Below, one piece after another: positions 1-64,000 of a stretch of 64,000 bases of DNA. Every line of letters begins with the position of its first letter. The first letter of the stretch is position 1. Position numbers and translations under genes: made by a program. The notes under the pieces were generated by a model, which ran no database searches, had not been told where the DNA came from, and saw only the letters and a list, made by a program, of their open reading frames with translations. Source of the stretch: a virus (Duplodnaviria > Caudoviricetes); IMG/VR virus record IMGVR_UViG_3300018083_000446, positions 974 to 64,973 of that record. One strand, written 5' to 3'.

Positions 1-1775
1 CCGGAGTCTATACGTATGGCGGTGAATACGCCTGGAGGCGCAACGGGCGAATCGTCGGTGGTGAGCCCCCACCATTTCTTGAGTGCTAGAACTTCACCCG
101 CAGTGGCCGTAATGTCAGTGCCAACTTCAGTGACTGCGTTCCACGTAGCCAATGAAGTGTAGACTGATCCACCCCACAACCAGCTGTAGTTGGCAGCTGC
201 GCTATACCATTTGTTGGCGTTCCACGATACACCTTTACCTGGTATGAGGCTGTTACCCCATACGTGGTGCGGGTTGTTGGCGGTCGCTATCTTGTCGCTG
301 ACGTTGTCGTGTATCTGGTGTTGGCCTACGCCGAATATGATATCACCACGCACGTCACTGTCGTCAGTGACCTGCCACACACGACCATAGCCTGAATCAG
401 CCCCATTACCAGAGCCGACTACGAGGTTCCTAGCTGTTTCACAATCGTACGCACTGGACAGATGGATTGTTGGACCACCGTCTTCAGTGCCACCGTTATA
501 GAAACAACTATCAAAGATGTCGATTGCGCGGCTTATTTCAGGCCATGCAGCCGTACCAGCGCAGTTGCCAATCTTATTCCAGTTGGCTACAGCCCTGTCG
601 CAGTGAATGTCCCACCACAGGCCACCACCACCGGTAGTCCCACGGCTGACGTTGTAGCGTACGATACCGTCAGTGCTAAGGACTACCTTATAGATGCCAC
701 CAGACTCACGCCATTCGTAGTACAGATGGCCGTTGTTGACCCACGTATTGTTCTCGAAGCGATATCCTGCAGCGTTGAGCATGGTAAGGCCGTTGACACC
801 ATGCTCGCGTATCAAACACTTTTCTACTACGCTACCTGTATTGGCGGCGTTGAATGTGGGCCAGCCGAAGCTGATACCTACACCATGCGTGAAGGCGATT
901 TGACAGTTACGAAGTTCAAACCCAGCACGATCATTATTGCCGATCGGGTTGCCAAACGGCCCTGACCCGGCATCCATGAACGTGATGCCCTCGAACTTCA
1001 CGTTGTCAGCGTTCGTGAACCACCAGTCGGTTTGTTCACACACGTGGACACGATCGAAGCGAGTCGCTGGGTTAGTACCGCCTAGACGTATGCGTTTGTC
1101 GGCTCCACCTTCCCAACAGTATTCATCCGCCGCTAGAGTGGTAGTACCAGCTGCTTTGGCCTTGAACCGTGTAGGTACGCCGTTCTTCCAGCCCGTAACG
1201 TTGTTGAAGTTCTGTGCGGCGTTGGAATCGACTTCGGTAAACCCAGACTCAGAGATATCAGGGGCTGTACGAGTCGACCGCCAATACGAACCTACAGACG
1301 TCCACGCAGCGTTGACGCCTGTGTCGTTGTAGTTCCTAGCACCTGAAATAATAACGTCACGATTCTGAGCGCGTATCGTTATGGCTTTGGAGTTGTTATT
1401 TAGTACTGCCCCGTTGAGGTAGTAGGTTCCAGGTGTAGGGTCGATAATGGAACCTGGAGGCGCCCCGTTGATGAGGTCCTGCAGGGCTGTAGCAGAGCCG
1501 TTAGTGGGGAATGTGAACCGTGGGAGGATCGAAGCTTGGCCTGCGACAGCGAACTTCGATCCTACGATCTTACCACGATAGCGATAGTCGTAGAAGGCTG
1601 TTGGAACGAACCCCGTTTCAGGCGTGTCGATGAAGTACGGGTACGGCATCGTCTCGATGATGGTCCACGTACCAGCGCCTTGTGGTGAACGTTCGAGTTC
1701 GTACATGGTGGCACCAGCCACCAGGTCGCCTTGCGCTTCGACGTACCCTAGACCTGATTTGAGGGTTAGCGCCAT
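1..1775 (-). CDS. Parallel beta-helix (pectin-lyase-like) virion protein, putative depolymerase/receptor-binding protein; 3' end beyond window
   Basis: Absent from the ORF track because it has no stop in the window. ATG at 1775, 2 nt after the TMP stop; I read the frame as open to base 1 (MALTLKSGLG...PGTYYLNGAVL...NVKFEGITF...GGGLWWDIHC...FTAIRIDSG). Asn/Gly-rich beta-helix-type rungs and a GLWxD motif. Confidence 0.75.
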   Translation of the reverse strand, partial: MALTLKSGLGYVEAQGDLVAGATMYELERSPQGAGTWTIIETMPYPYFIDTPETGFVPTAFYDYRYRGKIVGSKFAVAGQASILPRFTFPTNGSATALQDLINGAPPGSIIDPTPGTYYLNGAVLNNNSKAITIRAQNRDVIISGARNYNDTGVNAAWTSVGSYWRSTRTAPDISESGFTEVDSNAAQNFNNVTGWKNGVPTRFKAKAAGTTTLAADEYCWEGGADKRIRLGGTNPATRFDRVHVCEQTDWWFTNADNVKFEGITFMDAGSGPFGNPIGNNDRAGFELRNCQIAFTHGVGISFGWPTFNAANTGSVVEKCLIREHGVNGLTMLNAAGYRFENNTWVNNGHLYYEWRESGGIYKVVLSTDGIVRYNVSRGTTGGGGLWWDIHCDRAVANWNKIGNCAGTAAWPEISRAIDIFDSCFYNGGTEDGGPTIHLSSAYDCETARNLVVGSGNGADSGYGRVWQVTDDSDVRGDIIFGVGQHQIHDNVSDKIATANNPHHVWGNSLIPGKGVSWNANKWYSAAANYSWLWGGSVYTSLATWNAVTEVGTDITATAGEVLALKKWWGLTTDDSPVAPPGVFTAIRIDS

Positions 1776-1777
1776 GC

Positions 1778-4700
1778 CTAGCCTCTCGCCATAGCAATCA
1801 TAGCACGCATATCCATTTCGACATCTGCTGGTGATTCATAGCTGGAGTAGCTAGCGTTGAGGTTCAGGTTGTACGTATCGCCTGGCATGGGTTGTTGGCG
1901 TGACATCTGGGCTAGCATCTTGGCAGCGCTAGTGTGCAAACCAGTGATGTATTCACCACCATGCACGACCGCTACCATTGGCTTACCCCACGGCCCAGGA
2001 ACCATACCACCCTTCTGGAACTCAGGTAGGTCAGCACCCAACCCTCGAGTCGGGCTAGGCAACACAGGAGCCTCGTATTCAGCTCGTTCGCGCTCTTCGC
2101 GTAGTCGCTTCAAAGCACCGATGGCGTTGTTCACAGAGTCGGTGAATGCTTCGGCGGACCTACGCATAGCAGCGAAGTTGCCACTCAGGATTTCCTGAAT
2201 GTTGTCCACCAACGGGCGCATTTGTTCGCCACCCTTCTTGAGGACGTCCGCGGCTTTCTGGGCGAACTCTTTCTCGAGGATGTCGATCTTGCGCATCGTG
2301 TTCTCGTGGAGGTCCTGGATTTCACGTTCGCCTTGTTCACGTATCTTACGCTGCTTTTCGTCCATCGCTTCGTTGATGGATTGGATACGCTTGTCGCGTT
2401 CCTTTTCAGCGCGCGCGATCGAACGCGCTAGACCTTCATCTTCGAGCTTGTCGTTGAAGTCCTGAGTCTCTTGTTCTAGTTGGCGCTCGAAATCGTTGTT
2501 CTCTTGCTCGAGCTGTCGTTCGAATGCAGCGTCTTCTGCTTGGCGCGCACGTCGAGCAGCGCGTTGATCGTTCTCTTCTTTGATCTTGGCTTCTAGAGCA
2601 GCTTTGTCCAGCTCGAAGTCACGTGCTATGTCTTGCTGTTTGTTGACGAACTCGCGTTCGATATCAGCACGACGATCGTCGTAACGCTCTCGAGCAGCAG
2701 CGCGTTGCTTGTCGTCCGTCGCATCCGCCAGCGAGTCTTCGAGGTCGACCTTCGCTGCGTTGAGGTCGCGTGTACGTTTGAGTTCGTTATCGGACAGAGC
2801 CTTGGAATGATCTGCTTCCAGTTCGGCCTTGCTCTTGATAGCGTCTTTGGCTGCGTCTTCGTCTTCCTGTTGTTCCTTGCGACGACGCTTCTTTTCGTCT
2901 TGTGCATCTTTCTGTTGTTGGCGTCGTGCATCCTGGCTATCACTCAAGCCGCTACGCAACCCACGTTCCTCACGCGCACGCGCGAGGTTGTCGAGCATAT
3001 CCTGGATACGTTCGTTCGTATCCTCGATCACGTCAGCGATAGACTTAGCAGCTTCGATAATCGTTTCGTTTATCTTGCGGCCAACTTCTTCGCCTATGTC
3101 AGTCATCTTGGCCTGCATGTCCGAACCAAGCTGATCAACCTGGGCGATGATGCTATACATCTCACCGACGAGATCGTCAACAAGGCTGGCCGCGGTCCCA
3201 CGTATCGGACGCTTTGCAGCTTCCAATCGTGCAACGACTGCGTACTCGAGATCGGCTACGATATCGGTGGCGGCTTCGACTACATCGTAGGAATTCTCTT
3301 CTATGCCTTGTTCGAAGCCTGTGGTAACGTCCTCGCCCAGGTCCTCGAACTTCTTGGACGGTGATCGAGCGTCCAACGCTGCCCTAGCGGAATTGAGAAC
3401 ACCTTGCGCTAGTGCGGTTGCTGCACGACCTACTTCAGCGATGCCGTTCGTGATAGCCCCGGTCAAGCCTTGAACCACGGCTCGACCTGCTTCTGTACCA
3501 GCCACCAATAGCTGGCCGGCTAAGCCTTGAATGATGGCCACGACCTGACCGACCCACGTAGTTACAGCACCAACCGCGGTTGCCAGCGCTCCGCTAATGG
3601 CTGTGACAACGCCATTCCACGCGTCTGTTACGGTGGACAGGATCGTTGACAGAGCTCCCGAAATAGTGGACGTGATGGTATTCCAGCCGCTGGTTATCGA
3701 AGAGTCCAACGCGGTCATGGCTTCTTGGACTGCAGTACGCATAGCCAACCAAGTGCCTTGGGTCTTCGACAGTAGCATCTCCCAAGCTTGGCCGATCACC
3801 TGGCCCATTGCTACTATACCAGATTGGACTATGCGTATTTCAGTACCCAGCTCGCTGAAGAACCCACCTATCCCAGCAACAGCTGCAGCAGTCTTACCTT
3901 GGATATCACCCCAGTTGTTTGACCACGCCGCTGTCAACAGCGCTACCACAGCTATGATTGCTATGATGGCGATAGTCAACGGACCGCCCAACACAGCTAC
4001 AATAGCCGTAATAACGCCGATGGAGGTTACGATGATACCCGTCAAAGCAGTGAGCGCAGCCCCGATGCTAGTCAGGACTCCAGCGATAACCCCGGCCACT
4101 TGCCACAGAGCAAACGCAGCGATAACCGCCAATACGGCTTCTTTGTGTTCCCACAAGAACTTCGTTAGGCCAATCACGGCGTTTATCAAAGGGGTGATAA
4201 TGGTCAACACGTGCTGACCGGCTTCCCCAAAGTGGCTTGTGGCTTTGGCGGCTGATTCGGCTGCGGCTGTGTAGTTGCCTTGCAGAATGAACTGCAACGA
4301 TTCAACTATGCCGCTAACAGCTATCAAGGCCTGGGTTACTAGCTCACCCGCTACCCCAGCTTCAGCGGCCCATGGAGCCCATGCCTCTCCTAGTTCAGAC
4401 AGCTTCTTCCCGATAGCATCTAGGATTTCACCGATAGTGGGAAGCTTGACACCCGCCTTATCGAGATGGTCTATGAGCTTCAGGATGCCAGTGGTTATCA
4501 ACCCAACCGCCAACAAGAACCCGCCCATGGACAATACAGCGCTGGCTATGGCCGCTACGATATTGCCAGCGATGATAGCCCCCAGACCTAGAGCAATATT
4601 CTTGAACAACTCCATGGCTGGTTCTGCCAGTCCGAACGCGTCAACGAACTCTCGGACCTGTTGTATGGCGTTGGCGAACGCGTCGAGCATGGACTTGCCG

Positions 4701-5938
4701 AAGTCTACGACTTGTTGGCTCAGCGCAGTGAAGTCAGCTTCCTTTAGGCCCTGCAAGAACGTCACTAGGTCATGCGCAGGCTGGGCTAGCGCATCGACGA
4801 ACGTCTTACCAAACGCGTAGGCCAGCACCTGGACGTTGTTCCAAGCGATACCCATCTGCGCGTTCAACGGCTTGAGGAGCTGGTCTACGAGTTGGGTGAC
4901 CTGCAGACGCTCAAACGATCCGCGCAATTCGTCGATCTGATCCTGGGTGGCATTCGCCAAAATGAGGAACGCAGCACCAGTACGTTGGAGGCCCAAGGTT
5001 GATATGGCTTGCAGGCGTTGTTCTTCAGTCAGTTTGCCAGCTGCTACGGCTTCATCGCTGAATGCGTTGTGCAGCTGTTGCATGACCTCGTCCATACCAC
5101 GAGCATTGCCCGCGGAATCGAACAACGAAATGCCGTACTCGTCCATTACCTTTTGCGCGTCCTTGGATGGCCTGACCAAACGTTGAATCACACCACGCAA
5201 GGACGTCGCAGCCACGGAACCCGTGACACCGTTCTTACCTAGCAAAGCAGTAGCCAATGCCAGGTCTTCAATCGTGAACCCTGCAGCCTTGAATGCAGGC
5301 GCTGAATATTGTACAGCCGTGCCAAAGTCGGTGAATGTTAGAGCTGAGTTCTGTGCTACGACTGTAGCGGCTGTAGTAACGCGATCAATCTCTTCGACGC
5401 CGATACCAAAGGCGTTCATCGCAGTAGCGGTGAGTTTGGCAGCCGCTGCCAAACCAATCTCACCACCAGATGCAATGGTCAAGTCCTGGACAGCCTTTAG
5501 CGCACCACCCATGACGTCCGAAATGGGTACACCAGCACGAGCTAGTTCAGTAGCCGCCTTACTAAGGTCGGTCATACCTAACGTACCCACTCGAGCGAGG
5601 CTGGTGATAGACCCTTCGAGAGCGTCCATCTGTTCATCAGTCGATCCGGTTAGAGCTTGGGTCAACGCCATGCTCTGTTCGAAGTCAGCTGCGAACTTTA
5701 TGGAAGCAGCGCCGGCTAGCGCGACTGCACCGCCTACCACGACAGCAGCAGTCGTGACAGCACTGGCCATGCCAGTGAATGCGGATGCAGCCGCGCCAGC
5801 GGCCCCCCCGGACTCCGTCTCCATCCGGCGCGCGACACGCTGGATGGATAGGAGTCGACTTTCTACAACCGCAGCATCGCGGTTGAACACCGCCATGCCT
5901 GCGATAACTGCGGTTACACCAACTGGTGGGAACGTCAC
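1778..5938 (-). CDS. Tail tape measure protein (TP901-type core)
   Basis: 1386 aa; FAADFEQSM...LGKNGVTGSVAATSLRGVIQRL...PSKDAQKVM core, Trp-periodic repeats, LDARSPSKKF motif, coiled coil, C-terminal FQKGGMVPG..AVVHGGEYI. Confidence 0.95.
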   Translation of the reverse strand: MTFPPVGVTAVIAGMAVFNRDAAVVESRLLSIQRVARRMETESGGAAGAAASAFTGMASAVTTAAVVVGGAVALAGAASIKFAADFEQSMALTQALTGSTDEQMDALEGSITSLARVGTLGMTDLSKAATELARAGVPISDVMGGALKAVQDLTIASGGEIGLAAAAKLTATAMNAFGIGVEEIDRVTTAATVVAQNSALTFTDFGTAVQYSAPAFKAAGFTIEDLALATALLGKNGVTGSVAATSLRGVIQRLVRPSKDAQKVMDEYGISLFDSAGNARGMDEVMQQLHNAFSDEAVAAGKLTEEQRLQAISTLGLQRTGAAFLILANATQDQIDELRGSFERLQVTQLVDQLLKPLNAQMGIAWNNVQVLAYAFGKTFVDALAQPAHDLVTFLQGLKEADFTALSQQVVDFGKSMLDAFANAIQQVREFVDAFGLAEPAMELFKNIALGLGAIIAGNIVAAIASAVLSMGGFLLAVGLITTGILKLIDHLDKAGVKLPTIGEILDAIGKKLSELGEAWAPWAAEAGVAGELVTQALIAVSGIVESLQFILQGNYTAAAESAAKATSHFGEAGQHVLTIITPLINAVIGLTKFLWEHKEAVLAVIAAFALWQVAGVIAGVLTSIGAALTALTGIIVTSIGVITAIVAVLGGPLTIAIIAIIAVVALLTAAWSNNWGDIQGKTAAAVAGIGGFFSELGTEIRIVQSGIVAMGQVIGQAWEMLLSKTQGTWLAMRTAVQEAMTALDSSITSGWNTITSTISGALSTILSTVTDAWNGVVTAISGALATAVGAVTTWVGQVVAIIQGLAGQLLVAGTEAGRAVVQGLTGAITNGIAEVGRAATALAQGVLNSARAALDARSPSKKFEDLGEDVTTGFEQGIEENSYDVVEAATDIVADLEYAVVARLEAAKRPIRGTAASLVDDLVGEMYSIIAQVDQLGSDMQAKMTDIGEEVGRKINETIIEAAKSIADVIEDTNERIQDMLDNLARAREERGLRSGLSDSQDARRQQQKDAQDEKKRRRKEQQEDEDAAKDAIKSKAELEADHSKALSDNELKRTRDLNAAKVDLEDSLADATDDKQRAAARERYDDRRADIEREFVNKQQDIARDFELDKAALEAKIKEENDQRAARRARQAEDAAFERQLEQENNDFERQLEQETQDFNDKLEDEGLARSIARAEKERDKRIQSINEAMDEKQRKIREQGEREIQDLHENTMRKIDILEKEFAQKAADVLKKGGEQMRPLVDNIQEILSGNFAAMRRSAEAFTDSVNNAIGALKRLREERERAEYEAPVLPSPTRGLGADLPEFQKGGMVPGPWGKPMVAVVHGGEYITGLHTSAAKMLAQMSRQQPMPGDTYNLNLNASYSSYESPADVEMDMRAMIAMARG

Positions 5939-6228
5939 CCGCGCCTACCCTTCCGCTTGTTCGATTCGGATTTAGACTTCCTATCGACAGCGTCTGCCAC
6001 GTGCGCCTCTATCGAAAGGTGAGTGCGGTAGTGCGCCACAGCGTTGGCGCGATCAAACCAGGTCAACTTCTCCGTCCAGTCCGTCCACGGGCAGTGCACG
6101 TACTGGGCTGCTTCCCTGGCTTCGAACTCCGGCACCGTCTCCAGCACTCGTTCCATCGCCAAGCCTACGTTGAGCTTCGATGGAAGTTGGTACTCGTGGA
6201 GCGGTATCCCGTTCCTGGTTACCCCGAA
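5935..6228 (-). CDS. Tail assembly chaperone second reading frame (T part), probably reached by +1 frameshift
   Basis: The frame of the 75-aa ORF is open upstream to TTC at 6228, with an in-frame TAG 7 codons further up; lies between the chaperone gene and TMP. Confidence 0.7.
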   Translation of the reverse strand, partial: FGVTRNGIPLHEYQLPSKLNVGLAMERVLETVPEFEAREAAQYVHCPWTDWTEKLTWFDRANAVAHYRTHLSIEAHVADAVDRKSKSESNKRKGRRG

Positions 6229-6751
6229 AGGAAGCCTGGGCGGCCACTACGTCTACCTCCAGCGTACTGCCGGTGAAGCGTAGGATTTCGCTCAACAACC
6301 TTCCTTGGTCTTCCTCGGGTAGCGCGTACAACTTTAGCCACTCCACGTAGCGTCGCACCCCTGTTGTAGGAATGTCGATGTCGTCGTAGACTGCTGTGAT
6401 ATCGTCAGACCACACAGTGGATTCGGGTGGTTCTAGGCCACGAGGGAGTTTGTGTACTGAAGTCCCCAGACCGTAGTACACCTTAGCGGCGAGCATTCCC
6501 CTATCGTAGTCGAAGTGCTGCAACTCGATTACGTAGTTAGGATCGTTGGGGTTTTCCTCTTCACGGCCCTTCTCGTCGATGAAGACCTTAGGCGGGCGTG
6601 GCGGTACCAGCTTCCTATTGGCTTCAGCCAAGATCATAGCTGATACACGCTTCATTTTCAGTTCGAGGCCGTTTGCAGCCTTGAAGATTGATGGATCGGT
6701 CTGCGATCCCAGACCGTCTAGCACTTCGTTCGCGGCAGCGTCGTTGTTCAT
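6053..6751 (-). CDS. Tail assembly chaperone (G part)
   Basis: 232 aa acidic protein between the tail protein and TMP; RBS GAGAGGA; contains the TCC TTT CGG site. Confidence 0.7.
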   Translation of the reverse strand: MNNDAAANEVLDGLGSQTDPSIFKAANGLELKMKRVSAMILAEANRKLVPPRPPKVFIDEKGREEENPNDPNYVIELQHFDYDRGMLAAKVYYGLGTSVHKLPRGLEPPESTVWSDDITAVYDDIDIPTTGVRRYVEWLKLYALPEEDQGRLLSEILRFTGSTLEVDVVAAQASFRGNQERDTAPRVPTSIEAQRRLGDGTSAGDGAGVRSQGSSPVRALPVDGLDGEVDLV

Positions 6752-6776
6752 TTAGTCCTCTCTCTAAGCGGGGGGT

Positions 6777-6820
6777 GGTGGCCAGGGCCGGCTCACGAGT
6801 TCGCTACCTGGCCACCTTTT
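6777..6820 (+). terminator. Hairpin GGTGGCCAGG-N20-CCTGGCCACC followed by TTTT; may terminate plus-strand (antisense) transcription
   Basis: 10-bp perfect stem 6777-6786/6807-6816; the T-run belongs to the adjacent palindrome. Confidence 0.35.
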
Positions 6821-6835
6821 CCATTTGGAAAAGCT
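6814..6835. repeat. 22-bp palindromic motif copy 1 (ACCTTTTCCATTTGGAAAAGCT)
   Basis: One of 7 near-identical copies; overlaps the stop codon of the 6835-7056 gene. Confidence 0.95.
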
Positions 6836-7056
6836 TACTTCTTCGCAGCATCCTCCTTTCCGGGTACGAATGGGATCAGGTCGGGAGACTCCCTTTGAAG
6901 TGAGAGCTCTTCGCGGTCAGCCTTGACTTCGACGTTCTTGTAGCCGCGATCGACGAGCGCCTGCGCCATGCGCTGGGCGTTCTCAGCGAAGACAGCCTCT
7001 TCGCGTGCTTGGTCGTAGTTGTCTGGGTAATCAGCCTTGACAGTTGCTGTAGGCAT
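6835..7056 (-). CDS. Small hypothetical tail-module protein (73 aa)
   Basis: ATG at 7056 immediately after the tail protein stop; MPTATVKADYPD... Confidence 0.65.
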   Translation of the reverse strand: MPTATVKADYPDNYDQAREEAVFAENAQRMAQALVDRGYKNVEVKADREELSLQRESPDLIPFVPGKEDAAKK

Positions 7057-7057
7057 G

Positions 7058-8560
7058 TTACGACCCCTTGATGAGGATGCCGTCAGCGCCACCAGTCGCC
7101 AGACCAGCACCGTAGACGACGTTGACATCGGCTGAGCTAGACGCCAGCGCGTTGATACGCACGTTGGCTGGAATGACACCAACCGACTCAGGCGCCACGT
7201 ACCACGAGTTACCACCGGAAATGGAGCGTAGGATGCGACCACCACCTGTAGCACCATCGTGAGCCATGTAGCCTACCTGGCGTGCAGGGAACTGAATGTC
7301 ACGAACAGCGCCCGTGCCATTCCCGGGGAACGCCTTCTCGAACCACGACGCACCCGAGTCACGCGTGTAGTACAAGCGCCCGCCAGCGGACCCGACCCAC
7401 CACTCGGCAGGTCCCCTCATACAAACTGCGCTTAGTGACACACCGGGTGCAGGTCCGCCCGCAGGAGCCGCCGCCCATGTTCCGCCGCCGTTTGTGGTAT
7501 ACAGCACGATGTTACCATCGCCGACTGCTACCACGTTCTGAGCGTCAGAGCCGTGGATGGCGTTGAGGTTCTGGACGGTGAGCGAACCGGCTTCCTGGAC
7601 GTTCACGCTGGAGGCGATGTCGGAGGTGAAGTAGATGTATCCACCTTCTCCAACGATCCAGTTTAGCGTGGAGCCCAAGCTGAACCCGTCACGCGGGCCC
7701 TTGGTTGCGACGAACCCGTTGGACATCTGCGTCCAGGTCCCGGTGCCAGCCAAAAGAGACGCCATCGACAGGTAGTGGATGGAATCGCTATCGTCTGACA
7801 GGACCACCAAGAACGTGCCTGAGCCCATGATGCGTCGTGCGCCTTGCGTGGCACCCAACGACGCAATGGTGGACTCGATCCACGTCTGGCCACCATTGCG
7901 AGTGGCAACGATCTGAGCGTTCGCACCAGGTGAACCAGCTGCGTAGTTCTCCAGGACGAACACCTTGTTCGTGCCATCGGACGGAAGGCCGCACACGCCA
8001 CAGTTGACCGCGTCAACGATGGCAACGTCCATGGCCTCGCGCGTGAGCTGTACGTCAGCTTGGCGAGCGAGGCCGATACGGAAGATCTCGTACGCTGCCT
8101 CACCGGTCATAGGCAAGGATTCGTTGACGAGACCGCGCTCGTCAGCGTCCAGCGCGCCAAGGTCCTCGGTTGAGTAGCTGGTAGGACGTGCAGCCTCGAG
8201 CGCGAGAATCTTCGTCCAGCCGCCGTTGAAGTCCTTCGGGTCCTGGCAGTTACCGAAATGGACCTGTACGTCGTTGTCACAACCACGTAGGGCCAACTTG
8301 AGCATCAAGGACTTCTGGTCCAACAGGAACCGTGCAGTCATCTCGAGCTCAGGGTTACCTGGCGCACCGATGATCTTGCCAATGGGGACGAAGGAGTCGT
8401 ACTGCCCGTCGGACGGGATACGCACGACGGTAACGTCGCCCTGGTCGAACGTGAAGGCACCAGCCTTCCACAGGCCTTGGTATTGGGGTGGCGTCTCGGG
8501 CCCGGCTCGCTGCTCAAGCAAGAATACCCGAGAATAACCAGTACGTACTGGTTCAGGCAT
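7058..8560 (-). CDS. Putative major tail protein with C-terminal BNR/Asp-box (Ycf48-like) beta-propeller
   Basis: Position upstream of chaperone and TMP; Asp-box-like repeats TRNGGQTW, TTNGGGTW, TRDSGASW, SISGGNSW. Confidence 0.7.
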   Translation of the reverse strand: MPEPVRTGYSRVFLLEQRAGPETPPQYQGLWKAGAFTFDQGDVTVVRIPSDGQYDSFVPIGKIIGAPGNPELEMTARFLLDQKSLMLKLALRGCDNDVQVHFGNCQDPKDFNGGWTKILALEAARPTSYSTEDLGALDADERGLVNESLPMTGEAAYEIFRIGLARQADVQLTREAMDVAIVDAVNCGVCGLPSDGTNKVFVLENYAAGSPGANAQIVATRNGGQTWIESTIASLGATQGARRIMGSGTFLVVLSDDSDSIHYLSMASLLAGTGTWTQMSNGFVATKGPRDGFSLGSTLNWIVGEGGYIYFTSDIASSVNVQEAGSLTVQNLNAIHGSDAQNVVAVGDGNIVLYTTNGGGTWAAAPAGGPAPGVSLSAVCMRGPAEWWVGSAGGRLYYTRDSGASWFEKAFPGNGTGAVRDIQFPARQVGYMAHDGATGGGRILRSISGGNSWYVAPESVGVIPANVRINALASSSADVNVVYGAGLATGGADGILIKGS

Positions 8561-8849
8561 TGCCGTTCTCCTCGTATAGAGTGATGATCGTTTCAGCGTC
8601 TACGCGGAGCGCAGCCATAAGGGCAGCGTGAATTTCAGGCCGGCGGGCCCTGGCATCCCCACGTCGAATGATCCCTCGATTGAACAGTTCGTTCTGTAAG
8701 CGCGTAGTGACCTCCTCGCTCAACCCAAGGCTAGAGATGTCGGGAGGCCCTAGCAGGATACCCTGCCCCCAAGACTTTTCAGGTGCGCCGTCAGGGACGT
8801 GGACTAGGGACTTACGACCCACTCCATCGACGTGCGTAACAGTCATCAT
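8553..8849 (-). CDS. Hypothetical neck/tail-module protein
   Basis: 98 aa, overlaps both neighbouring genes. Confidence 0.7.
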   Translation of the reverse strand: MMTVTHVDGVGRKSLVHVPDGAPEKSWGQGILLGPPDISSLGLSEEVTTRLQNELFNRGIIRRGDARARRPEIHAALMAALRVDAETIITLYEENGNA

Positions 8850-10093
8850 GCTCCTACGGAATCCCCCAATGCTTCGTTTCGTATCATTCGCCAGGCGTGC
8901 ATTGCACCGCGTGTGGTGCCCAATGGATTGTCTAACATCCTTTCAGTCACCCGATAGGATGTTCCGCCTGCTGCACTGGCGGAAGACTCCGACATATCCA
9001 CACGCCAATAGTTCGAGATGTTCTCGATGTTCCTGCAGCCACAGAATGGCCGTTCCAGGATCGACGCTGCGAACACAGCGATGGCACGCTCCCAACGAGG
9101 GTCCATCTCGTGTGATGGTCGCTTACGCGTCTGATCTCGATAGCCGGCTCGATACCAGAATCTACCGCGATCGGGTTGGCGCGCTTGAGCATACGACGTG
9201 TATTCATAGGAACCAGTCACCCCGTTCCACATAGCTGGTTGGCCGCTAATCAACCCCAGGCGATAGTCGCGTACGACTGAACACCCGAATTGAGCACCCA
9301 ACCAGCACGTGGGGCACGCTTCAGTACCGCACCCACACGAACCCCATTGGTTCTCCCACAAGAATTGTATCTGTTGACTGGGGTCGATGAACACTCGATA
9401 CACGTCTACCGCGCTAACGAAGTTGGCGTTGTCAGAGCCGTCGATAGCACGTGTGGAATCCAAACGGTCCATCAAGGCTGGTATTACGAGCTGTTCACGG
9501 CGTGCTGTAATTGTAGCGAACCCGCTAGTGAACGTCACTGTTATCGGGCGGATTTCCCATTCGGGTTCACCGCCTTCGCCAGCGAAATATACACAGATTT
9601 CATCCGCATTTAGGAGTTGTGTTGCTACGGTGATGGTAGCGGTTTCGGGGTATCCATCAGCGTCTTCGTCCGTGTACACCACAGGAGCACTGAGTGTTAG
9701 AACGGTCTTGCCTTCGATGCCGCCTGACACCACATGGCCGTAGTCTAGTTTCACGGCCACTCCCAAACCATTGGGGGTGAACATACGTACACGGCTGAAA
9801 TCCCGCGTTGAAGGACGAACGATGTTGTGTCGTTCGTCCTTCTCAAACGTGGGCAGTGGCTTGAACCCCAACCATTGCGTTATGCGTGTTTCGGCTTCCG
9901 CGATTGCAGCGGCAATAGACTCACGCGAAACACCGTCTGTCACTTGCCAATCGTGTTGCATCAACGGTTGGCCGCATGTCGTGGTAGGTGCGAGGGTTTC
10001 GTGGTAAACCCCGTTGAAGTGTAGCGGGTGCGCGCCCATGATGCGCGCAAACCGATCTAACGACAACAGGGTTCTAGCGTCGGCGCGGGCCAT
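8846..10093 (-). CDS. Putative head-tail adaptor/neck protein
   Basis: Likely start MARADARTLL at 10093; gp6/gp15-like pattern (AIAEAETRITQWLGF...FWYRAGY...WERAIAVFAA). Confidence 0.6.
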   Translation of the reverse strand: MARADARTLLSLDRFARIMGAHPLHFNGVYHETLAPTTTCGQPLMQHDWQVTDGVSRESIAAAIAEAETRITQWLGFKPLPTFEKDERHNIVRPSTRDFSRVRMFTPNGLGVAVKLDYGHVVSGGIEGKTVLTLSAPVVYTDEDADGYPETATITVATQLLNADEICVYFAGEGGEPEWEIRPITVTFTSGFATITARREQLVIPALMDRLDSTRAIDGSDNANFVSAVDVYRVFIDPSQQIQFLWENQWGSCGCGTEACPTCWLGAQFGCSVVRDYRLGLISGQPAMWNGVTGSYEYTSYAQARQPDRGRFWYRAGYRDQTRKRPSHEMDPRWERAIAVFAASILERPFCGCRNIENISNYWRVDMSESSASAAGGTSYRVTERMLDNPLGTTRGAMHAWRMIRNEALGDSVGA

Positions 10094-10409
10094 TCTTGTA
10101 TACCTTCTCAGACCATATGGCGAATGCGCTAGTAGCCAACCATGCAACCACAAGCCACACAGGTGTCAGCACCAACAGCAGGAGGATCAAGGCAGTCCAA
10201 ATGCTCAAGCACAGAAAGCATTCAAAGATGTTGCCATCCGGGTGTGCGATCGGTTGATCGTCTTCGTGTTTCACACCGGTCATCTCACGCAAGCGCACGA
10301 TGATCTTGAAAGGGCCGGCTTCATACATCAGGAGGTGTGTCAACCGCCATGTTGCTGCGGCTAACATCACTGCCATCAGCCAGTTGTCCGGCCTAGCGAT
10401 TTCAATCAA
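10074..10409 (-). CDS. DUF1360-like membrane protein
   Basis: LAAATWRLTHLLMYEAGPF..RLRE..G...FECFLCLSIW pattern with hydrophobic helices. Confidence 0.75.
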   Translation of the reverse strand: MIEIARPDNWLMAVMLAAATWRLTHLLMYEAGPFKIIVRLREMTGVKHEDDQPIAHPDGNIFECFLCLSIWTALILLLLVLTPVWLVVAWLATSAFAIWSEKVYKNGPRRR

Positions 10410-10427
10410 ACCTCACCCGCCCAGCTC

Positions 10428-10456
10428 ATTATACCAGAGTCGGCCAATCGTGTCAA
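10428..10456 (-). promoter_or_regulatory. Perfect sigma70-type promoter TTGACA-N17-TATAAT with extended -10 (TGG)
   Basis: Minus strand TTGACA 10456-10451 and TATAAT 10433-10428, upstream of the DUF1360/neck/tail genes. Confidence 0.85.
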
Positions 10457-10482
10457 GTGCCAACCTTTGGCTCGGCTCGCGC

Positions 10483-10800
10483 CTAGCGCGGAGGGCCCGC
10501 AGCCGCTAGCGCAGGTGATGCTTCTGTGCTGGCGTAGAGTCGAAACTCCTCTCGGTTCAGGAAGTGGTCAACATCGTCCTTGTACACCCAACGTACCTTG
10601 TGGTCAGGGTCTGACCCGAAACGATAGCGCGCACCGGTCTTCATACCAGTGTATGAAATGGGAGCGGCTGCGTCGCCAACGTATTCGATCAAAACAGCCC
10701 CGTCCTGCTGTGACGGAGTGGAAGGGTTCATCGCTTGAGCGTAGACATCGAATGAAGGTAGCGACGGAGCTCCACCACCACCAGAACAACCACAGGGCAT
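10483..10800 (-). CDS. Probable independently translated small protein (MPCGCSGG...), in frame inside the GT fusion
   Basis: ATG at 10800 preceded by GGAGGAAAGA Shine-Dalgarno; domain LIEYVG...YTGMKTGARYRFG. Confidence 0.5.
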   Translation of the reverse strand: MPCGCSGGGGAPSLPSFDVYAQAMNPSTPSQQDGAVLIEYVGDAAAPISYTGMKTGARYRFGSDPDHKVRWVYKDDVDHFLNREEFRLYASTEASPALAAAGPPR

Positions 10801-13113
10801 TCTTTCCTCCCGAGTAATGTATTTCGACCAGCGCTTGAAGATCTCTTCCTTTAGTGTCTCACGTTCCGAAAAGCCTTCTTCACGCCTTCGTCCCGTATCC
10901 ATCCTGTAATGAAAGAGAGGCACAGCGAGTCTAGTGCCACAATAATCCGCCGCCACAACTTTGAGTGCGAAGTCCCAATCTTCCCACGCAGGAAGCTCTT
11001 CATCGAACCCTCCTACTTTTTCCCAGACTGCACGCGGGTACATACAAGTGACAGGCCAAGGAAGTTGGCGGAGTACACTATCACATCCGTCCCACTCAGG
11101 GGCGTGATGGACTTCGCCGGTGTCGTGTCGGTACCAGTCGGTGTATACGAACCCGCCCACGCGATGTTGTTCGACATACATGAGCTCGAGAGCTTCGGGT
11201 TGGAAGTAGTCGTCCGCGTCAAGGAAAACGAACGTTTCGCCTCTAGCAGCAGCCATCCCGAAGTTGCGAGCAGCACCAGCACCGATAGCGCCGGTAGTGT
11301 GGACAACATGTGCCCAAGCAGGAAGCCCAGGCAAAGGGCCACCAGTGTCGTTGACAACAATCGCTTCCCACCAGCGGAACGTTTGAGATCGTACTGAGTC
11401 GAGCGCGTCGAGTACATAGCGTTCATGGCCTGGTCCCACCGGTATGATAACCGAGACTAAACTGAATTCGTGCATCGGGATGATTGGGTCGGTTCGTTCG
11501 TCGTCCACAGGTGCTAGCCATGGAGTTAGATCGGTCTGCTTTCCCCACGGGTACCATTGGTGCCAACCCCAATCTTCCTGGGTGTTGGACATTGAGTCGG
11601 GGCGATTACGATACCTGAGGACGACTGCGTCTGTCACACGCTTCGCATTGGCTCCGAACGAGGTCGCTCGACACCAAAAGTCCGCGTCTTCCGCAGTCGG
11701 ACACCGGCGGCGGTACCCACCAACTCTCTGCCATATGGAACGACGATACATCGACGTGGAACAGATCTGGTTCTGGTGTTTCATCTGGCGGCGATACTCG
11801 AACTCGGGTGGCCATGGTGACTTCCATTCCTCTCCACTAGGCTCGATCACCGACATTGCACCGTACGCTATGTGGATAGAACGATCACGGTCCAACGCAT
11901 TCGACAACACGTGCAGCACGTTGGACCCGAGCATGTTATCAGAGTCTAGTGGGACGATGTATTTGCCACGTGCGGCTGATATGCCAGCGTTCAAGGTCTC
12001 TGCTAGGTAGAGGTTCCCAGGGTTGGTGATGATGCGTACACGAGGGTTGTCTCCAGCAACCTCTCGAACGATCTGGATAGACCGGTCAGTAGATGCATCG
12101 TCAACAACGACGAGTTCCCAATCCGCTTGAGGCTGGTCCAACACCGATTTCACAGAGTCAGCGATGTACGCTTCCATGTTGTGGACAGGCATCACGACGC
12201 TGATCTTAGGGCCCGTGTGTGGTTCGAGTAGTGAACGATACAGATCGTGGTAACGACGTATCGCCACTTCCCACGTGAAGTTACGCAACACATGAGCGCG
12301 AGCCGCAGCCCCTAACCGCCTACGATGTTTGAAACAGTACTCGAGCCCCTCTACCAACGAAGCGTAGTCGTTAGCAGGCGCCAACCAGCCTGTCTCTTTG
12401 TGGATCACGATCTCGTTTTGACCGCCCCAAGCCCATCCTAGGATCGGCACGCCAGCTGCCATTGCTTCTAGCGTACCTATCCCAAACGTCTCCCGAGTGG
12501 TGCACAAGTACACACCAGCGTTCTGAATGTAGGCCTTGTGCTCTCCGAGGCTGGACACACCAACAGCTTCGACGTTGTCAGCAGGTGGCATACCCCAGTG
12601 GACTGTCGAGATGAACTTACGATTGGGGGCCAACTTGGACAGTTCCCACAATGGAGTAGGATCACATATCGGGTCGACTCGAGTTTTGTTCCAGAGCACG
12701 TACCCTTTGTTGGCGACTGGCTCCCACGCTGTGGGGTCTATGCCGTGGTACAACACTTGAGCGTTGATGTTAGTCCCTCGAGCGATGGCTTGCGCAACCC
12801 ACTTGGACGGAGCTGTCACAACGTCGGCTGCACGCATAGCCTTGATAACGTCGCGGTTCATCTTGAGGGCCCATTTCGGCCACTCGAACCCGTACCAGTA
12901 CAACCCGTGGCAATGCGACACCACAGGTATTGTAGCGTCTGCATCGGCTGCCACACCGGCGTGTGTGGCGACGAGGTCGGCTGCGCCCGGCTCATCCACG
13001 ATCTCCCACCCCATTGTGGGCAACCATTGGTTCTGAGCTTCGACGACTCGCCTTATACCACCGTCGCCACGATCCTCGCCAATGAACCGAGGGCCAATAA
13101 ACAGTTTAGCCAT
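10483..13113 (-). CDS. Multidomain glycosyltransferase: GT4 (GT-B) + two GT2 (GT-A) domains + C-terminal small domain
   Basis: ETFGIGTLEAMAAGVP (GT4); ISVVMPVHN..VVVDDASTD..LDSDN and VSVIIPVG..VVND..FLDADD..WEDWDF (GT2 x2). Confidence 0.93.
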   Translation of the reverse strand: MAKLFIGPRFIGEDRGDGGIRRVVEAQNQWLPTMGWEIVDEPGAADLVATHAGVAADADATIPVVSHCHGLYWYGFEWPKWALKMNRDVIKAMRAADVVTAPSKWVAQAIARGTNINAQVLYHGIDPTAWEPVANKGYVLWNKTRVDPICDPTPLWELSKLAPNRKFISTVHWGMPPADNVEAVGVSSLGEHKAYIQNAGVYLCTTRETFGIGTLEAMAAGVPILGWAWGGQNEIVIHKETGWLAPANDYASLVEGLEYCFKHRRRLGAAARAHVLRNFTWEVAIRRYHDLYRSLLEPHTGPKISVVMPVHNMEAYIADSVKSVLDQPQADWELVVVDDASTDRSIQIVREVAGDNPRVRIITNPGNLYLAETLNAGISAARGKYIVPLDSDNMLGSNVLHVLSNALDRDRSIHIAYGAMSVIEPSGEEWKSPWPPEFEYRRQMKHQNQICSTSMYRRSIWQRVGGYRRRCPTAEDADFWCRATSFGANAKRVTDAVVLRYRNRPDSMSNTQEDWGWHQWYPWGKQTDLTPWLAPVDDERTDPIIPMHEFSLVSVIIPVGPGHERYVLDALDSVRSQTFRWWEAIVVNDTGGPLPGLPAWAHVVHTTGAIGAGAARNFGMAAARGETFVFLDADDYFQPEALELMYVEQHRVGGFVYTDWYRHDTGEVHHAPEWDGCDSVLRQLPWPVTCMYPRAVWEKVGGFDEELPAWEDWDFALKVVAADYCGTRLAVPLFHYRMDTGRRREEGFSERETLKEEIFKRWSKYITREERMPCGCSGGGGAPSLPSFDVYAQAMNPSTPSQQDGAVLIEYVGDAAAPISYTGMKTGARYRFGSDPDHKVRWVYKDDVDHFLNREEFRLYASTEASPALAAAGPPR

Positions 13114-13573
13114 TCACATACACCTGCACGTATCCTGGCAACGACCCCGCGACATTGGTCCAAGACCTTTGCAGGTCATTGGTCTTGTCCTCATCGAAGC
13201 GGAGTTTGCCACACACTAGTTCACCTTTTCCAAATGGAAAAGCTCGCGCAACTACGTAGTGCCCTTCGAGCGCGACGTAAGGTGCCGCGTCCAACGGACT
13301 GTGGATAGACGTGACCAGATCGAACTGGCCTATAATTTCACCAATGATTAACCGTGCATACAGCCTCGCATCTCGTTTTACGTCTGGATCGAATGTTTGG
13401 CCAATGGAGGGTTTACAACCGAACATGCGTGCGGCTCGCACCATGTATCCGTTGTGGCATGCTAGGTCGAGGTACGAGCGTGGGATACCCAGGCATGCAA
13501 ACATGGCATGCATGGCACGCTCACTAGCCTCGCGCACTTCAGTAGACGGGTCGATCACCGACTTCGTACTCAC
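13106..13573 (-). CDS. SAM-dependent methyltransferase-like protein (degenerate motif I)
   Basis: SYLDLACHNGYMV resembles LDLGCGxG; FDLVTS motif; lies inside the glycosylation cluster. Confidence 0.55.
   Translation of the reverse strand: MSTKSVIDPSTEVREASERAMHAMFACLGIPRSYLDLACHNGYMVRAARMFGCKPSIGQTFDPDVKRDARLYARLIIGEIIGQFDLVTSIHSPLDAAPYVALEGHYVVARAFPFGKGELVCGKLRFDEDKTNDLQRSWTNVAGSLPGYVQVYVNG
13223..13244. repeat. 22-bp palindromic motif copy 2 (ACCTTTTCCAAATGGAAAAGCT), intragenic
   Basis: Exact motif inside the methyltransferase-like CDS. Confidence 0.95.
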
Positions 13574-14210
13574 CTATGTGCTCCCAAGGCCCCACTAGAT
13601 TCAACGCTGCAGCGCGTAGCCCATTGTGCATGTTGCAACGATCAGAGTAGTCGCGTTCACAGACGTACGCATCCACCCCTTCAAGGAACGGACCGACCTT
13701 TTCGTAGAACCGCTTCGACGCCAGGAACGGACGCGTCCCGAATACGAACCCACTCCCGAACTCTAGGTGGAGCCACCACCCAGGTCCAACCGTGAACTTG
13801 GTGAAACACGGTAGGTTAGGGTGTATCGGTCCTAGACGTACGAAGTCGTATTCTTCTTCGCGTATCAACCAGATTGCTTTATCGAGATTGATTGAGCCTC
13901 GATCATACGAATCTTGGAGTTCCCAATCGTCAGTAGTGTACAGCCAAAGTTCGTTGTGCGCCACTCTAGCCAACGCTCGATTGAGGGATGCCCCAATGCC
14001 ACCGTGCGGCCCGGTTACGATTGAAACGTCCTCGCCGGGGAAATGCGTGATGTTAGGCGTCACAGGCGATCCATCGTCCGCTATGATGTATCGAATGGTC
14101 TCCGTGCGACATTTGAGGTTCTCCACCAACGCATCTAGGCAAGTCTGGGCGTAGGCGTGGCGTGGAGCGCTGGGTTCGGGGTTGTACGTAGTCATGACCA
14201 CCGCTACCAT
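13539..14210 (-). CDS. Glycosyltransferase family 2 (GT-A)
   Basis: VVMTTYN...IIADDGSP...GIGASLNRAL...TDDW...EHIG. Confidence 0.85.
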   Translation of the reverse strand: MVAVVMTTYNPEPSAPRHAYAQTCLDALVENLKCRTETIRYIIADDGSPVTPNITHFPGEDVSIVTGPHGGIGASLNRALARVAHNELWLYTTDDWELQDSYDRGSINLDKAIWLIREEEYDFVRLGPIHPNLPCFTKFTVGPGWWLHLEFGSGFVFGTRPFLASKRFYEKVGPFLEGVDAYVCERDYSDRCNMHNGLRAAALNLVGPWEHIGEYEVGDRPVY

Positions 14211-14905
14211 GATCGTTCGGCTCCTATGTGCACGAACAGATCACCGTAGGGTTTGACTTCTTGTACGGGCCAGATCACGCCTTGACGCGCTTCAGAAATG
14301 TGCGCCACGGCGAACTCGGTCTGGCCTGGTTCGAGCCCCTCAGGCCAAGGACCCACGCTTCTCTCCCAACCCACTGTCTCGATCCTGGGGTGGCCAGAAA
14401 AAACGTGAGGTTCAGCTGATGATGGATCGAGTCGTAACCATAGACGACCGTGGCTGGAGGCGAATTCACCGCGGAGTGGCTGAGTGAAACCCAAGTATCC
14501 CAACCGCATGCAGCCAGCGCCGAGTTCGTTAAGCGCTCCGATGAAGAGGTCAAGGTCGAGCTCACGTGTCAACTCCCAATCATCTTCCAGAACCAGAACA
14601 TGGCTGGCAAAGTTGTGTACTAGCTGTGTCGCCAAGTTGTAGTTCGCCCCATAGCCTGAACGACGTGAATTCGATGTGGTCACTAGCTCGAGCGGGATGG
14701 GCGACGTGTCGGTGATCTCGTGGAGCGTTTGAATGTACTCGTCCGTATCGCCGTCACTGGCAATGTGCACGGACAGCGCTCCGCTCGTGCGCACGTGTGC
14801 CAACGCAGACGTGAGCGTCGTTTTGGCATACTCGAGGCGCCCGTACGTCAACAACATGATGCACACGTTACTCATTGGGGTCCTCTTGACGAGGCACCCA
14901 TTCAC
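14204..14905 (-). CDS. Glycosyltransferase family 2 (GT-A)
   Basis: MLLTYGR...IASDG...GYGANYN...LVLEDDW...FVHIG; resembles the adjacent GT. Confidence 0.85.
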   Translation of the reverse strand: MNGCLVKRTPMSNVCIMLLTYGRLEYAKTTLTSALAHVRTSGALSVHIASDGDTDEYIQTLHEITDTSPIPLELVTTSNSRRSGYGANYNLATQLVHNFASHVLVLEDDWELTRELDLDLFIGALNELGAGCMRLGYLGFTQPLRGEFASSHGRLWLRLDPSSAEPHVFSGHPRIETVGWERSVGPWPEGLEPGQTEFAVAHISEARQGVIWPVQEVKPYGDLFVHIGAERSW

Positions 14906-15560
14906 GTGTTACGAGATCACGTGTCTCCAGGATAACCCCTTGCCACGATGCCTTCGAGGCCGTATCGGCTTCAGCGTGACGACGGTAGTTGTAGAGTGGA
15001 GCGCCGTTGGCAACTGGCCAGTGACGACCTGCACGAGGGTAATTCCCGATGATGATCGAAAGGAGTGCGGCATCCGGAGCACCCGACGCTGATTGAACTG
15101 GAAAACCACCCGTTCGTCGCCACAACGACTTAGTAACCATTGCCGCATTACAGGCGAGCTCCTGGGTCTCACCGGTGTCCGAATAACGAACACCCACGTA
15201 GTAGTAACCGTACGGATCGCCTTGACGCGCTTGGTATTCCTTGACGCACTCTTCGATACAAGTAGGCTCGAGCCAATCATCCGACCCCAGCATAAAAACG
15301 AGTTCGCTCGGCGCAACCGCGACACCGATGTTGAATGCATGTGCTACCCCCAGGTACCAAGGGCTCTTCCACACAGAGTACGCCAGGTCACTGGGGACCA
15401 TGTGTAGGCTGACATCAGCCATGTCGTCTACGATCTGGAGATGGATACCCCCATGCGACAGATGGTTCCACGTTTGGTCGCTCACTGAACGGATGCACTC
15501 GTCCAACCACCTACGATTAGACGGGTTAGGGCCGACAGGGATCGTAACGGTCACCATCAT
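14868..15560 (-). CDS. Glycosyltransferase family 2 (GT-A)
   Basis: VTIPVGP..WLDECIRSVSDQT..IVDD..GVAHAFNIG..LGSDDWL..YNYRRH. Confidence 0.85.
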   Translation of the reverse strand: MMVTVTIPVGPNPSNRRWLDECIRSVSDQTWNHLSHGGIHLQIVDDMADVSLHMVPSDLAYSVWKSPWYLGVAHAFNIGVAVAPSELVFMLGSDDWLEPTCIEECVKEYQARQGDPYGYYYVGVRYSDTGETQELACNAAMVTKSLWRRTGGFPVQSASGAPDAALLSIIIGNYPRAGRHWPVANGAPLYNYRRHAEADTASKASWQGVILETRDLVTREWVPRQEDPNE

Positions 15561-16363
15561 ACCGTAATTGGTTCTCGATCGTAGGCTTCGACCAACCGCG
15601 TGAGGTCGCGCAGCAGACTAACCGTCGGTTTGAGGCCTCGATACACTATAGGTTCGTCCACTGGAACGATGTTGATATCCTTGGCGAACGCATCCTTGAG
15701 GTCCAGTAGCAGTTGGTACTTCGTCGTGACGGGCGCTGCCACGTGGTACAGGCTAGGGCTCATGTGGAACATCTTGATGAGCATATCTGCCACATCGTAG
15801 ACCGTACTACCCGCCCAATACGCCTGCGTGTAACCTTCGATGGTGGCACCGGCTGGTTGATCCAGGAACCACCGTAGCAACCCGTGCTGCAACCCGATGA
15901 ACGACGTACGAACGATAACGGTATCAGGGACTTCACCCATCACTTTGCTACGCCCGTAGAGGTTGATCGGGTCTGTACGATCGAGTATGCTTCGCAACCC
16001 AGGTGCGTACCCGCTGAACACGCAGTCAGTAGATACCAGGATCACTTTAGAAGCGTGGAACACGTCCTTCACAACCCACGGCCCGAGCGCGTTGGCACGC
16101 ACCATATCGGAAGGCATGTGCAACCCTGTCATGTGATGCGGCGTAAGGCCTGCGCAATTCACGACGACGTGAGGGTGGATAGCACCTTCTACCTTACGCA
16201 TGGCGTCCCAGTCGGAGATATCATGCTCCGAACCTGTTACCCACGTCTGGTACTTGGCTAGGCGCGCCGCTGTCGCAACAGCACGCCCGAGCATACCACG
16301 CCCGCCTAACACCAACACTCGACCCTTGAAACCTTCGGGTTCTTTGAGTTCGACTTCAGACAC
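15557..16363 (-). CDS. RmlD-like NDP-4-keto-6-deoxyhexose reductase (SDR)
   Basis: GGRGMLG Rossmann motif, VVVNCAG, STDCVFSG, YGRSK, RTSFIG. Confidence 0.88.
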   Translation of the reverse strand: MSEVELKEPEGFKGRVLVLGGRGMLGRAVATAARLAKYQTWVTGSEHDISDWDAMRKVEGAIHPHVVVNCAGLTPHHMTGLHMPSDMVRANALGPWVVKDVFHASKVILVSTDCVFSGYAPGLRSILDRTDPINLYGRSKVMGEVPDTVIVRTSFIGLQHGLLRWFLDQPAGATIEGYTQAYWAGSTVYDVADMLIKMFHMSPSLYHVAAPVTTKYQLLLDLKDAFAKDINIVPVDEPIVYRGLKPTVSLLRDLTRLVEAYDREPITV

Positions 16364-17288
16364 CTTCGCTCTCCCTTATCATCTGGACTAGCTCTGTGCG
16401 GGAGAGCGGTTCGGCTAGATTGGAACTCATCGTAGGTAGTTCGCGTGTGTAGTCCTCGCTACCTGGCGGCATGATGGCGTAGAAGTTGTCGTACGCCTTG
16501 GTGCGATAGAGTTCGTAGTGGGTGATGAGGTCTTCGTGCTGCTTTTCACCAGGACGCTTCCCAACTACTTGGATTCGCCCAGCCTCGAACTCAGACCCAC
16601 ACACTTCCAACACAGCGTGCGCTATGTCGATCATACGTGCAGCGCGTGGGACAGGGACCGTGATCGAACCTCTAGGGGCGGCGAATGCCTTGACGATGGT
16701 ATCCACAGCATCGTTGATGCTCATCCAGAACCTGGTCATGTCAGGGTCTGTTACACGAATGCAACCGTCTTCGCGGAATTGTTCACGCATGACAGGCACG
16801 ACAGACCCAGTCGAACCAATGACGTTCCCGTAACGACACGCGTTGTACCCGTACTCAGATACCAGGCGTTCCATGAGCGCCTTGGTGATCCCATACGTGT
16901 TGACTGGCTGTGCAGCTTTGTCGGTGGATATGGCTACCAAGCTTGCCATGTGTACGGTACGTGCGGCGTGCAACACGGTGCCTGATCCGACGACGTTCAC
17001 CCTAGCGAACTCGTCTACGTTGAACTCACCTTCGGGGATGAACTTCGCAGCTGCAGCGTGAATCACTGCATCGTGGCCTACCATCAGGTTCTGGACACGA
17101 CCCAAGTCTGTGATATCCCCAAGCACGAATCGTGCATCGGGGAACTGTTGTGCACAACGGTATTGCTTTTCCTCGTCACGTGAGAGGATAGTGAACTTGG
17201 CGGGCCAACCGTCGCGCTGTGCACGACGTAGAATCCCGCGACCCAAGTAACCAGTCCCCCCGGTGATCAAGATATTGCCTTTCAGCAT
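16356..17288 (-). CDS. UDP-GlcNAc 4,6-dehydratase (PseB/FnlA/CapE family)
   Basis: ITGGTGYLG, SRDEEKQ, HAAAAK, STDKA, YGITK, RYGNVIGSTGSV, TDPDMTRF, RPGEKQHE; start overlaps the upstream stop (TGATG). Confidence 0.92.
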   Translation of the reverse strand: MLKGNILITGGTGYLGRGILRRAQRDGWPAKFTILSRDEEKQYRCAQQFPDARFVLGDITDLGRVQNLMVGHDAVIHAAAAKFIPEGEFNVDEFARVNVVGSGTVLHAARTVHMASLVAISTDKAAQPVNTYGITKALMERLVSEYGYNACRYGNVIGSTGSVVPVMREQFREDGCIRVTDPDMTRFWMSINDAVDTIVKAFAAPRGSITVPVPRAARMIDIAHAVLEVCGSEFEAGRIQVVGKRPGEKQHEDLITHYELYRTKAYDNFYAIMPPGSEDYTRELPTMSSNLAEPLSRTELVQMIRESEGV

Positions 17289-19711
17289 CAAATCTCCCAG
17301 GGTTTGACCGCCTCTGCGGGCGGTTCGCAATTAGAGGGTTCGTACACCCAATCGTTATCACCGTAGTCTCGTGCTACTCCTACAGGCCAGACCACCTCCC
17401 TATCTAACGTATTGTCTTGTTCGCACGCTACGTAGTTCTCGAGCAACGGTGGTGCAATGTAGATCGCACCTAAGTTCTGAGCTCGTGGGCCTAGCGTGCC
17501 TCGCAGCGCTGTGGGTGGTGCAGCGAATCGTATCTCGGCTCTAGCTCCGACACGACCTACCAATCCACCTTGGCGGAACAACAGACCAGCTACGCTTTGT
17601 GCATGCGTGCCTACGCGTGCTACCAATACCGTACGACGAATCGCTTGGTATGTGTTGGTGGCGCGTGGGCCGATTGTTATCGTAGCTGCAAACCCTCGCT
17701 GTGGGACCATTACAAAGTTGGGGCGAGCGCCCGCGCGCCCGACTGCAGGAGCGGATCGTACGCTAAGGATAACGAAGTCCACCCTAGCACCAGCGCGCCC
17801 CAACACACTGCCACTAGTAGTGCGCGTGGCTGCCGTTTGCGATTGAGTACCTACACTAGCCGTTCCAACTACAGTGATCCTCTTGACACCAGCGTTCTGC
17901 GCTCGAGAACCAGTGTGGCCAGCAGCACTCCTCGACCCGCCAATAGCACCGACCAGCGTACCACGCGTGCCTGCGCTACCAACAGCAGCGCCGCTCGAGT
18001 TCTTCGCACCAACGTCCTGTGCGCGGGACCCAACACTACCTTGCGCCGTACCAGTTAGGTTAGTGACGGTTTGTGCAGAGTTCTGAGCGTGGGTTCCTAC
18101 TCGACCGCTAACGCTGGCGGTGGTTGAATGCGCCCCAGCCGTGGTGGCTGTGGGGCCACTACGTGCAACGTCAGTCGCAGTGATTGATTTGACGCCTGCG
18201 TTCTGTGCACGTGAACCTGCATAGCCAGCTACGAACTTGGCTCCGCCTTGTGCACCCACCGTGGCAGCATGTGTGCCTACACGACCCACCACTGCAGACG
18301 TACGTTGTGCTACGTCTACATGTGTAGCTCGACTGCCAACGCTGGCGACTTGGGCGGTGGTGATGCGCTTGACGCCTGCATTGGTGGCGCGTGGACCTAC
18401 ACTACCTGCGACAGTCGCAGGAGCTGCTGCTGGTATAACAAACTGTGCCCACGAAACGAGTATGCGACGCTCGATGACTTCCGCGCCAACGTTGGTAGCA
18501 CGTGGGCCAACGTGGCCCAAGGATGGTGGGCGTGTAGCAGCTGCTGGTATCTCTAGTTGTACCCACGATACCTGAGCACGCGCTGTTATACCTTGGCTAC
18601 CAACGGTTTGAGCGTGCGCTCCCACACGCCCCACCACCGTCGATGTGTTGGTACGTGCGACGGCCGTAGTGACCTTAGCGCCTACTGAAGCTACGTGGGG
18701 GTTGGCGATCTTCTTGACGCCAACCGCTACAGCCCTAAAGCCTGTCTTGCCAGCGATCGCACCGCTAACACCAGTGATCTGTGAACCAGCGGTTGTCGCG
18801 TGGGTGCCAACTTTAGCTGTGGCCGCTACACTAGTGCTATGTACGCCTACGTCAGTCGCACGTGGGCCGACTCGAGCGGCGCCTGTAGCAGTCGCACTAC
18901 GTACGCCTACATTCTGGGCACGTGGGCCAGCTGTTCCAACCAGTGGTATACCAGCTGCGGCGGTTGGTACTTGTAGTGATACGTAGGATACTACGGCACG
19001 CGGTTGTGGAATAAACCCTACGTTGGTAGCACGTGGACCAAGTTTGCCAACTATCGCACCCACGCTCTGTTGCATGAACGTGAGGTTAGCGCTGAACTCA
19101 ACCCACGGGTTTAGGTCAGTAGTTAGCCCATCAGAATGTGCAAAGTCTGACGCGGCTGAATCACCAAAGCGAAGCGTCGTTGTGAACGAGGTAGACGTAC
19201 CAGCTTTGCGAAAGCCAATCTCAATAACGAGGTAGTCGCCAGCGCTGAACGTACGTGACGTTAGCGTGAGGGTTGTGGCTTCAGCGGCGTCCTGGAAACG
19301 CCGTGTCAGAGCAGAAGTGGTAAACTCAGGTGGGGCAGCAGCTGTGTTATCGCTAGCACTAACAGCTAGCAGGTCATTGATGTGTGTGCCCGCGCTGGAG
19401 ACCTGGCGTATGTTGATCGCTACGGTCGAGTTGAGGTTAGCGTTCGACTCTAGACCACGAATGACGCCGGTGACCGTACCACTGATGGTCTGCGCCGCCA
19501 TCGGTCCAACGATGTACTGGCGCATGACCGTCGTCGCCGGGTTGGCGGCTGACGGGCTTGCACTAGCGTGGTTCGCAAGGGTTGTGTTTGCCTTAGTTGT
19601 CGAACCAATCTCGCGGTCGAAGCCCGTTGTAGCTGTGGCTGTCCAACCAGTTCCTACGGCTGGCGAAATCGCCGGCGTGGTGCCGTCTGGTAGGTAGATC
19701 CTCGTAGCCAC
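17288..19711 (-). CDS. Ala/Gly/Thr/Val-rich repetitive virion fibre/scaffold protein
   Basis: 807 aa; N-terminal beta-rich domain then many ~22-aa repeats (G-x-VG-x-RA-x-N-x-G) and three R-x-x-VS(W/Y)-x-x-x-x-(I/V)P motifs. Confidence 0.7.
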   Translation of the reverse strand: MATRIYLPDGTTPAISPAVGTGWTATATTGFDREIGSTTKANTTLANHASASPSAANPATTVMRQYIVGPMAAQTISGTVTGVIRGLESNANLNSTVAINIRQVSSAGTHINDLLAVSASDNTAAAPPEFTTSALTRRFQDAAEATTLTLTSRTFSAGDYLVIEIGFRKAGTSTSFTTTLRFGDSAASDFAHSDGLTTDLNPWVEFSANLTFMQQSVGAIVGKLGPRATNVGFIPQPRAVVSYVSLQVPTAAAGIPLVGTAGPRAQNVGVRSATATGAARVGPRATDVGVHSTSVAATAKVGTHATTAGSQITGVSGAIAGKTGFRAVAVGVKKIANPHVASVGAKVTTAVARTNTSTVVGRVGAHAQTVGSQGITARAQVSWVQLEIPAAATRPPSLGHVGPRATNVGAEVIERRILVSWAQFVIPAAAPATVAGSVGPRATNAGVKRITTAQVASVGSRATHVDVAQRTSAVVGRVGTHAATVGAQGGAKFVAGYAGSRAQNAGVKSITATDVARSGPTATTAGAHSTTASVSGRVGTHAQNSAQTVTNLTGTAQGSVGSRAQDVGAKNSSGAAVGSAGTRGTLVGAIGGSRSAAGHTGSRAQNAGVKRITVVGTASVGTQSQTAATRTTSGSVLGRAGARVDFVILSVRSAPAVGRAGARPNFVMVPQRGFAATITIGPRATNTYQAIRRTVLVARVGTHAQSVAGLLFRQGGLVGRVGARAEIRFAAPPTALRGTLGPRAQNLGAIYIAPPLLENYVACEQDNTLDREVVWPVGVARDYGDNDWVYEPSNCEPPAEAVKPWEI

Positions 19712-19715
19712 GAGG

Positions 19716-21701
19716 TTAGCTCACCTGGTTAGCAGTGAAGCGCAAGCGCAACGCTGACCAATTAGTGATAGTGCCGCTGACTGTTTGGACCGCATCTTGC
19801 CAAGTGTATGGCACGTCAGTGTGCGTCCACGTTTGGACTACGCTCGCACCTTCCATGAGGTCCACTACCAAGTCGATCTGGTGGCCTGCCAAGTCCTTTT
19901 TGTAGCGATAGTAGAGGGTGCGTGTGCCAGCCACTGGTGCGCTTAGAACACCTAATGCTACTGTCGCAGCATCGTTCACAGGGCTAGCACTAGACTTAAT
20001 GTAGTCGGCATCACTCGCTGGTAGCTCGTCTATCGAAGCGTACAGGTTGACGTTGCTATCTAGTTCGTTCGTCCAGCCACCGTCTGTTACATCAGCTACA
20101 GGTCGTACGGCTTGACCACCAGTGGTAACACCAACGCACTGAGCCCTAGGGCCTACATGGCCAGCCACGGCTGTGCTGTCGCCATCACCCAACACCATCG
20201 CTGTACCGGTGTCGTGACGTACACTAAGTAGTGTGGTACCAGCGTCATACACCCAACCTTCCTGGGTGAGGTCACTACGCTGTGGTAATCGTACACCGTT
20301 GGACGTGACACGTGTAGGCGTGAAGGCTACACGCACACGCTCTATGCCAGGCTCGAACGTGGTATAGCTAACGCCTAGTGTGTTGTACTTGATAGCTTGC
20401 ACTACTGCAGGTAGCCCACCCAACCCGCGCACTGAAACTATGTGCGTCTCGCTGGGTGGTGCCCATTCAGGTACGGCTGCGAAGCCGTCCATGTAGTGCT
20501 TGATCAGATCGCCGTAGCTATCGGACCACCAGTAGTCGTCGGTCGCTGCCAACGCTGCTTTGATACGACCGCCAGTGTTATCTAGTCCGTACGTGACGAA
20601 GTTGAACGAACGATAAGCGTCCTCCTTGAAGGACGACGTACTGGTCTGGGCGTACCACAACGCGTTGATTGACGCCCACCGTGCTGTGTGGCTAGTCAGC
20701 CCTGGATCGCCGCAGCACACATCTTGTTCGTCGATTCGCTGCGCGGAGAAACTAGTACCGGCACTGAAGTTCGTGACCACCCACGTTAGCAACGCTGGCA
20801 CATGCGTAGTGTAGTTCGGGTCTACATCAGCTGGGTTATTACGATTCAGGATATACCGACACGTCTCCATCGGGACGAGTTGATTGTCGTTACCAGCTTC
20901 GTCTTGAGAACGATGGATGTCCTCGAAGTACGCCTGCCACTTGTTCGTGGTCATTGGCCCGTTGGCACCAAGCACCCAATTCCAAGCCGTGTTACGTGCC
21001 GTAGTGTAGGCGCTGGTATTGCCAATACCCAGACGTATGAGCTCGTCGAAAAGCTCCACACCAGCCACAGCGTTGCAACCGTATTCCTGGTTGACAGCTC
21101 CTGTCGGGCCATACACACGGAACGGCCACGGTGACTGTGTTGTGCTACCAGTACGTACGTGGGATTGCAATGCATCAGCGCAATCAATCGCAGCGTCACG
21201 ATAGGTAGTGTCACCGGTCAGCTGCCAGAACTTGAGGTACGCGTGGCCTAGTTCACCTATCTTGTCTGGCTCGAGCCCGTCGGTATCATCGTCGTCAGCA
21301 TCGCCATCACCAGTGTACGTGAACGCACCAAACTCAGACGTGGCGAACGGAACGTTAGGCCAATCCCATGAACCAGACGTCGTGCCATTGGCGAGCATGT
21401 AGTCCAAGCAAGCCTTGACGTGTGATATGAGACTGCTATCCCCGGAGAACGCAAGCCACGGTATCAACGAGTCCACGAAGCACGCGTAGGTCATGGCCGG
21501 GTTGTGCGACCCGAACTCCGTACCACCACTGTCGAAACAACAGTACCTCAAGTACGGCTTGGTACCGCCTACAGTAGGTACGGTCTTGAAGTAGTTCCAA
21601 GCGTAGCCGATCAACTGCACGTAGGCAGTGTTCTGCGGGGTCAACCACGACAGTAGTTTACTGCTACCGTCGAGGACTTCCGTGTGTCCGTTGATCGCCA
21701 T
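19716..21701 (-). CDS. Virion-associated protein: putative (alpha/alpha)6 glycoside-hydrolase-like domain + C-terminal beta-sandwich
   Basis: EPDKIGELGHAYLKFWQLTGDTTYRDAAIDCADAL six-hairpin-type helices; C-terminal ~130 aa paralogous to the next gene. Confidence 0.6.
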   Translation of the reverse strand: MAINGHTEVLDGSSKLLSWLTPQNTAYVQLIGYAWNYFKTVPTVGGTKPYLRYCCFDSGGTEFGSHNPAMTYACFVDSLIPWLAFSGDSSLISHVKACLDYMLANGTTSGSWDWPNVPFATSEFGAFTYTGDGDADDDDTDGLEPDKIGELGHAYLKFWQLTGDTTYRDAAIDCADALQSHVRTGSTTQSPWPFRVYGPTGAVNQEYGCNAVAGVELFDELIRLGIGNTSAYTTARNTAWNWVLGANGPMTTNKWQAYFEDIHRSQDEAGNDNQLVPMETCRYILNRNNPADVDPNYTTHVPALLTWVVTNFSAGTSFSAQRIDEQDVCCGDPGLTSHTARWASINALWYAQTSTSSFKEDAYRSFNFVTYGLDNTGGRIKAALAATDDYWWSDSYGDLIKHYMDGFAAVPEWAPPSETHIVSVRGLGGLPAVVQAIKYNTLGVSYTTFEPGIERVRVAFTPTRVTSNGVRLPQRSDLTQEGWVYDAGTTLLSVRHDTGTAMVLGDGDSTAVAGHVGPRAQCVGVTTGGQAVRPVADVTDGGWTNELDSNVNLYASIDELPASDADYIKSSASPVNDAATVALGVLSAPVAGTRTLYYRYKKDLAGHQIDLVVDLMEGASVVQTWTHTDVPYTWQDAVQTVSGTITNWSALRLRFTANQVS

Positions 21702-22837
21702 TAGACCTGGTTAGCTGTGAAGCGTACGCGCAAGTTCGAATAGTCGCTGATGGCGTTGGTTATTGTTTGTTCAGCCAGTGTATGAGTCGTGGAAATATCG
21801 GTATGGGTCCACGTCTGCACGACGCTAGCGCCTTCCATCAAATCCACAACCAAGTCCACTTGCGCGCCGCTGATATCCTTCCAATAGCGATAGCGTAGCG
21901 TGCGCGTACCGCTAATCGGGGCTGACAACGTACCCATCGCCAGAGTGACTGGTGATGAGTTAGGGTCTTGTTCGGAGCGAATGTAGTCAGCATCGTCCGC
22001 TATAACTTCATCCACCACTGCAAACAAGTTCGTGGTAGCGCCGGTCTGCGTAGTCCACGCACCAACGCTAATGTCCGATGTTGGCTGTACAACTTGCCCT
22101 TCAGCTTTTGTACCTGCACACTGAGCTCGAGCACCTACGCTACCTAGCGCCGCGCCTGAAAGGTTTGTGCCACTGGTGCCTTCGAACGCAGCGATAACCA
22201 TCGCTGTATCGGCCGATATCGTGCCCCATACGTGGCCCCGACTTTGTGCCGTCGTCACCGACTGGTTTACTATAGAACCAGCCATGTTGACGGCGCCATT
22301 CGTCTCGCGGCTAGCAGCGTTGAATTCAGCCCACGTACCCTCAGTGCCCGTTTGGTTCAGGTTGATTGTGACGGTGCCACCCAAGTCGATGGAAATGACC
22401 GCCATGTACAACGCGTTGACTTTGCCAGTGTTGTCAACGTTGAGCGAATCGTGCAGAGTTTGAGCAGTCGATGCGTTGTTGTTCGACCCGATCAACGAAC
22501 TGGCTGTCAACGCATCTTGCACTTCAGCCAGGAACAACGTGACCCCACCGCTCGTACTAGCCCAAGTTACGTTGACTGAACCAGCCGACAAGTTCTCCTT
22601 ATAGAACATGCCGGCATTGGCACCAGCACCACCATGGCGTCGTGCAATGACCGTGTATGCACCGTGCACGTTGTCCGAGATGGTTAGGCCAGTTTCCTGG
22701 CCGCCAGACCCACCAAAGTTCGTTAGCCCAGCAACTGCCAAACGCCCGGCTGTGTAAGTGATAAAGCCGTTCAGCGTACCACCGGTACCGGTGTCTACAG
22801 CGTGCTTAACCGTTTGCGTGACAGTAGGGGCAGCCAT
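21701..22837 (-). CDS. Virion accessory protein with the paralogous C-terminal beta-sandwich
   Basis: Thr/Gly/Ala-rich; C-terminus DADYI.S...GTRTL.YRY.KD..G.Q.DLVVDLMEGASVVQTWTHTD...LR.RFTANQV shared with 19716-21701. Confidence 0.65.
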   Translation of the reverse strand: MAAPTVTQTVKHAVDTGTGGTLNGFITYTAGRLAVAGLTNFGGSGGQETGLTISDNVHGAYTVIARRHGGAGANAGMFYKENLSAGSVNVTWASTSGGVTLFLAEVQDALTASSLIGSNNNASTAQTLHDSLNVDNTGKVNALYMAVISIDLGGTVTINLNQTGTEGTWAEFNAASRETNGAVNMAGSIVNQSVTTAQSRGHVWGTISADTAMVIAAFEGTSGTNLSGAALGSVGARAQCAGTKAEGQVVQPTSDISVGAWTTQTGATTNLFAVVDEVIADDADYIRSEQDPNSSPVTLAMGTLSAPISGTRTLRYRYWKDISGAQVDLVVDLMEGASVVQTWTHTDISTTHTLAEQTITNAISDYSNLRVRFTANQV

Positions 22838-23239
22838 TTACTCGAGTTCCCCAGAAATGTCTGATGCCTGTATGGTAACACCCAATCGAACCGTCACCCC
22901 TTCGGTTTCGACCCACACACGTGCCTGCATCGCTTGCATCTCCGCGAACGTAGCAGAATCATGTTTTACAGACGGCATAGAGCCGCGTGGGCCTAGTTCG
23001 CCAAAGACGATATTTTTAGTGGTGAACCATTCTTGGAACGGGCCTGCACCTATACGTATATCGACTCCCCATTGAACGATACGCCCTTGGCCCGCAACTT
23101 GGCTCCATGAGTTCGGGTTGCTGGTGGTGAATACCACGTTGAAGCCGCGCAAGCCATCTGGAATGGCTTGCGCGGTGAACAAACGCCTCGCCCCGCTTGA
23201 AACAGGCGTCGGAGCGACCGTACGTGTGACGATCGCCAT
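22838..23239 (-). CDS. Hypothetical virion protein
   Basis: 133 aa beta-rich ORF tightly packed in the late operon. Confidence 0.65.
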   Translation of the reverse strand: MAIVTRTVAPTPVSSGARRLFTAQAIPDGLRGFNVVFTTSNPNSWSQVAGQGRIVQWGVDIRIGAGPFQEWFTTKNIVFGELGPRGSMPSVKHDSATFAEMQAMQARVWVETEGVTVRLGVTIQASDISGELE

Positions 23240-23243
23240 ATGT

Positions 23244-23966
23244 CTACGCGACGGCGCCTAGATCAACCGACCCCGACGACAGAGCGTAGGTGCCCTGACC
23301 TGCGAATGTCTCAGGCACACACTTCTGCGAATAGAACACGAACGGCTGCGTACCGGTCAGGTCTATCGCAGTACCGCCGCTGGTGGTGGCAACGCGGAAC
23401 GAGTCCGTAGCCAGACCAGTAGCGATCACGAAATAGATCGTACCTACGCTGAGGCCCGTAGGCAACGTACCCCAGAACACCACACGGTTGTCAGCGACTA
23501 GACCGTGGGCCTTGCTGAAGATATCGTTGTTGGTGATGTCGGTCGAAGTCTCAGCAGACGAGTACAGCAGAGCACCACCACCTGCGGGCATCATACCACT
23601 GAAGTTGCCCGTTGTGATGGCGTCCCAGAACCCGACCCACGCTACGGTTGTAGACGCTGGCACGTCCCACGTTGGAAGCGTAGCCGCCAACGCTTTTGCA
23701 CCGCCCGAACTAGCTGCCCACGTGAGGGCCTTGCGTGCGTAGGCAGGTGAACCACCAGTGACTTCGTTGGTGCCAGTTGTAGAATACGCCGTGTGAAGCG
23801 AACCGTGTGTTGCTTCAGTGGCGAACCCATCTAGTGCGGCGTGCTTGCCATTGTTGGCCATGAAGAACGCCTCGTATGGCCGCAGCAACCGCGCCAAATC
23901 GCGCGCTATAGGCGCACGATGCACGACACCACACGGACACAACCGAGGCGCAGGCAAATGAATCAT
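23244..23966 (-). CDS. Head decoration/fibre-base-like protein
   Basis: Start 23966 with GGAGGAGG RBS; SLHTA..GTNEVTGGSPAYARK..WDAITTGNF pattern plus an inserted HGL..DNRVVF..LPTGL..YFVI domain. Confidence 0.65.
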   Translation of the reverse strand: MIHLPAPRLCPCGVVHRAPIARDLARLLRPYEAFFMANNGKHAALDGFATEATHGSLHTAYSTTGTNEVTGGSPAYARKALTWAASSGGAKALAATLPTWDVPASTTVAWVGFWDAITTGNFSGMMPAGGGALLYSSAETSTDITNNDIFSKAHGLVADNRVVFWGTLPTGLSVGTIYFVIATGLATDSFRVATTSGGTAIDLTGTQPFVFYSQKCVPETFAGQGTYALSSGSVDLGAVA

Positions 23967-23988
23967 GCGTTCCTCCTCCAGGAGTGAT

Positions 23989-24008
23989 GGGGGTCCCGAA
24001 GGACCCCC
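23989..24008 (-). terminator. GGGGGTCC-TTCG-GGACCCCC cUUCGg hairpin after the major capsid gene
   Basis: 8-bp stem with UUCG tetraloop; no U-tract, so possibly a stabiliser or attenuator. Confidence 0.6.
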
Positions 24009-24015
24009 TACACCG

Positions 24016-25488
24016 TTACCCCTTGTAATCCGCGAAGAACGAGGGTGCAGTCGATCGCGAGGTGACACCACCGTTGATGAAGTACGGATCGTTCGGGAAC
24101 GGATCACGCGTGTGCAGCATCGGGCTGTACTGAACGTTGAGGAGCCGACCAAACAGGTGAGGCACCGGAACGATCAATCGCGGCTCGATGTACGCCTGCC
24201 ACTGCACGCATGTGTTGACTGGAGGCTTGAGGTGCCAGAAGTACTGACCACCATCAGTCCAGTAGAACGTGCCCATGCGGCCATCGTTGACGGCGTCCAT
24301 TGTGCCGTTGCGATAGTCGAGGAATTCCCAGTAGATGCCCGCCATACCACCGAGGAAGGTGTTGCAGATGAAATAGATATCGGACGCGAATGACCCGGCG
24401 GTCACCTTGTTCGATGTCGTCTGCGAATCTTCGTCGATAGCATCGTCGAACACGACTGGGAACTGAGCGCCATCAACGAGCAGATACTTGCCCTGGCGCA
24501 TGGCGTCGCGCATCTGGATCTGGTCGTTGGCGTTCATGAGCAGCGTCTGCGTGCCGTCTGTAGCACGCATCTGACAGCCGAACGTCATGTACGAACACGG
24601 CCAGAACGCCGTGAGTTCGTAGAACAGGTTCTCGCGCATGGCAAGCGACCACGACGCCGGCATGAGCCCCATCTTCTCGGCGTTCGAGCGCAAGATGCGG
24701 ATCATGTAGACGATGGTACGAACGATGTCGGCGCCAGACGAAGTGTCACCAACACGCTTGTAGCCGTAGTCCAACACCAGCGAGTTCAGCGAAGGGCACG
24801 ACTGGCCTGTGATGGCGTCCTTCTTGTTCGTGCCAATCAGCAAGTCCAGCCCAGGGAATTCACGATAGCCACCGCCGCTAGTGTTGTTGGCGGGGTTACC
24901 CGAGTACACCTGGCGAAGCAGCTTGTTCTGGAACGACACACCCAGCTCGACGAAACGCATGAGCGCCTCACGTGCCAAGTTCTGCGCACCACCCGGGATG
25001 CTGGGCGTGATGATGCCGTTGGAGTTGACGCCAGGCGCCAGCAACGGATCATTGACGATACGCAGGTCCATGAACTCAGAGCGGTTGATTTGCTGGCGTG
25101 CCAGTGTGGTCAGCTCGAGTTCACGAGTCTTGAATGCGTAGCGTCCGAACTGCGCCGTCTGGTAGCAGTTCTTCATTGGACCAGCTGTAGGCGGCTCGTC
25201 GCACAACCCCACCGGGTTCGCACCTGAACCTGGCAAAAAGCCCGTCAGGTACGGGAACAGCGGGTCGGTCGAGTTGGTAGGGCGAGCTGGAATAGCGCCC
25301 GCCAGACCCACAGGTTGGACGCGAGTCGAGATGATGTCCCGCTCGAGGCCTGGGTATGACCACAACCCGTTGACCCCATGCAGGTATGGCGTGGTGTTCC
25401 CATACACGCCGGACGGTGCAGTGTGCCGCTGGCCGGCGACAACCTGCGAGCTCGAAAGCTCTCGAGCCAGATCCTGAAGCAGACCCAT
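24016..25488 (-). CDS. Major capsid protein (putative)
   Basis: 490 aa directly downstream of the protease/scaffold, followed by a stable hairpin; ...EFPGLDLLI... motif. Confidence 0.8.
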   Translation of the reverse strand: MGLLQDLARELSSSQVVAGQRHTAPSGVYGNTTPYLHGVNGLWSYPGLERDIISTRVQPVGLAGAIPARPTNSTDPLFPYLTGFLPGSGANPVGLCDEPPTAGPMKNCYQTAQFGRYAFKTRELELTTLARQQINRSEFMDLRIVNDPLLAPGVNSNGIITPSIPGGAQNLAREALMRFVELGVSFQNKLLRQVYSGNPANNTSGGGYREFPGLDLLIGTNKKDAITGQSCPSLNSLVLDYGYKRVGDTSSGADIVRTIVYMIRILRSNAEKMGLMPASWSLAMRENLFYELTAFWPCSYMTFGCQMRATDGTQTLLMNANDQIQMRDAMRQGKYLLVDGAQFPVVFDDAIDEDSQTTSNKVTAGSFASDIYFICNTFLGGMAGIYWEFLDYRNGTMDAVNDGRMGTFYWTDGGQYFWHLKPPVNTCVQWQAYIEPRLIVPVPHLFGRLLNVQYSPMLHTRDPFPNDPYFINGGVTSRSTAPSFFADYKG

Positions 25489-25497
25489 GGTCCCCCC

Positions 25498-27021
25498 TTA
25501 TCCTCTCGTGCCAATGAGGGGACCAAGGATCGTACCCTCGAAGAAGTCCTTAGCAATGCCGGCCTCTGCACCTGTGCTGGCCACAACATTGTCGTCGGAC
25601 TTGGACGCCGAAACGGGCGCCCCAACCTTCGGAGTCATAGCCTCAGCCACCACAGCGTCACCGCTCTTGATGTCCTTGGTTCGTTCGTCGATCGACTTGA
25701 CCTGCGCGGCCAACGTGCTAACGAGCTCTTGGATGCTCATGAGCGTCTTGGTCGTTTCGATCCTGAAGTTGTTCTCCTGGACCTGCTCAGGTGTGGGCGG
25801 TGGCTCGACCTCAATACCGAGGTCAGCTGCCTTACTCTCCAGACCCTGGGTCTTCAGAGCTTCGGCCAGACCCTCAGTAGCGGTTTCCCACTGCTTGATC
25901 TGGTCTTCGGGGATGCCCATATCCACGAAGTACTTCCGCTTGTCGGGGGTGAAACCCATCTCGTTCGCCTTTCCTGCGTTCAAAAGATTGAAGCTAGTCG
26001 TCCAGACGGCAGCGTTCGTCACCGGTAGAACCGATATCTCGTACGAGCGGTACCATTCAATCAGGTTCTCTCTCTGCAGCCCGAAGAATCCATGCGATAC
26101 GCCAGCGTCCTCCCGTGCAGCTTTCTCAGCGAGCGCTTCTTTTCCAGCGTCGATGAGGCCGCTGGCGTGGACGAAGCCATCTTCTGTCAGGTCGAGCCAG
26201 TCCACCTGGCCGAACTTGGAACCCATGGTGTGCCACAGCCACAACTCGGGATACTGGCTATGTTCACTAGCCCAATCCACGAATTCCTTGTGCGCGGCCT
26301 TGGTGAAAATTTCTCCCTCCCTGTCCATGAAGTTGTTAGACCACACGGTGTAAAACCGCAGGCGACCGTCTTTCTGTCGTACCAGCCCGAACGCCGCCGA
26401 CCCACCGTCGTGTTCGTCCGTGCCTGACACAGGGGTGTGGGCGGAGCCCGAGTTGTTGAACCTTGTCACCAGTGACCGCAAACCTTCCAACAACCCAGGC
26501 TTCCCCGTCGGGCTGTTTGGTAGGGGTGGTTCGATAACAGGCAACGGATCGGGCTCCGCAAAATCTCGTTCCGCTACGACCGCGACAGTACCACTCGAGG
26601 AATCAGTCGTTGCTTTGGCACGCCATAGACTAGACACACCCTCAGGATCAACCGGCCCCTCCACCAAAGCGCATGAACCTTCACCGACGTACCAGTGACA
26701 AGTGGCGCAACTTCCAGCGTTGCTAGCTCTGATCGTACGGTAGCCGGCAACGTCCTTAGTAAGTTGTACCAACCCTGGAGGCGGGTCGTCATAGTCTCCG
26801 TTGTCATACTCCTTCGCCTCGAACAACAGTTCAGCATCTTCGAGAGTCATAGTGGAAGGGTCCGCGTCTTTAGACGCCGCCACCCCATTCGCCATCTTGA
26901 AGCATTTCTCTTCTGGATGCCCGTCCGCCGCACAGCCGTTGAAGATGTGGAGCCACTGGCGTTGGCGGGTGGGCGGCAGCTTCTTGACGTGGGCAGGAGC
27001 ATTAGCCGCGGTGTAAGGCAT
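25498..27021 (-). CDS. Prohead protease/scaffold with N-terminal ChaB-like and HiPIP-like domains
   Basis: NNFMDREGEIF..LWLWH..GVSHGF..YEISVLP..AA protease core; N-terminal LPPTRQRQWLHIFN..EEKCFKMAN; CATC..CALVEGPVDPEGVSSLW. Confidence 0.75.
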   Translation of the reverse strand: MPYTAANAPAHVKKLPPTRQRQWLHIFNGCAADGHPEEKCFKMANGVAASKDADPSTMTLEDAELLFEAKEYDNGDYDDPPPGLVQLTKDVAGYRTIRASNAGSCATCHWYVGEGSCALVEGPVDPEGVSSLWRAKATTDSSSGTVAVVAERDFAEPDPLPVIEPPLPNSPTGKPGLLEGLRSLVTRFNNSGSAHTPVSGTDEHDGGSAAFGLVRQKDGRLRFYTVWSNNFMDREGEIFTKAAHKEFVDWASEHSQYPELWLWHTMGSKFGQVDWLDLTEDGFVHASGLIDAGKEALAEKAAREDAGVSHGFFGLQRENLIEWYRSYEISVLPVTNAAVWTTSFNLLNAGKANEMGFTPDKRKYFVDMGIPEDQIKQWETATEGLAEALKTQGLESKAADLGIEVEPPPTPEQVQENNFRIETTKTLMSIQELVSTLAAQVKSIDERTKDIKSGDAVVAEAMTPKVGAPVSASKSDDNVVASTGAEAGIAKDFFEGTILGPLIGTRG

Positions 27022-27443
27022 TATTTAGATACCTCCGATATAACGAGCTGAGCTCCCTTTTTGAACTCTGGCCGGTCGATTTTATCACGAATGTTAGGCC
27101 AGCCCCAAGCTGCGTGGAAGCTAGCTTGGCCGCTAGGCCCGTGTACATAACCCGAGTAGTAGCGCCCCCAGCGATCTTGGACGGCGTTGTTGATCTGCCA
27201 TTGAATGCCTACCCCACTCGAGACGTCCTTCAACCGCCAGTTCCGCAGTAGGCGATACGTGCGTTGGTACGCCTTGCCAGTGCCGGGGTTGGCGGGTTTG
27301 TCTGGCGGGGGCGGGTACACGAGCTCCATGATGATGTTAGCGCAGTAGGATTGGGTGTACTCATGGAGTGCAGCGTACGTTTCAGGCCCGTGGATGATCC
27401 TGGAGTTGGCACGAATAGCGGAGAAGCGTACGCGTACTGACAT
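27021..27443 (-). CDS. Putative head/neck morphogenesis protein (HK97 gp10-like)
   Basis: 140 aa basic; YQRTYRLLRNW...YSGYVHG..QASFH..WGW. Confidence 0.55.
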   Translation of the reverse strand: MSVRVRFSAIRANSRIIHGPETYAALHEYTQSYCANIIMELVYPPPPDKPANPGTGKAYQRTYRLLRNWRLKDVSSGVGIQWQINNAVQDRWGRYYSGYVHGPSGQASFHAAWGWPNIRDKIDRPEFKKGAQLVISEVSK

Positions 27444-27450
27444 AACGTAG

Positions 27451-28884
27451 TTACACCGTTACCGCCGGACGCTTGGTGGATTGGGTTGGAGGCGACTGTT
27501 CGAGGTTGTCGTTAGGTTGTGTCTTCGGCCCAGCCGGCCCTTTGGGACCGGGTTCACCGCGTGTGACTGGCGTCTCGGGCGGAGGTGGCAAGGAGGCTTC
27601 TAGTTCGACTTCGCCTGTCGCATCCGATTCGCCCATCATCTTCAGGTAGCGCGGGTCCAGGTCACCTGTGTCAACCAGGATCTGTCGTGCGACTTCAGTG
27701 GTGATCGCCCCAGATTTAATAAGCAAGTCCAACCACACAGCACGCTCCTTGGACACTGCGACTTCGTCGAATTTCTGGGCCAGGTCTTGTTCCCCAAACT
27801 CGAACGTGACGGACGACGGCATCACGCCTCTGAAGTTGAAGACCTGGCCCAGAATCCCCATGAACGCTGCAGCACCTTTGCCTCGACTCTTGACGTGGGA
27901 GGTCTTGGCTTCTGTGCCAGAGCCGATCCCACGCCCGGGGGCGGGTGCGAAGTCACCATAGTCCGTTCCAAACGCCAGCGCTAGATTGGTAACGTACCAC
28001 TGCATCGCCAGGTCTTCGTTGAAGTTGTCTGGCAAAGACGCAAGGTCGATCTGGGCGTGAGACACTGTGGCGTTCGGGTCTAGCGTGCCGATAATGGCGG
28101 GCATTACGAACCGCATCTGGCCCATACTGTCAGCAGTCTGGCGGTGCTTTTGGAGCGCATCTTCGATCATGCGCGTGGGCATGCCGCTAACTAGGTGGAT
28201 AGCTTTCTCGAACCGGCCAGACACCTTCTCACGCTTGTAGATCAGGATGTCACGCATGATCTGGGATGCACGTAGTACGCGAGTTAGAGCGCAGTACTGC
28301 ATCCCATTGTGTTCTTGTCTGGGGGATGGGAACTCCGCTAGCGGTATCACCTGGAACCACTTCATCAAGTGGCCTCGACCACGACGGTCGTAGTAGATCA
28401 CAGGTGTCTCTGGGATTCCCGTACGAACACAATGAGCGCTATCGAGGTGGTTCAGACCAACCGGCGGGCTAGCAGGTTGGGGTCCGTTTCGTACCACCTC
28501 GATAAACGCACCATTGTCCTGCGTGAACAGGTCTATCAATACCTTGGAGACGAAGGGAATCCACCCCTCACCAAATTCAGCGCTGTGGAGTAGACGCTGA
28601 ACGGCTGCAGTGGTGAGGGGTGGCCCTTTCAACGTCCAACCGAAAGCTGCGTAGCGTGCAACGGTCGAGTAGAGCGCACTGGCGAACATCGGTTCCGTAG
28701 GCCAGAACGCTCTCAAAAACTGGTCCCTAAGGCCAGGTGTGTTACCCCACGGTGGTACCGTATCAGCTGCGTCAGCCATAGCTAACGTTATCGAATACGT
28801 CTCGCCAAAGAACCCACCTTCGTTGGGCCTCGTGGGGTGGTCTACTACTGAGCCGTTAGTGAGGTTGGTGGGGTCTATGGGCAT
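27451..28884 (-). CDS. Portal protein
   Basis: 477 aa after TerL; DLFTQDNGAFIEVVR, LALAFG.. Confidence 0.85.
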   Translation of the reverse strand: MPIDPTNLTNGSVVDHPTRPNEGGFFGETYSITLAMADAADTVPPWGNTPGLRDQFLRAFWPTEPMFASALYSTVARYAAFGWTLKGPPLTTAAVQRLLHSAEFGEGWIPFVSKVLIDLFTQDNGAFIEVVRNGPQPASPPVGLNHLDSAHCVRTGIPETPVIYYDRRGRGHLMKWFQVIPLAEFPSPRQEHNGMQYCALTRVLRASQIMRDILIYKREKVSGRFEKAIHLVSGMPTRMIEDALQKHRQTADSMGQMRFVMPAIIGTLDPNATVSHAQIDLASLPDNFNEDLAMQWYVTNLALAFGTDYGDFAPAPGRGIGSGTEAKTSHVKSRGKGAAAFMGILGQVFNFRGVMPSSVTFEFGEQDLAQKFDEVAVSKERAVWLDLLIKSGAITTEVARQILVDTGDLDPRYLKMMGESDATGEVELEASLPPPPETPVTRGEPGPKGPAGPKTQPNDNLEQSPPTQSTKRPAVTV

Positions 28885-28895
28885 GGGGGGTGGGG

Positions 28896-28917
28896 AGCTT
28901 TTCCATTTGGAAAAGGT
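28896..28917. repeat. 22-bp palindromic motif copy 3 (AGCTTTTCCATTTGGAAAAGGT)
   Basis: In the terL-portal intergenic gap. Confidence 0.95.
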
Positions 28918-28920
28918 GGG

Positions 28921-30642
28921 CTAATCCAAGTTCAACCGTTTGCATTCGTGGACGGCCATTGATAGGGCGACCGCCAAGTCGATCTTAGAGCCGGCGCCTT
29001 TCTTTACCAGACGCATCTTGGTGTTCGAGTCCTTGGCGATCTTCGCCGCGGCGTGGGAGATGTGTTCACGTACATCAACGTCACCGAAGTGTAGGATCGT
29101 ACGGTCACGGATGTATGTGTATAGCAAATGGTCCGCTACCATACGATCACCACCTTGGCTGAACGAGTACGCCCACACCAGGCCTTCGTTGCGGAAGCGA
29201 GTCATCATGTCGTGCAACTGGTACATGTCATACGCCAGTTGGAGGACGTTGAGCTTGGCTTGGGGGATGCACGGGCCGAGCTGGTTAACGTAGTCGTGAG
29301 ACGCGCAGGGCTGGTTGAGTGGGTGGATATGGCCTGTCAACCACTGGCGCAGCGTTGGCTCGATCGTGAGGGAGTAGTTGATCGTGCCGCCAGGAGGCGG
29401 GGTCCATAACGCGGAGCGGCGCAGTACGATCTTTTGTGGGTTAGTCGGGTGGCGCGATACGATGATAGCACCGCTACAGTCACCAGAAACTGAGGCGTCG
29501 GCCGCCACCACAACCGGAGTATCTGGAGTCAGGGTTTGAAGGGACGGGTCAAGCTCGTCCGGAGTCGCCCTGCAATGGTCCCACCATTCCGTTGGCAAAA
29601 AGGAGGAGACACTGGATACCCAGTTATTGTTGTGGAGACGGTCGAACGCTTCAGGGCGCAGCGTCGTAGCTTGGCTCTGGTAGTAGGAGGGTACTTGCCA
29701 GGGCATTCTACGTGCTGCTTCGCCCGTATCCCAATACGTGAACAATCGCGCTCGCGGGTTCACGTACAGCGGGAGGGCGTCGGTCTCTGGTCCTGGCCAG
29801 TCTGGTACGTCGTCTCGAGTAAGCTGGCGAGCGCCTCGCTCTGGCAGGGTACCGAGTTCGAACTGCTCGATAAGTAGAAGGCTTTCACCTTCAAATCCTG
29901 CATAAGTCTCAACCCACCTAATGGACTTAGGCCGCGTGGGAACGGGAGTTAGTTCGTCCCACAGACGTTGAGACCCCTCGAGAGTGTAGCCCCAAAGCTC
30001 AGACCAGAATGTGGCCGTGGGGTTCATACCAGCCTGGCCCTTGTAGTCACCGGAGAGAGGGCGTATGACTGAGCCGGATGGAACGTGCGTAGCGTCACGA
30101 CGTATGATATCCCAGTACCCTGGGATTTCTTCTTTGTGTCGATCGTAACGCGGATCGAGCTCTAGGGACTTGAGAACTTTATCGTACAACAAACCTCGAG
30201 ACTGGTCGAGGTCGTTAGCCACCATGTAGATTTCGTTAGCACCACCCCAACGCTCAGCCACCCAACGGGCGATCATCGAGGCGATCGTAGTCTTGCCAGA
30301 CTTCTTCACGGTGGAGTAGATAAAGTTCTGGAACCCGTCCTCGACGCCCATACGGGCTGCGAAGTCGGGGGCGAATGCGCAGCGCAGAATTACGCGTTGG
30401 ACGGGTTCCAGCTTGATAGGGCGACCAGTCTCTGGAACGAAGAAACTGGTGTGTGCAAAGTCGAACAGGTCTTCCGGGCTGAACCGCGGGTGTGTACGGC
30501 CTCTAGGGGCGTCTTCCAAGCTGGATTGGGGGAGCGCACGGATCTTAGCGCCTAGGTGGGTAGCGAGAACTCGTGCGGCTTCCAGCTGGGCTGGGCTCAG
30601 CGCGTCCGTCGGTGGGGGCACCGAAGCCGACGCGGTTGTCAC
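28921..30642 (-). CDS. terL: Terminase large subunit
   Basis: LEPVQR, VKKSGKTT Walker A, TFWSELWG variant Walker B, VVAADASVSGD nuclease motif, KIDLAVALSMA. Confidence 0.93.
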   Translation of the reverse strand: MTTASASVPPPTDALSPAQLEAARVLATHLGAKIRALPQSSLEDAPRGRTHPRFSPEDLFDFAHTSFFVPETGRPIKLEPVQRVILRCAFAPDFAARMGVEDGFQNFIYSTVKKSGKTTIASMIARWVAERWGGANEIYMVANDLDQSRGLLYDKVLKSLELDPRYDRHKEEIPGYWDIIRRDATHVPSGSVIRPLSGDYKGQAGMNPTATFWSELWGYTLEGSQRLWDELTPVPTRPKSIRWVETYAGFEGESLLLIEQFELGTLPERGARQLTRDDVPDWPGPETDALPLYVNPRARLFTYWDTGEAARRMPWQVPSYYQSQATTLRPEAFDRLHNNNWVSSVSSFLPTEWWDHCRATPDELDPSLQTLTPDTPVVVAADASVSGDCSGAIIVSRHPTNPQKIVLRRSALWTPPPGGTINYSLTIEPTLRQWLTGHIHPLNQPCASHDYVNQLGPCIPQAKLNVLQLAYDMYQLHDMMTRFRNEGLVWAYSFSQGGDRMVADHLLYTYIRDRTILHFGDVDVREHISHAAAKIAKDSNTKMRLVKKGAGSKIDLAVALSMAVHECKRLNLD

Positions 30643-31184
30643 GCCGCGTCAACCTCGGTTTCTTCCGGGGAGGTTAGGGATTCATAACCACCCGAAAGTC
30701 TGGCGAGCGCATCGCCGTCTTCGCCGTCGGGGGCGAAGCCGGGGGCGTCGGGCTCTGAAATGAGCGTCACGAGCGCACGGCGCGCCGTAGGCGGTAGTGT
30801 GTTGAGCAACCGCTGAAGGGCATCCGCGGGATCGTTCTGGCGTGCATTGGGGGTTGTTAGGGTGGACATGTGCTTGAGGATGTCCCCGAACAGCCGACCG
30901 AACTCAGCCGGTTCCATGTCATGCATAACGTTGGGCAGATAGAGCATGACCTGGTTGAGCGCGTCGAACGTTTTGAGCGTCGTAAGCGTACGGAGTTGGC
31001 CGTTGAGGTTCTCTTGGGCCATCGGGTCCTGCGCGATAGACGCCATGAGGTACGCTGTTGCGTTGGGCGTCGTGGGGCCGAAGAGCCTCTCGGCCGCGAG
31101 CGCCACGTTACCACCTGCGACCACCAAGGCCTCAACGCAGATTTCAGCTGGCAGTAGTGTTTGCTGGGATTCGTGGGGGTACAT
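30639..31184 (-). CDS. Putative terminase small subunit
   Basis: Helical 181 aa immediately upstream of terL; EALVVAGGNVALAAERL HTH-like start. Confidence 0.5.
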   Translation of the reverse strand: MYPHESQQTLLPAEICVEALVVAGGNVALAAERLFGPTTPNATAYLMASIAQDPMAQENLNGQLRTLTTLKTFDALNQVMLYLPNVMHDMEPAEFGRLFGDILKHMSTLTTPNARQNDPADALQRLLNTLPPTARRALVTLISEPDAPGFAPDGEDGDALARLSGGYESLTSPEETEVDAA

Positions 31185-31329
31185 AGTATTGGCGGAAGCA
31201 CACGACGCACAACACGCCTTTAGGAGTGTAGAAGCGCGTGGTCGGGGTCGGGACGGTGAACGAGCGTATGCACAGCCGACAGTGAAGAGGTGGCAGGGTC
31301 GCGGTCTTACCGGAGGCTGCGTGTGGCAT
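31144..31329 (-). CDS. Small Cys4 zinc-finger protein, first gene of the late arm
   Basis: CRLC...CVVC; ATG 7 nt after a -10 box (leaderless). Confidence 0.45.
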   Translation of the reverse strand: MPHAASGKTATLPPLHCRLCIRSFTVPTPTTRFYTPKGVLCVVCFRQYYVPPRIPANTTAS

Positions 31330-31336
31330 TTGAGTC

Positions 31337-31365
31337 ATTATAGCACATCGACGGGGGGGAGTCGA
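31337..31365 (-). promoter_or_regulatory. Promoter TCGACT-N17-TATAAT (extended -10) driving the late arm
   Basis: -35 at 31365-31360, -10 at 31342-31337. Confidence 0.65.
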
Positions 31366-31476
31366 GTAGTCGCGTCTAGTTACTACTCGGGTAACTACTG
31401 GTCAACAGGACTCCCCCCGGCTGCTGGTGGGGTAACGCTCATGGGTGCGCGCAGGCGCACATGTTCGTATGGGGGG

Positions 31477-31537
31477 GCACATACTACCGGTTGTGTGTGG
31501 GGGGCACGTGGGCACGTCGCACATACTACCGGTTGTG
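31477..31537. repeat. 19-bp direct repeat GCACATACTACCGGTTGTG x2
   Basis: Copies at 31477-31495 and 31519-31537, at the transcription divergence point. Confidence 0.9.
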
Positions 31538-31574
31538 GTCTGGACGGATGGGTGCCGACGTGCGACTATTTGGG

Positions 31575-32019
31575 CATGCCGAACCCCCCCACCCCACCCA
31601 CCACCCCCCACGCCAACGTCGCGTCGGGCGTGGACGTGGGCGCGTACGATGCGCGTCTGGCGCACGAGATCGCCCAACGCGATCTCGCGTACGCCACACG
31701 CCAACGCGAACGGGACGCACGCGAACGTGCGTACTTGGACGCGCTCTCGTGGGCGCCCGTCACAACCGCGCTGCGTGAACGCAGGAACGTCCCGCTCGCC
31801 TCCCAACGCGCCTTCATGCCCACGCCACCTCGCCCACACCGGGACTGGGCTGACGCGCCCTGCCCCACGCACGGGCCAGGCTGCAAACGCTGCGCACGCC
31901 CCGCACGCGGGGCACCCATGCCCTCCGCCTGGGAGGCCAACGCGCCCCACGCTCGCACGCACATGGCGCCTGACCCGTCCTGCCATCACCCCCTGGTGAA
32001 GTGCTCGCACAAGTGGTAG
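31575..32019 (+). CDS. Hypothetical early protein
   Basis: MPNPPTPP... portion of the 357-aa ORF; helical segment plus Cys/His motifs; start coordinate approximate. Confidence 0.4.
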
Positions 32020-32107
32020 CCTAGCGCCCTCACGTGGGGGCGCCTCCCCCTAGGAGGCACCCCCAGGTGCGTGCCCTAGCACGCAAGGACACATAGGAGG
32101 TCGCACC

Positions 32108-32311
32108 ATGCGACGTACCCTCATAGCGCTCGCCTTCGCCGCCACCGCCGCGGCCTCGCCCGCGCACGCCGCTCCCCAGCCAGTCTCGCCCGACGTAGCT
32201 TGGGTGGACCCCGAGGACGGCTGCGAGTGCGTCTACGTCCGCACGCCTGCGGGCGACGTGATCACGATCCACCTCGAGGAAGGGGACTGGGACGACGCTC
32301 CCGGCTCCTAG
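32108..32311 (+). CDS. Small secreted protein
   Basis: AGGAGGT RBS; signal peptide MRRTLIALAFAATAAASPAHA. Confidence 0.65.
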   Translation: MRRTLIALAFAATAAASPAHAAPQPVSPDVAWVDPEDGCECVYVRTPAGDVITIHLEEGDWDDAPGS

Positions 32312-32495
32312 CCTCGCTCGCGCCCCCGGAGGGGCGCCATGCCCTGGGCTCACCACTGGCCTGATGGGTCTCCGCACCAGCCGTATCCTCACCACGCCCC
32401 AAACCCGGGGCCACTCCCCACGAGGCCGGCAAGGTGGCTGCACCCCGACGCACGTGAGCCCAGGACATGGCGCTACCTGCGCCTTAGGAGAGCAC

Positions 32496-32657
32496 ATGCA
32501 CGAGCACCATTCGCCCGCCACGGTCGAGACCGTGGACGTAGTGGGCTGGTTCCCGCGTGCCGAATGGCGCGTTGGCCTGGCCGACGGCTGCCTGGTATGG
32601 CTGCCCATCACCGACCCGCGGCCCTTAGTGGGTGAGGTCTACGACCCCACCGCGTGA
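32496..32657 (+). CDS. Hypothetical early protein
   Basis: AGGAG RBS before MHEHHSPATV. Confidence 0.5.
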   Translation: MHEHHSPATVETVDVVGWFPRAEWRVGLADGCLVWLPITDPRPLVGEVYDPTA

Positions 32658-32688
32658 CACACGCCTGATGGGCGCGGAGCCGTGCACC

Positions 32689-32717
32689 TTGCATGGCGAG
32701 TCTGCCCTTGCTACACT
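32689..32717 (+). promoter_or_regulatory. Promoter TTGCAT-N17-TACACT (extended -10)
   Basis: Directly upstream of the AT-rich inverted-repeat island. Confidence 0.55.
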
Positions 32718-32720
32718 AGA

Positions 32721-32820
32721 CTCATACAATCCCACACTTTTCAAAAATTGAGATGAGTAATGTAACAATATAGTAACAAGTATAGTATATGGAAAGTGTT
32801 AGAAACTAGGATTGTATGAG
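32721..32820. other. AT-rich island flanked by 12-bp perfect inverted repeats
   Basis: CTCATACAATCC 32721-32732 / GGATTGTATGAG 32809-32820. Confidence 0.8.
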
Positions 32821-32977
32821 GTTACCCCTCATGTGGAGACCGTATGCCAGCCATGAACCGCGCCACACGTAGGGCCCTTCGCTACCGGCCCACCACCGTA
32901 CCCCGCCCCATTCGAGAGGCGGCCGACGCCGACCCACCCACTCCCCACCCCCACACGCCACGAAAGGCCCCGCCCAA

Positions 32978-33274
32978 ATGATCGACACCTTCCGCGCCGC
33001 GCTCACCGCCACGCCCACGCTCGAGGCCACGTTCCGCGAGGGCGATTCCGAGCTCAACGCACAGGTGATCGCCACCTTCCCCAACGGGTATGGTGCCTCG
33101 ATCGTACGAGGCCCGTATACCTACGGTGGTAACGAAGGCCTGTTCGAGCTCGCCGTGCTAGACCGCCACGGGCACCTCACCTACGATACACCCATCACGT
33201 CCGACGTAGAAGGCTGGCTCACAGTCGAGGACGTCTTCAACCTCCTACTACGCATCCAAGCCCTACCCTCATAG
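32978..33274 (+). CDS. Conserved phage hypothetical protein
   Basis: FPNGYGASIV..YGG..GLFELAVL..LTYDTPITSDVEGWLT, a family I recognise from many phages. Confidence 0.8.
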   Translation: MIDTFRAALTATPTLEATFREGDSELNAQVIATFPNGYGASIVRGPYTYGGNEGLFELAVLDRHGHLTYDTPITSDVEGWLTVEDVFNLLLRIQALPS

Positions 33275-33369
33275 GCAGGCCGTGGAGGCCGTGACGGACC
33301 ACCCACCCGTCAGGCCTCCAATGCCATGCGTGAGCGCTGGCGCATCACAAATAGGGAGGTCACTCTACC

Positions 33370-33831
33370 GTGACTACCTCAACCACGCCCACCCCCGCGA
33401 CCGAAGCGGATGAGGCCTCACCCGAGCGTCTGCCTTATGTGGTGATCCGCATGTCGGAAGCCATGAAGGCTGCTCTCGCTGCCTATTGCACCGAACACGG
33501 TGCGGTAGCTACGAAGCTCGCGCGGGAACTCCTCGCCGCCCACATTGGGTGGGACCTCACTAAGGACCCGGATGCACCGGGTGGTGCAACGCGGACCAAG
33601 TACACCTCTGATGAGGCACGTGAGGAAGGCAAGCTCCGGAACAAGCTACACAATGGCCTGCTCCGCAAGGGTTTGTACCAGATGCACATGTCCCAACAGA
33701 AGAACCGCCCAGAGCTGGGCGCCGTAGCTATGGCCACGGTCTCAGCCCTATCGGCCACGCCGAAGCCCGGCGTCGAAGCCCTCAAGGCGCTCGACGCCAC
33801 CCTAACGGCTGCTATGGAGGCAGGAAAGTAA
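33370..33831 (+). CDS. Ribbon-helix-helix DNA-binding protein
   Basis: YVVIRMSEAMKAALAAYC..ATKLARELL; GGGAGGT RBS. Confidence 0.65.
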   Translation: MTTSTTPTPATEADEASPERLPYVVIRMSEAMKAALAAYCTEHGAVATKLARELLAAHIGWDLTKDPDAPGGATRTKYTSDEAREEGKLRNKLHNGLLRKGLYQMHMSQQKNRPELGAVAMATVSALSATPKPGVEALKALDATLTAAMEAGK

Positions 33832-33947
33832 TCGCACCACACCCCATCGTATCCGCGCTGTCACTGCAGCCCTACGGGGCGCAACAGCTTGTACGGCCAC
33901 CCGCCACGGGCGGGGCTAACCACCCCGCCCCGCTACCCGTTAGGGTT

Positions 33948-33969
33948 AGCTTTTCCAAATGGAAAAGGT
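33948..33969. repeat. 22-bp palindromic motif copy 4 (AGCTTTTCCAAATGGAAAAGGT)
   Basis: Exact motif just upstream of the 33980 ATG. Confidence 0.95.
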
Positions 33970-33979
33970 CGCACCCCGT

Positions 33980-34294
33980 ATGCAACCCAAACGCCTCAAG
34001 CCAGGCCATATCGTCCAGGTCAGCACGCTCCCCACATGTGACTACTGCCTCATGTCGGGGTATCGACCACCACGTTCCGCTAGGTACGACTTCCGCAGCC
34101 GTGATGGCCGTTGGGCTAACGGGTGCGTGGAGCACTATCGCCTCATGCGTATGGTGCCTCGCCTAGGCGTAGGCGCAGGCCAGATGCTCGTTACCCCCGA
34201 TGAGACCATCACCGACCCTTCGTCACCGTCCACCGGGTGTATCCCAGCCCTCACCATCGGTGCCGTACTCCTACACAAGGCCAGCCTCATGTAA
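33980..34294 (+). CDS. Conserved phage Zn-binding hypothetical protein
   Basis: LPTCDYC..ARYD....GRWANGC..H..LGVGAGQML pattern. Confidence 0.7.
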   Translation: MQPKRLKPGHIVQVSTLPTCDYCLMSGYRPPRSARYDFRSRDGRWANGCVEHYRLMRMVPRLGVGAGQMLVTPDETITDPSSPSTGCIPALTIGAVLLHKASLM

Positions 34295-34478
34295 CCCCAC
34301 CCTCACTCGACATTGCGCCCTCCCCGGGCGCACCATACCAGCTCATCACCCGAGTAGGGCGCGCCCACTCGAGGCCCGGGTGGTGGGCTGATATGGTGCG
34401 GTCGAGGTCGATCCTCGATACCCAACGCCAGCCCAGTAAGGGGTTGGGACCGTACCTACCTCACATAAGGAGGCCTGC

Positions 34479-34742
34479 ATGGCCACGTTCACAAGCGGTG
34501 TCGAGGGCACCTTCACCTTCGCTGAGTTCGAGCACCTCATGCAACAGGTCCGCAACCTCCCCAAGAACTTCGACGAGGAGGCCGTGCGCAAGGAGGCTGG
34601 CTACGAACGATACGACTACAACGCCGGTCGCCTCATCGAAGCGACTCGACGGTTCAAGGGCAAGGTCACCATCTCCGTCGAGGAACTCCCGTTCCAGGGC
34701 ATCCCGCATAAGGAACCCGACGCACCCGACCCCGATGCATAA
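34479..34742 (+). CDS. Hypothetical early protein
   Basis: TAAGGAGG RBS. Confidence 0.7.
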   Translation: MATFTSGVEGTFTFAEFEHLMQQVRNLPKNFDEEAVRKEAGYERYDYNAGRLIEATRRFKGKVTISVEELPFQGIPHKEPDAPDPDA

Positions 34743-35052
34743 CCCACCTGCAGACGAGCACATCCGCATCGACGATCCCGCTCGACTCGAGTGTGACTCA
34801 TCACACGAGATCGTGGGTGGTCCGGAGACCCATCACCCCCAGCTGTACTTCACGCATGTACGTTGGGCTAAGGACCCCGACAAGTGCTGGGACTCAGTGA
34901 TCTGCCAGCACCACCTAGCATGGGGAGCCATGTTCATGGCCGGTGAGGAGGCCCCCGCCTACTACTCGGACGTGTTCGTGGAATGGCGCATCGAGCTTAT
35001 CCCCCAGTCCTTGGTCCGACGCCGCCCCGCCTACGACCCCCCTCTCGCCTAG
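34735..35052 (+). CDS. Hypothetical protein
   Basis: ATG overlapping the previous gene end; MHNPPADEH. Confidence 0.55.
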   Translation: MHNPPADEHIRIDDPARLECDSSHEIVGGPETHHPQLYFTHVRWAKDPDKCWDSVICQHHLAWGAMFMAGEEAPAYYSDVFVEWRIELIPQSLVRRRPAYDPPLA

Positions 35053-35146
35053 CAGCCCCACCCTGCCCTCGATCCTCGACTCACCCACGCCGCCGAGTCG
35101 TACGATCGAGGGCAGGTATGGTGCAACTAGCACCAAAGGAGATCTA

Positions 35147-35407
35147 ATGCCTGTCGCAACACAGGACCAGCGCATCGCCATGCTCTATGGCGACATGAGC
35201 CCCACGCCTGGCTCTCCCCTCAGCTTGGGGAAGCCCAACGCTGACTGGTGGGCTTCCGCAGCCGCTGATGGCTACGTCCAGGCCCTGCTAGAGAAATTCG
35301 AGGCCACCCATCCGGAGGCCGCTAAGGACCTGGCGTTCATTGCCAACGAGGCCAAGTGGTCTCACGGCTGGAAGGCCTTTGGTCGCATGATCCTGGAGGT
35401 ACTCTAA
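35147..35407 (+). CDS. Hypothetical protein
   Basis: AAAGGAGA RBS; MPVATQDQ. Confidence 0.65.
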   Translation: MPVATQDQRIAMLYGDMSPTPGSPLSLGKPNADWWASAAADGYVQALLEKFEATHPEAAKDLAFIANEAKWSHGWKAFGRMILEVL

Positions 35408-35409
35408 CT

Positions 35410-35709
35410 ATGGCACGTGCCACGAAGTACGCTGAGTACGACGAGCCCGAGTTCGCACCCGTGCCCGCCCACCCTACCTACCCCTACAGCCCAGCCAGCG
35501 AGGGGCGCACTCGTTTGTTCGACATTGAGCTCAAGACCGTCATTGGCACGGTGTATGCCACCCCCGGTGGCGACATGAGCCCGAAGGCGGTTGCCTTCCT
35601 CACCATCTGCGACTACGGTAAGGATGGTGAGTTCACCTTCCCCAACGAGGACGGTTCCATCCTCCACGTTGGCATCTACACTGAGGAGGTACCGGGTAAG
35701 ACCCTGTAA
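35410..35709 (+). CDS. Hypothetical protein
   Basis: GGAGGT RBS; MARATKYA. Confidence 0.65.
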   Translation: MARATKYAEYDEPEFAPVPAHPTYPYSPASEGRTRLFDIELKTVIGTVYATPGGDMSPKAVAFLTICDYGKDGEFTFPNEDGSILHVGIYTEEVPGKTL

Positions 35710-35716
35710 CCAGACC

Positions 35717-35923
35717 GTGGACAATGACACCATCACCGCCTCGCTCCAGGAGCTTGAGGCCATTGAACGCAACAGCAATGCCGAGCACCGGCCGCTGTTC
35801 GATCACCGCGAGGCCGTACGCATAGTACATATGCGTATGGCCATCCGCGTTGGCCACGTCTATGATGAAGGCGTCCCCATCCTATACGGAGGACAAGCAC
35901 AATGGCAGGCCATAGCCCAGTAA
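35717..35923 (+). CDS. Hypothetical protein
   Basis: Fills the operon gap; GTG start. Confidence 0.45.
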   Translation: MDNDTITASLQELEAIERNSNAEHRPLFDHREAVRIVHMRMAIRVGHVYDEGVPILYGGQAQWQAIAQ

Positions 35924-36099
35924 TACGTTACGCGGAATGCCCATCCTGCCTTCGGCCCTACAGGAAGGGTGACCTCCTAACTCACGCCATCGACTCGGGC
36001 CACCTTGAGCTCACGCGCCACCTCAACCGGCACCTCGACCCCCAACCGAGCTGCCATTGGTGCGCGATGGAGCCTCTAGAAGAAGAGGACACACCATGA
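35902..36099 (+). CDS. Small Cys/His zinc-finger protein
   Basis: CPSC..H..H; CHWC; GGAGG RBS. Confidence 0.55.
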   Translation: MAGHSPVIRYAECPSCLRPYRKGDLLTHAIDSGHLELTRHLNRHLDPQPSCHWCAMEPLEEEDTP

Positions 36100-36272
36100 C
36101 CTTCCCACCCCAGCCCACTCGCATATGGGTCCAACCCGGTACCAGCCCTAGAATCAGCGGCCAGCTAGTGCAATACCAATGCACGCTGTGCGGCCAATGG
36201 CTTGGGTTCCGTACCTTCCCATCCCGCTTCAGCCCCAACTGGGTTGGGACCTGCTGCCTGTCCAATGGGTAA
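36096..36272 (+). CDS. Small Cys-containing protein
   Basis: GAGGA RBS, ATGA overlap; CTLC. Confidence 0.45.
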   Translation: MTFPPQPTRIWVQPGTSPRISGQLVQYQCTLCGQWLGFRTFPSRFSPNWVGTCCLSNG

Positions 36273-36417
36273 AAAGCCCCACACCGGCCCATCGAACTAT
36301 TGCATGGCTTGCTCCAAACCGTACCACCCTGGTAACTGGAAATGGAGCGTATGGCTGTGCAACCCGTGCGTGAAGAAGGGAGTCACCCCCGATGATATCG
36401 AGGCGTTACGTAGTTGA
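36265..36417 (+). CDS. Small Cys4 protein
   Basis: CMAC...CNPC. Confidence 0.45.
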   Translation: MGKKPHTGPSNYCMACSKPYHPGNWKWSVWLCNPCVKKGVTPDDIEALRS

Positions 36418-36661
36418 GTCGGAAGGCAACTGGGCCTGCCGCATCCGGGATACCGACCAAGGTATCCACTACGTGGCTCGCATGCTGCCCCCACACATGG
36501 CACACGCCGCTGCTTGGGTATGGAACCACCAAGAAGCCGGACGCATCCTAGTGTCCGTGGCCTCAAGGTTCCACATCCTGGCTCCAGTCTCTGGCTACGC
36601 CGTAGAGGCTGAGCCGTTGTTCTATGGTGGTGACTACCCACCAGGGATACCACGCCCGTGA
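36392..36661 (+). CDS. Hypothetical protein
   Basis: GGGAG RBS; overlaps the next gene (GTGA). Confidence 0.5.
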   Translation: MISRRYVVESEGNWACRIRDTDQGIHYVARMLPPHMAHAAAWVWNHQEAGRILVSVASRFHILAPVSGYAVEAEPLFYGGDYPPGIPRP

Positions 36662-37008
36662 CTAACCCCAGCCCTTACACCATCACTAACCAGATGGTGA
36701 CCGACATACTCGTAGCTGCCTTTGAAGGTGGCATCAACTACTGGTGCACGCGAGTGGACGTAGTCGTGTGGCCTCCCGAGTGTGAGTTCGCATCCGACGT
36801 ACCCACCCATGGTGGTACCGTCTACCTCATTGTGGAAGGCGACGAAACGGATCGACGCGCCCTCGACCTCCGCTCTATCAAGCGAGGCATCCGACGGGCC
36901 GCTGCCCACTTCAAGCACACACCCTTGTCCTTCTATGAGAACCATGACGCCTCATCCGCTGACTGTGCAGTGCAGTTCGCCTTGTTCAACGAGCTGGTGT
37001 ACGGATGA
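36658..37008 (+). CDS. Conserved phage hypothetical protein
   Basis: DILVAAFEGGINYW...DASSADCAVQFALFNELVYG family pattern. Confidence 0.8.
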   Translation: MTNPSPYTITNQMVTDILVAAFEGGINYWCTRVDVVVWPPECEFASDVPTHGGTVYLIVEGDETDRRALDLRSIKRGIRRAAAHFKHTPLSFYENHDASSADCAVQFALFNELVYG

Positions 37009-37139
37009 ACTACAAGTGCAGATGCGGGGGCCACATGCAGCCCCATTCAGACAACCCCATCTACTTCCGTCGTAGGTGCGACCGTTGTGGGCGCATCAAC
37101 AAACAGCACAAACGAAAACCCGCCTCGAAGAAGGCTTGA
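37005..37139 (+). CDS. Small zinc-ribbon protein (44 aa)
   Basis: Read manually: MNYKCRCGG...CDRCG; ATGA overlap. Confidence 0.5.
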   Translation: MNYKCRCGGHMQPHSDNPIYFRRRCDRCGRINKQHKRKPASKKA

Positions 37140-37164
37140 CACGACCCCCAAAAGGTGGTAGAGT
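37136..37164 (+). promoter_or_regulatory. Promoter TTGACA-N17-TAGAGT (extended -10); leaderless start at 37171
   Basis: ATG 6 nt after the -10 box; no Shine-Dalgarno. Confidence 0.75.
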
Positions 37165-37170
37165 TACTAC

Positions 37171-37839
37171 ATGGGTAGATACCTGCGCCCATCAGAAGCC
37201 CTAACGTACAAGCCTGACCAGTTCCTGTACAAGCGTGGGCTCAAGCGTCCCCAACTGGTGACCATCTACCTGACTGAGGGAGCGTGGAACCGCCACATGC
37301 ACGACGCTATCCAGCTGCAGTACGTGAAAGCAAACGCTGCCAATGCTAAGGGTATCGTGCTATACTTCCAAGCCCTCACCACACCAGGCCAACGCTGGTC
37401 GGATGAGCGTCCCACCTACTTGCGTGACCTCTCCGCCATGTTGCTTGACCCACAACACGATCCACGCAGGCGTAACACCACCGATGCTGAAGGCTTGGCT
37501 ACGTACACCTTCAACGCTGGTCTCCCTACCGCTCGACTCCCCCTCAACGCTGGCCCTCACCATCCTATATGGTGGGACCCTGAGACTGACTCGCCGGGCG
37601 GGCGTATGCGACGTGTGTTCAAGCTAGACCAGTTCCCCCTAGAGTACTATGCCCAACTGGCACTCACCCACTCGATAGGTGACCCGTACCATCGTAACTT
37701 CCAACTCACTCGTACACTACTGGCCTCCAATGCGCTCGAGGCCATAGGTCGTAACACCCTACAGCCTGCCATAAAGCTTGGCAACCCGCACCCCATCACG
37801 ACTCGCTTGCGCCGTCGCCCAAAGGAGATAGAATGGTAG
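37171..37839 (+). CDS. Hypothetical basic protein
   Basis: 222 aa with its own promoter. Confidence 0.7.
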   Translation: MGRYLRPSEALTYKPDQFLYKRGLKRPQLVTIYLTEGAWNRHMHDAIQLQYVKANAANAKGIVLYFQALTTPGQRWSDERPTYLRDLSAMLLDPQHDPRRRNTTDAEGLATYTFNAGLPTARLPLNAGPHHPIWWDPETDSPGGRMRRVFKLDQFPLEYYAQLALTHSIGDPYHRNFQLTRTLLASNALEAIGRNTLQPAIKLGNPHPITTRLRRRPKEIEW

Positions 37840-38147
37840 ACGACTCGTCCCCACCTGGCCCGTTGATCCCGTTCAACCAACCGTCGGCCCCGCCCCCTTC
37901 GGGCGACGACCGGCCTAACGGCCCACCCAGGCCCGTACCATTCCAGCCCAGCCCGGACGCTATCAAGGCCGTGCTAACTGCTTTGGTGATAACCCAAGGT
38001 GAGCCATTGATCAACCCCCAGCGTGTAGTGTTGTCGATCGGACGCTCTACCGTAGAGGTGGGGCGTGGTCGAAGGCTGTTCTTCGAGTACATCGAGGACG
38101 AACTCAACCCGTTCGGCCGCCTCGACCTCATAGTGGTAGACCAATGA
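37833..38147 (+). CDS. Hypothetical protein
   Basis: AAGGAG RBS. Confidence 0.65.
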   Translation: MVDDSSPPGPLIPFNQPSAPPPSGDDRPNGPPRPVPFQPSPDAIKAVLTALVITQGEPLINPQRVVLSIGRSTVEVGRGRRLFFEYIEDELNPFGRLDLIVVDQ

Positions 38148-38257
38148 ACGATCAAACCGGCGATCGCTTGTTTGTGCTGCTCGTTCTCCTGCTCCTCCTG
38201 GGTATGGCGCCTTGCGTTCTATACCTCTGGGTGTTCGTCCTTCGGGCCATCCAATGA
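38144..38257 (+). CDS. Small membrane protein (37 aa)
   Basis: Read manually: MNDQTGDRLFVLLVLLLLLG...; ATGA overlaps at both ends. Confidence 0.55.
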   Translation: MNDQTGDRLFVLLVLLLLLGMAPCVLYLWVFVLRAIQ

Positions 38258-38415
38258 CCCCTGAAGAGCTAGAGCTACTGCTCCAGACCGCACGTCGTGT
38301 AACCCTCCTCGAGGAGGCCATGATACGGCACCTAGAGGTCTCCATCGCCTTTGAACGTGAGGCTCAAGCCTTCTGGAACAACCTAGCAGAAAGGATTCCA
38401 ACCGTCCGACCATGA
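38254..38415 (+). CDS. Hypothetical protein
   Basis: MTPEELELLL; ATGA overlaps. Confidence 0.6.
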   Translation: MTPEELELLLQTARRVTLLEEAMIRHLEVSIAFEREAQAFWNNLAERIPTVRP

Positions 38416-38663
38416 ACCGCGTAGTAACCCGCACTTACAAGTCCGAGCGTGACTTCCAACGTGACGCTAACAAGCTGTGGAAACGAGGCTATACAGTCTC
38501 GTCCATCACCACCACGCCTGGCCGTACCAAGTTGGGCCAGACCCTTACCAGATACCTGGTTTTTGGTCTGTTTGCTAGGCCTGCGCGACACCATGATACG
38601 GTGACTGCAGTATATACATTGCAGCCCACCTCCACCCTAGCACCCTCGTTTGCGAGCCGGTAA
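38412..38663 (+). CDS. Hypothetical protein
   Basis: RTYKSERDFQRDANKL..GYTV.S pattern. Confidence 0.65.
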   Translation: MNRVVTRTYKSERDFQRDANKLWKRGYTVSSITTTPGRTKLGQTLTRYLVFGLFARPARHHDTVTAVYTLQPTSTLAPSFASR

Positions 38664-38690
38664 ACAACCGCGCTCCGCTGACAGGCCTGT

Positions 38691-38882
38691 GTGACCCGAA
38701 AGGATTTCCACGTGTACGTACCACTCCAGTACACCGGTAAAGAGTGCACCGATCCACGCGCTCCCCTCTACAAAGCACAACGCGTAGAGTGGATGCAACA
38801 CCAGTCAGTCACACCCCGTCTACTCGAACTCGAAGCCCAAACCCGTGCCATGACTGAGGCTATGCTAGCCTCAGAGGTCTGA
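38691..38882 (+). CDS. Hypothetical protein
   Basis: 63 aa ORF in the operon. Confidence 0.45.
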   Translation: MTRKDFHVYVPLQYTGKECTDPRAPLYKAQRVEWMQHQSVTPRLLELEAQTRAMTEAMLASEV

Positions 38883-39265
38883 TACGTGCACTCGCCATTG
38901 GGCTCCTGGCTTTCGCATTCCTATGCCTAGCTCATGGCGTTGGTCTCGCATCCGGCTCGCCGTCGGTCACCTACACTCCTGAACACACACTCGATGCTAT
39001 CGAACAGGCTTCACGTGACTCAGGCATACCCTACCGTACGCTCTATCGCATCGTGGAGTGTGAGACCGGTGGTACGTTCGACCCCTATTCAGTCGGCGCT
39101 GCAGGAGAACTAGGCGCCGTGCAACTGCATCCCAAAGGAGCACTACGAGACTTCTACCGTGTCTACGACGACCCATTCAACCCGTATGAGGCCGTATACT
39201 TCCTAGCGGAAGCCCTGTCAGGTAACCGCCCACCCTTGGGAGCGTGGGCATGGAGCTGTAAATGA
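38879..39265 (+). CDS. SLT/lysozyme-like lytic transglycosylase with N-terminal signal/anchor (non-canonical start)
   Basis: IEQAS..GIP...YRIVECETGG.FDP..VG..GELGAVQL..DPFNP; frame open up to CTG 38879 with a hydrophobic N-terminus. Confidence 0.7.
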   Translation: MIRALAIGLLAFAFLCLAHGVGLASGSPSVTYTPEHTLDAIEQASRDSGIPYRTLYRIVECETGGTFDPYSVGAAGELGAVQLHPKGALRDFYRVYDDPFNPYEAVYFLAEALSGNRPPLGAWAWSCK

Positions 39266-39375
39266 CACCTGAAGAAACCAAGAAGGCCGCCCGTAAAAAG
39301 GGTATGGAAGAAAGAAAGGCCTTGGTCGCTAAGCTGCTACGCAAGTTCGCTCCGTTGAAACACAAGTACAAGTAG
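39262..39375 (+). CDS. Small Lys-rich protein (37 aa) bracketed by 18-bp direct repeats
   Basis: Read manually: MTPEETKKAARKKG...; GGAG RBS. Confidence 0.55.
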   Translation: MTPEETKKAARKKGMEERKALVAKLLRKFAPLKHKYK

Positions 39376-39384
39376 GAGCTGTAA

Positions 39385-39777
39385 ATGACACCCGTTGCTT
39401 CTCAAACTATCTTCTGGGCCCCGGCTTCAACGCCGGGGTCCCGTTCGGTTACGAACGAACGTATCGAATGGTTGGTACGCTCCACATACGGTGGGTTCGA
39501 GCGCCTCAGCCGTAAGCGTAACCCACACCTGAGTTGCTTCGACGCATGGCACGTCCACGACTTTCGACCCGCGCATGATCCTATCTTCAGTTCGTTGCTG
39601 CGATGCGCCCACTGCAACGCAGCCTCATTTGAGGTTCTGCACCACCACAACTTCACCGGCGCGCACAACAGACCGACGTGCGCGTATCGTGAACTCGTTG
39701 AAGTGTACTACAACCCTACGTCTGCAGCGCTGTTCGCCATCGCTGACTGTGGTGTGATACACCTATGGATGGACTGA
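39385..39777 (+). CDS. Hypothetical Cys/His-rich protein
   Basis: AGGAG RBS; 130 aa. Confidence 0.65.
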   Translation: MTPVASQTIFWAPASTPGSRSVTNERIEWLVRSTYGGFERLSRKRNPHLSCFDAWHVHDFRPAHDPIFSSLLRCAHCNAASFEVLHHHNFTGAHNRPTCAYRELVEVYYNPTSAALFAIADCGVIHLWMD

Positions 39778-39783
39778 CTAAAA

Positions 39784-39936
39784 CCCTAGCACTGCGACCT
39801 CATTGGGGTCCGTGTGCTAGGGTCCAGCCAGACTGCATGACCTGCCTTTATAGTGAGGCGACGAGCGGAGGGTTGACTCTTCCCAACCCGTCACCCCACT
39901 ATAAAGGCAGGCCGCTCGCTCCCCTTGGGCGAGCGA
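39784..39936. other. Cluster of three hairpins between convergent genes
   Basis: CCCTAGCAC../..GTGCTAGGG; 15-bp perfect IR 39841-39855/39897-39911; CGCTCGCTC/GGGCGAGCG. Confidence 0.75.
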
Positions 39937-39950
39937 CCCGCCGCCCCACC

Positions 39951-40409
39951 CTACGCGGCTGCGGGCACCGCCGTTTCAGGGACGGGCGTGCCGTCCGCCA
40001 CGTTCGCAGCTGCCTGGGCAGTAGCCTGCTCAACCGAGAGGCCCTGCGCCTTGAGCGCATTGAACTGAGCGAACAGCGCCTTCATGGTGTTCGAGCGCGT
40101 CTCGCGACGGGTCTTCTGAGCCGCCTCGCGCTCCTCATCGGTCGCGTACTTGCGCCGAGGAGTGGACACGGACACTGGGATCTCGATACCACGCTGGCCA
40201 GCCAGCAAGTCACGAATGAACACACCAGCCGGCTTCTCAGCCTGTTGGGCTTCCGCCTCGAAGATTGACTTCATGTTGGCGGGCATCGGAACCACGATAT
40301 ACGAGCGCAGCTGTCGGCGCTGCTTGCGCTTCTCCTGCTCTTCCGGTGTCAGTTCCTTTTTCGCTGGGGCCTCGGCCGTCGCGCTATCCGTTCCATTACC
40401 TCGTGCCAT
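39951..40409 (-). CDS. Ribbon-helix-helix DNA-binding protein (paralog of 33370-33831), possible repressor/regulator
   Basis: GGAGGT RBS and own promoter; YIVVPMPANMKSIF..FIRDLL..RRKYATDEERE. Confidence 0.7.
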   Translation of the reverse strand: MARGNGTDSATAEAPAKKELTPEEQEKRKQRRQLRSYIVVPMPANMKSIFEAEAQQAEKPAGVFIRDLLAGQRGIEIPVSVSTPRRKYATDEEREAAQKTRRETRSNTMKALFAQFNALKAQGLSVEQATAQAAANVADGTPVPETAVPAAA

Positions 40410-40437
40410 CGGGGGCACCTCCACATTGGTTGATACC

Positions 40438-40469
40438 CTAGTATCGCACGCCACGTATGGGGGTGTCAA
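40438..40469 (-). promoter_or_regulatory. Promoter TTGACA-N18-GATACT (TGCGATACTAG), same design as at 47000
   Basis: -35 at 40469-40464, -10 at 40445-40440. Confidence 0.65.
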
Positions 40470-40510
40470 GCCCCTTTTCAACCAATGTGTGACCAATTCC
40501 AAACACCGAC

Positions 40511-40590
40511 CTACCCCCACGCGACCACCCCCTACCCCCACGCTACCCCCACCCCACGACCCCCACGCACGGTAGTCTGGGGTATACCCC
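40511..40590. repeat. CTACCCCCAC tandem-like repeats plus GGGGTATACCCC palindrome
   Basis: Copies at 40511, 40532, 40543 and a variant at 40558; palindrome 40579-40590. Confidence 0.8.
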
Positions 40591-40608
40591 CGTAGTTACC
40601 CGGTCTCC

Positions 40609-40637
40609 TTGACCAAACAAATCAATCATGGTATAGT
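40609..40637 (+). promoter_or_regulatory. Promoter TTGACC-N17-TATAGT (extended -10)
   Basis: ATG 7 nt downstream at 40645. Confidence 0.75.
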
Positions 40638-40644
40638 GAGAGAA

Positions 40645-40902
40645 ATGCCCCACCAAATCCCTGACGCAGTCCAAGCTCGACGCTTTGTAGAGCTCAACAA
40701 GGACCACAACCCCTTCTTTCCGGAAGGCCTACTGTTCGACGGCAAGTGCCCGTCCCTTACCTCAAACGTGGAGTCGTACCATGTAATCATCACCCAACAT
40801 GCTGCCAGTTGCACATGTCCAGCATGGGGATACAACCCTTACAAGGCGTGCAAGCACATAACGCTTATCCAACAGGCTATGCTCCACGCTGGTGGGGTAT
40901 AG
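40645..40902 (+). CDS. SWIM zinc-finger protein
   Basis: YHV....SCTCPAW......CKHI. Confidence 0.8.
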   Translation: MPHQIPDAVQARRFVELNKDHNPFFPEGLLFDGKCPSLTSNVESYHVIITQHAASCTCPAWGYNPYKACKHITLIQQAMLHAGGV

Positions 40903-40922
40903 CTTTTCCATTTGGAAAAGGT
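40901..40922. repeat. 22-bp palindromic motif copy 5 (AGCTTTTCCATTTGGAAAAGGT)
   Basis: Overlaps the SWIM gene TAG and the next gene's RBS region. Confidence 0.95.
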
Positions 40923-40927
40923 GAACC

Positions 40928-41134
40928 ATGGAAGAAGAATCAGTAGCCCACTCGCCTGCGTTGACTAAGGATATCGCCGTCTCAATTCGAGACCTCTTGC
41001 GTGAAGACGACGAAGGCGAACTCGATCCGTACGATGCGATCATAAACGGCGTAGGCGGTGGTTCGACGTTCAAGCTCACCAACACTGAGACTGAGCTCCA
41101 GTACCTGGTGACCATCGCCCCCGTCGAGGACTAG
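40928..41134 (+). CDS. Hypothetical acidic protein
   Basis: 68 aa. Confidence 0.6.
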   Translation: MEEESVAHSPALTKDIAVSIRDLLREDDEGELDPYDAIINGVGGGSTFKLTNTETELQYLVTIAPVED

Positions 41135-41135
41135 C

Positions 41136-41327
41136 GTGAAAACGCCTCGCATAGATCGGATTATTCAGGGGCTACTACTCTACCTGGTAGGTGTGGCGGT
41201 GCTGTTCCTTGTAATAGCACCATTTTACGCTACGCCTTGGTGGGCTTGGGCTTTGGTGGCTTGGCCAACAGCAGGTATGGCAGTGCTCATAGTGTACGAC
41301 GAAGTCCGTCGAAGGCGAGGCCACTAG
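41136..41327 (+). CDS. Small two-TM membrane protein
   Basis: Two hydrophobic segments; GAGG RBS. Confidence 0.65.
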   Translation: MKTPRIDRIIQGLLLYLVGVAVLFLVIAPFYATPWWAWALVAWPTAGMAVLIVYDEVRRRRGH

Positions 41328-41328
41328 C

Positions 41329-41925
41329 ATGAGTCGAGCCTCGCTCGTCGGAGCACCGTGTGAATCGGCTCGCTACGAAGGGCGAGGCCGATTCGGCGCT
41401 CGAGACCCTGTATATGGACCGTTGTGCGGTCGCCCGGCTCGTTTCGTATGGTTGGGCATCGACCCCAGCGTCCTCGGTTTGACCGTTGCACAGCGCAAGA
41501 AGTATATCCGCGCTAATGTCCTGATGTGTTGGGACTGTGCGCGTCGCATGTACGAGATGTTCTGTTGGCAGCTCAAGGATGGCAAGGCTAAGCTAGAAAG
41601 GCTCGACGTGGTAAAACTCAGGTTACACTGTAAGGACTGTGGAGCCACAGTTTACGTGTCCTGGGATGGCGACGTTATTACCACCCACCCCGGTGAGATC
41701 AAGTGGTGCGTACGCTGTGGCAAGCGTGCGGCTATGGACCTGGACCACGAACGAGACTTCCTAGAGGTCATGGCCCAGGACCTGGCAGAGAACGGTGCTA
41801 CCCCTGATGTACGCCTCATACAGATGCTGTACGAGGATTGGCCTCGAACGGATCGACGATTCGATGGCTTCTATGACTACTTCAAGTACGTCATGGCCCA
41901 CCCAGAAGAGATTGGAGTCGGATGA
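41329..41925 (+). CDS. Zn-binding hypothetical protein
   Basis: CWDC, CKDC, CVRC motifs. Confidence 0.7.
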   Translation: MSRASLVGAPCESARYEGRGRFGARDPVYGPLCGRPARFVWLGIDPSVLGLTVAQRKKYIRANVLMCWDCARRMYEMFCWQLKDGKAKLERLDVVKLRLHCKDCGATVYVSWDGDVITTHPGEIKWCVRCGKRAAMDLDHERDFLEVMAQDLAENGATPDVRLIQMLYEDWPRTDRRFDGFYDYFKYVMAHPEEIGVG

Positions 41926-43292
41926 ACATCATACCACAAGGAGTGGCTGAATTCCTTGACCCACCACCCGAACCGCCCGTGCCCCTTAGGCTGCCTGCTT
42001 TGCTCGAGCCACGTGCCTATCAGCTGGAGGCAGCTGAATGGCTTTATCGTGGGAAGCGCCGTATCCTCGGTGATGACGCTGGTCTTGGTAAGACTCTGGA
42101 GGCGGCTATGGCGGCCGTCAAGCCAGTCCTCATCATATGCCCCACGTACCTTGTATGGCAATGGGCAGCCTTTATTGAAGAGAACTACCCAACAGACACT
42201 ATCGCGGTGGCTGGTGTTGGCTCGCGAAAGCAAAGGCACCAAGCCCTCACAGGTTCGGACAACCTGGCGACCTTCGTAAAGGAAGCTCCCGCAGACTGGA
42301 CCATCGTAAACACTGACATGGTGCGTAGCTACGCGATGCCCGAAGTGGAGACAGTGATCCTCGATGAGGCCCACCACTTCCGCAATCGTGAAGCCGAGCG
42401 CTCCAAGAACTGTGCCGCTTTGACGGCGCGTACCCCACGTGTGTACGAGCTGACCGCCACGCCGATCTATAAGGACGTGGGTAACCTGTACCACCTGTTG
42501 CACATGCTGGACCCCACCACCTACAAGTCCTACTACGACTGCATCGACCGATGGGCCGTTACATACGGTGATCGTTGGTCCACCAAGATCGTACGCCTGC
42601 GTAGCCCTAAGGCTCTAGAGCGTGAGCTCGAGCCGTGGCTCCTTCGGAGGACTTATAAGGACGTAGGCCTATTCCTGCCAGAGATCATCGAGAACCACGA
42701 CGTGCTCCAACTCGAGCCGAAGTACAAGAAAATGTACGACGACTTGCGAGACTACTATCGGAAGCCCGATGGGGAGTACGCCAACAGCGCGGCTGAAATC
42801 CTGCACTTGCTGCGCCATTGCACTGTCGGTCCTAAGATCGACGCCATCCCTCAGATACTGGAGGACAACCCTGGTCCTTGTGTAGTGTTCACGTGGTATC
42901 GTGAATCAGCCGACATATGCGCTGACGTACTACAGAAACTGTACTCCCGCCCAACAGACCCCGTCGTAGTGAAAGGCGACGTTGACCCTGACACTCGCTC
43001 AGCCATTGCCAAAGAAGCCATCAACGCAGGCGGTATCGTCGTAGCTACGATGGCTTCTCTAGGTGAGGGCGTTGACCTAAGCGCCGCTAAGACCTGTATC
43101 TTCCTAGAGGAGGACTACGTACCTGGCCGTATGTATCAGACTGTCAAGCGCATCCAGCGGTGGACAACGGACGAACGTCCTGTGCTTGCGCATTACATTA
43201 GGTGCCGTGGTACTGTTGACACGGTTGTCCACCGTGCTGTAGTGGACCGCAAAGGCACCGCCGAATCCATCCTGAAGGACGCACTCGATTGA
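41922..43292 (+). CDS. SNF2-family (SF2) helicase
   Basis: RAYQ, LGDDAGLGKT, ILDEAH, LTATP, LRRT, GEGVDL, QTVKRIQR. Confidence 0.92.
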   Translation: MNIIPQGVAEFLDPPPEPPVPLRLPALLEPRAYQLEAAEWLYRGKRRILGDDAGLGKTLEAAMAAVKPVLIICPTYLVWQWAAFIEENYPTDTIAVAGVGSRKQRHQALTGSDNLATFVKEAPADWTIVNTDMVRSYAMPEVETVILDEAHHFRNREAERSKNCAALTARTPRVYELTATPIYKDVGNLYHLLHMLDPTTYKSYYDCIDRWAVTYGDRWSTKIVRLRSPKALERELEPWLLRRTYKDVGLFLPEIIENHDVLQLEPKYKKMYDDLRDYYRKPDGEYANSAAEILHLLRHCTVGPKIDAIPQILEDNPGPCVVFTWYRESADICADVLQKLYSRPTDPVVVKGDVDPDTRSAIAKEAINAGGIVVATMASLGEGVDLSAAKTCIFLEEDYVPGRMYQTVKRIQRWTTDERPVLAHYIRCRGTVDTVVHRAVVDRKGTAESILKDALD

Positions 43293-43501
43293 AGCCAGGT
43301 ATACACAAACTACCAATTTTGACACGCAAGTTGTACACCGACAACGAGCTAGAAGTTTCCGGGCACACAGTCTTATACATTTGGGATGGTTTCGCTACCA
43401 AGATTGATTTTACAGGCGCTCGACACGAAGAACTAGCCACCGCGTACTACGAGTGGCTACGAAAAAAGAAGCCTATCTTTCCAAAGGTCCCACTCGATTG
43501 A
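43289..43501 (+). CDS. Hypothetical protein
   Basis: TTGA overlap coupling. Confidence 0.55.
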   Translation: MKPGIHKLPILTRKLYTDNELEVSGHTVLYIWDGFATKIDFTGARHEELATAYYEWLRKKKPIFPKVPLD

Positions 43502-43734
43502 CCACCATCTTTTGCGCCAACTACAAAGACGGCGATGCTTGCACCGACGGATGCCGTATGTTGTGGGATCGAGACATAGACACAGCTGAAGACGTCCTTC
43601 GAAGGAACCCCGAATGGTTTGGGGTTACTAGCTGGTGTGCAGACCATGGCATACACGTACGTTGGTACTGCGCTATCACCTGTTTCACTCGCTACCATGA
43701 ACGACACGACCACCAAGAAAGCACATTCGATTGA
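43498..43734 (+). CDS. Hypothetical Cys/His protein
   Basis: TTGA overlaps at both ends. Confidence 0.5.
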   Translation: MTTIFCANYKDGDACTDGCRMLWDRDIDTAEDVLRRNPEWFGVTSWCADHGIHVRWYCAITCFTRYHERHDHQESTFD

Positions 43735-44102
43735 AGAAGTTCAATCTTCGATGCCGTAAATGCAATGGTTCTCGCATCTATATCACACACAAGCGTACGA
43801 ACTATGGTGAGGACGGGCACGACGACACCTACTACCTCACGTGCGCCACATGTGGCACAGGCGAAGAAATCACTGACTACCCTATGCAGCCCGAACCATC
43901 GTTGGACCCTGTTGCGATGACCGTGTACGCTATGGAAGGCGTACAGAAGTACCTAGACAAGGTCAACACTGAATGCCGAACCGCTTATACCGCTAGAATG
44001 GAGCCCCCGCCTACTTCCACGCCAGTGAAAGGCCTCCTACGTATCGGAGGTAACTACGATTCCGGTGTGTGGTCGCTTACCCTAGTCCTGGAGGACTCAT
44101 GA
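43731..44102 (+). CDS. Zinc-ribbon protein
   Basis: CRKC...CATC. Confidence 0.6.
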   Translation: MKKFNLRCRKCNGSRIYITHKRTNYGEDGHDDTYYLTCATCGTGEEITDYPMQPEPSLDPVAMTVYAMEGVQKYLDKVNTECRTAYTARMEPPPTSTPVKGLLRIGGNYDSGVWSLTLVLEDS

Positions 44103-44296
44103 CCCTCAGTAAGCAACGCATCCTCGAAGTGGCGTTCGACGCCGTCGAGACGTACGTATCCAAGTACAACGACGACAACGAATCCCAGGTCTCCGTTAGC
44201 CTCGAACTCGAAGGCGACGCGTCCGACAATGGCTGCATCAACATTGATGGTGGTCACGTGCACGGTGCGTGGGTACTACTGTTGGGGGAGTTGTAA
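44099..44296 (+). CDS. Hypothetical protein
   Basis: GGAGG RBS, ATGA overlap. Confidence 0.6.
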   Translation: MTLSKQRILEVAFDAVETYVSKYNDDNESQVSVSLELEGDASDNGCINIDGGHVHGAWVLLLGEL

Positions 44297-44659
44297 ATGC
44301 CGTCCAACTTCCCACCTGAGATCCGCAAGGCCATGATCTGGGTAGCCAAGGACTGTTGGCAGATTGCTGACGACCACGGCTGGCACACATCAGACCGTTC
44401 CACCCTCGAGCGTGCCATGTTGGTAGTTACGGAGTTGAGCGAACTATGTGAGTCCGCTCGTTCCAACACGCTCGCAGACCCCAGCGACCACATTCCTCAG
44501 TACACCATGGCTGAAGAAGAATGGGCCGACGTGTTGGTGCGCGTGTTCGACCACTGCGTAGAGGACCATGTATCGCACGAACGACTCATCAGTGCCTTGT
44601 TTGCGAAGATGGAGTTCAACCGCTCACGCCCATACCGCCACGGCAACAAGACGGCATGA
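44297..44659 (+). CDS. MazG-like nucleotide pyrophosphohydrolase
   Basis: LVVTELSELCE..R...EEEWADVLVRVFD...KMEFNRSRPYRHG. Confidence 0.85.
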   Translation: MPSNFPPEIRKAMIWVAKDCWQIADDHGWHTSDRSTLERAMLVVTELSELCESARSNTLADPSDHIPQYTMAEEEWADVLVRVFDHCVEDHVSHERLISALFAKMEFNRSRPYRHGNKTA

Positions 44660-44829
44660 CCACGCCGTACCCAGGCTCTGAAGGCCAGACCTATCACATG
44701 CATATTGAGACTGAAGTAGCAAACGTGACGCTCACTGCCAGCGTTTACTTCGACGCGAACATCGCTAAGTTCGACCCCGTGTGGGAGGAAATCACCGACT
44801 ACATCGCTGCTAAAATGAACGCACTATAA
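44656..44829 (+). CDS. Hypothetical protein
   Basis: ATGA overlap; MTTPYPGS. Confidence 0.5.
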   Translation: MTTPYPGSEGQTYHMHIETEVANVTLTASVYFDANIAKFDPVWEEITDYIAAKMNAL

Positions 44830-45083
44830 TGGTAGTTTCATTTGAGCCCGTCGAACAAGTCGACCGCATACGTGACGTGGTGTCCCGTATCTGTACGTTG
44901 AGCGTGGACGACCTCGAACTAGTGCTGCGAGAAACTACTAAGTTCGAATCGTTCGCCCCCTACGTGGACGCCACGCTGTACCTCGATCGCCGTGAAGACA
45001 ATCTCATGTTCCAGGAGGTAGTGCGAGGCCTACTCGAATACCGTAAGTTCCTCACAGTCCATGAACACAACTACCGAAGATAG
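44829..45083 (+). CDS. Hypothetical protein
   Basis: TAATG coupling. Confidence 0.6.
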   Translation: MVVSFEPVEQVDRIRDVVSRICTLSVDDLELVLRETTKFESFAPYVDATLYLDRREDNLMFQEVVRGLLEYRKFLTVHEHNYRR

Positions 45084-45084
45084 T

Positions 45085-45366
45085 ATGGCCGAAACCGCTA
45101 ACATCACCGTGTTGTACGACGCTGGCCCTTCAACCAGGGCTGTGGTCTACATCAATGGTGAACTGCACGAAGCAGCCAACCACACCAACGAGGACGGATT
45201 CGTATGGTCCTTGCTCGACCAACTCCAAGGCAAGATCGTCGGAGAGATCGACACCACCGAATACCTCAAGGCTGACTACTACGACGTCAACGATCGTAAC
45301 GACTCTTTCCCACCGTTGCTCCATGACATTCCTAAAGACGAATACGAGGACCCGGATAACCTATGA
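45085..45366 (+). CDS. Hypothetical acidic protein
   Basis: MAETANIT... Confidence 0.6.
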   Translation: MAETANITVLYDAGPSTRAVVYINGELHEAANHTNEDGFVWSLLDQLQGKIVGEIDTTEYLKADYYDVNDRNDSFPPLLHDIPKDEYEDPDNL

Positions 45367-46055
45367 GTACTCTACGACTCGAAGGTCTAGGGCTCGGGCG
45401 TCACGAAGACCCCGACCCTAAGGATGCGCTCTTCCCAGTACGCACGTTGCTGCAAGCGTTCCCATCAGCCCCTCCAGCCTACCGCATGTGGCCACACCCG
45501 TACCCTCACCCGTTAGACCAAGGTAATACTGGTACGTGCGTCGGTCATGGCTTCAAGCACCAACTCATGGCTGCCCCTGGCAAACGCTACGATTCAGACG
45601 AGGAACCTACAGCACTCACCATCTACCGGGAGGCCTGCCCCCTAGATCCGTGGCCTGAGAACGACGACGGTAACCTCCAACACGGTACGTCCGTGCGTGC
45701 TGGTGCCCAGGCCCTGATGGCTCGTAACATCATCACCAGTTACTGGTGGGCTAACACCCTCCAGGATTGCATCGACCATCTGTTGCTACGTGGGCCGTTG
45801 GTATTGGGGTGGAACTGGTACGAGTCCATGTTCTACCCTACCTCCAAAGGGTACATCACCCCTAGTGGTGGTGTGGCTGGTGGGCACTGCCTGCTTGCCA
45901 TCGGTGTTATCCCTGAAGCTCGACGCATCCGTTTACTCAACTCATGGGGTGGAGACTGGGGCCAGAACGGCCGCGTGTGGGTATCGTACGATACATTCGA
46001 GCGTCTCATGGACGAGGACGGTGAAGCATGCACCACGGTAGAACCGAGGCCGTAG
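45363..46055 (+). CDS. Papain-like C1 cysteine peptidase
   Basis: LDQGNTGTCVG (Gln/Cys), GGHC (His), NSWGGDWGQNG (Asn). Confidence 0.9.
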   Translation: MSTLRLEGLGLGRHEDPDPKDALFPVRTLLQAFPSAPPAYRMWPHPYPHPLDQGNTGTCVGHGFKHQLMAAPGKRYDSDEEPTALTIYREACPLDPWPENDDGNLQHGTSVRAGAQALMARNIITSYWWANTLQDCIDHLLLRGPLVLGWNWYESMFYPTSKGYITPSGGVAGGHCLLAIGVIPEARRIRLLNSWGGDWGQNGRVWVSYDTFERLMDEDGEACTTVEPRP

Positions 46056-46059
46056 GCCC

Positions 46060-46773
46060 ATGGCACTGAACGTAGACGTTGATCCGCGCTATAGTGGGGG
46101 GTACCCCGGTGTGGCTGAAGCTAAGCGCCACAACACCGAGATCGTCCGCATGCTGAGCCTACCACAGAACGAAGCGTATGCTGGTGCCATGATGCAGGAA
46201 GGTATCGAGGTGTTAGGCATCATCACCGGTGAGTCGTACGTAGGTGGTCGCCATTGGCGCGACGCAGACCCGTACGTGCTCCCTAGCTGTAGCGCGCTCC
46301 AGATCGGGAACGAGCCGATGATGGGCCACGGTGCCTCCTTCCCTGAAGGCGGCGCGCCCAACATGATCCAGCTATGGGAGCGTGTACGTACCTACGTGCG
46401 CGTGCGCCAAGGTCGCACGGACCTACCTCTCGTAGGGCCTGGTATCTGGATGCAACGCCCCGAGTTGTGGGCTAGCGTGCGCCCAGACCTCAACGAGTGT
46501 GTAGCAGGCGCTGTGCACGTGTATGAAGGAGCGGGTGATTCGTTCGGTGAGATAGGTTGGCTCGATGGCCAATTAGCAGACTATGCGAGCATAGCACCTG
46601 ATCTTCCGTTGTGGTGCACCGAGTTCACCGCACGTTGGCCCGAATTGTACCCAGTCAAGCGGACCATCAATCGCTATTGTGACATAGCCATATGGGCTCA
46701 CTACGGGCATGGTGTACCAGGCCACGGCTTGGTTGGCACCACTGAGTTCCAACTCCACGCGGTGTCCAAATGA
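46060..46773 (+). CDS. Clan GH-A-like glycoside hydrolase (TIM barrel)
   Basis: QIGNEP acid/base, AVHVY, PLWCTEF nucleophile. Confidence 0.75.
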   Translation: MALNVDVDPRYSGGYPGVAEAKRHNTEIVRMLSLPQNEAYAGAMMQEGIEVLGIITGESYVGGRHWRDADPYVLPSCSALQIGNEPMMGHGASFPEGGAPNMIQLWERVRTYVRVRQGRTDLPLVGPGIWMQRPELWASVRPDLNECVAGAVHVYEGAGDSFGEIGWLDGQLADYASIAPDLPLWCTEFTARWPELYPVKRTINRYCDIAIWAHYGHGVPGHGLVGTTEFQLHAVSK

Positions 46774-47003
46774 TCGTATACATCAAGGACAAGGGTAACG
46801 TCATAGAAATCCGAGAGGAGGAATCACGCGTCAACGTGTGTGCGTATGCCGAAGCTGACTTCGAACGCACTCACATGGAGCGCGAAATCGACCTCAACAG
46901 CATGCACTACTTCTATTCGATTATGTCTAACGCACGCTCGATTGTAGCTGGTGTGGAAGGCCAGATAGAGCGCATGAAAAATTCGTCCGTCAAGCCCACT
47001 TGA
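46770..47003 (+). CDS. Hypothetical protein
   Basis: ATGA overlap. Confidence 0.6.
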   Translation: MIVYIKDKGNVIEIREEESRVNVCAYAEADFERTHMEREIDLNSMHYFYSIMSNARSIVAGVEGQIERMKNSSVKPT

Positions 47004-47031
47004 CACGATCCTAGCTAGTATGCGATACTAG
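47000..47031 (+). promoter_or_regulatory. Promoter TTGACA-N18-GATACT (TGCGATACTAG) for the recombination/replication operon
   Basis: Same -35, spacing and -10 block as the 40469 minus-strand promoter. Confidence 0.65.
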
Positions 47032-47048
47032 TAACTACGGGAGATAGT

Positions 47049-48074
47049 GTGCAATTTTCAGTGACCGAACGCCAGACTGCTAAACGATGCCCTCGCGCCC
47101 ATCGTCTCAGCGCCAAGGGTGGGCAACACCTTGGGCTTATCGTACCACCTGTGTACTTGAGTGTGGGTTCATTGATCCACAAAGGCTCACAGATGTGGTT
47201 GCTAGACTCAGCTCGTACCACTTCGTACGAGGGCCACGTCATGCAGGCTGGCTCGAACCTCATTGAGAGTTCCCGCGCACGCTACCTCCGAAACGTGGGT
47301 GCTACTATCAGCGATGAGGAAGAAGCACCATTGTGGGAAGCGTACGAGTATGCACTCACGATGGCACGCAACTACGAGATTCGTTGGGGTACACCACTCC
47401 CTGAGGGCTATACGCTGATACGCCCTGAACAGCGCGTGGTAGTCCCAGTCCCAGGCACCGAGCACCCATGTGAAGCGTGCAATGGTGATGGGTGTGAATC
47501 GTGCGACGGCACTGGTGTGCAACTCCACCACTTGGATGGACGGTTTGATGGGTTGATTGTGGATCGTGCAGGCCGCATCCACATACTCGAGCACAAGACA
47601 TACAAGTCTCGCCCCAACATTGATGGCCTCAAGACCAACGACCAGTTCCTGGCGTACATGTGGCTCGCCATGCAGCTAGATATCGGTGATGTCGCTGGTG
47701 TGGCGTACGATGGACTGTGGAGGCGTGATACTGTCCCACGTGGGAAGACATTCGAGGACCTGTTCTATCGTGTGACGATCACACGCTCGTTGGCTGAACT
47801 GCGTGAGTTCCAGGCCATGCTGCCCAACGAACTCAACTTCATGTACAACCAGCTGCGCGCTCCCACAGACCCGTGGATCGACCGACGTTGGCAAGGGTGC
47901 TACGACTGTGCGTTCGCTTCCAAGACCTTGAAGAACGGCACCACGCGCACAGGCCTGTGTGACGCAATATCACGAGGGGAGGACACCAAGAGTGTCCGCG
48001 CGCTCTACTACGCCGAACGTGACGACGATGTGGATGAGGCCGCTGAGTTGGACACCGAAGACGCTGCAGCCTAA
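47049..48074 (+). CDS. PD-(D/E)XK exonuclease (RecB/Cas4-like) with inserted zinc finger
   Basis: KRCPR, GSLIH, PEQ, GRFDGLI, ILEHKT, QFLAY, CYDCAF..C; insert CEACNGDGCESCDGTG. Confidence 0.88.
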   Translation: MQFSVTERQTAKRCPRAHRLSAKGGQHLGLIVPPVYLSVGSLIHKGSQMWLLDSARTTSYEGHVMQAGSNLIESSRARYLRNVGATISDEEEAPLWEAYEYALTMARNYEIRWGTPLPEGYTLIRPEQRVVVPVPGTEHPCEACNGDGCESCDGTGVQLHHLDGRFDGLIVDRAGRIHILEHKTYKSRPNIDGLKTNDQFLAYMWLAMQLDIGDVAGVAYDGLWRRDTVPRGKTFEDLFYRVTITRSLAELREFQAMLPNELNFMYNQLRAPTDPWIDRRWQGCYDCAFASKTLKNGTTRTGLCDAISRGEDTKSVRALYYAERDDDVDEAAELDTEDAAA

Positions 48075-48327
48075 GGCTGTACGTCGCATACGTGAAGTCG
48101 ATGAATTCCGTACACCGGAGGAAATAGTGGCACGAACCTGTCGCGTTACCCTTACGACCCCATCTCGAATGGACGCCGGCCTAGTGGTATTCACCTGCAA
48201 CATGCCGGAAGGTCACGAAGGTGACCACACTGAGAAGGGTCGCGTGCGTGACCGTCGCCACCACGTCAAAGGCTATGTGATACGCTGGGCTGAGATTGAA
48301 GAAACTGAGGTATGGCGAACAGAATGA
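48034..48327 (+). CDS. Hypothetical protein
   Basis: C...CNMPEGHEGDH motif; start uncertain. Confidence 0.55.
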   Translation: MRPLSWTPKTLQPKAVRRIREVDEFRTPEEIVARTCRVTLTTPSRMDAGLVVFTCNMPEGHEGDHTEKGRVRDRRHHVKGYVIRWAEIEETEVWRTE

Positions 48328-49157
48328 CTACACTAACACCCGCTAACGCTAAGGAGTTCATGCGTCGCTATGGCGGGATCGAAACACGCTCGGTAGCCGA
48401 CGTGAAGTCGGGTATCAAGATCGGGTTCTTCGGGCCTGGTGGTGGAGGTAAGACCACACTGGTGGGTACGGCTGTGGATTCCGAGTTCGGGTCCCCGATG
48501 CTGTACATCAACGCACGTGGCAACCCCGAAGTCATACGGTCCAAGGGTGATCGTATCCAGGTAGTGGACGTGAAGTCGTACAAAGAGGTCGCTGCGATCC
48601 GGAAGGACCTGTATGCAGACACCGATTGCCCTTTCAAGTCTGTCGCCATCGACACCGTTAGCGAGCTCCTCGCGTTGGACCTCCGAGACCGATATGGTTC
48701 AGGTCCAGTTGAATGGCAAGCTCATTCCGCTAGCACAGCTGATATACTGGGAATGCTGCGCGACTGGGTCGATATGGCTGATTGGGGACCACGCCTCAAC
48801 GTGTTCTTCGTCTTCTGGGATACCCCCGAATCACGTAAGATCAACGGAGAGGACGTAACACGGTTCGAACTCCAGCTGAACAAGGCCCTCCAGGCTCAGG
48901 CACCTGGGTTGGTGAACTGGTTGGGACGTGTGTACGTAGCTGAAGGCGAACCGCGCTACACACGGTGCTTAGACTTCAGGCCTATCGAGAAGTTCCACGT
49001 TGCCAAGCACCAGATCGACCCTGAAGATCCGTTCGCACGACAGATTCCCATGCAGATATTCAACCCCCACCTGGGGCACATTCTTGATACACTGAAAGGG
49101 GGGATCGACTTCCCAGTCAACCAACATCTCCTACGCGCACCTCGTAAGGAGTCGTAG
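48312..49157 (+). CDS. AAA_24/Sak4-like ATPase (recombination)
   Basis: FGPGGGGKTT, VAIDTVSE; sits between the nuclease and SSB genes. Confidence 0.85.
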   Translation: MANRMTTLTPANAKEFMRRYGGIETRSVADVKSGIKIGFFGPGGGGKTTLVGTAVDSEFGSPMLYINARGNPEVIRSKGDRIQVVDVKSYKEVAAIRKDLYADTDCPFKSVAIDTVSELLALDLRDRYGSGPVEWQAHSASTADILGMLRDWVDMADWGPRLNVFFVFWDTPESRKINGEDVTRFELQLNKALQAQAPGLVNWLGRVYVAEGEPRYTRCLDFRPIEKFHVAKHQIDPEDPFARQIPMQIFNPHLGHILDTLKGGIDFPVNQHLLRAPRKES

Positions 49158-49161
49158 CCGT

Positions 49162-49731
49162 ATGGCTAAGCGTAAGTCACCCTTAGACCCGGGGTCTACA
49201 GTACGGGTTCCGCCAAACCAGATAGATCCAACAAGGACAAGTACTAAGATGGGTAGAGTAGCTGATTTCAGTGGCGTTAGCGATTACAAGACGATTGCCG
49301 CAGGCCAGTACGAAGTCGAGGTCGTGTCGTTCGAGTGGAAGGACCCGAAGGGTACTCCTTCTCCCGACAAGGTCAACCCGGCGACTGGCAAGGCGTACCA
49401 ATACGCTAACGTCAAACTGACCGTCACCGACGAGACGGATGACGCTGGTGAGAAGGTCGCTGGCCATGTCCTGTTCGACAAGTTCTCAGAGAGCCCCAAA
49501 TCGCTGTTCGTGTGGAAGCGTGCGGCGATTGCGTTCGGCGAGGACCCCGAACTGTTCGACAACGCCGTTGACCTCGACGTGGTGATCGGCAACATGGTCG
49601 GTCGCCGCGCCATTGCTACCGTGGCTGTGGAAGAGTTCAAGCGCGATGATGGAACGGCCGGGAAGTCCAACAAGATTTCCACGTACGCTTCCGTCGAACA
49701 GCCCACGTCCACTTCGGCTTCGCGCCGCTAA
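49162..49731 (+). CDS. DUF669-like single-stranded DNA-binding protein
   Basis: IAAGQYEVEV...LTV...GHVLFD...VGRRAIATV..E.....SNKI. Confidence 0.75.
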   Translation: MAKRKSPLDPGSTVRVPPNQIDPTRTSTKMGRVADFSGVSDYKTIAAGQYEVEVVSFEWKDPKGTPSPDKVNPATGKAYQYANVKLTVTDETDDAGEKVAGHVLFDKFSESPKSLFVWKRAAIAFGEDPELFDNAVDLDVVIGNMVGRRAIATVAVEEFKRDDGTAGKSNKISTYASVEQPTSTSASRR

Positions 49732-49822
49732 GCGTAGTCCGGACTACGCGAATGGACATGAGGAAAACATAGTGTACAGGCAGGGTTTGAAGACCTGGGA
49801 GCCGAAGGAACTGTAAGACCGC

Positions 49823-50038
49823 ATGTCCACGTTGTTGCGCGAAGGTTTGGAGGCTCGTCTGGTCGCACTCGAGGACCTTCTAACTGAAGGCCTCGGGACG
49901 CCACCAGGCGAGTCTCCGCCTGAAGTGTGCGCGAGTTGCTACGAATTGATTGAACACTGCTACTGTATGGACCCTGTGCAGTGGCCTTTAGCTGCCGTCG
50001 TGTACAAATTGAGGGCAGAGCTATCTATGGATACGTAA
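49823..50038 (+). CDS. Small Cys-containing protein
   Basis: CASC..HCYC; TAATG coupling to the primase. Confidence 0.55.
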   Translation: MSTLLREGLEARLVALEDLLTEGLGTPPGESPPEVCASCYELIEHCYCMDPVQWPLAAVVYKLRAELSMDT

Positions 50039-52461
50039 TGGAGCTCCCCGAGTTCCTAGACCTCGTCGTTACGGCACCCGAGGGCTTCTTTTGCTTCGCG
50101 CATGGCGGACCCACAGCCGGTGGCTGGTGGGAGCGATGGTATCGCTGGCCTCACCAACGCGATGAGATCATTGAAGCCGCGGAACGCGAGAGAGGTACGT
50201 CGAACGTTTACTTCTCTTCGTACCTGTTCCGACAAGCATCGAGCACTAAAACGAACGTCGTCCCAGGAACCCGCACAATCCAGGCCGACCTAGACGAGGC
50301 TAGCCTCGACGATATCCCAATAGAGCCTAGCGTACTGGTTCGCACGTCTCCACGACGCCATCAAGCGTTCTGGATTCTGAAGGACCCGTTGGACCTTGAA
50401 GCCCACGAGATTCTGTCACGCAAGCTCACGTATGCCATCTCGAAGTGTGACCACTCAGGGTGGGCGTTGGGTCGCAAGGTCCGCCTACCTGAGACGTTCA
50501 ACTTCAAGTACCTGGATGGGCCACACCCTGTAGAGGTGGTCCAAGTCTCGCGCAAGGTCTACACGGCCGCCGCGTTCGAGATGCTGCCAGATGCTGCACC
50601 GTCCACCGAAACGGTTGAGATAGACAATTGGCTGGACCTCACCCCCACACTCACCCTAGACATAGGACCACAGGAACTCCTCGAGTCCATCAAGGACAAG
50701 GGGTTGCATCCCAAGGTCTACATGCAATACAACGTCCAAGCGGCCGACCGTTCGGGTGCGATATACTCGTTGATGCAGTACGGCTTTCGTTGTGGGCTAG
50801 ACCGTGATTCAGTATTCTGGTTAGCGAAGCACTCAAAGAACAACAAGTTCGCTGACCTACGCCACAACGGTGATCGTGAGCTAGGGAAGGATGTACTACG
50901 TGCTGAAGCTAGTGTGCGTCGGAGTGGCGCTGACCCACGTGAGGTCATAAACCAACTGCGCCGCTTGACGCCCACCATTGTACGCAAGCAGTCCATCTTC
51001 AAACAGATCGTACAGTTCATGCGCGAACGTGGGCAGTTCCTGCACGCCGTAGACGACACGTTATGGTACGTGAGGCGTGACATAGGCCGACCCATTGTAG
51101 TGGGTGAGCATTCAGACTATCTGGATGCTTTGCTCGACATGGAATACGGCATGAACAAGACGGAGACCGAACACAACTACGCCGCAGCTGGGTTGGTGAA
51201 TTACACGCGCAACCTCACCACCAATTCATTCAAGACATCGTTGTCCTTCTTTGACCAGCCGTCCGACGCCTTGTTACTCCATACCGGTCGCAAAGACGTA
51301 CTGCGTATCACGGCCGGTGCAGTTGACAACGTTGTGGACGGTGCGCATGGTGTGGTTTTCCCTTGGCAGAACAACGTAGAACCGTTTGACATAGGGCCGC
51401 CAGAACCTGCGTGGGCTGAGATGCTGTTCGGCCACTCTGGTGGTCACGATGCGTTGCACAACGTGATCGGCATGGAGCGTGGCGCTGCGTTGGCGTTGCT
51501 AGAGGTGTGGTTGATGTTCCTGTTCTTCAGGAACATAGCGGTGTCACGCCCACTGTTGGCCACGTTCGGCCAGCCAGGCTCTGGCAAGTCCACGTTGTTC
51601 AAGAAGGTGTACGCCTTGATCTATGGGCGGCACAAAGCAATCGAGTCGATTACGAAAGAGGAAAACTTCGACCATGCGGTCGCATCAGATCCGCTTGTTG
51701 TACTTGACAACGTTGATTCCTGGAAGGAGTGGTTGCCTGATCGCTTGGCACTTTCCGCCGGAACATCTGACATCACCAAACGTAAACTCTACTCTGACGC
51801 TGATTCCTTTGTGCTCAAGCGCCAGGCGATGGTTGGAATCACGGCCCATAACCCTCGATTCGGTAGGGAGGATGTGGCCGATAGACTACTTCTGCTTTCA
51901 TATGAAAGGCTCGAGCGATTTGCTCCTGAACAGGCTATCATCGACGTTATTGTCGCTAACCGAAGTAGACTATGGGGAGGTATTGTAGCGGACCTACAAC
52001 GAGTTTTGGCTACGCCTATGCCAGACGAAGGCCCTCAGTTCCGCGTTGAGGACTTCGCTCGCATTGGGTTCTGGATAGCGCGTGCGTTGGGAATCGAGAA
52101 CCAGTTCACAACGGCGATTTCGTCCATACGTGTGGGGCAGCGTGCCTTTACGCTAGACGAGGAACGAATGCTCGTTGACGCACTGAAGTGGGTAGCCGTA
52201 AAGAAGTACCCCATCCAAGACCGTACACCAGGCCAACTGTGGTCGTGGATTGAGGGTGCTCCTAACGTAGACCCCGTAGCGTTCGCGCGAGCCTATCGTA
52301 ATCCCATTGCGTTCGGCAAGAAACTGTTGGTCATGCAAGATTCATTGAAGTCGATGTTCGACATTACGTGGACAGTAGATGTAGAGGCAGGGAAGTTGTG
52401 GACAATCTTACCCAAGGGAGAACTATCCGTCAATGGCACGCAAAGAACTCAAGGTGGCTAG
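50038..52461 (+). CDS. RepB-type primase fused to a P-loop helicase
   Basis: NVYFS..QADLD..PSVLVRTSP.RHQAFW..RLPETFNFKY; GQPGSGKST, VLDNVD, RKLYSD. Confidence 0.85.
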   Translation: MELPEFLDLVVTAPEGFFCFAHGGPTAGGWWERWYRWPHQRDEIIEAAERERGTSNVYFSSYLFRQASSTKTNVVPGTRTIQADLDEASLDDIPIEPSVLVRTSPRRHQAFWILKDPLDLEAHEILSRKLTYAISKCDHSGWALGRKVRLPETFNFKYLDGPHPVEVVQVSRKVYTAAAFEMLPDAAPSTETVEIDNWLDLTPTLTLDIGPQELLESIKDKGLHPKVYMQYNVQAADRSGAIYSLMQYGFRCGLDRDSVFWLAKHSKNNKFADLRHNGDRELGKDVLRAEASVRRSGADPREVINQLRRLTPTIVRKQSIFKQIVQFMRERGQFLHAVDDTLWYVRRDIGRPIVVGEHSDYLDALLDMEYGMNKTETEHNYAAAGLVNYTRNLTTNSFKTSLSFFDQPSDALLLHTGRKDVLRITAGAVDNVVDGAHGVVFPWQNNVEPFDIGPPEPAWAEMLFGHSGGHDALHNVIGMERGAALALLEVWLMFLFFRNIAVSRPLLATFGQPGSGKSTLFKKVYALIYGRHKAIESITKEENFDHAVASDPLVVLDNVDSWKEWLPDRLALSAGTSDITKRKLYSDADSFVLKRQAMVGITAHNPRFGREDVADRLLLLSYERLERFAPEQAIIDVIVANRSRLWGGIVADLQRVLATPMPDEGPQFRVEDFARIGFWIARALGIENQFTTAISSIRVGQRAFTLDEERMLVDALKWVAVKKYPIQDRTPGQLWSWIEGAPNVDPVAFARAYRNPIAFGKKLLVMQDSLKSMFDITWTVDVEAGKLWTILPKGELSVNGTQRTQGG

Positions 52462-52633
52462 CGTCATGGTACGCATGGAGCCTTCGTTGTATGACGCTGT
52501 GGTGCAGTACGTGAACTCGATAAACGATTCGGGCTCCACATGGTTCCGCGAGTTGGCAATCCAGGAGCTGGAACGCCGCGGGATGTTAGGGCCTGATTTG
52601 AAGGACAAACTCGTTGGTGCTCGCTGGTCGTGA
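52433..52633 (+). CDS. Ribbon-helix-helix/CopG-like DNA-binding protein
   Basis: VMVRMEPSLYDAV...STWFRELAIQEL. Confidence 0.7.
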   Translation: MARKELKVASVMVRMEPSLYDAVVQYVNSINDSGSTWFRELAIQELERRGMLGPDLKDKLVGARWS

Positions 52634-52654
52634 GCTTTTCCAAATGGAAAAGGT
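52633..52654. repeat. 22-bp palindromic motif copy 6 (AGCTTTTCCAAATGGAAAAGGT)
   Basis: Overlaps the TGA of the RHH gene. Confidence 0.95.
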
Positions 52655-52688
52655 CACTTTCACCGGTCTGGCGCTTCGCTAGACGCTT

Positions 52689-52898
52689 GTGCCACACATC
52701 GTAACGTTTCCTAAGTGCCAGACGTGCGGGTCTGGCGAAGCACGCACGTGCCCTGTGTGTGCAGAATGGACTTGCTTTGAATGTTTGATTGTAGTAGACG
52801 AGCATGATGATTCAGACTGTGTCCACATCCTCCCCCCACCACTCCCCCCAGGCGGGTGGTCCGATAGCGGGCCCGGAGTGTCACAGAGGGACCTGTAG
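52689..52898 (+). CDS. Small Cys-rich zinc-finger protein
   Basis: CQTC, CPVC, CFEC. Confidence 0.5.
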   Translation: MPHIVTFPKCQTCGSGEARTCPVCAEWTCFECLIVVDEHDDSDCVHILPPPLPPGGWSDSGPGVSQRDL

Positions 52899-55269
52899 AG
52901 GGTATGGTGATCCCAGCTATGGGGTGGTACTGGTAGGGATTGCGCCTGGTGGACGTGAGGTCGATCTAGGTCGGCCGTTCGTGGGTGCATCAGGCCAGTT
53001 CATGGACTCTATGCTCCAGCTTTGTGATTGGCCTCGAGCTAAAACTTACGCTACGAACCTGATATGCTGGTGGAAGAACGATCCGACTGATGAGGAGATT
53101 GCTCGATGCGCGACACGGTTCACGGAAGAGATCCGTTCTATCCAGCCTCGGCTGATAATCTCGTTGGGCCAGATCGTAACGTCACGACTTACGGGCCTGC
53201 CCAGGAAAACCAAGAATATCCTGGGAAGTGTACTATGGTCCGAAGAATTCAATTCCTACGTCCTGACGACGCGCCACCCAGCTGGCGTATTACGTGCCCA
53301 GAGCATGACCATGGCTCAGGACCTAATACGAGACTTCGACAAAATCCCTATGATACTGGAGTGGCCTCGTGACGGCTCGATCGCAACCTTCGACTACGAA
53401 GTGGTTACCGACCCTACACAAGCCCAAGCAATCCTTGACTCTCTCCCCCGTGACGGGCGAACGAACGTCGTCATCGACATCGAAACGAATTCGAAGACAA
53501 CCGACGAGTCCGACACTGACGTTTTCACAGAAGAGCTCCTGCGTGTGGGATTTCGATGGCGTGTGGATGGTGGAAGAGAGTACGTATACACGTTCCGACC
53601 CGGAGCTTGGGCCGACGGACTGCGTTTTCCTGACGGTGTACGATGGCAGTTCCAGTTCGGTGTATACGACACTATGGGGCTATGGCGACACCTTGGACAG
53701 CGCCTACCAATCGCTGAGGACCTCGGTCTCAAGTCATATTGCGTCGACGAACGAGCCGGGCACCACGGCCTTAAAACGCTGGCTCGAGAGTACCAAGGAG
53801 CAGGATGGTACGACGCCCCCCTAGAAAGCCATAAGAAGAATGGCTCAATGCACAAACTGCCGCCAGAGGTGGTCGACAGGTATAACTCAGCCGATGTTGT
53901 GTACACTGGACGAACCGACCCCATTCTCTCTGCGCGTATGGAGCGCGAAGGTACTACTAACCTCTACTACAACATCCTTATCCCAGCGTACAATGTGTAT
54001 CGTGATGCCCAATATCGAGGCATCAACATTGACCATCGAAAGCTTATCCAGCTAGGCTGGGAAACGTGGATGCCTCGATGGATCGGTATGGAACGCGAGA
54101 TGCAGGCGGAAGCCTCCGATCTGGGTTTCAAAGGCGAAATCAACTTAGGTAGCCCGTTGCAGCTGTCCACATTCTTCTTCGAGACGCTGGGCCTCGAACC
54201 AATCAAAATGACTCGAGGCGGTGTGCGAACCGCCCCACGTCCATCGACCGACAAGGAAGTGCTGGAACAGCTAGACCACCCGTTCGCGCGGAAGCTGCGC
54301 ACGTTCCGCACGCTGGACGGTATGATGGACTTCGTGTTCCAAATCCAGAACGAGATCAAACTCGATGGGGCTATCCACCCTTCAGGCCAGTTCCACACCG
54401 CACGCACCGGCCGTAGGACCTACAAGCGTCCACCCATGCAAACCATCCCACAAGCGTACACCGTGGGGGCTGAGTACGCACAGATCGAGGAAATCTTCAT
54501 ACCCCACAACCCCGCTACACATGGGATGCTCAAGGTAGACTACGAACAGATCGAGGCGTGGGTAGGCTGGTTCCTGTCTCAAGACCCAATCATGCTAGAG
54601 CACTTGCTGTCTGGCGATATCCATTCCGCCACGGCTGAACTAGCGTTCAAGATTGACCGAAACGATTACGGCCCGCAATACCGCAAGAACCCTGAATGGG
54701 ACGTGAAGCGACAGGGTGCCAAGAAACTACGATACACGCTGATGTATGGTGGTGGGCCTGACAAGGTAGGTGCACCCCCACCTGTAGGCTTGGGTATCCC
54801 GTACAACGAAGCGTCGTTATTGATACGCAACTTCTGGTCTGGGTATCCTACGTTCACCAGGTGGGCACGCATGATCGAAACGGCAGCACGCAACCAAGGT
54901 GAACTGTGGTCCGAGTTCGGGCGCAAGATGCACTTTCCAGTGATCTTGGACACTGATTCCCTACGCCAGGCTATCAACTTCCCTATCCAGTCCAACGCAT
55001 CGGACCACGTACTCGTAAGCGCTCTCGAGCTGGCTGAAAGCTTGAAGGCCTACAACTCGTTCTTCTTGTTGGACGTGCACGATGCGATCTGGATTGAGTA
55101 CGATCTACGTTACGAACTCGAAGTCACGCGCCTGGTACGTGAGGTAATGGAGCGTCCGAAGATGGCAGGCGGGCCTAACATCGCTGTTGAAATCAAGGTC
55201 GGCCCCAACATACACAACACTCATACCGTAGAACGTGAGTCGCCTTGGGTCTTCAATGCCGTACACTAA
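52804..55269 (+). CDS. polA: Family A DNA polymerase with N-terminal family-4 uracil-DNA-glycosylase-like and 3'-5' exonuclease domains
   Basis: VGIAPG.RE...GRPFVGASG, HPA (UDG); IDIET, YNSAD (exo); ARTGR, VDYEQIE, DIH, RQGAKKLRY..MYG, NFPIQS, VHD; start uncertain. Confidence 0.93.
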   Translation: MMIQTVSTSSPHHSPQAGGPIAGPECHRGTCRGYGDPSYGVVLVGIAPGGREVDLGRPFVGASGQFMDSMLQLCDWPRAKTYATNLICWWKNDPTDEEIARCATRFTEEIRSIQPRLIISLGQIVTSRLTGLPRKTKNILGSVLWSEEFNSYVLTTRHPAGVLRAQSMTMAQDLIRDFDKIPMILEWPRDGSIATFDYEVVTDPTQAQAILDSLPRDGRTNVVIDIETNSKTTDESDTDVFTEELLRVGFRWRVDGGREYVYTFRPGAWADGLRFPDGVRWQFQFGVYDTMGLWRHLGQRLPIAEDLGLKSYCVDERAGHHGLKTLAREYQGAGWYDAPLESHKKNGSMHKLPPEVVDRYNSADVVYTGRTDPILSARMEREGTTNLYYNILIPAYNVYRDAQYRGINIDHRKLIQLGWETWMPRWIGMEREMQAEASDLGFKGEINLGSPLQLSTFFFETLGLEPIKMTRGGVRTAPRPSTDKEVLEQLDHPFARKLRTFRTLDGMMDFVFQIQNEIKLDGAIHPSGQFHTARTGRRTYKRPPMQTIPQAYTVGAEYAQIEEIFIPHNPATHGMLKVDYEQIEAWVGWFLSQDPIMLEHLLSGDIHSATAELAFKIDRNDYGPQYRKNPEWDVKRQGAKKLRYTLMYGGGPDKVGAPPPVGLGIPYNEASLLIRNFWSGYPTFTRWARMIETAARNQGELWSEFGRKMHFPVILDTDSLRQAINFPIQSNASDHVLVSALELAESLKAYNSFFLLDVHDAIWIEYDLRYELEVTRLVREVMERPKMAGGPNIAVEIKVGPNIHNTHTVERESPWVFNAVH

Positions 55270-55804
55270 GACCTCCATCCCACGTAAGCCCACGCCTGCG
55301 GCACGCCCTCGCGTGCGCGAGCCTATGGACGCTAGAAAGCCGACACTGAAGAATGAATCTCTTATCGAACGCGTTACGCAGCGCGCTGCTCCTACACCTG
55401 TCCCAGGAAGAACTGTCCTTGCGATTGACCCTGGCGGCGCTTCAGGCGTCGCCGCTAGATTCCCCGACGGACGATGGCTCACCAACACCCTCACAGATCC
55501 CGCAGACCTCTGGGACCTCTTCACCCCACCCAACACTCCCGACCTTTGCGTGTTCGAAATATTTAGTACCGGAGGACGAGTTGACAAGTACATGATCTAT
55601 ACGATAGAATTGGTGGGTGGGATCAAGGCGGTGTGCTATGCAATGGGAGTGCGAGCGTTCGCACACAGCCCCAAAAAACGGTACCCATGGCTCCAACTAG
55701 CTGAAAGTATGCTCAAGGGCCAAGGCCACACTCGCCACGAAGTCGATGCGCTGGCTCACCTACTGTGCTTCGAGGAACTGAGGCCAGATGCCAGAGCAAC
55801 GTGA
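55256..55804 (+). CDS. RuvC-like Holliday junction resolvase
   Basis: VLAIDPGGASG, CVFE, HEVDALAH. Confidence 0.75.
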   Translation: MPYTKTSIPRKPTPAARPRVREPMDARKPTLKNESLIERVTQRAAPTPVPGRTVLAIDPGGASGVAARFPDGRWLTNTLTDPADLWDLFTPPNTPDLCVFEIFSTGGRVDKYMIYTIELVGGIKAVCYAMGVRAFAHSPKKRYPWLQLAESMLKGQGHTRHEVDALAHLLCFEELRPDARAT

Positions 55805-55985
55805 AACCATAGTCGAACTACTGATAGACGACTATTGGAAAAAGGAGGCCGATGCCGTCATAGACAGAGCCCTGGCTGTGGGGTTCAACCTCGATACTGT
55901 CGCAGCCATCATAGTGCAGAACGGCACTGACATGCTTATCCTACTGACATTCTGGAAGCCCATACTGGAGCAAGAACATGCCTGA
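55788..55985 (+). CDS. Hypothetical protein
   Basis: GAGG RBS; 65 aa. Confidence 0.55.
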   Translation: MPEQRETIVELLIDDYWKKEADAVIDRALAVGFNLDTVAAIIVQNGTDMLILLTFWKPILEQEHA

Positions 55986-56682
55986 TACATCGACGACCGC
56001 TCCGTATCAGTTGATGCCACCACTCAGCGACGATGAGTACAACGCGCTGAAGTCTGACATCAAGGAACGCGGCGTCGCTGTTGCCATCGAGTTTGATGGC
56101 GACGGTAATCTGTTAGACGGTCACCATCGACTGCGTGCATACGAGGAACTCATCGACGAAGGGTTCGACGTACCGATGTATGACCAAAAGGTCATGCACT
56201 TCGAGAACGAAGAAGCCAAACGCGACTACGTCCTCGCGCTCAACCTCAAGCGTCGCCACCTAACGGGTGAGCAGAAGGCCTTGTTGTACGCTCGACTGCG
56301 CCAGCCCCCCTTCAACATGACGCTCCAAGCCATCGCTCGAGTGGCTAATGTAGGCGTGGGTACTGTGTGGCGCAAGCTCGAAGAGGTCCCTGCTGACGTA
56401 CGTGAAACGCTCGACCAGCTCGAGACCATTGGGCGTGATGGGAAGACCTACCCAGCCGTATATGGTGGGGCCGTTGAGCGTACCATCATCCCAGCTGAGA
56501 AGGCGCTACGTGACCACACGTCGAAGGGCTACACTAGTGGCGACCAATCCAGCGAGATCGCCCCGAAGTTCCTGATCGTGATCACATGCCCTGACGAGGA
56601 CACTCAATCCAACATACTCGAAGGGCTCCCAGCCCAAGACTGGGCCGACGACGGCGTCTCCATCAAAGCGATCATCTCATGA
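55978..56682 (+). CDS. ParB/Srx-domain protein with HTH
   Basis: PPLSDDEYNALKSDIKERG..LLDGHHRLRA..NLKRRHLT; HTH LQAIARVANVGVGTVWR. Confidence 0.88.
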   Translation: MPDTSTTAPYQLMPPLSDDEYNALKSDIKERGVAVAIEFDGDGNLLDGHHRLRAYEELIDEGFDVPMYDQKVMHFENEEAKRDYVLALNLKRRHLTGEQKALLYARLRQPPFNMTLQAIARVANVGVGTVWRKLEEVPADVRETLDQLETIGRDGKTYPAVYGGAVERTIIPAEKALRDHTSKGYTSGDQSSEIAPKFLIVITCPDEDTQSNILEGLPAQDWADDGVSIKAIIS

Positions 56683-57830
56683 AGGTGACCGTCGAATCAA
56701 ACGTGGCACGCACTGCGCGTGTCATGCAGATGGAAGGCATCTTCGACGTGCCTGCATCTAAACGTACCCGCCTCGAGTGGGACGTAAACCTACCTCTCTC
56801 GGAAAGGAGTTGGGACATTGGACTCATCGTTGGGCCGTCCGGCTCCGGGAAGACCACTGTGGCACGCCATCTCTGGCCTACACACCTTGGAACCACATAC
56901 GAGTGGGACCTCGCTAGATCGGTCCTTGACTCGTTCCCAGATGGTATGCCTGTGCGAAAGATCGTTGAAATCCTCAACTCGGTCGGGTTCTCCTCTCCGC
57001 CTGCATGGGTGCGTCCATATCATGTTCTTAGTACTGGAGAACAATTCCGAGTAACCGTAGCTCGTGCGCTGGCTGAGGCGTTACACAGGCCTGAGGGGGC
57101 AGAGCCCGGCACGCGAAAATTAGTGGTGTTGGACGAATTCACTTCTGTCGTCGATCGTACTGTCGCGCAGATCGGTTCGTGTGCGATTGGACAGGCCGTG
57201 CGAGCATACAACGAACGGGTGCAATTCGTTGCAGTGACTTGCCACTATGACGTGGAAGATTGGCTCCAACCAGACTGGGTGTACACCCCAGTCACCAATG
57301 AGTTCACTTGGAGGTCGGTTCGACCCCGCCCCCAAATCGAACTTGAAGTCTTCCGCGTTCATCATTCGGCATGGCAGCTATTCAAGCACCATCACTATTT
57401 GAGCACGGAGCTCAATCATGCCGCTTTTTGCTTTGTCGCCATGTGGCGAGGAATCCCCGTCGCTTTCGACGCGTGGCTCCCCCAGCCTCATGGCCAGATT
57501 CACAATCTTCGAAGGGAGCACCGCGTCGTCGCTCTGCCTGACTATCAAGGGGTTGGTATCGGGAACGCTCTCTCCCGGCATATTGCTTCCATGTGGAAAT
57601 CACTCGGTTTTCGTGCAATGTCTACGGCCGCCCACCCAGGGCTGGTACGCTCGCGTGCGCGCTCTTCACTATGGAGAATGCATCGTCCCCCTGGTCGTAC
57701 CGCTGGAGGTGGTATGATGTCTCGTGACAAACAGTTCGGCTCTAAGATCGCCATCGACCGACTCAGCGCCGGGTTCGAGTACATCGGCCCAGAGATGGAC
57801 CGTGACATGGCAAGGAAACTTTTAGGGTGA
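56679..57830 (+). CDS. ABC-type ATPase fused to a GNAT (Mom-like) acetyltransferase
   Basis: GPSGSGKTT, LSTGEQFR, LDEFTSVVDR, VTCH; FKHHHYL..RVVALPDYQGVGIG. Confidence 0.9.
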   Translation: MKVTVESNVARTARVMQMEGIFDVPASKRTRLEWDVNLPLSERSWDIGLIVGPSGSGKTTVARHLWPTHLGTTYEWDLARSVLDSFPDGMPVRKIVEILNSVGFSSPPAWVRPYHVLSTGEQFRVTVARALAEALHRPEGAEPGTRKLVVLDEFTSVVDRTVAQIGSCAIGQAVRAYNERVQFVAVTCHYDVEDWLQPDWVYTPVTNEFTWRSVRPRPQIELEVFRVHHSAWQLFKHHHYLSTELNHAAFCFVAMWRGIPVAFDAWLPQPHGQIHNLRREHRVVALPDYQGVGIGNALSRHIASMWKSLGFRAMSTAAHPGLVRSRARSSLWRMHRPPGRTAGGGMMSRDKQFGSKIAIDRLSAGFEYIGPEMDRDMARKLLG

Positions 57831-57851
57831 GCATTTCCATTTGGAAAAGCT
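57830..57851. repeat. 22-bp palindromic motif copy 7, variant (AGCATTTCCATTTGGAAAAGCT)
   Basis: Overlaps the TGA of the ABC-GNAT gene. Confidence 0.85.
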
Positions 57852-57877
57852 CAACCATAGCTGGAGGCTAGACCTGG

Positions 57878-58039
57878 ATGGACAAGTGCGAGAATTGCGG
57901 TGAAGAATTCAAACTACCAGCGCTCCGCTACACAACCGTGCCACCCGAATGGGCGCTCAAGTATCGAGCGGAAGGCCACGTGGACGGGCGCGCTTATTTG
58001 TGCGGGTCCTGCCGTAAGCTAATAAAGGCGCTTAGGTGA
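57878..58039 (+). CDS. Small Cys4 zinc-finger protein (53 aa)
   Basis: Read manually: MDKCENCG...LCGSC; GGAGG RBS; GTGA overlap with the next gene. Confidence 0.6.
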   Translation: MDKCENCGEEFKLPALRYTTVPPEWALKYRAEGHVDGRAYLCGSCRKLIKALR

Positions 58040-59181
58040 GCCACGCATACCAGGTGCGGTTGTACGATCGTGCCACAGGAGCGCTTACAGCGATCTTCGA
58101 CGATTGGAACTCGTTGTACTACTATCGTCGACTGAACGACTACGGGTACCACACGTTCTCGATTGATGGTGACGACCCCAAACGAGAGCTGTTCCAGCTA
58201 GATACCCTAGTCCAGGTCCTGCGTCGTGATGAGGCCGCGGGCATCCCTTGGACTGAAGACTATATTGCATTCCACCGCACTGGAGTGCAACAAGTCACAG
58301 ACCGTGGGCGCGTACTGTTCTCGTCGTATGGGCGTTCGTTGGAGGAACTACTCAAACGAAGGCACATACTGTGGCGCCCGGGAGACATCGCCATCGCACG
58401 CGGCCAGGAAGGGGAGTACCTGGCTGGCGCTGCTGACGACGTGATGAAACAGTACGTGCGCGAGAACATTGGCAACAGCGCAGCCCTTTCTAACGGGCGT
58501 ATGGCTGAAGGGAAGCTCGACGCGTTCACCGTGGACGCCAGCTTCACGTTGGCCCCGTCGTGGGAAGGGCGACGTGCGTACAAGAACCTGTTGGCAGTCG
58601 TACAGGAGGTTGGGGCTGCACGTTCGGTCGACTTCGATGTAACGTGGTCAGCACCTAGTGGAGCGCTGTTGTTCCAGTTCCACACGTACTACCCACGCAA
58701 AGGCCAGGATCGTACTGGTGCTGGGACTGCGGCTCCGGTCGTGTTTAGCTTGGAACATGCCAACATGTCGGCCCCTTACTTGACTGAATCACGCATGAAT
58801 GAGATCACAGCTGTGTACGTGTTGGGCCAAGGCGAGGGTGTAGCACGAACGTTCGTCGAGCGTACCAACGTGTTCGGGCTAGATGCGTCACCGTGGAATC
58901 GAGTGGAATACACTCACGACGCACGTACTGAAGCTGGGTTGGGAGGGTTGCAAGCCTTGGGTGACGCTCACCTATTGGAGCACGGCCCAGACAACCACAT
59001 GTCCTTCCAAGTCATTGCCAGCCCTGGCAGCGTATATGGCCGCGAGTACTTCATAGGCGATCTGATCTTGGGGAAGTTCCTAGGGGCTGAACAACCGCGC
59101 AAAATCATTGGCGTCGAAGTCACCGTGGCAGACGGCGATGAGAACATCCGAATCCACTTCGAGGGTGAGGAGCAGAACTAA
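58036..59181 (+). CDS. Minor tail/hub protein (siphovirus ReqiPepy6 Gp37-like)
   Basis: LYYYRRLNDYG..F..LKRR..VFSLEHANM..AVYVLGQGEG.AR..RVE..DAR..YGREYFIGD. Confidence 0.82.
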   Translation: MSHAYQVRLYDRATGALTAIFDDWNSLYYYRRLNDYGYHTFSIDGDDPKRELFQLDTLVQVLRRDEAAGIPWTEDYIAFHRTGVQQVTDRGRVLFSSYGRSLEELLKRRHILWRPGDIAIARGQEGEYLAGAADDVMKQYVRENIGNSAALSNGRMAEGKLDAFTVDASFTLAPSWEGRRAYKNLLAVVQEVGAARSVDFDVTWSAPSGALLFQFHTYYPRKGQDRTGAGTAAPVVFSLEHANMSAPYLTESRMNEITAVYVLGQGEGVARTFVERTNVFGLDASPWNRVEYTHDARTEAGLGGLQALGDAHLLEHGPDNHMSFQVIASPGSVYGREYFIGDLILGKFLGAEQPRKIIGVEVTVADGDENIRIHFEGEEQN

Positions 59182-59600
59182 TGTCGCAGTACGTTGAAGT
59201 CTCGGACCTAGACAAAATCGTACGCGGATTAGTGGATCGCATCCATGCGCTCGAAACGCGTGAATCCAGGCCGTTAGTGTGGACCGTGGTTACAGCGTTC
59301 GCCAACGGGTGGGGCAACTACGGGTCTGGGTTCGCTGAAGCTGCCTACGCTAAGGACGCCAGCGGTCGAGTGTTCTTGCGGGGGCTGATCCAGGGTGGAA
59401 CGCTAGGGACGGGGGCGTTTACTCTACCGGTCGGGTACCGATACAAGCCGTTGCCCCCGTCCTTCCAATACATTCACATGCCCACGATAGCTAACAACGT
59501 CTTGGGCGGGGTGCTGGTTCTACCGAGTGGGGAAGTAGTACCGTACCTCGGGTCCAACGCATGGATGGACCTTTCGCCAGTCCACTTCCCGGCTGCGTAG
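59181..59600 (+). CDS. Minor tail/fibre-associated protein
   Basis: RIHALET coiled coil, then FANGWGNY..AAY.KD..GRVFLRGLI..AFTLPVGYR domain. Confidence 0.75.
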   Translation: MSQYVEVSDLDKIVRGLVDRIHALETRESRPLVWTVVTAFANGWGNYGSGFAEAAYAKDASGRVFLRGLIQGGTLGTGAFTLPVGYRYKPLPPSFQYIHMPTIANNVLGGVLVLPSGEVVPYLGSNAWMDLSPVHFPAA

Positions 59601-59607
59601 CGCCAGG

Positions 59608-59853
59608 TTACCCCGGGCCTGTGGGCGGGCGACCGCGGGATACAGGTGTTCCCGCTATGGGCTGGGCTGTAATCAATCGCAACCCTGCGTTGATTACAGC
59701 CACTACGATGGTCAACACGGTTACTTGTTGCGTGGTGAAGTTGAACACGTTAGCCGCGTCCAACACCAAACCTACAGCCACAAGCACCAGCGAGCCGATG
59801 TTGACCCACAGAGTTCGGCTCGTCCACCACTTCTTGGCTCGCGATGCTGTCAT
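59608..59853 (-). CDS. Putative holin
   Basis: KKWWTSRTLWVN, two TM helices, INAGLRLIT. Confidence 0.7.
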   Translation of the reverse strand: MTASRAKKWWTSRTLWVNIGSLVLVAVGLVLDAANVFNFTTQQVTVLTIVVAVINAGLRLITAQPIAGTPVSRGRPPTGPG

Positions 59854-59990
59854 GGCAATGGCACGTCCAGGTGTGCTACGCTGAGTAGGGCCAAGCCTAG
59901 TGCTGTGAGGTTCACCTTGACAGGTGCGGTGACGAATGCAGCAATCAAGAACACGACGATCGCTGCGACGACGCAAAGCAGTTTCAACAT
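59850..59990 (-). CDS. Small two-TM membrane protein (46 aa)
   Basis: Read manually: MLKLLCVVAAIVVFLIAAF...; TAATG and ATGA overlaps. Confidence 0.6.
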   Translation of the reverse strand: MLKLLCVVAAIVVFLIAAFVTAPVKVNLTALGLALLSVAHLDVPLP

Positions 59991-60907
59991 TAGATAGCTC
60001 CGTACTGTTGGGCTACACGTGTGACCTCAGCTGAGGCCGCACTCACGGCGGGGTCAGGGTGGTTGGCGAGCGGCCCTGTTACATCGTTGGCTAGGTATGC
60101 CAGCGCCTGAAGCACGTCGTCCAACTCAGGTGGTGTAACGGGGTCGGGCGGTGGTTCTACGATAGGCCAGTTGTGCGCTATGGCAGCTCCCACGGTCCAT
60201 ATTTGGATACCGTAGGTGGGGTGGGTGAACTGGGCTGCCAAGGTAGGTAGGTCACCGTGTTCCAGCATGTTGACGACTGGGAACTCAGGGAACCCTGCTT
60301 GCTCGAGTTCACGGCCCATGCGTATACGACCCATAGCAGGGTCCAGACCAGGATCACCCGGCAGGTACGTTTCGATGGCGACGTACTCAGAGCCGCCCAC
60401 CCACGCAGCAGTCTCCTGTGGGGTAGCAGCGCCTAGCATCGCTGTGTTGGGTACGAACGTGATCCCAGTCAGTTGGTTGGGATCAACTACCGAATTCCAA
60501 TACCCTTCAAGGAATTGGTTCACAGGGGCTGCACCCTCGCGTGCCCAGAAGTCTTGCCAACCCTCCTCCCAGTTGAGATTGAAATGATCGAACACGTTGG
60601 CGAATGATCCGTGAATGGCTCCTTCAGAACCTGCGTTACCAGTTCCGCGTGGGACGGACCATCCCCCGCATTCCAGCCCCAAGTCACGGAATTGTTGGCG
60701 TAGGCCTGCGGCTGAGTCTGGGTTGGAAACCTTGAGGCCTTCGCCCAGGTTGTTACGCAGCCAATATTGAGGGGTGTCGTCGTACACTGTCGGGATCAGG
60801 ACTTCAGTCGTATGACCCGGCAGGTGTACGTTGGCGAGCGCTTCGGCGATCTGTTCGGGGCTGTCGTAGTGTTCCCACGGTGACAGCCACACTGTTAGTC
60901 GCGTCAT
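59990..60907 (-). CDS. Putative endolysin (TIM-barrel glycoside-hydrolase-like)
   Basis: Flanked by membrane/holin genes; CGGW..P, LNWEE, Pro linker and short C-terminal helical domain; family uncertain. Confidence 0.45.
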   Translation of the reverse strand: MTRLTVWLSPWEHYDSPEQIAEALANVHLPGHTTEVLIPTVYDDTPQYWLRNNLGEGLKVSNPDSAAGLRQQFRDLGLECGGWSVPRGTGNAGSEGAIHGSFANVFDHFNLNWEEGWQDFWAREGAAPVNQFLEGYWNSVVDPNQLTGITFVPNTAMLGAATPQETAAWVGGSEYVAIETYLPGDPGLDPAMGRIRMGRELEQAGFPEFPVVNMLEHGDLPTLAAQFTHPTYGIQIWTVGAAIAHNWPIVEPPPDPVTPPELDDVLQALAYLANDVTGPLANHPDPAVSAASAEVTRVAQQYGAI

Positions 60908-61443
60908 TTGCCCTCCGTGTGCGCTTTCATTTCAGACTGGATGGTCTCGATTTCGATGGTGACTGCGGCAGCTTTTTCTCGTAGCGCCTTGATACGCTCA
61001 TCGGTTATGAAGGGGCAACCTTCGAACGTCGTCTCTGTGCAGTTCGTCCGCATTTGGAACATAGCGTGATCGAGGCGCCGCAGGTTCACCCACGCGACCA
61101 ACCCAGCGAACAAAGCCACCAAGGACACCGTCATGAGGATGGCTATCAACGCCCACGCCAACACACCCACAGGAGCGCGCACGCCTGGTGCGATAGGTGA
61201 AGTCATTAAGGCTATTATGAAGATCACACCAACGCCCATAGACGCCAACGTCACAACCAGCCAGAATACACTCGACGTGAGTGCGTCGTTGGCCATGATA
61301 TGCTCTGGTGAATTTGGCGGGCGATTGGCGACTATAGCGCGAGCTTTGGCTGCGTGTCGTACCAGGTAGGCATGTACCGCGATTGACGCCACCGGGGTAA
61401 GCGCCATAAAGAGGCCTAGTAAAAAGAACTCCTCACGTGTCAT
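60904..61443 (-). CDS. Multi-pass membrane protein (lysis cassette)
   Basis: Three hydrophobic segments plus a coiled C-terminus. Confidence 0.7.
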   Translation of the reverse strand: MTREEFFLLGLFMALTPVASIAVHAYLVRHAAKARAIVANRPPNSPEHIMANDALTSSVFWLVVTLASMGVGVIFIIALMTSPIAPGVRAPVGVLAWALIAILMTVSLVALFAGLVAWVNLRRLDHAMFQMRTNCTETTFEGCPFITDERIKALREKAAAVTIEIETIQSEMKAHTEGK

Positions 61444-61666
61444 GGCGACCTGTCTTGATACGGGCCAGTATACGTAGCCTCTCTAGTTGTACCTCCTGCT
61501 CTTGCTTTCTTTTTTCTAGCATGTTACGTTCCTCCCCACTGGCTGGTCGCGTGCCCTTCGGTTGCGGGTCGATGGACGGCAACTCAATCTCCGATACTGG
61601 GGTAAGCTCTAGCGGTCGCTCTGGACGGCCGACGGCTACCCGTGCAACGCGTTTGAACCACTCCAT
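61433..61666 (-). CDS. Hypothetical protein
   Basis: MEWFKRVARV... Confidence 0.55.
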   Translation of the reverse strand: MEWFKRVARVAVGRPERPLELTPVSEIELPSIDPQPKGTRPASGEERNMLEKRKQEQEVQLERLRILARIKTGRHDT

Positions 61667-61671
61667 GAGTG

Positions 61672-62004
61672 TCACAACTGCGGTATTTTTTCCTTCGCCA
61701 AGGCGATGCCTTCTTCGGCGTGCTTTGCGAACGATAAGGCGATACTGCGGAAATAGTCTGACGACTCTTGCGCTCCTCGATATCGTGCTTCCCAAACGGC
61801 CTGCATCTCCTCGTATCTTTCGCGCCACTGCGCTATTTGTGCTTCGTGAGCTTTGTCGCGCGCTTCTAGTGCAGATTGGAGTTCCTTTTCTGCTTGTTGG
61901 CCGTTGACGATGCGGCCTGCGTACAACCCAACAGCCGCCAGGAACATGACGAAGCCAATACCGGCAGCGCCAATCGCATCCCAAGCGTCTACTAAGCCTT
62001 GCAC
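61672..62004 (-). CDS. Membrane-anchored coiled-coil protein (lysis-associated)
   Basis: One TM helix followed by a coiled coil. Confidence 0.65.
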   Translation of the reverse strand: MQGLVDAWDAIGAAGIGFVMFLAAVGLYAGRIVNGQQAEKELQSALEARDKAHEAQIAQWRERYEEMQAVWEARYRGAQESSDYFRSIALSFAKHAEEGIALAKEKIPQL

Positions 62005-62083
62005 CAGCGAGTACCTGTGTTCATGTCACAACCTCCGATCCACCGAGGCGGGTAGGGGGCTGCGGGGGCGCCCGAGGCTAGGG

Positions 62084-62806
62084 TTAGGTATTACCCACAG
62101 TGAGAGCAAATGAACCATCATTGTTTGCGTCAGCGTTGTTGTCGCCAGTGAGCTCCACTGTCACGACTTGTCCGCTGGTAATTGCTCCAGTCCAATGAAC
62201 GGCTGCGGTACCCAATGCACCACCACCGTCTGTGCCTGATGCGTTACCAGTGGCGACTACGCCACCTGCGACTTTGATACGTGCCGTTGAAGTAGTGTTG
62301 CCACTACCTGAATGGCCAACGCGATACATAGCGCTGGCGTGCGCTTGCCCACTACGTGGAGCAGCCAACGAGCCGACCTGAGTCCACACGGCGTTGTTGT
62401 CCATGTCGACTGGGAAAGCTTGTTGTGCTTGGCTGGCGCTGGTGGTGGTCTTTGCGTTGGTAACTACGACTTGCTGGTCATAGCGCGTGTGCCAATGCGT
62501 ACCAGTTCCCCACGTGCCTGAATCGTAGGCTGTGTTGGCGTTGGTGATCCAGGTGTTACGCTGGTTCACCATGTCGTTGTAGGCGTTGAGGTTGCCTAGT
62601 GAGTTCTGTTCCCATTGGCTGGCCGTGAGGGACCACAGTTGCCCGCTAGACCAACCAGGTGTAGCACGGCCGTTGACCGTGCCTGCCAGGTCCCGCGCGG
62701 CTGCACGCCACAGACCAGCTGTGTCACGCCAGTTGCGTACGGCTCCGTCCAGGTACGATTCGGTTTGGTTGCCAGGGTCTTTGATGAAGGTCACTGGCAC
62801 ACCCAC
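62084..62806 (-). CDS. Minor tail/fibre protein
   Basis: Trp/Asn-rich N-terminus, beta-rich C-terminal domain. Confidence 0.6.
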   Translation of the reverse strand: MGVPVTFIKDPGNQTESYLDGAVRNWRDTAGLWRAAARDLAGTVNGRATPGWSSGQLWSLTASQWEQNSLGNLNAYNDMVNQRNTWITNANTAYDSGTWGTGTHWHTRYDQQVVVTNAKTTTSASQAQQAFPVDMDNNAVWTQVGSLAAPRSGQAHASAMYRVGHSGSGNTTSTARIKVAGGVVATGNASGTDGGGALGTAAVHWTGAITSGQVVTVELTGDNNADANNDGSFALTVGNT

Positions 62807-63516
62807 AGAGTACCGTCGTTGAACCAGTCAGTCGATTCACCATTAGGCATCGTGTACGAAGTCGCTACAGCGGTACCGCCCGGTGGGATGATCGAGTTCG
62901 TAGGGCCTGTGACAACCAACGACCCACCGTACGCCTTGAAGTATCGCCATTGGCCTATGGTAGTACCAACGGACGGTAGGGTTTGCGGGCTAACACCACG
63001 ATAGAACACTGTGGCGGTCGAGCTGAGGGCGATGTTCACTCTATCATCGACGATGGTGATGGCTGCACCAGTCGTGATAGAGTATTGAGCGATCGGTACG
63101 TCCCACGTGGTACCGTAAGTCTGAGTCATGGCTGGGGCGCCAGCGCCCTCTGTGCCAGCGATGCGCGTCAAACGTACGGTCTGGTTGGCCCACGACTTAC
63201 GCAGGACTATACGGTCGATGCGCGTCGATGAAGCGGGCGTAGGTATGGCGAAGTCTACGTTGGCGTCGACTTCATACCATGTGCCCTGGTTCCACGCTAT
63301 ACCACTGGCAATGCGTGCCGTGTTGGCGGATGGAGTGGACGGAGCCATATCGTTGAAGCCAGCAGCCCCGAAGATAACGCCACCCTTATGGGTTGACTGT
63401 TCCACGCTGGGTATACAAGCCCGAAACAGCCGCCCCCACTCAGTGGCAGCGTCATAGGGTGCCTCAACGGCATCACCTGTTGTTGTACCATCCCACGGCC
63501 TGGAACGTTCAGTCAT
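62791..63516 (-). CDS. Baseplate/upper tail-fibre-anchor protein
   Basis: ARIASGIAWNQG..PASSTRIDRIVLR..G..G...PAMTQ..WDVPIA..DDR pattern. Confidence 0.75.
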   Translation of the reverse strand: MTERSRPWDGTTTGDAVEAPYDAATEWGRLFRACIPSVEQSTHKGGVIFGAAGFNDMAPSTPSANTARIASGIAWNQGTWYEVDANVDFAIPTPASSTRIDRIVLRKSWANQTVRLTRIAGTEGAGAPAMTQTYGTTWDVPIAQYSITTGAAITIVDDRVNIALSSTATVFYRGVSPQTLPSVGTTIGQWRYFKAYGGSLVVTGPTNSIIPPGGTAVATSYTMPNGESTDWFNDGTLWVCQ

Positions 63517-63517
63517 A

Positions 63518-64000
63518 CTACACTCCTAGGTAGCGGTCGAACCAGAACAACATCACAGACGAACCTCCAGAAGTTCCGGTAGCGAAGATTTGTAACGTGT
63601 TGGTACCGGGTTGTAAATGGAACGACCCCACGTCTGAGTCGGACGTCATGTATCCAACCAAGTTCGTTCCGTCGTCTAGCGTCACGGTCTTACGGCCGTA
63701 CTCTAGGTCGATAGTAACGGTACGCCCCGTTGGTATCGAGTACGTGAACGACAGCTTCTCGTCCGTAGCCAAATTGCGTATGATGGGGCCTGTGAGAGGC
63801 CCGTTCAGCACTATGCGCGGGAATGTATCCCACGTACCAGCATAGTTGATGGGGGAGCTAGTGCCGAACGATGCGATCTGGAATGGAAATGTTATGGGGA
63901 ACAACCCGACCACACCAGTAGACCCGTATGCTACGGACTTCAATCGCGGGTCGCGTGCTATCGGATCGTACGCGGTGAACCGTATCGAGTCTTGTATGGA
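63518..64000 (-). CDS. Distal tail protein (Dit); 5' end beyond window
   Basis: IRFTAYDP..FPITFP..INYAG..PRI.LNGP..P.IRN..VTID..LQPGTN. Confidence 0.85.
   Translation of the reverse strand, partial: SIQDSIRFTAYDPIARDPRLKSVAYGSTGVVGLFPITFPFQIASFGTSSPINYAGTWDTFPRIVLNGPLTGPIIRNLATDEKLSFTYSIPTGRTVTIDLEYGRKTVTLDDGTNLVGYMTSDSDVGSFHLQPGTNTLQIFATGTSGGSSVMLFWFDRYLGV

Follow-up and report, generated by a model that had tools for sequence, protein, structure and literature searches.

The 807-aa protein encoded within a 64,000-nt stretch of a Caudoviricetes genome (IMG/VR record IMGVR_UViG_3300018083_000446; this whole stretch is here called the window) is most likely the rope of a fibre, since two cargo proteins encoded just before it end in a domain without its last β-strand and it carries three copies of a strand of that kind. 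That these strands complete the C-terminal domains of the 378-aa and 661-aa proteins, and by predicted docking fix the cargo to the fibre, is given a probability of roughly two in three. In the mechanism proposed, the 807-aa protein would act as a rope-like scaffold in a fibre of the virion, both cargo proteins end in a CBM-type jelly roll encoded without the last β-strand, and three scaffold segments of the form RxxVS(W/Y)xx(L/F)x(V/I)P would be that missing strand. Each would insert into one domain, complete its sheet and so hold to the rope its cargo, a β-sandwich adhesin-like module in the case of the 378-aa protein and a probable glycan-active enzyme in that of the 661-aa protein. These three strands presumably bind these two domains, with the assignment of strand to domain equally presumptive; there are three strands and two domain proteins, and the numbers do not match 1:1.

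The three ORFs are tightly coupled and all on the minus strand (Table 1). The junction of the 378-aa and 661-aa genes is TAATG, and the 807-aa gene has a GTG start 4 nt past the stop of the 661-aa gene. The gene for a relative of GP4 gp80 is three genes upstream of the scaffold gene. Because the fibre genes come right after the capsid gene and this gp80-like gene, their order suggests a fibre that is at the neck or otherwise head-proximal, and it is in this way that we infer its site on the virion. A Pfam scan gives no match of any kind for the 378-, 661- and 807-aa proteins, and the last of these also has no PHROG or PDB sequence match. No PDB sequence is matched at E ≤ 1 by the scaffold, the profile of the docking domain or the gp80-like protein, and tblastn of the 661-aa and capsid proteins finds no match in 50,697 phage records.

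Table 1. Location in the window of the coupled genes and of the domains and strands within their products
Feature	Residues or sequence	Position	Strand	Basis or remark
205-aa GP4 gp80 (fibre I) relative		23244..23861	−	PF23140 E=2.1e-07, phrog_240 1e-11; start codon chosen
133-aa protein		22838..23239	−	member of same coupled gene string
378-aa cargo protein gene		21701..22837	−	ORF
378-aa protein, C-terminal jelly-roll docking domain (predicted)	aa 248-378	21704..22096	−	
661-aa cargo protein gene		19716..21701	−	ORF
661-aa protein, C-terminal jelly-roll docking domain (predicted)	aa 530-661, ends at strand H	19719..20114	−	
807-aa scaffold (putative rope) protein gene		17288..19711	−	ORF, translation, repeats
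Scaffold N-terminal domain	aa 1-212, ends NPWVEFSANLTF	19076..19711	−	24 homologues found
Strand 1	RAVVSYVSLQVP, aa 238-249	18965..19000	−	pattern match; divergent, strand model <8 bits
Strand 2	RAQVSWVQLEIP, aa 378-389	18545..18580	−	11.3 bits; closest to family consensus
Strand 3	RILVSWAQFVIP, aa 416-427	18431..18466	−	divergent, strand model match partial only

The likeness of the two cargo proteins is confined to their C-termini. BLASTP aligns these with 90/168 identities (54%, E=6e-54), both running to a common end, ...LR(L/V)RFTANQV(S), and the N-termini are unrelated, which bears out a preliminary description of unrelated N-termini joined to a common C-terminal domain. The 661-aa protein consists of an N-terminal part of about 500 aa, one RAQ unit (strictly G-x-[VATL]-G-x-RAQ-x-x-G) and then the strand-less jelly roll. 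Its Atlas feature matches include clusters of GH127, GH47 and pectic-lyase type at 0.96, and the N-terminal ~500 aa may be a glycan-active enzyme of the (α/α)6 type, an assignment to be taken as a lead only. The 378-aa protein has a β-sandwich (aa 1-220), a disordered linker with the RAQ unit (aa 223-245) and the strand-less jelly roll; in the AlphaFold2 model, aa 250-378 are at pLDDT 95-98 and the linker is below 50. Its N-terminal domain resembles β-sandwiches including the head of a lactococcal phage receptor-binding protein (RBP) at Z 7-8, and Foldseek of the whole model against the PDB returns nothing at E ≤ 0.001.

The scaffold starts with an N-terminal domain, continues with ~550 aa of Gly/Ala/Val/Arg-rich repeats of ~20 residues together with the three docking strands, and ends in a short Cys-containing tail. 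A scaffold homologue of 81-83% identity, P0155, keeps all three strands. The N-terminal domain is a widespread module that heads many different phage repeat proteins, and in its homologues unrelated repeats stand behind it. [The idea that this domain is a third, divergent jelly roll served by strand 1 was discarded at an hhalign probability of 0.2, most of its homologues also having no strand after the domain.] The three isolated strand copies are found exactly where the preliminary description had placed them. RxxVS[WY]xx[LF]x[VI]P matches three times in the 807-aa protein, in none of the other six-frame ORFs of the window and in none of its reversed ORFs, and over all loci (1.12 million ORF residues) there are 23 forward matches and 0 reversed. 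Strand 2 alone is a good match to the family consensus; strands 1 and 3 are without the usual acidic residues.

The RAQ unit is, as had also been described, common to all three proteins. In its strict form it occurs five times in the 807-aa protein, once in the 378-aa protein (aa 232-242) and once in the 661-aa protein (aa 514-524), and it is absent from the rest of the window, from reversed ORFs and from the 1.06 million residues of other loci. A looser unit of ~20 residues recurs 15-29 times within aa 215-760 of the scaffold. Each cargo protein thus has a single RAQ unit of its own, just before the docking domain. Two roles considered for it were rejected. As a stand-in, in cis, for the missing strand it has against it the pLDDT below 50 in the 378-aa model, and homologues (P0179-P0182) that have no RAQ unit; disulfides from its single Cys to the scaffold tail, which has two Cys, were dropped because P0178, a homologue of 96% identity, lacks a Cys at that place.

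The docking domain is very common and has neither a Pfam nor a PHROG family. A profile of both window copies retrieves 3367 cluster representatives at E ≤ 0.001, the clustering being at 50% identity. In 117 of the best 150 representatives the protein ends within 5 residues of the domain. Where the domain is N-terminal or internal, most of the proteins have ...GGGxRRxxVSWAELEVPD behind it, so that domain and strand are linked in cis through a Gly-rich linker. The preliminary description had put a strand in cis at the end of phage homologues and proposed a profile search for it. The search does find the VSW strand, in homologues whose domain is not C-terminal; the description holds for this minority and fails for the 117 that end without a strand. 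[A further search for proteins homologous to P0148, one of the cis homologues, gave four proteins only, and one with the two window copies of the domain gave 56 pattern matches and no relative.]

The cis form shows what the window copies are short of. The AlphaFold2 model of P0148 has a mean pLDDT of 91.9 and a pTM of 0.83, and its cis strand is strand E141-151, a block of pLDDT 98. Foldseek matches it to CBM16/CBM61 at E 4e-4, superposition on CBM folds gives Z 9.4-10.4 (VIA; rmsd 2.7-3.6 Å, 113-137 residues aligned), and 72 chains are at Z ≥ 8; the C-terminal domain of the 378-aa protein itself reaches Z 8.0-8.2 with CBM4-2, CBM16 and BT0459. As modelled, the docking domain is a CBM-type (galactose-binding-domain-like) two-sheet jelly roll which superposes on solved CBMs. 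It has its fold in common with the CBM16/CBM4/CBM6/CBM15/CBM61 class, but identity to the solved modules is 3-12%, and the match to CBM_4_9 (PF02018) is weak, in 2 of 39 family members at E 0.0044, under any curated cut-off. The solved CBM modules all have the last strand, in contrast to the window copies. P0148 aligns to the very end of complete jelly rolls (2..146 of the 146 residues of 2zew_A, with Z 10.1, rmsd 3.4 and 126 aligned; 1..134 of 2yc2_A), whereas the 378-aa protein's domain stops at 1..131 and 1..119 of these. Its end is 14-20 residues short in all 14 solved targets common to both alignment lists, and in 14 solved jelly-roll domains the cis strand covers the last strand of the target. 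On these models the window domain is short of its last strand and of nothing else. From secondary structure and the ranges aligned, the docked strand would have B and D as its neighbours, the arrangement of a textbook jelly roll.

In proteins with three tandem domains, at a strand-model score of at least 4 bits, three have 3 strands, five have 2, three have 1 and one has 0. [By eye, three consecutive strand-like segments are seen in nine tandem three-domain proteins, a count that is not leaned on.] Two-domain proteins such as P0005 and P0046 have a single cis strand, which leaves their C-terminal domain an orphan.

Across viral contigs, strand-less domains and free strands are found together, in genes that are neighbours. 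A strand model of 17 residues, at a cut-off of 8 bits, has 219 matches in 80 IMG/VR loci and 0 in their reversed ORFs. Free strands, from 1 to 15 of them, are in another ORF in 37 of the 55 loci with a strand-less C-terminal domain, compared with 1 of the 20 that have cis strands only (Fisher p=9e-7); with dereplication at 90% identity the ratios are 29/45 and 1/17 (p=3e-5) and at 70% identity 15/28 and 1/16 (p=0.003), tests which overstate independence because the loci are mutually related. In each of the 37, the domain gene is followed after 18-2970 nt by the first free strand, always encoded on the same DNA strand. The other 18 of the 55 have no free strand of at least 8 bits, four of them having less than 1.6 kb of sequence downstream. 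Strands also occur in long tandem arrays; in L033, a putative rope with 9 strands goes with a 145-aa bead. A natural split is seen in locus L017, where the domain protein ends ...LRLQFEAT, TAA follows and the next gene is GTG and then AWHVSWAEFEVP; the gene break falls exactly at the boundary of domain and strand.

Complex prediction for the window pair, which the preliminary description had also proposed, points the same way at low confidence. For aa 508-661 of the 661-aa protein with aa 365-435 of the scaffold, the median ipSAE is 0.42 (runs of 0.39, 0.42 and 0.59; best of three controls 0.00). The support lent is weak, the score being in a band where, by the tool's own account, calls are mostly mistaken unless a good prior backs them. 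The pLDDT of the partner is 46, and run agreement is at least 0%. In the calibration, 58 of 80 solved complexes attain the mark, as do 2 of 110 mismatched pairs; those that attain it at 0.60 or below are only 7 of the 80 solved complexes, and both mismatches. Together with the cis fold, the shortfall of one strand, the co-occurrence at loci and the L017 split, this score supports the earlier proposal that the strand is provided in trans.

With its pLDDT of 95-98, the strand-less domain may have a stable eight-strand form. From this an alternative can be built in which the C-terminal domain is a self-sufficient eight-strand CBM shared via recombination, and the VSW segments belong to the fibre fold of the 807-aa protein itself, as rungs or oligomerisation strands with no contact to the 378-aa and 661-aa proteins. 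The absence of a strand at the end of 117 of the best 150 homologues would fit this, as would a fold class of sugar-binding modules and the ability of long tandem strand arrays to form a structure of their own. It is nevertheless unlikely. Free strands are nearly confined to strand-less loci, and neither a strand nor a complete jelly-roll domain occurs in the 33 viral loci that have only the scaffold N-terminal domain; in the model, the cis strand belongs to the domain and not to a fibre; the window domain is short by exactly the terminal strand of the solved homologous folds; and a pLDDT of 46 in the complex indicates that the scaffold fragment is not self-folding.

A partner other than the 807-aa protein (capsid, collar, tail tube, or exchange within a homo-oligomer) could instead complete the strand-less domains, with the scaffold strands serving other proteins. 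The orphan domains of P0005 and P0046 show that a partner need not be in the chain of the domain itself, and the divergence of strands 1 and 3 and the presence of three strands for two domains are in keeping with it. Against these, the strand pattern is in no other window ORF in six frames, the arrangement with a free strand downstream of the domain gene in every one of the 37 loci is that of the window, and the score with the scaffold fragment, weak as it is, compares with 0.00 for the controls; such a partner is quite improbable. Stop-codon read-through or recoding, by which domain and strand would be bridged and the split forms would truly be cis proteins, has hardly any chance of being correct: in L005/L006, L017/L018, L022, L024 and L029 the strand ORF is in frame after a single stop, but the window genes are in different frames (the TAATG overlap; GTG past the 4-nt gap), the window strands are 238-427 residues into the next protein, the downstream gene of L017 has its own GTG start right before the strand, and the other strand-bearing loci listed are not same-frame neighbours, about a third in frame being chance level.

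Docking by the 807-aa strands can be compared with several known systems. In chaperone-usher pili a subunit without its last β-strand receives that strand from the extension of the next subunit; such subunits have an Ig-like fold, depend on an usher and a chaperone in the periplasm, and form head-to-tail polymers. The likeness is in a subunit encoded without its last strand; the differences are the jelly-roll fold here and the several donor strands on one scaffold. The Pfam scan finds no chaperone or usher family, PapD-like included, among the 42 window ORFs, and with this absence and a fold that is not Ig-like, pilus donor-strand exchange, the parallel drawn in the preliminary description, is not the closest mechanism. 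The cellulosome has the same logic, a non-catalytic scaffold with repeated sites to which enzyme and binding modules attach through a small terminal docking domain. There, however, both partners, cohesin and dockerin, are folded domains, which associate through their surfaces with calcium, whereas here a peptide strand would complete a fold, and Pfam has no cohesin or dockerin family in the 378-, 661- and 807-aa proteins.

By analogy, the closest mechanism is that of a static rope completing an incomplete sandwich, as in the GP4, Bas63 and A1002 fibres. According to PMC12609058 and PMC13730344, an extended rope with repeated docking segments completes the incomplete sandwiches, or augments the sheets, of small β-sandwich proteins, threading the grooves of several beads per chain; examples are GP4 fibre I (PDB 8JOU), in which dimers of gp80 sit on a rope that has a gene of its own, the Bas63/Sf14 collar-whisker, VP1 gp11, and the A1002 nozzle-rope gp39 with gp40/gp41. 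The same gene architecture is seen here, with three strands in the gene directly downstream of two domain genes. In GP4 the Gly-rich repeat protein gp79, presumably the GP4 rope, adjoins gp80, and the window also encodes a gp80-like protein. In sequence, the docking domain is of a family unrelated to these beads: PF23140 is not found at E ≤ 0.01 in the 378-aa and 661-aa proteins or in 39 members of the docking-domain family, the window gp80-like protein is unrelated to the docking-domain profile (hhalign probability 0.2), and GP4 gp77-gp83 match neither the docking-domain model nor the strand model. The rope-and-bead bead is a free protein of 140 aa, whereas the docking domain is a C-terminal appendage on large cargo; it differs from gp80 beads also in its widespread fused cis form, and nothing here points to beads that are dimers. 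Anabaena phage A-1(L) has a bead-chain neck fibre of another mechanism, trimers joined head to tail (PMC10966104). In literature searches on phage donor-strand and strand-complementation fibres, no description of this domain-strand pair was found. The rope-and-bead principle is already known; what is new here is an unrelated bead family.

A more elaborate version, which we hold to be doubtful, would have the 807-aa protein act as a rope with two orthogonal docking codes, RAQ-type units for gp80-like beads and VSW strands for jelly-roll cargo. The 15-29 Gly-rich VGxRAxxVG units would hold gp80-like beads, and the adhesin-like module and the glycan-degrading enzyme would be attached, through their jelly-roll 'dockerins', to the three VSW strands. 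The product would be a chain-like fibre of mixed make-up that bears enzymes, in effect a 'cellulosome' on the virion, from a plug-and-socket system in wide use among phages (the 3367 domain clusters) whose parts could be fused or split.

If docking of the two cargo proteins by the 807-aa strands holds, a very common and unannotated phage domain would be a socket and a peptide of the VSWAELEVP type its plug, which would account for the way in which adhesins and depolymerase-like enzymes are attached to the fibres of many uncultured phages, and annotators could pair 'hypothetical' neighbours into assemblies. The domain and a peptide tag would also be a candidate protein-assembly tool, and the fused and split forms, both found in nature, give a simple rule, open to test, by which the make-up of a fibre can be predicted from sequence. 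The rope-and-bead principle, for which the solved cases are so far a few phages with gp80-like beads, would gain a second fold and large cargo.

The window's 661-aa and 378-aa cargo proteins end in a shared jelly-roll docking domain. The preliminary description proposed that its last strand is supplied in trans by the 807-aa putative scaffold, or rope, and several independent computational lines agree in supporting this prediction. Similarity between the two cargo proteins is confined to their last ~168 residues (54% identity, E 6e-54); as first described, both terminate at LR(L/V)RFTANQV(S). The three 12-residue segments reported in the 807-aa protein lie where they had been placed (Table). 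Their common pattern, RxxVS[WY]xx[LF]x[VI]P, is absent from the rest of the window's six-frame ORFs and has 0 occurrences in reversed ORFs, and a scaffold homologue from another sample (P0155, 81-83% identical) retains all three. The strict RAQ unit (G-x-[VATL]-G-x-RAQ-x-x-G) is indeed common to the three proteins (5 + 1 + 1 copies), with none elsewhere in comparison ORFs totalling 1.06 million residues. In the model, the copy directly ahead of each docking domain is disordered (pLDDT below 50), and as an insertion it is specific to this lineage; it is therefore excluded as a substitute for the missing strand.

What is missing can be seen by comparison with P0148, a 174-aa homologue that has domain and VSW-type strand in one chain (a cis strand). 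Its model, from a 28-row alignment, has mean pLDDT 91.9, pTM 0.83 and nine strands, the ninth being AQVSWGEFEIP (E141-151, block pLDDT 98). As modelled, it is a CBM-type jelly roll: Foldseek returns CBM16 and CBM61 at E 4e-4, and VIA returns CBM16 (2zew_A, Z 10.1, rmsd 3.4, 126 aligned) and IFT25 (2yc2_A, Z 10.3), with 72 chains at Z>=8. The C-domain in the full-length 378-aa model (pLDDT 95-98) has one strand fewer (B to H), and it falls 14-20 residues short of P0148 in 14/14 targets common to both lists. P0148 reaches 2..146 of 146 in 2zew_A and the window domain 1..131; the corresponding spans are 1..134 and 1..119 in 2yc2_A, 10..146 and 10..131 in 8xmz_B, 2..167 and 2..150 in 4bj0_A, 2..153 and 2..136 in 3k75_B, and 91..243 and 91..225 in 1gny_A. 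This shortfall on the same solved chains points to window domains modelled without precisely the canonical fold's terminal strand, the place that the VSW strand occupies in models of cis relatives. In the textbook jelly roll the strand order is BIDG/CHEF; by analogy the completing strand would have B and D as its neighbours.

A profile from the two window copies, run against 1.84 billion representatives, matched 3367 proteins at E<=0.001, of which 1561 also pass E<=1e-10. The family has no Pfam or PHROGs entry, and CBM_4_9 matches weakly in 2/39 members. Most of the best 150 representatives stop where the domain does: in 117 the protein's end is no more than 5 residues away from that of the domain, in 4 another 6-20 residues follow, and in 29 more than 20. 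The preliminary description is right about a cis VSW strand for a minority of homologues. In those 29 and in viral loci, most non-C-terminal domains lead into a short linker rich in Gly and then an xRRxxVSWAELEVPD-type strand (exceptions, lacking a following strand, are loci L049, L050 and L042). [Other architectures occur. Four proteins of 506-559 aa (P0005, P0046, P0056, P0069) have an N-terminal jelly roll with cis strand and a strand-less one at the C-terminus, and could dock on a strand of some other protein or form head-to-tail chains. Five small domain-only proteins of 157-168 aa (P0003, P0017, P0068, P0073, P0094) start with an Arg-rich peptide, e.g. ...GRRRRRAFIPSAP or ...PRRRPFFF, ~20 residues ahead of the domain. 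The 378-aa protein has homologues, P0179-P0182 (272-273 aa, 51-56% identity), every one of which breaks off ~45 residues into the jelly roll, after ...DDADY(I/M)QSxA(G/A)P, and at loci L103, L110, L114 and L117 a partial domain match stands near nt 8925-9004, in the gene preceding the N-domain fibre gene. The domain may here be split at another point nearer its start, or its remaining part may be too divergent for the model to detect.]

The comparative evidence comes from 80 viral loci with the domain, searched with a domain model and a 17-residue strand model built from 30 cis examples (at >=8 bits, 219 matches in real ORFs and 0 in reversed ORFs). Where the domain is C-terminal and strand-less, at least one free strand (1-15 copies) is present in another ORF at 37 of 55 loci, as against 1 of 20 with cis strands only (Fisher p 9e-7, all loci; 5 of the 80, unclassified, were set aside). 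With the domain dereplicated at 90% identity the counts are 29/45 and 1/17 (p 3e-5), and at 70% identity 15/28 and 1/16 (p 0.003). All 37 positive loci have one layout, in which the domain gene comes first and the first free strand follows it on the same DNA strand after 18 to 2970 nt. Four of the 18 loci with no detected free strand have under 1.6 kb downstream, and the model would miss divergent strands such as two of the window's own three: only strand 2 reaches threshold (11.3 bits), while strands 1 and 3 keep the frame R-x-x-V-S-aromatic-x-x-hydrophobic-x-V/I-P and not the acidic residues. As a negative control, 33 loci with only a homologue of the scaffold N-terminal domain gave 0 strands and 0 complete domains.

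Free strands take two forms. Some are solitary and open a repeat fibre or stand close to its N-terminus; others form a tandem array with a period of ~16 residues adjoining a 140-165-aa domain-only protein. At L017 a TAA stop closes the upstream gene right after the domain, and the next gene starts GTG and continues immediately with AWHVSWAEFEVP; this is the fused form split exactly at the domain/strand boundary. At L005/L006 a 1051-aa ORF following the gene of a single, adjoining 146-aa domain-only protein carries 10 tandem strands, a middle segment (judged by eye, possibly beta-helix or depolymerase-like) and 5 more strands; in this arrangement a single enzyme-bearing chain would hold as many as 15 beads.

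Prediction of the complex of residues 508-661 of the 661-aa protein with 365-435 of the 807-aa protein gave ipSAE 0.39, 0.42 and 0.59 (median 0.42; best of three controls 0.00), with partner pLDDT 46 and run agreement of at least 0%. The tool classes this as weak support. Calibration on 80 solved complexes and 110 mismatched pairs had 58 of the former and 2 of the latter reach the mark; at 0.60 or under these were only 7 of the solved complexes and both mismatches. The prediction counts as mild support for docking because the comparative locus data give a strong prior. As to cargo, the ~100 N-terminal residues of the 378-aa protein are modelled to resemble small beta-sandwiches (Z 7-8), including a lactococcal phage receptor-binding protein head, and for residues 1-500 of the 661-aa protein the Atlas neighbours are unnamed clusters and one GH127/GH47/pectic-lyase-type cluster (0.96-0.97); both are leads only.

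Features of the window bearing on the proposed docking system and its setting
Feature	Position	Strand	Remark
821-aa protein	52804-55269	+	uracil-DNA-glycosylase-superfamily domain (aa 33-170) joined to family A DNA polymerase (aa 433-802)
Large terminase	28921-30642	-	
477-aa ORF	27451-28884	-	at expected portal-gene place; no Pfam or PHROG match
507-aa protein	25498-27021	-	before putative capsid gene; no Pfam or PHROG match
490-aa ORF	24016-25488	-	putative major capsid protein, by position; no Pfam or PHROG match
Relative of GP4 fibre I protein gp80	23244-23861	-	PF23140 E 2.1e-07, phrog_240 1e-11
133-aa ORF	between gp80-like and 378-aa genes	-	
378-aa protein	21701-22837	-	cargo
661-aa protein	19716-21701	-	cargo
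807-aa protein	17288-19711	-	putative scaffold
Strand 1	18965-19000	-	in 807-aa protein
Strand 2	18545-18580	-	in 807-aa protein
Strand 3	18431-18466	-	in 807-aa protein
Seven sugar-nucleotide/glycosyltransferase genes	10483-17330	-	after the three proteins; include 233-aa and 155-aa ORFs
Polysacc_synt_2 epimerase/dehydratase	16356-17330	-	
RmlD-like reductase	15557-16363	-	
Two GT2 genes	14868-15560, 13539-14210	-	
876-aa GT4+GT2+GT2 fusion	10483-13113	-	
500-aa protein	7058-8560	-	between sugar and tape-measure genes
1386-aa tape-measure-type protein	beyond sugar genes	-	

The IMG/VR virus record has 64,973 bases, 64,000 of them in the window, at an estimated completeness of 65%. The putative capsid protein (by tblastn) and the 661-aa protein have no match among 50,697 deposited phage records, and the lineage looks little sampled. 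The genes of the 133-, 378-, 661- and 807-aa proteins abut or overlap (junctions TAAATG, TAATG, then GTG after 4 nt). The sugar-pathway genes follow immediately on the scaffold gene, inside the structural module, and could act in glycosylation of virion proteins or change of the host surface. The 500-aa protein has a sub-threshold match to BNR/YCF48-type beta-propellers (E 2.1e-05, 24.4 bits, cut-off 27) and may be another glycan-directed virion protein.

Completion of an incomplete sandwich by a rope is described in PMC12609058, which draws the link to fibre 1 of phage GP4, with its separately encoded rope. For phage A1002, PMC13730344 describes a nozzle-rope protein with 11 docking sites, with which each of the gp80-like fibre dimers (gp40/gp41) forms an augmented beta-sheet. 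By these accounts, completion in trans is established for the gp80 bead family (PF23140). The window docking domain is not a member of that family. Its fold is of a different class, large cargo proteins carry it as an appendage, and both a fused and a split form of it exist. Literature searches found no description of it. The window, like GP4, also encodes a gp80-like protein, and this, together with the Gly-rich repeats of gp79, encoded beside gp80 in GP4, prompts the idea that the window's gp80-like bead might dock on the 807-aa protein at its RAQ repeats. As sequences and models portray it, the domain-strand system, its binding being a predicted one, is a new and widespread variant of the rope-and-bead kind.
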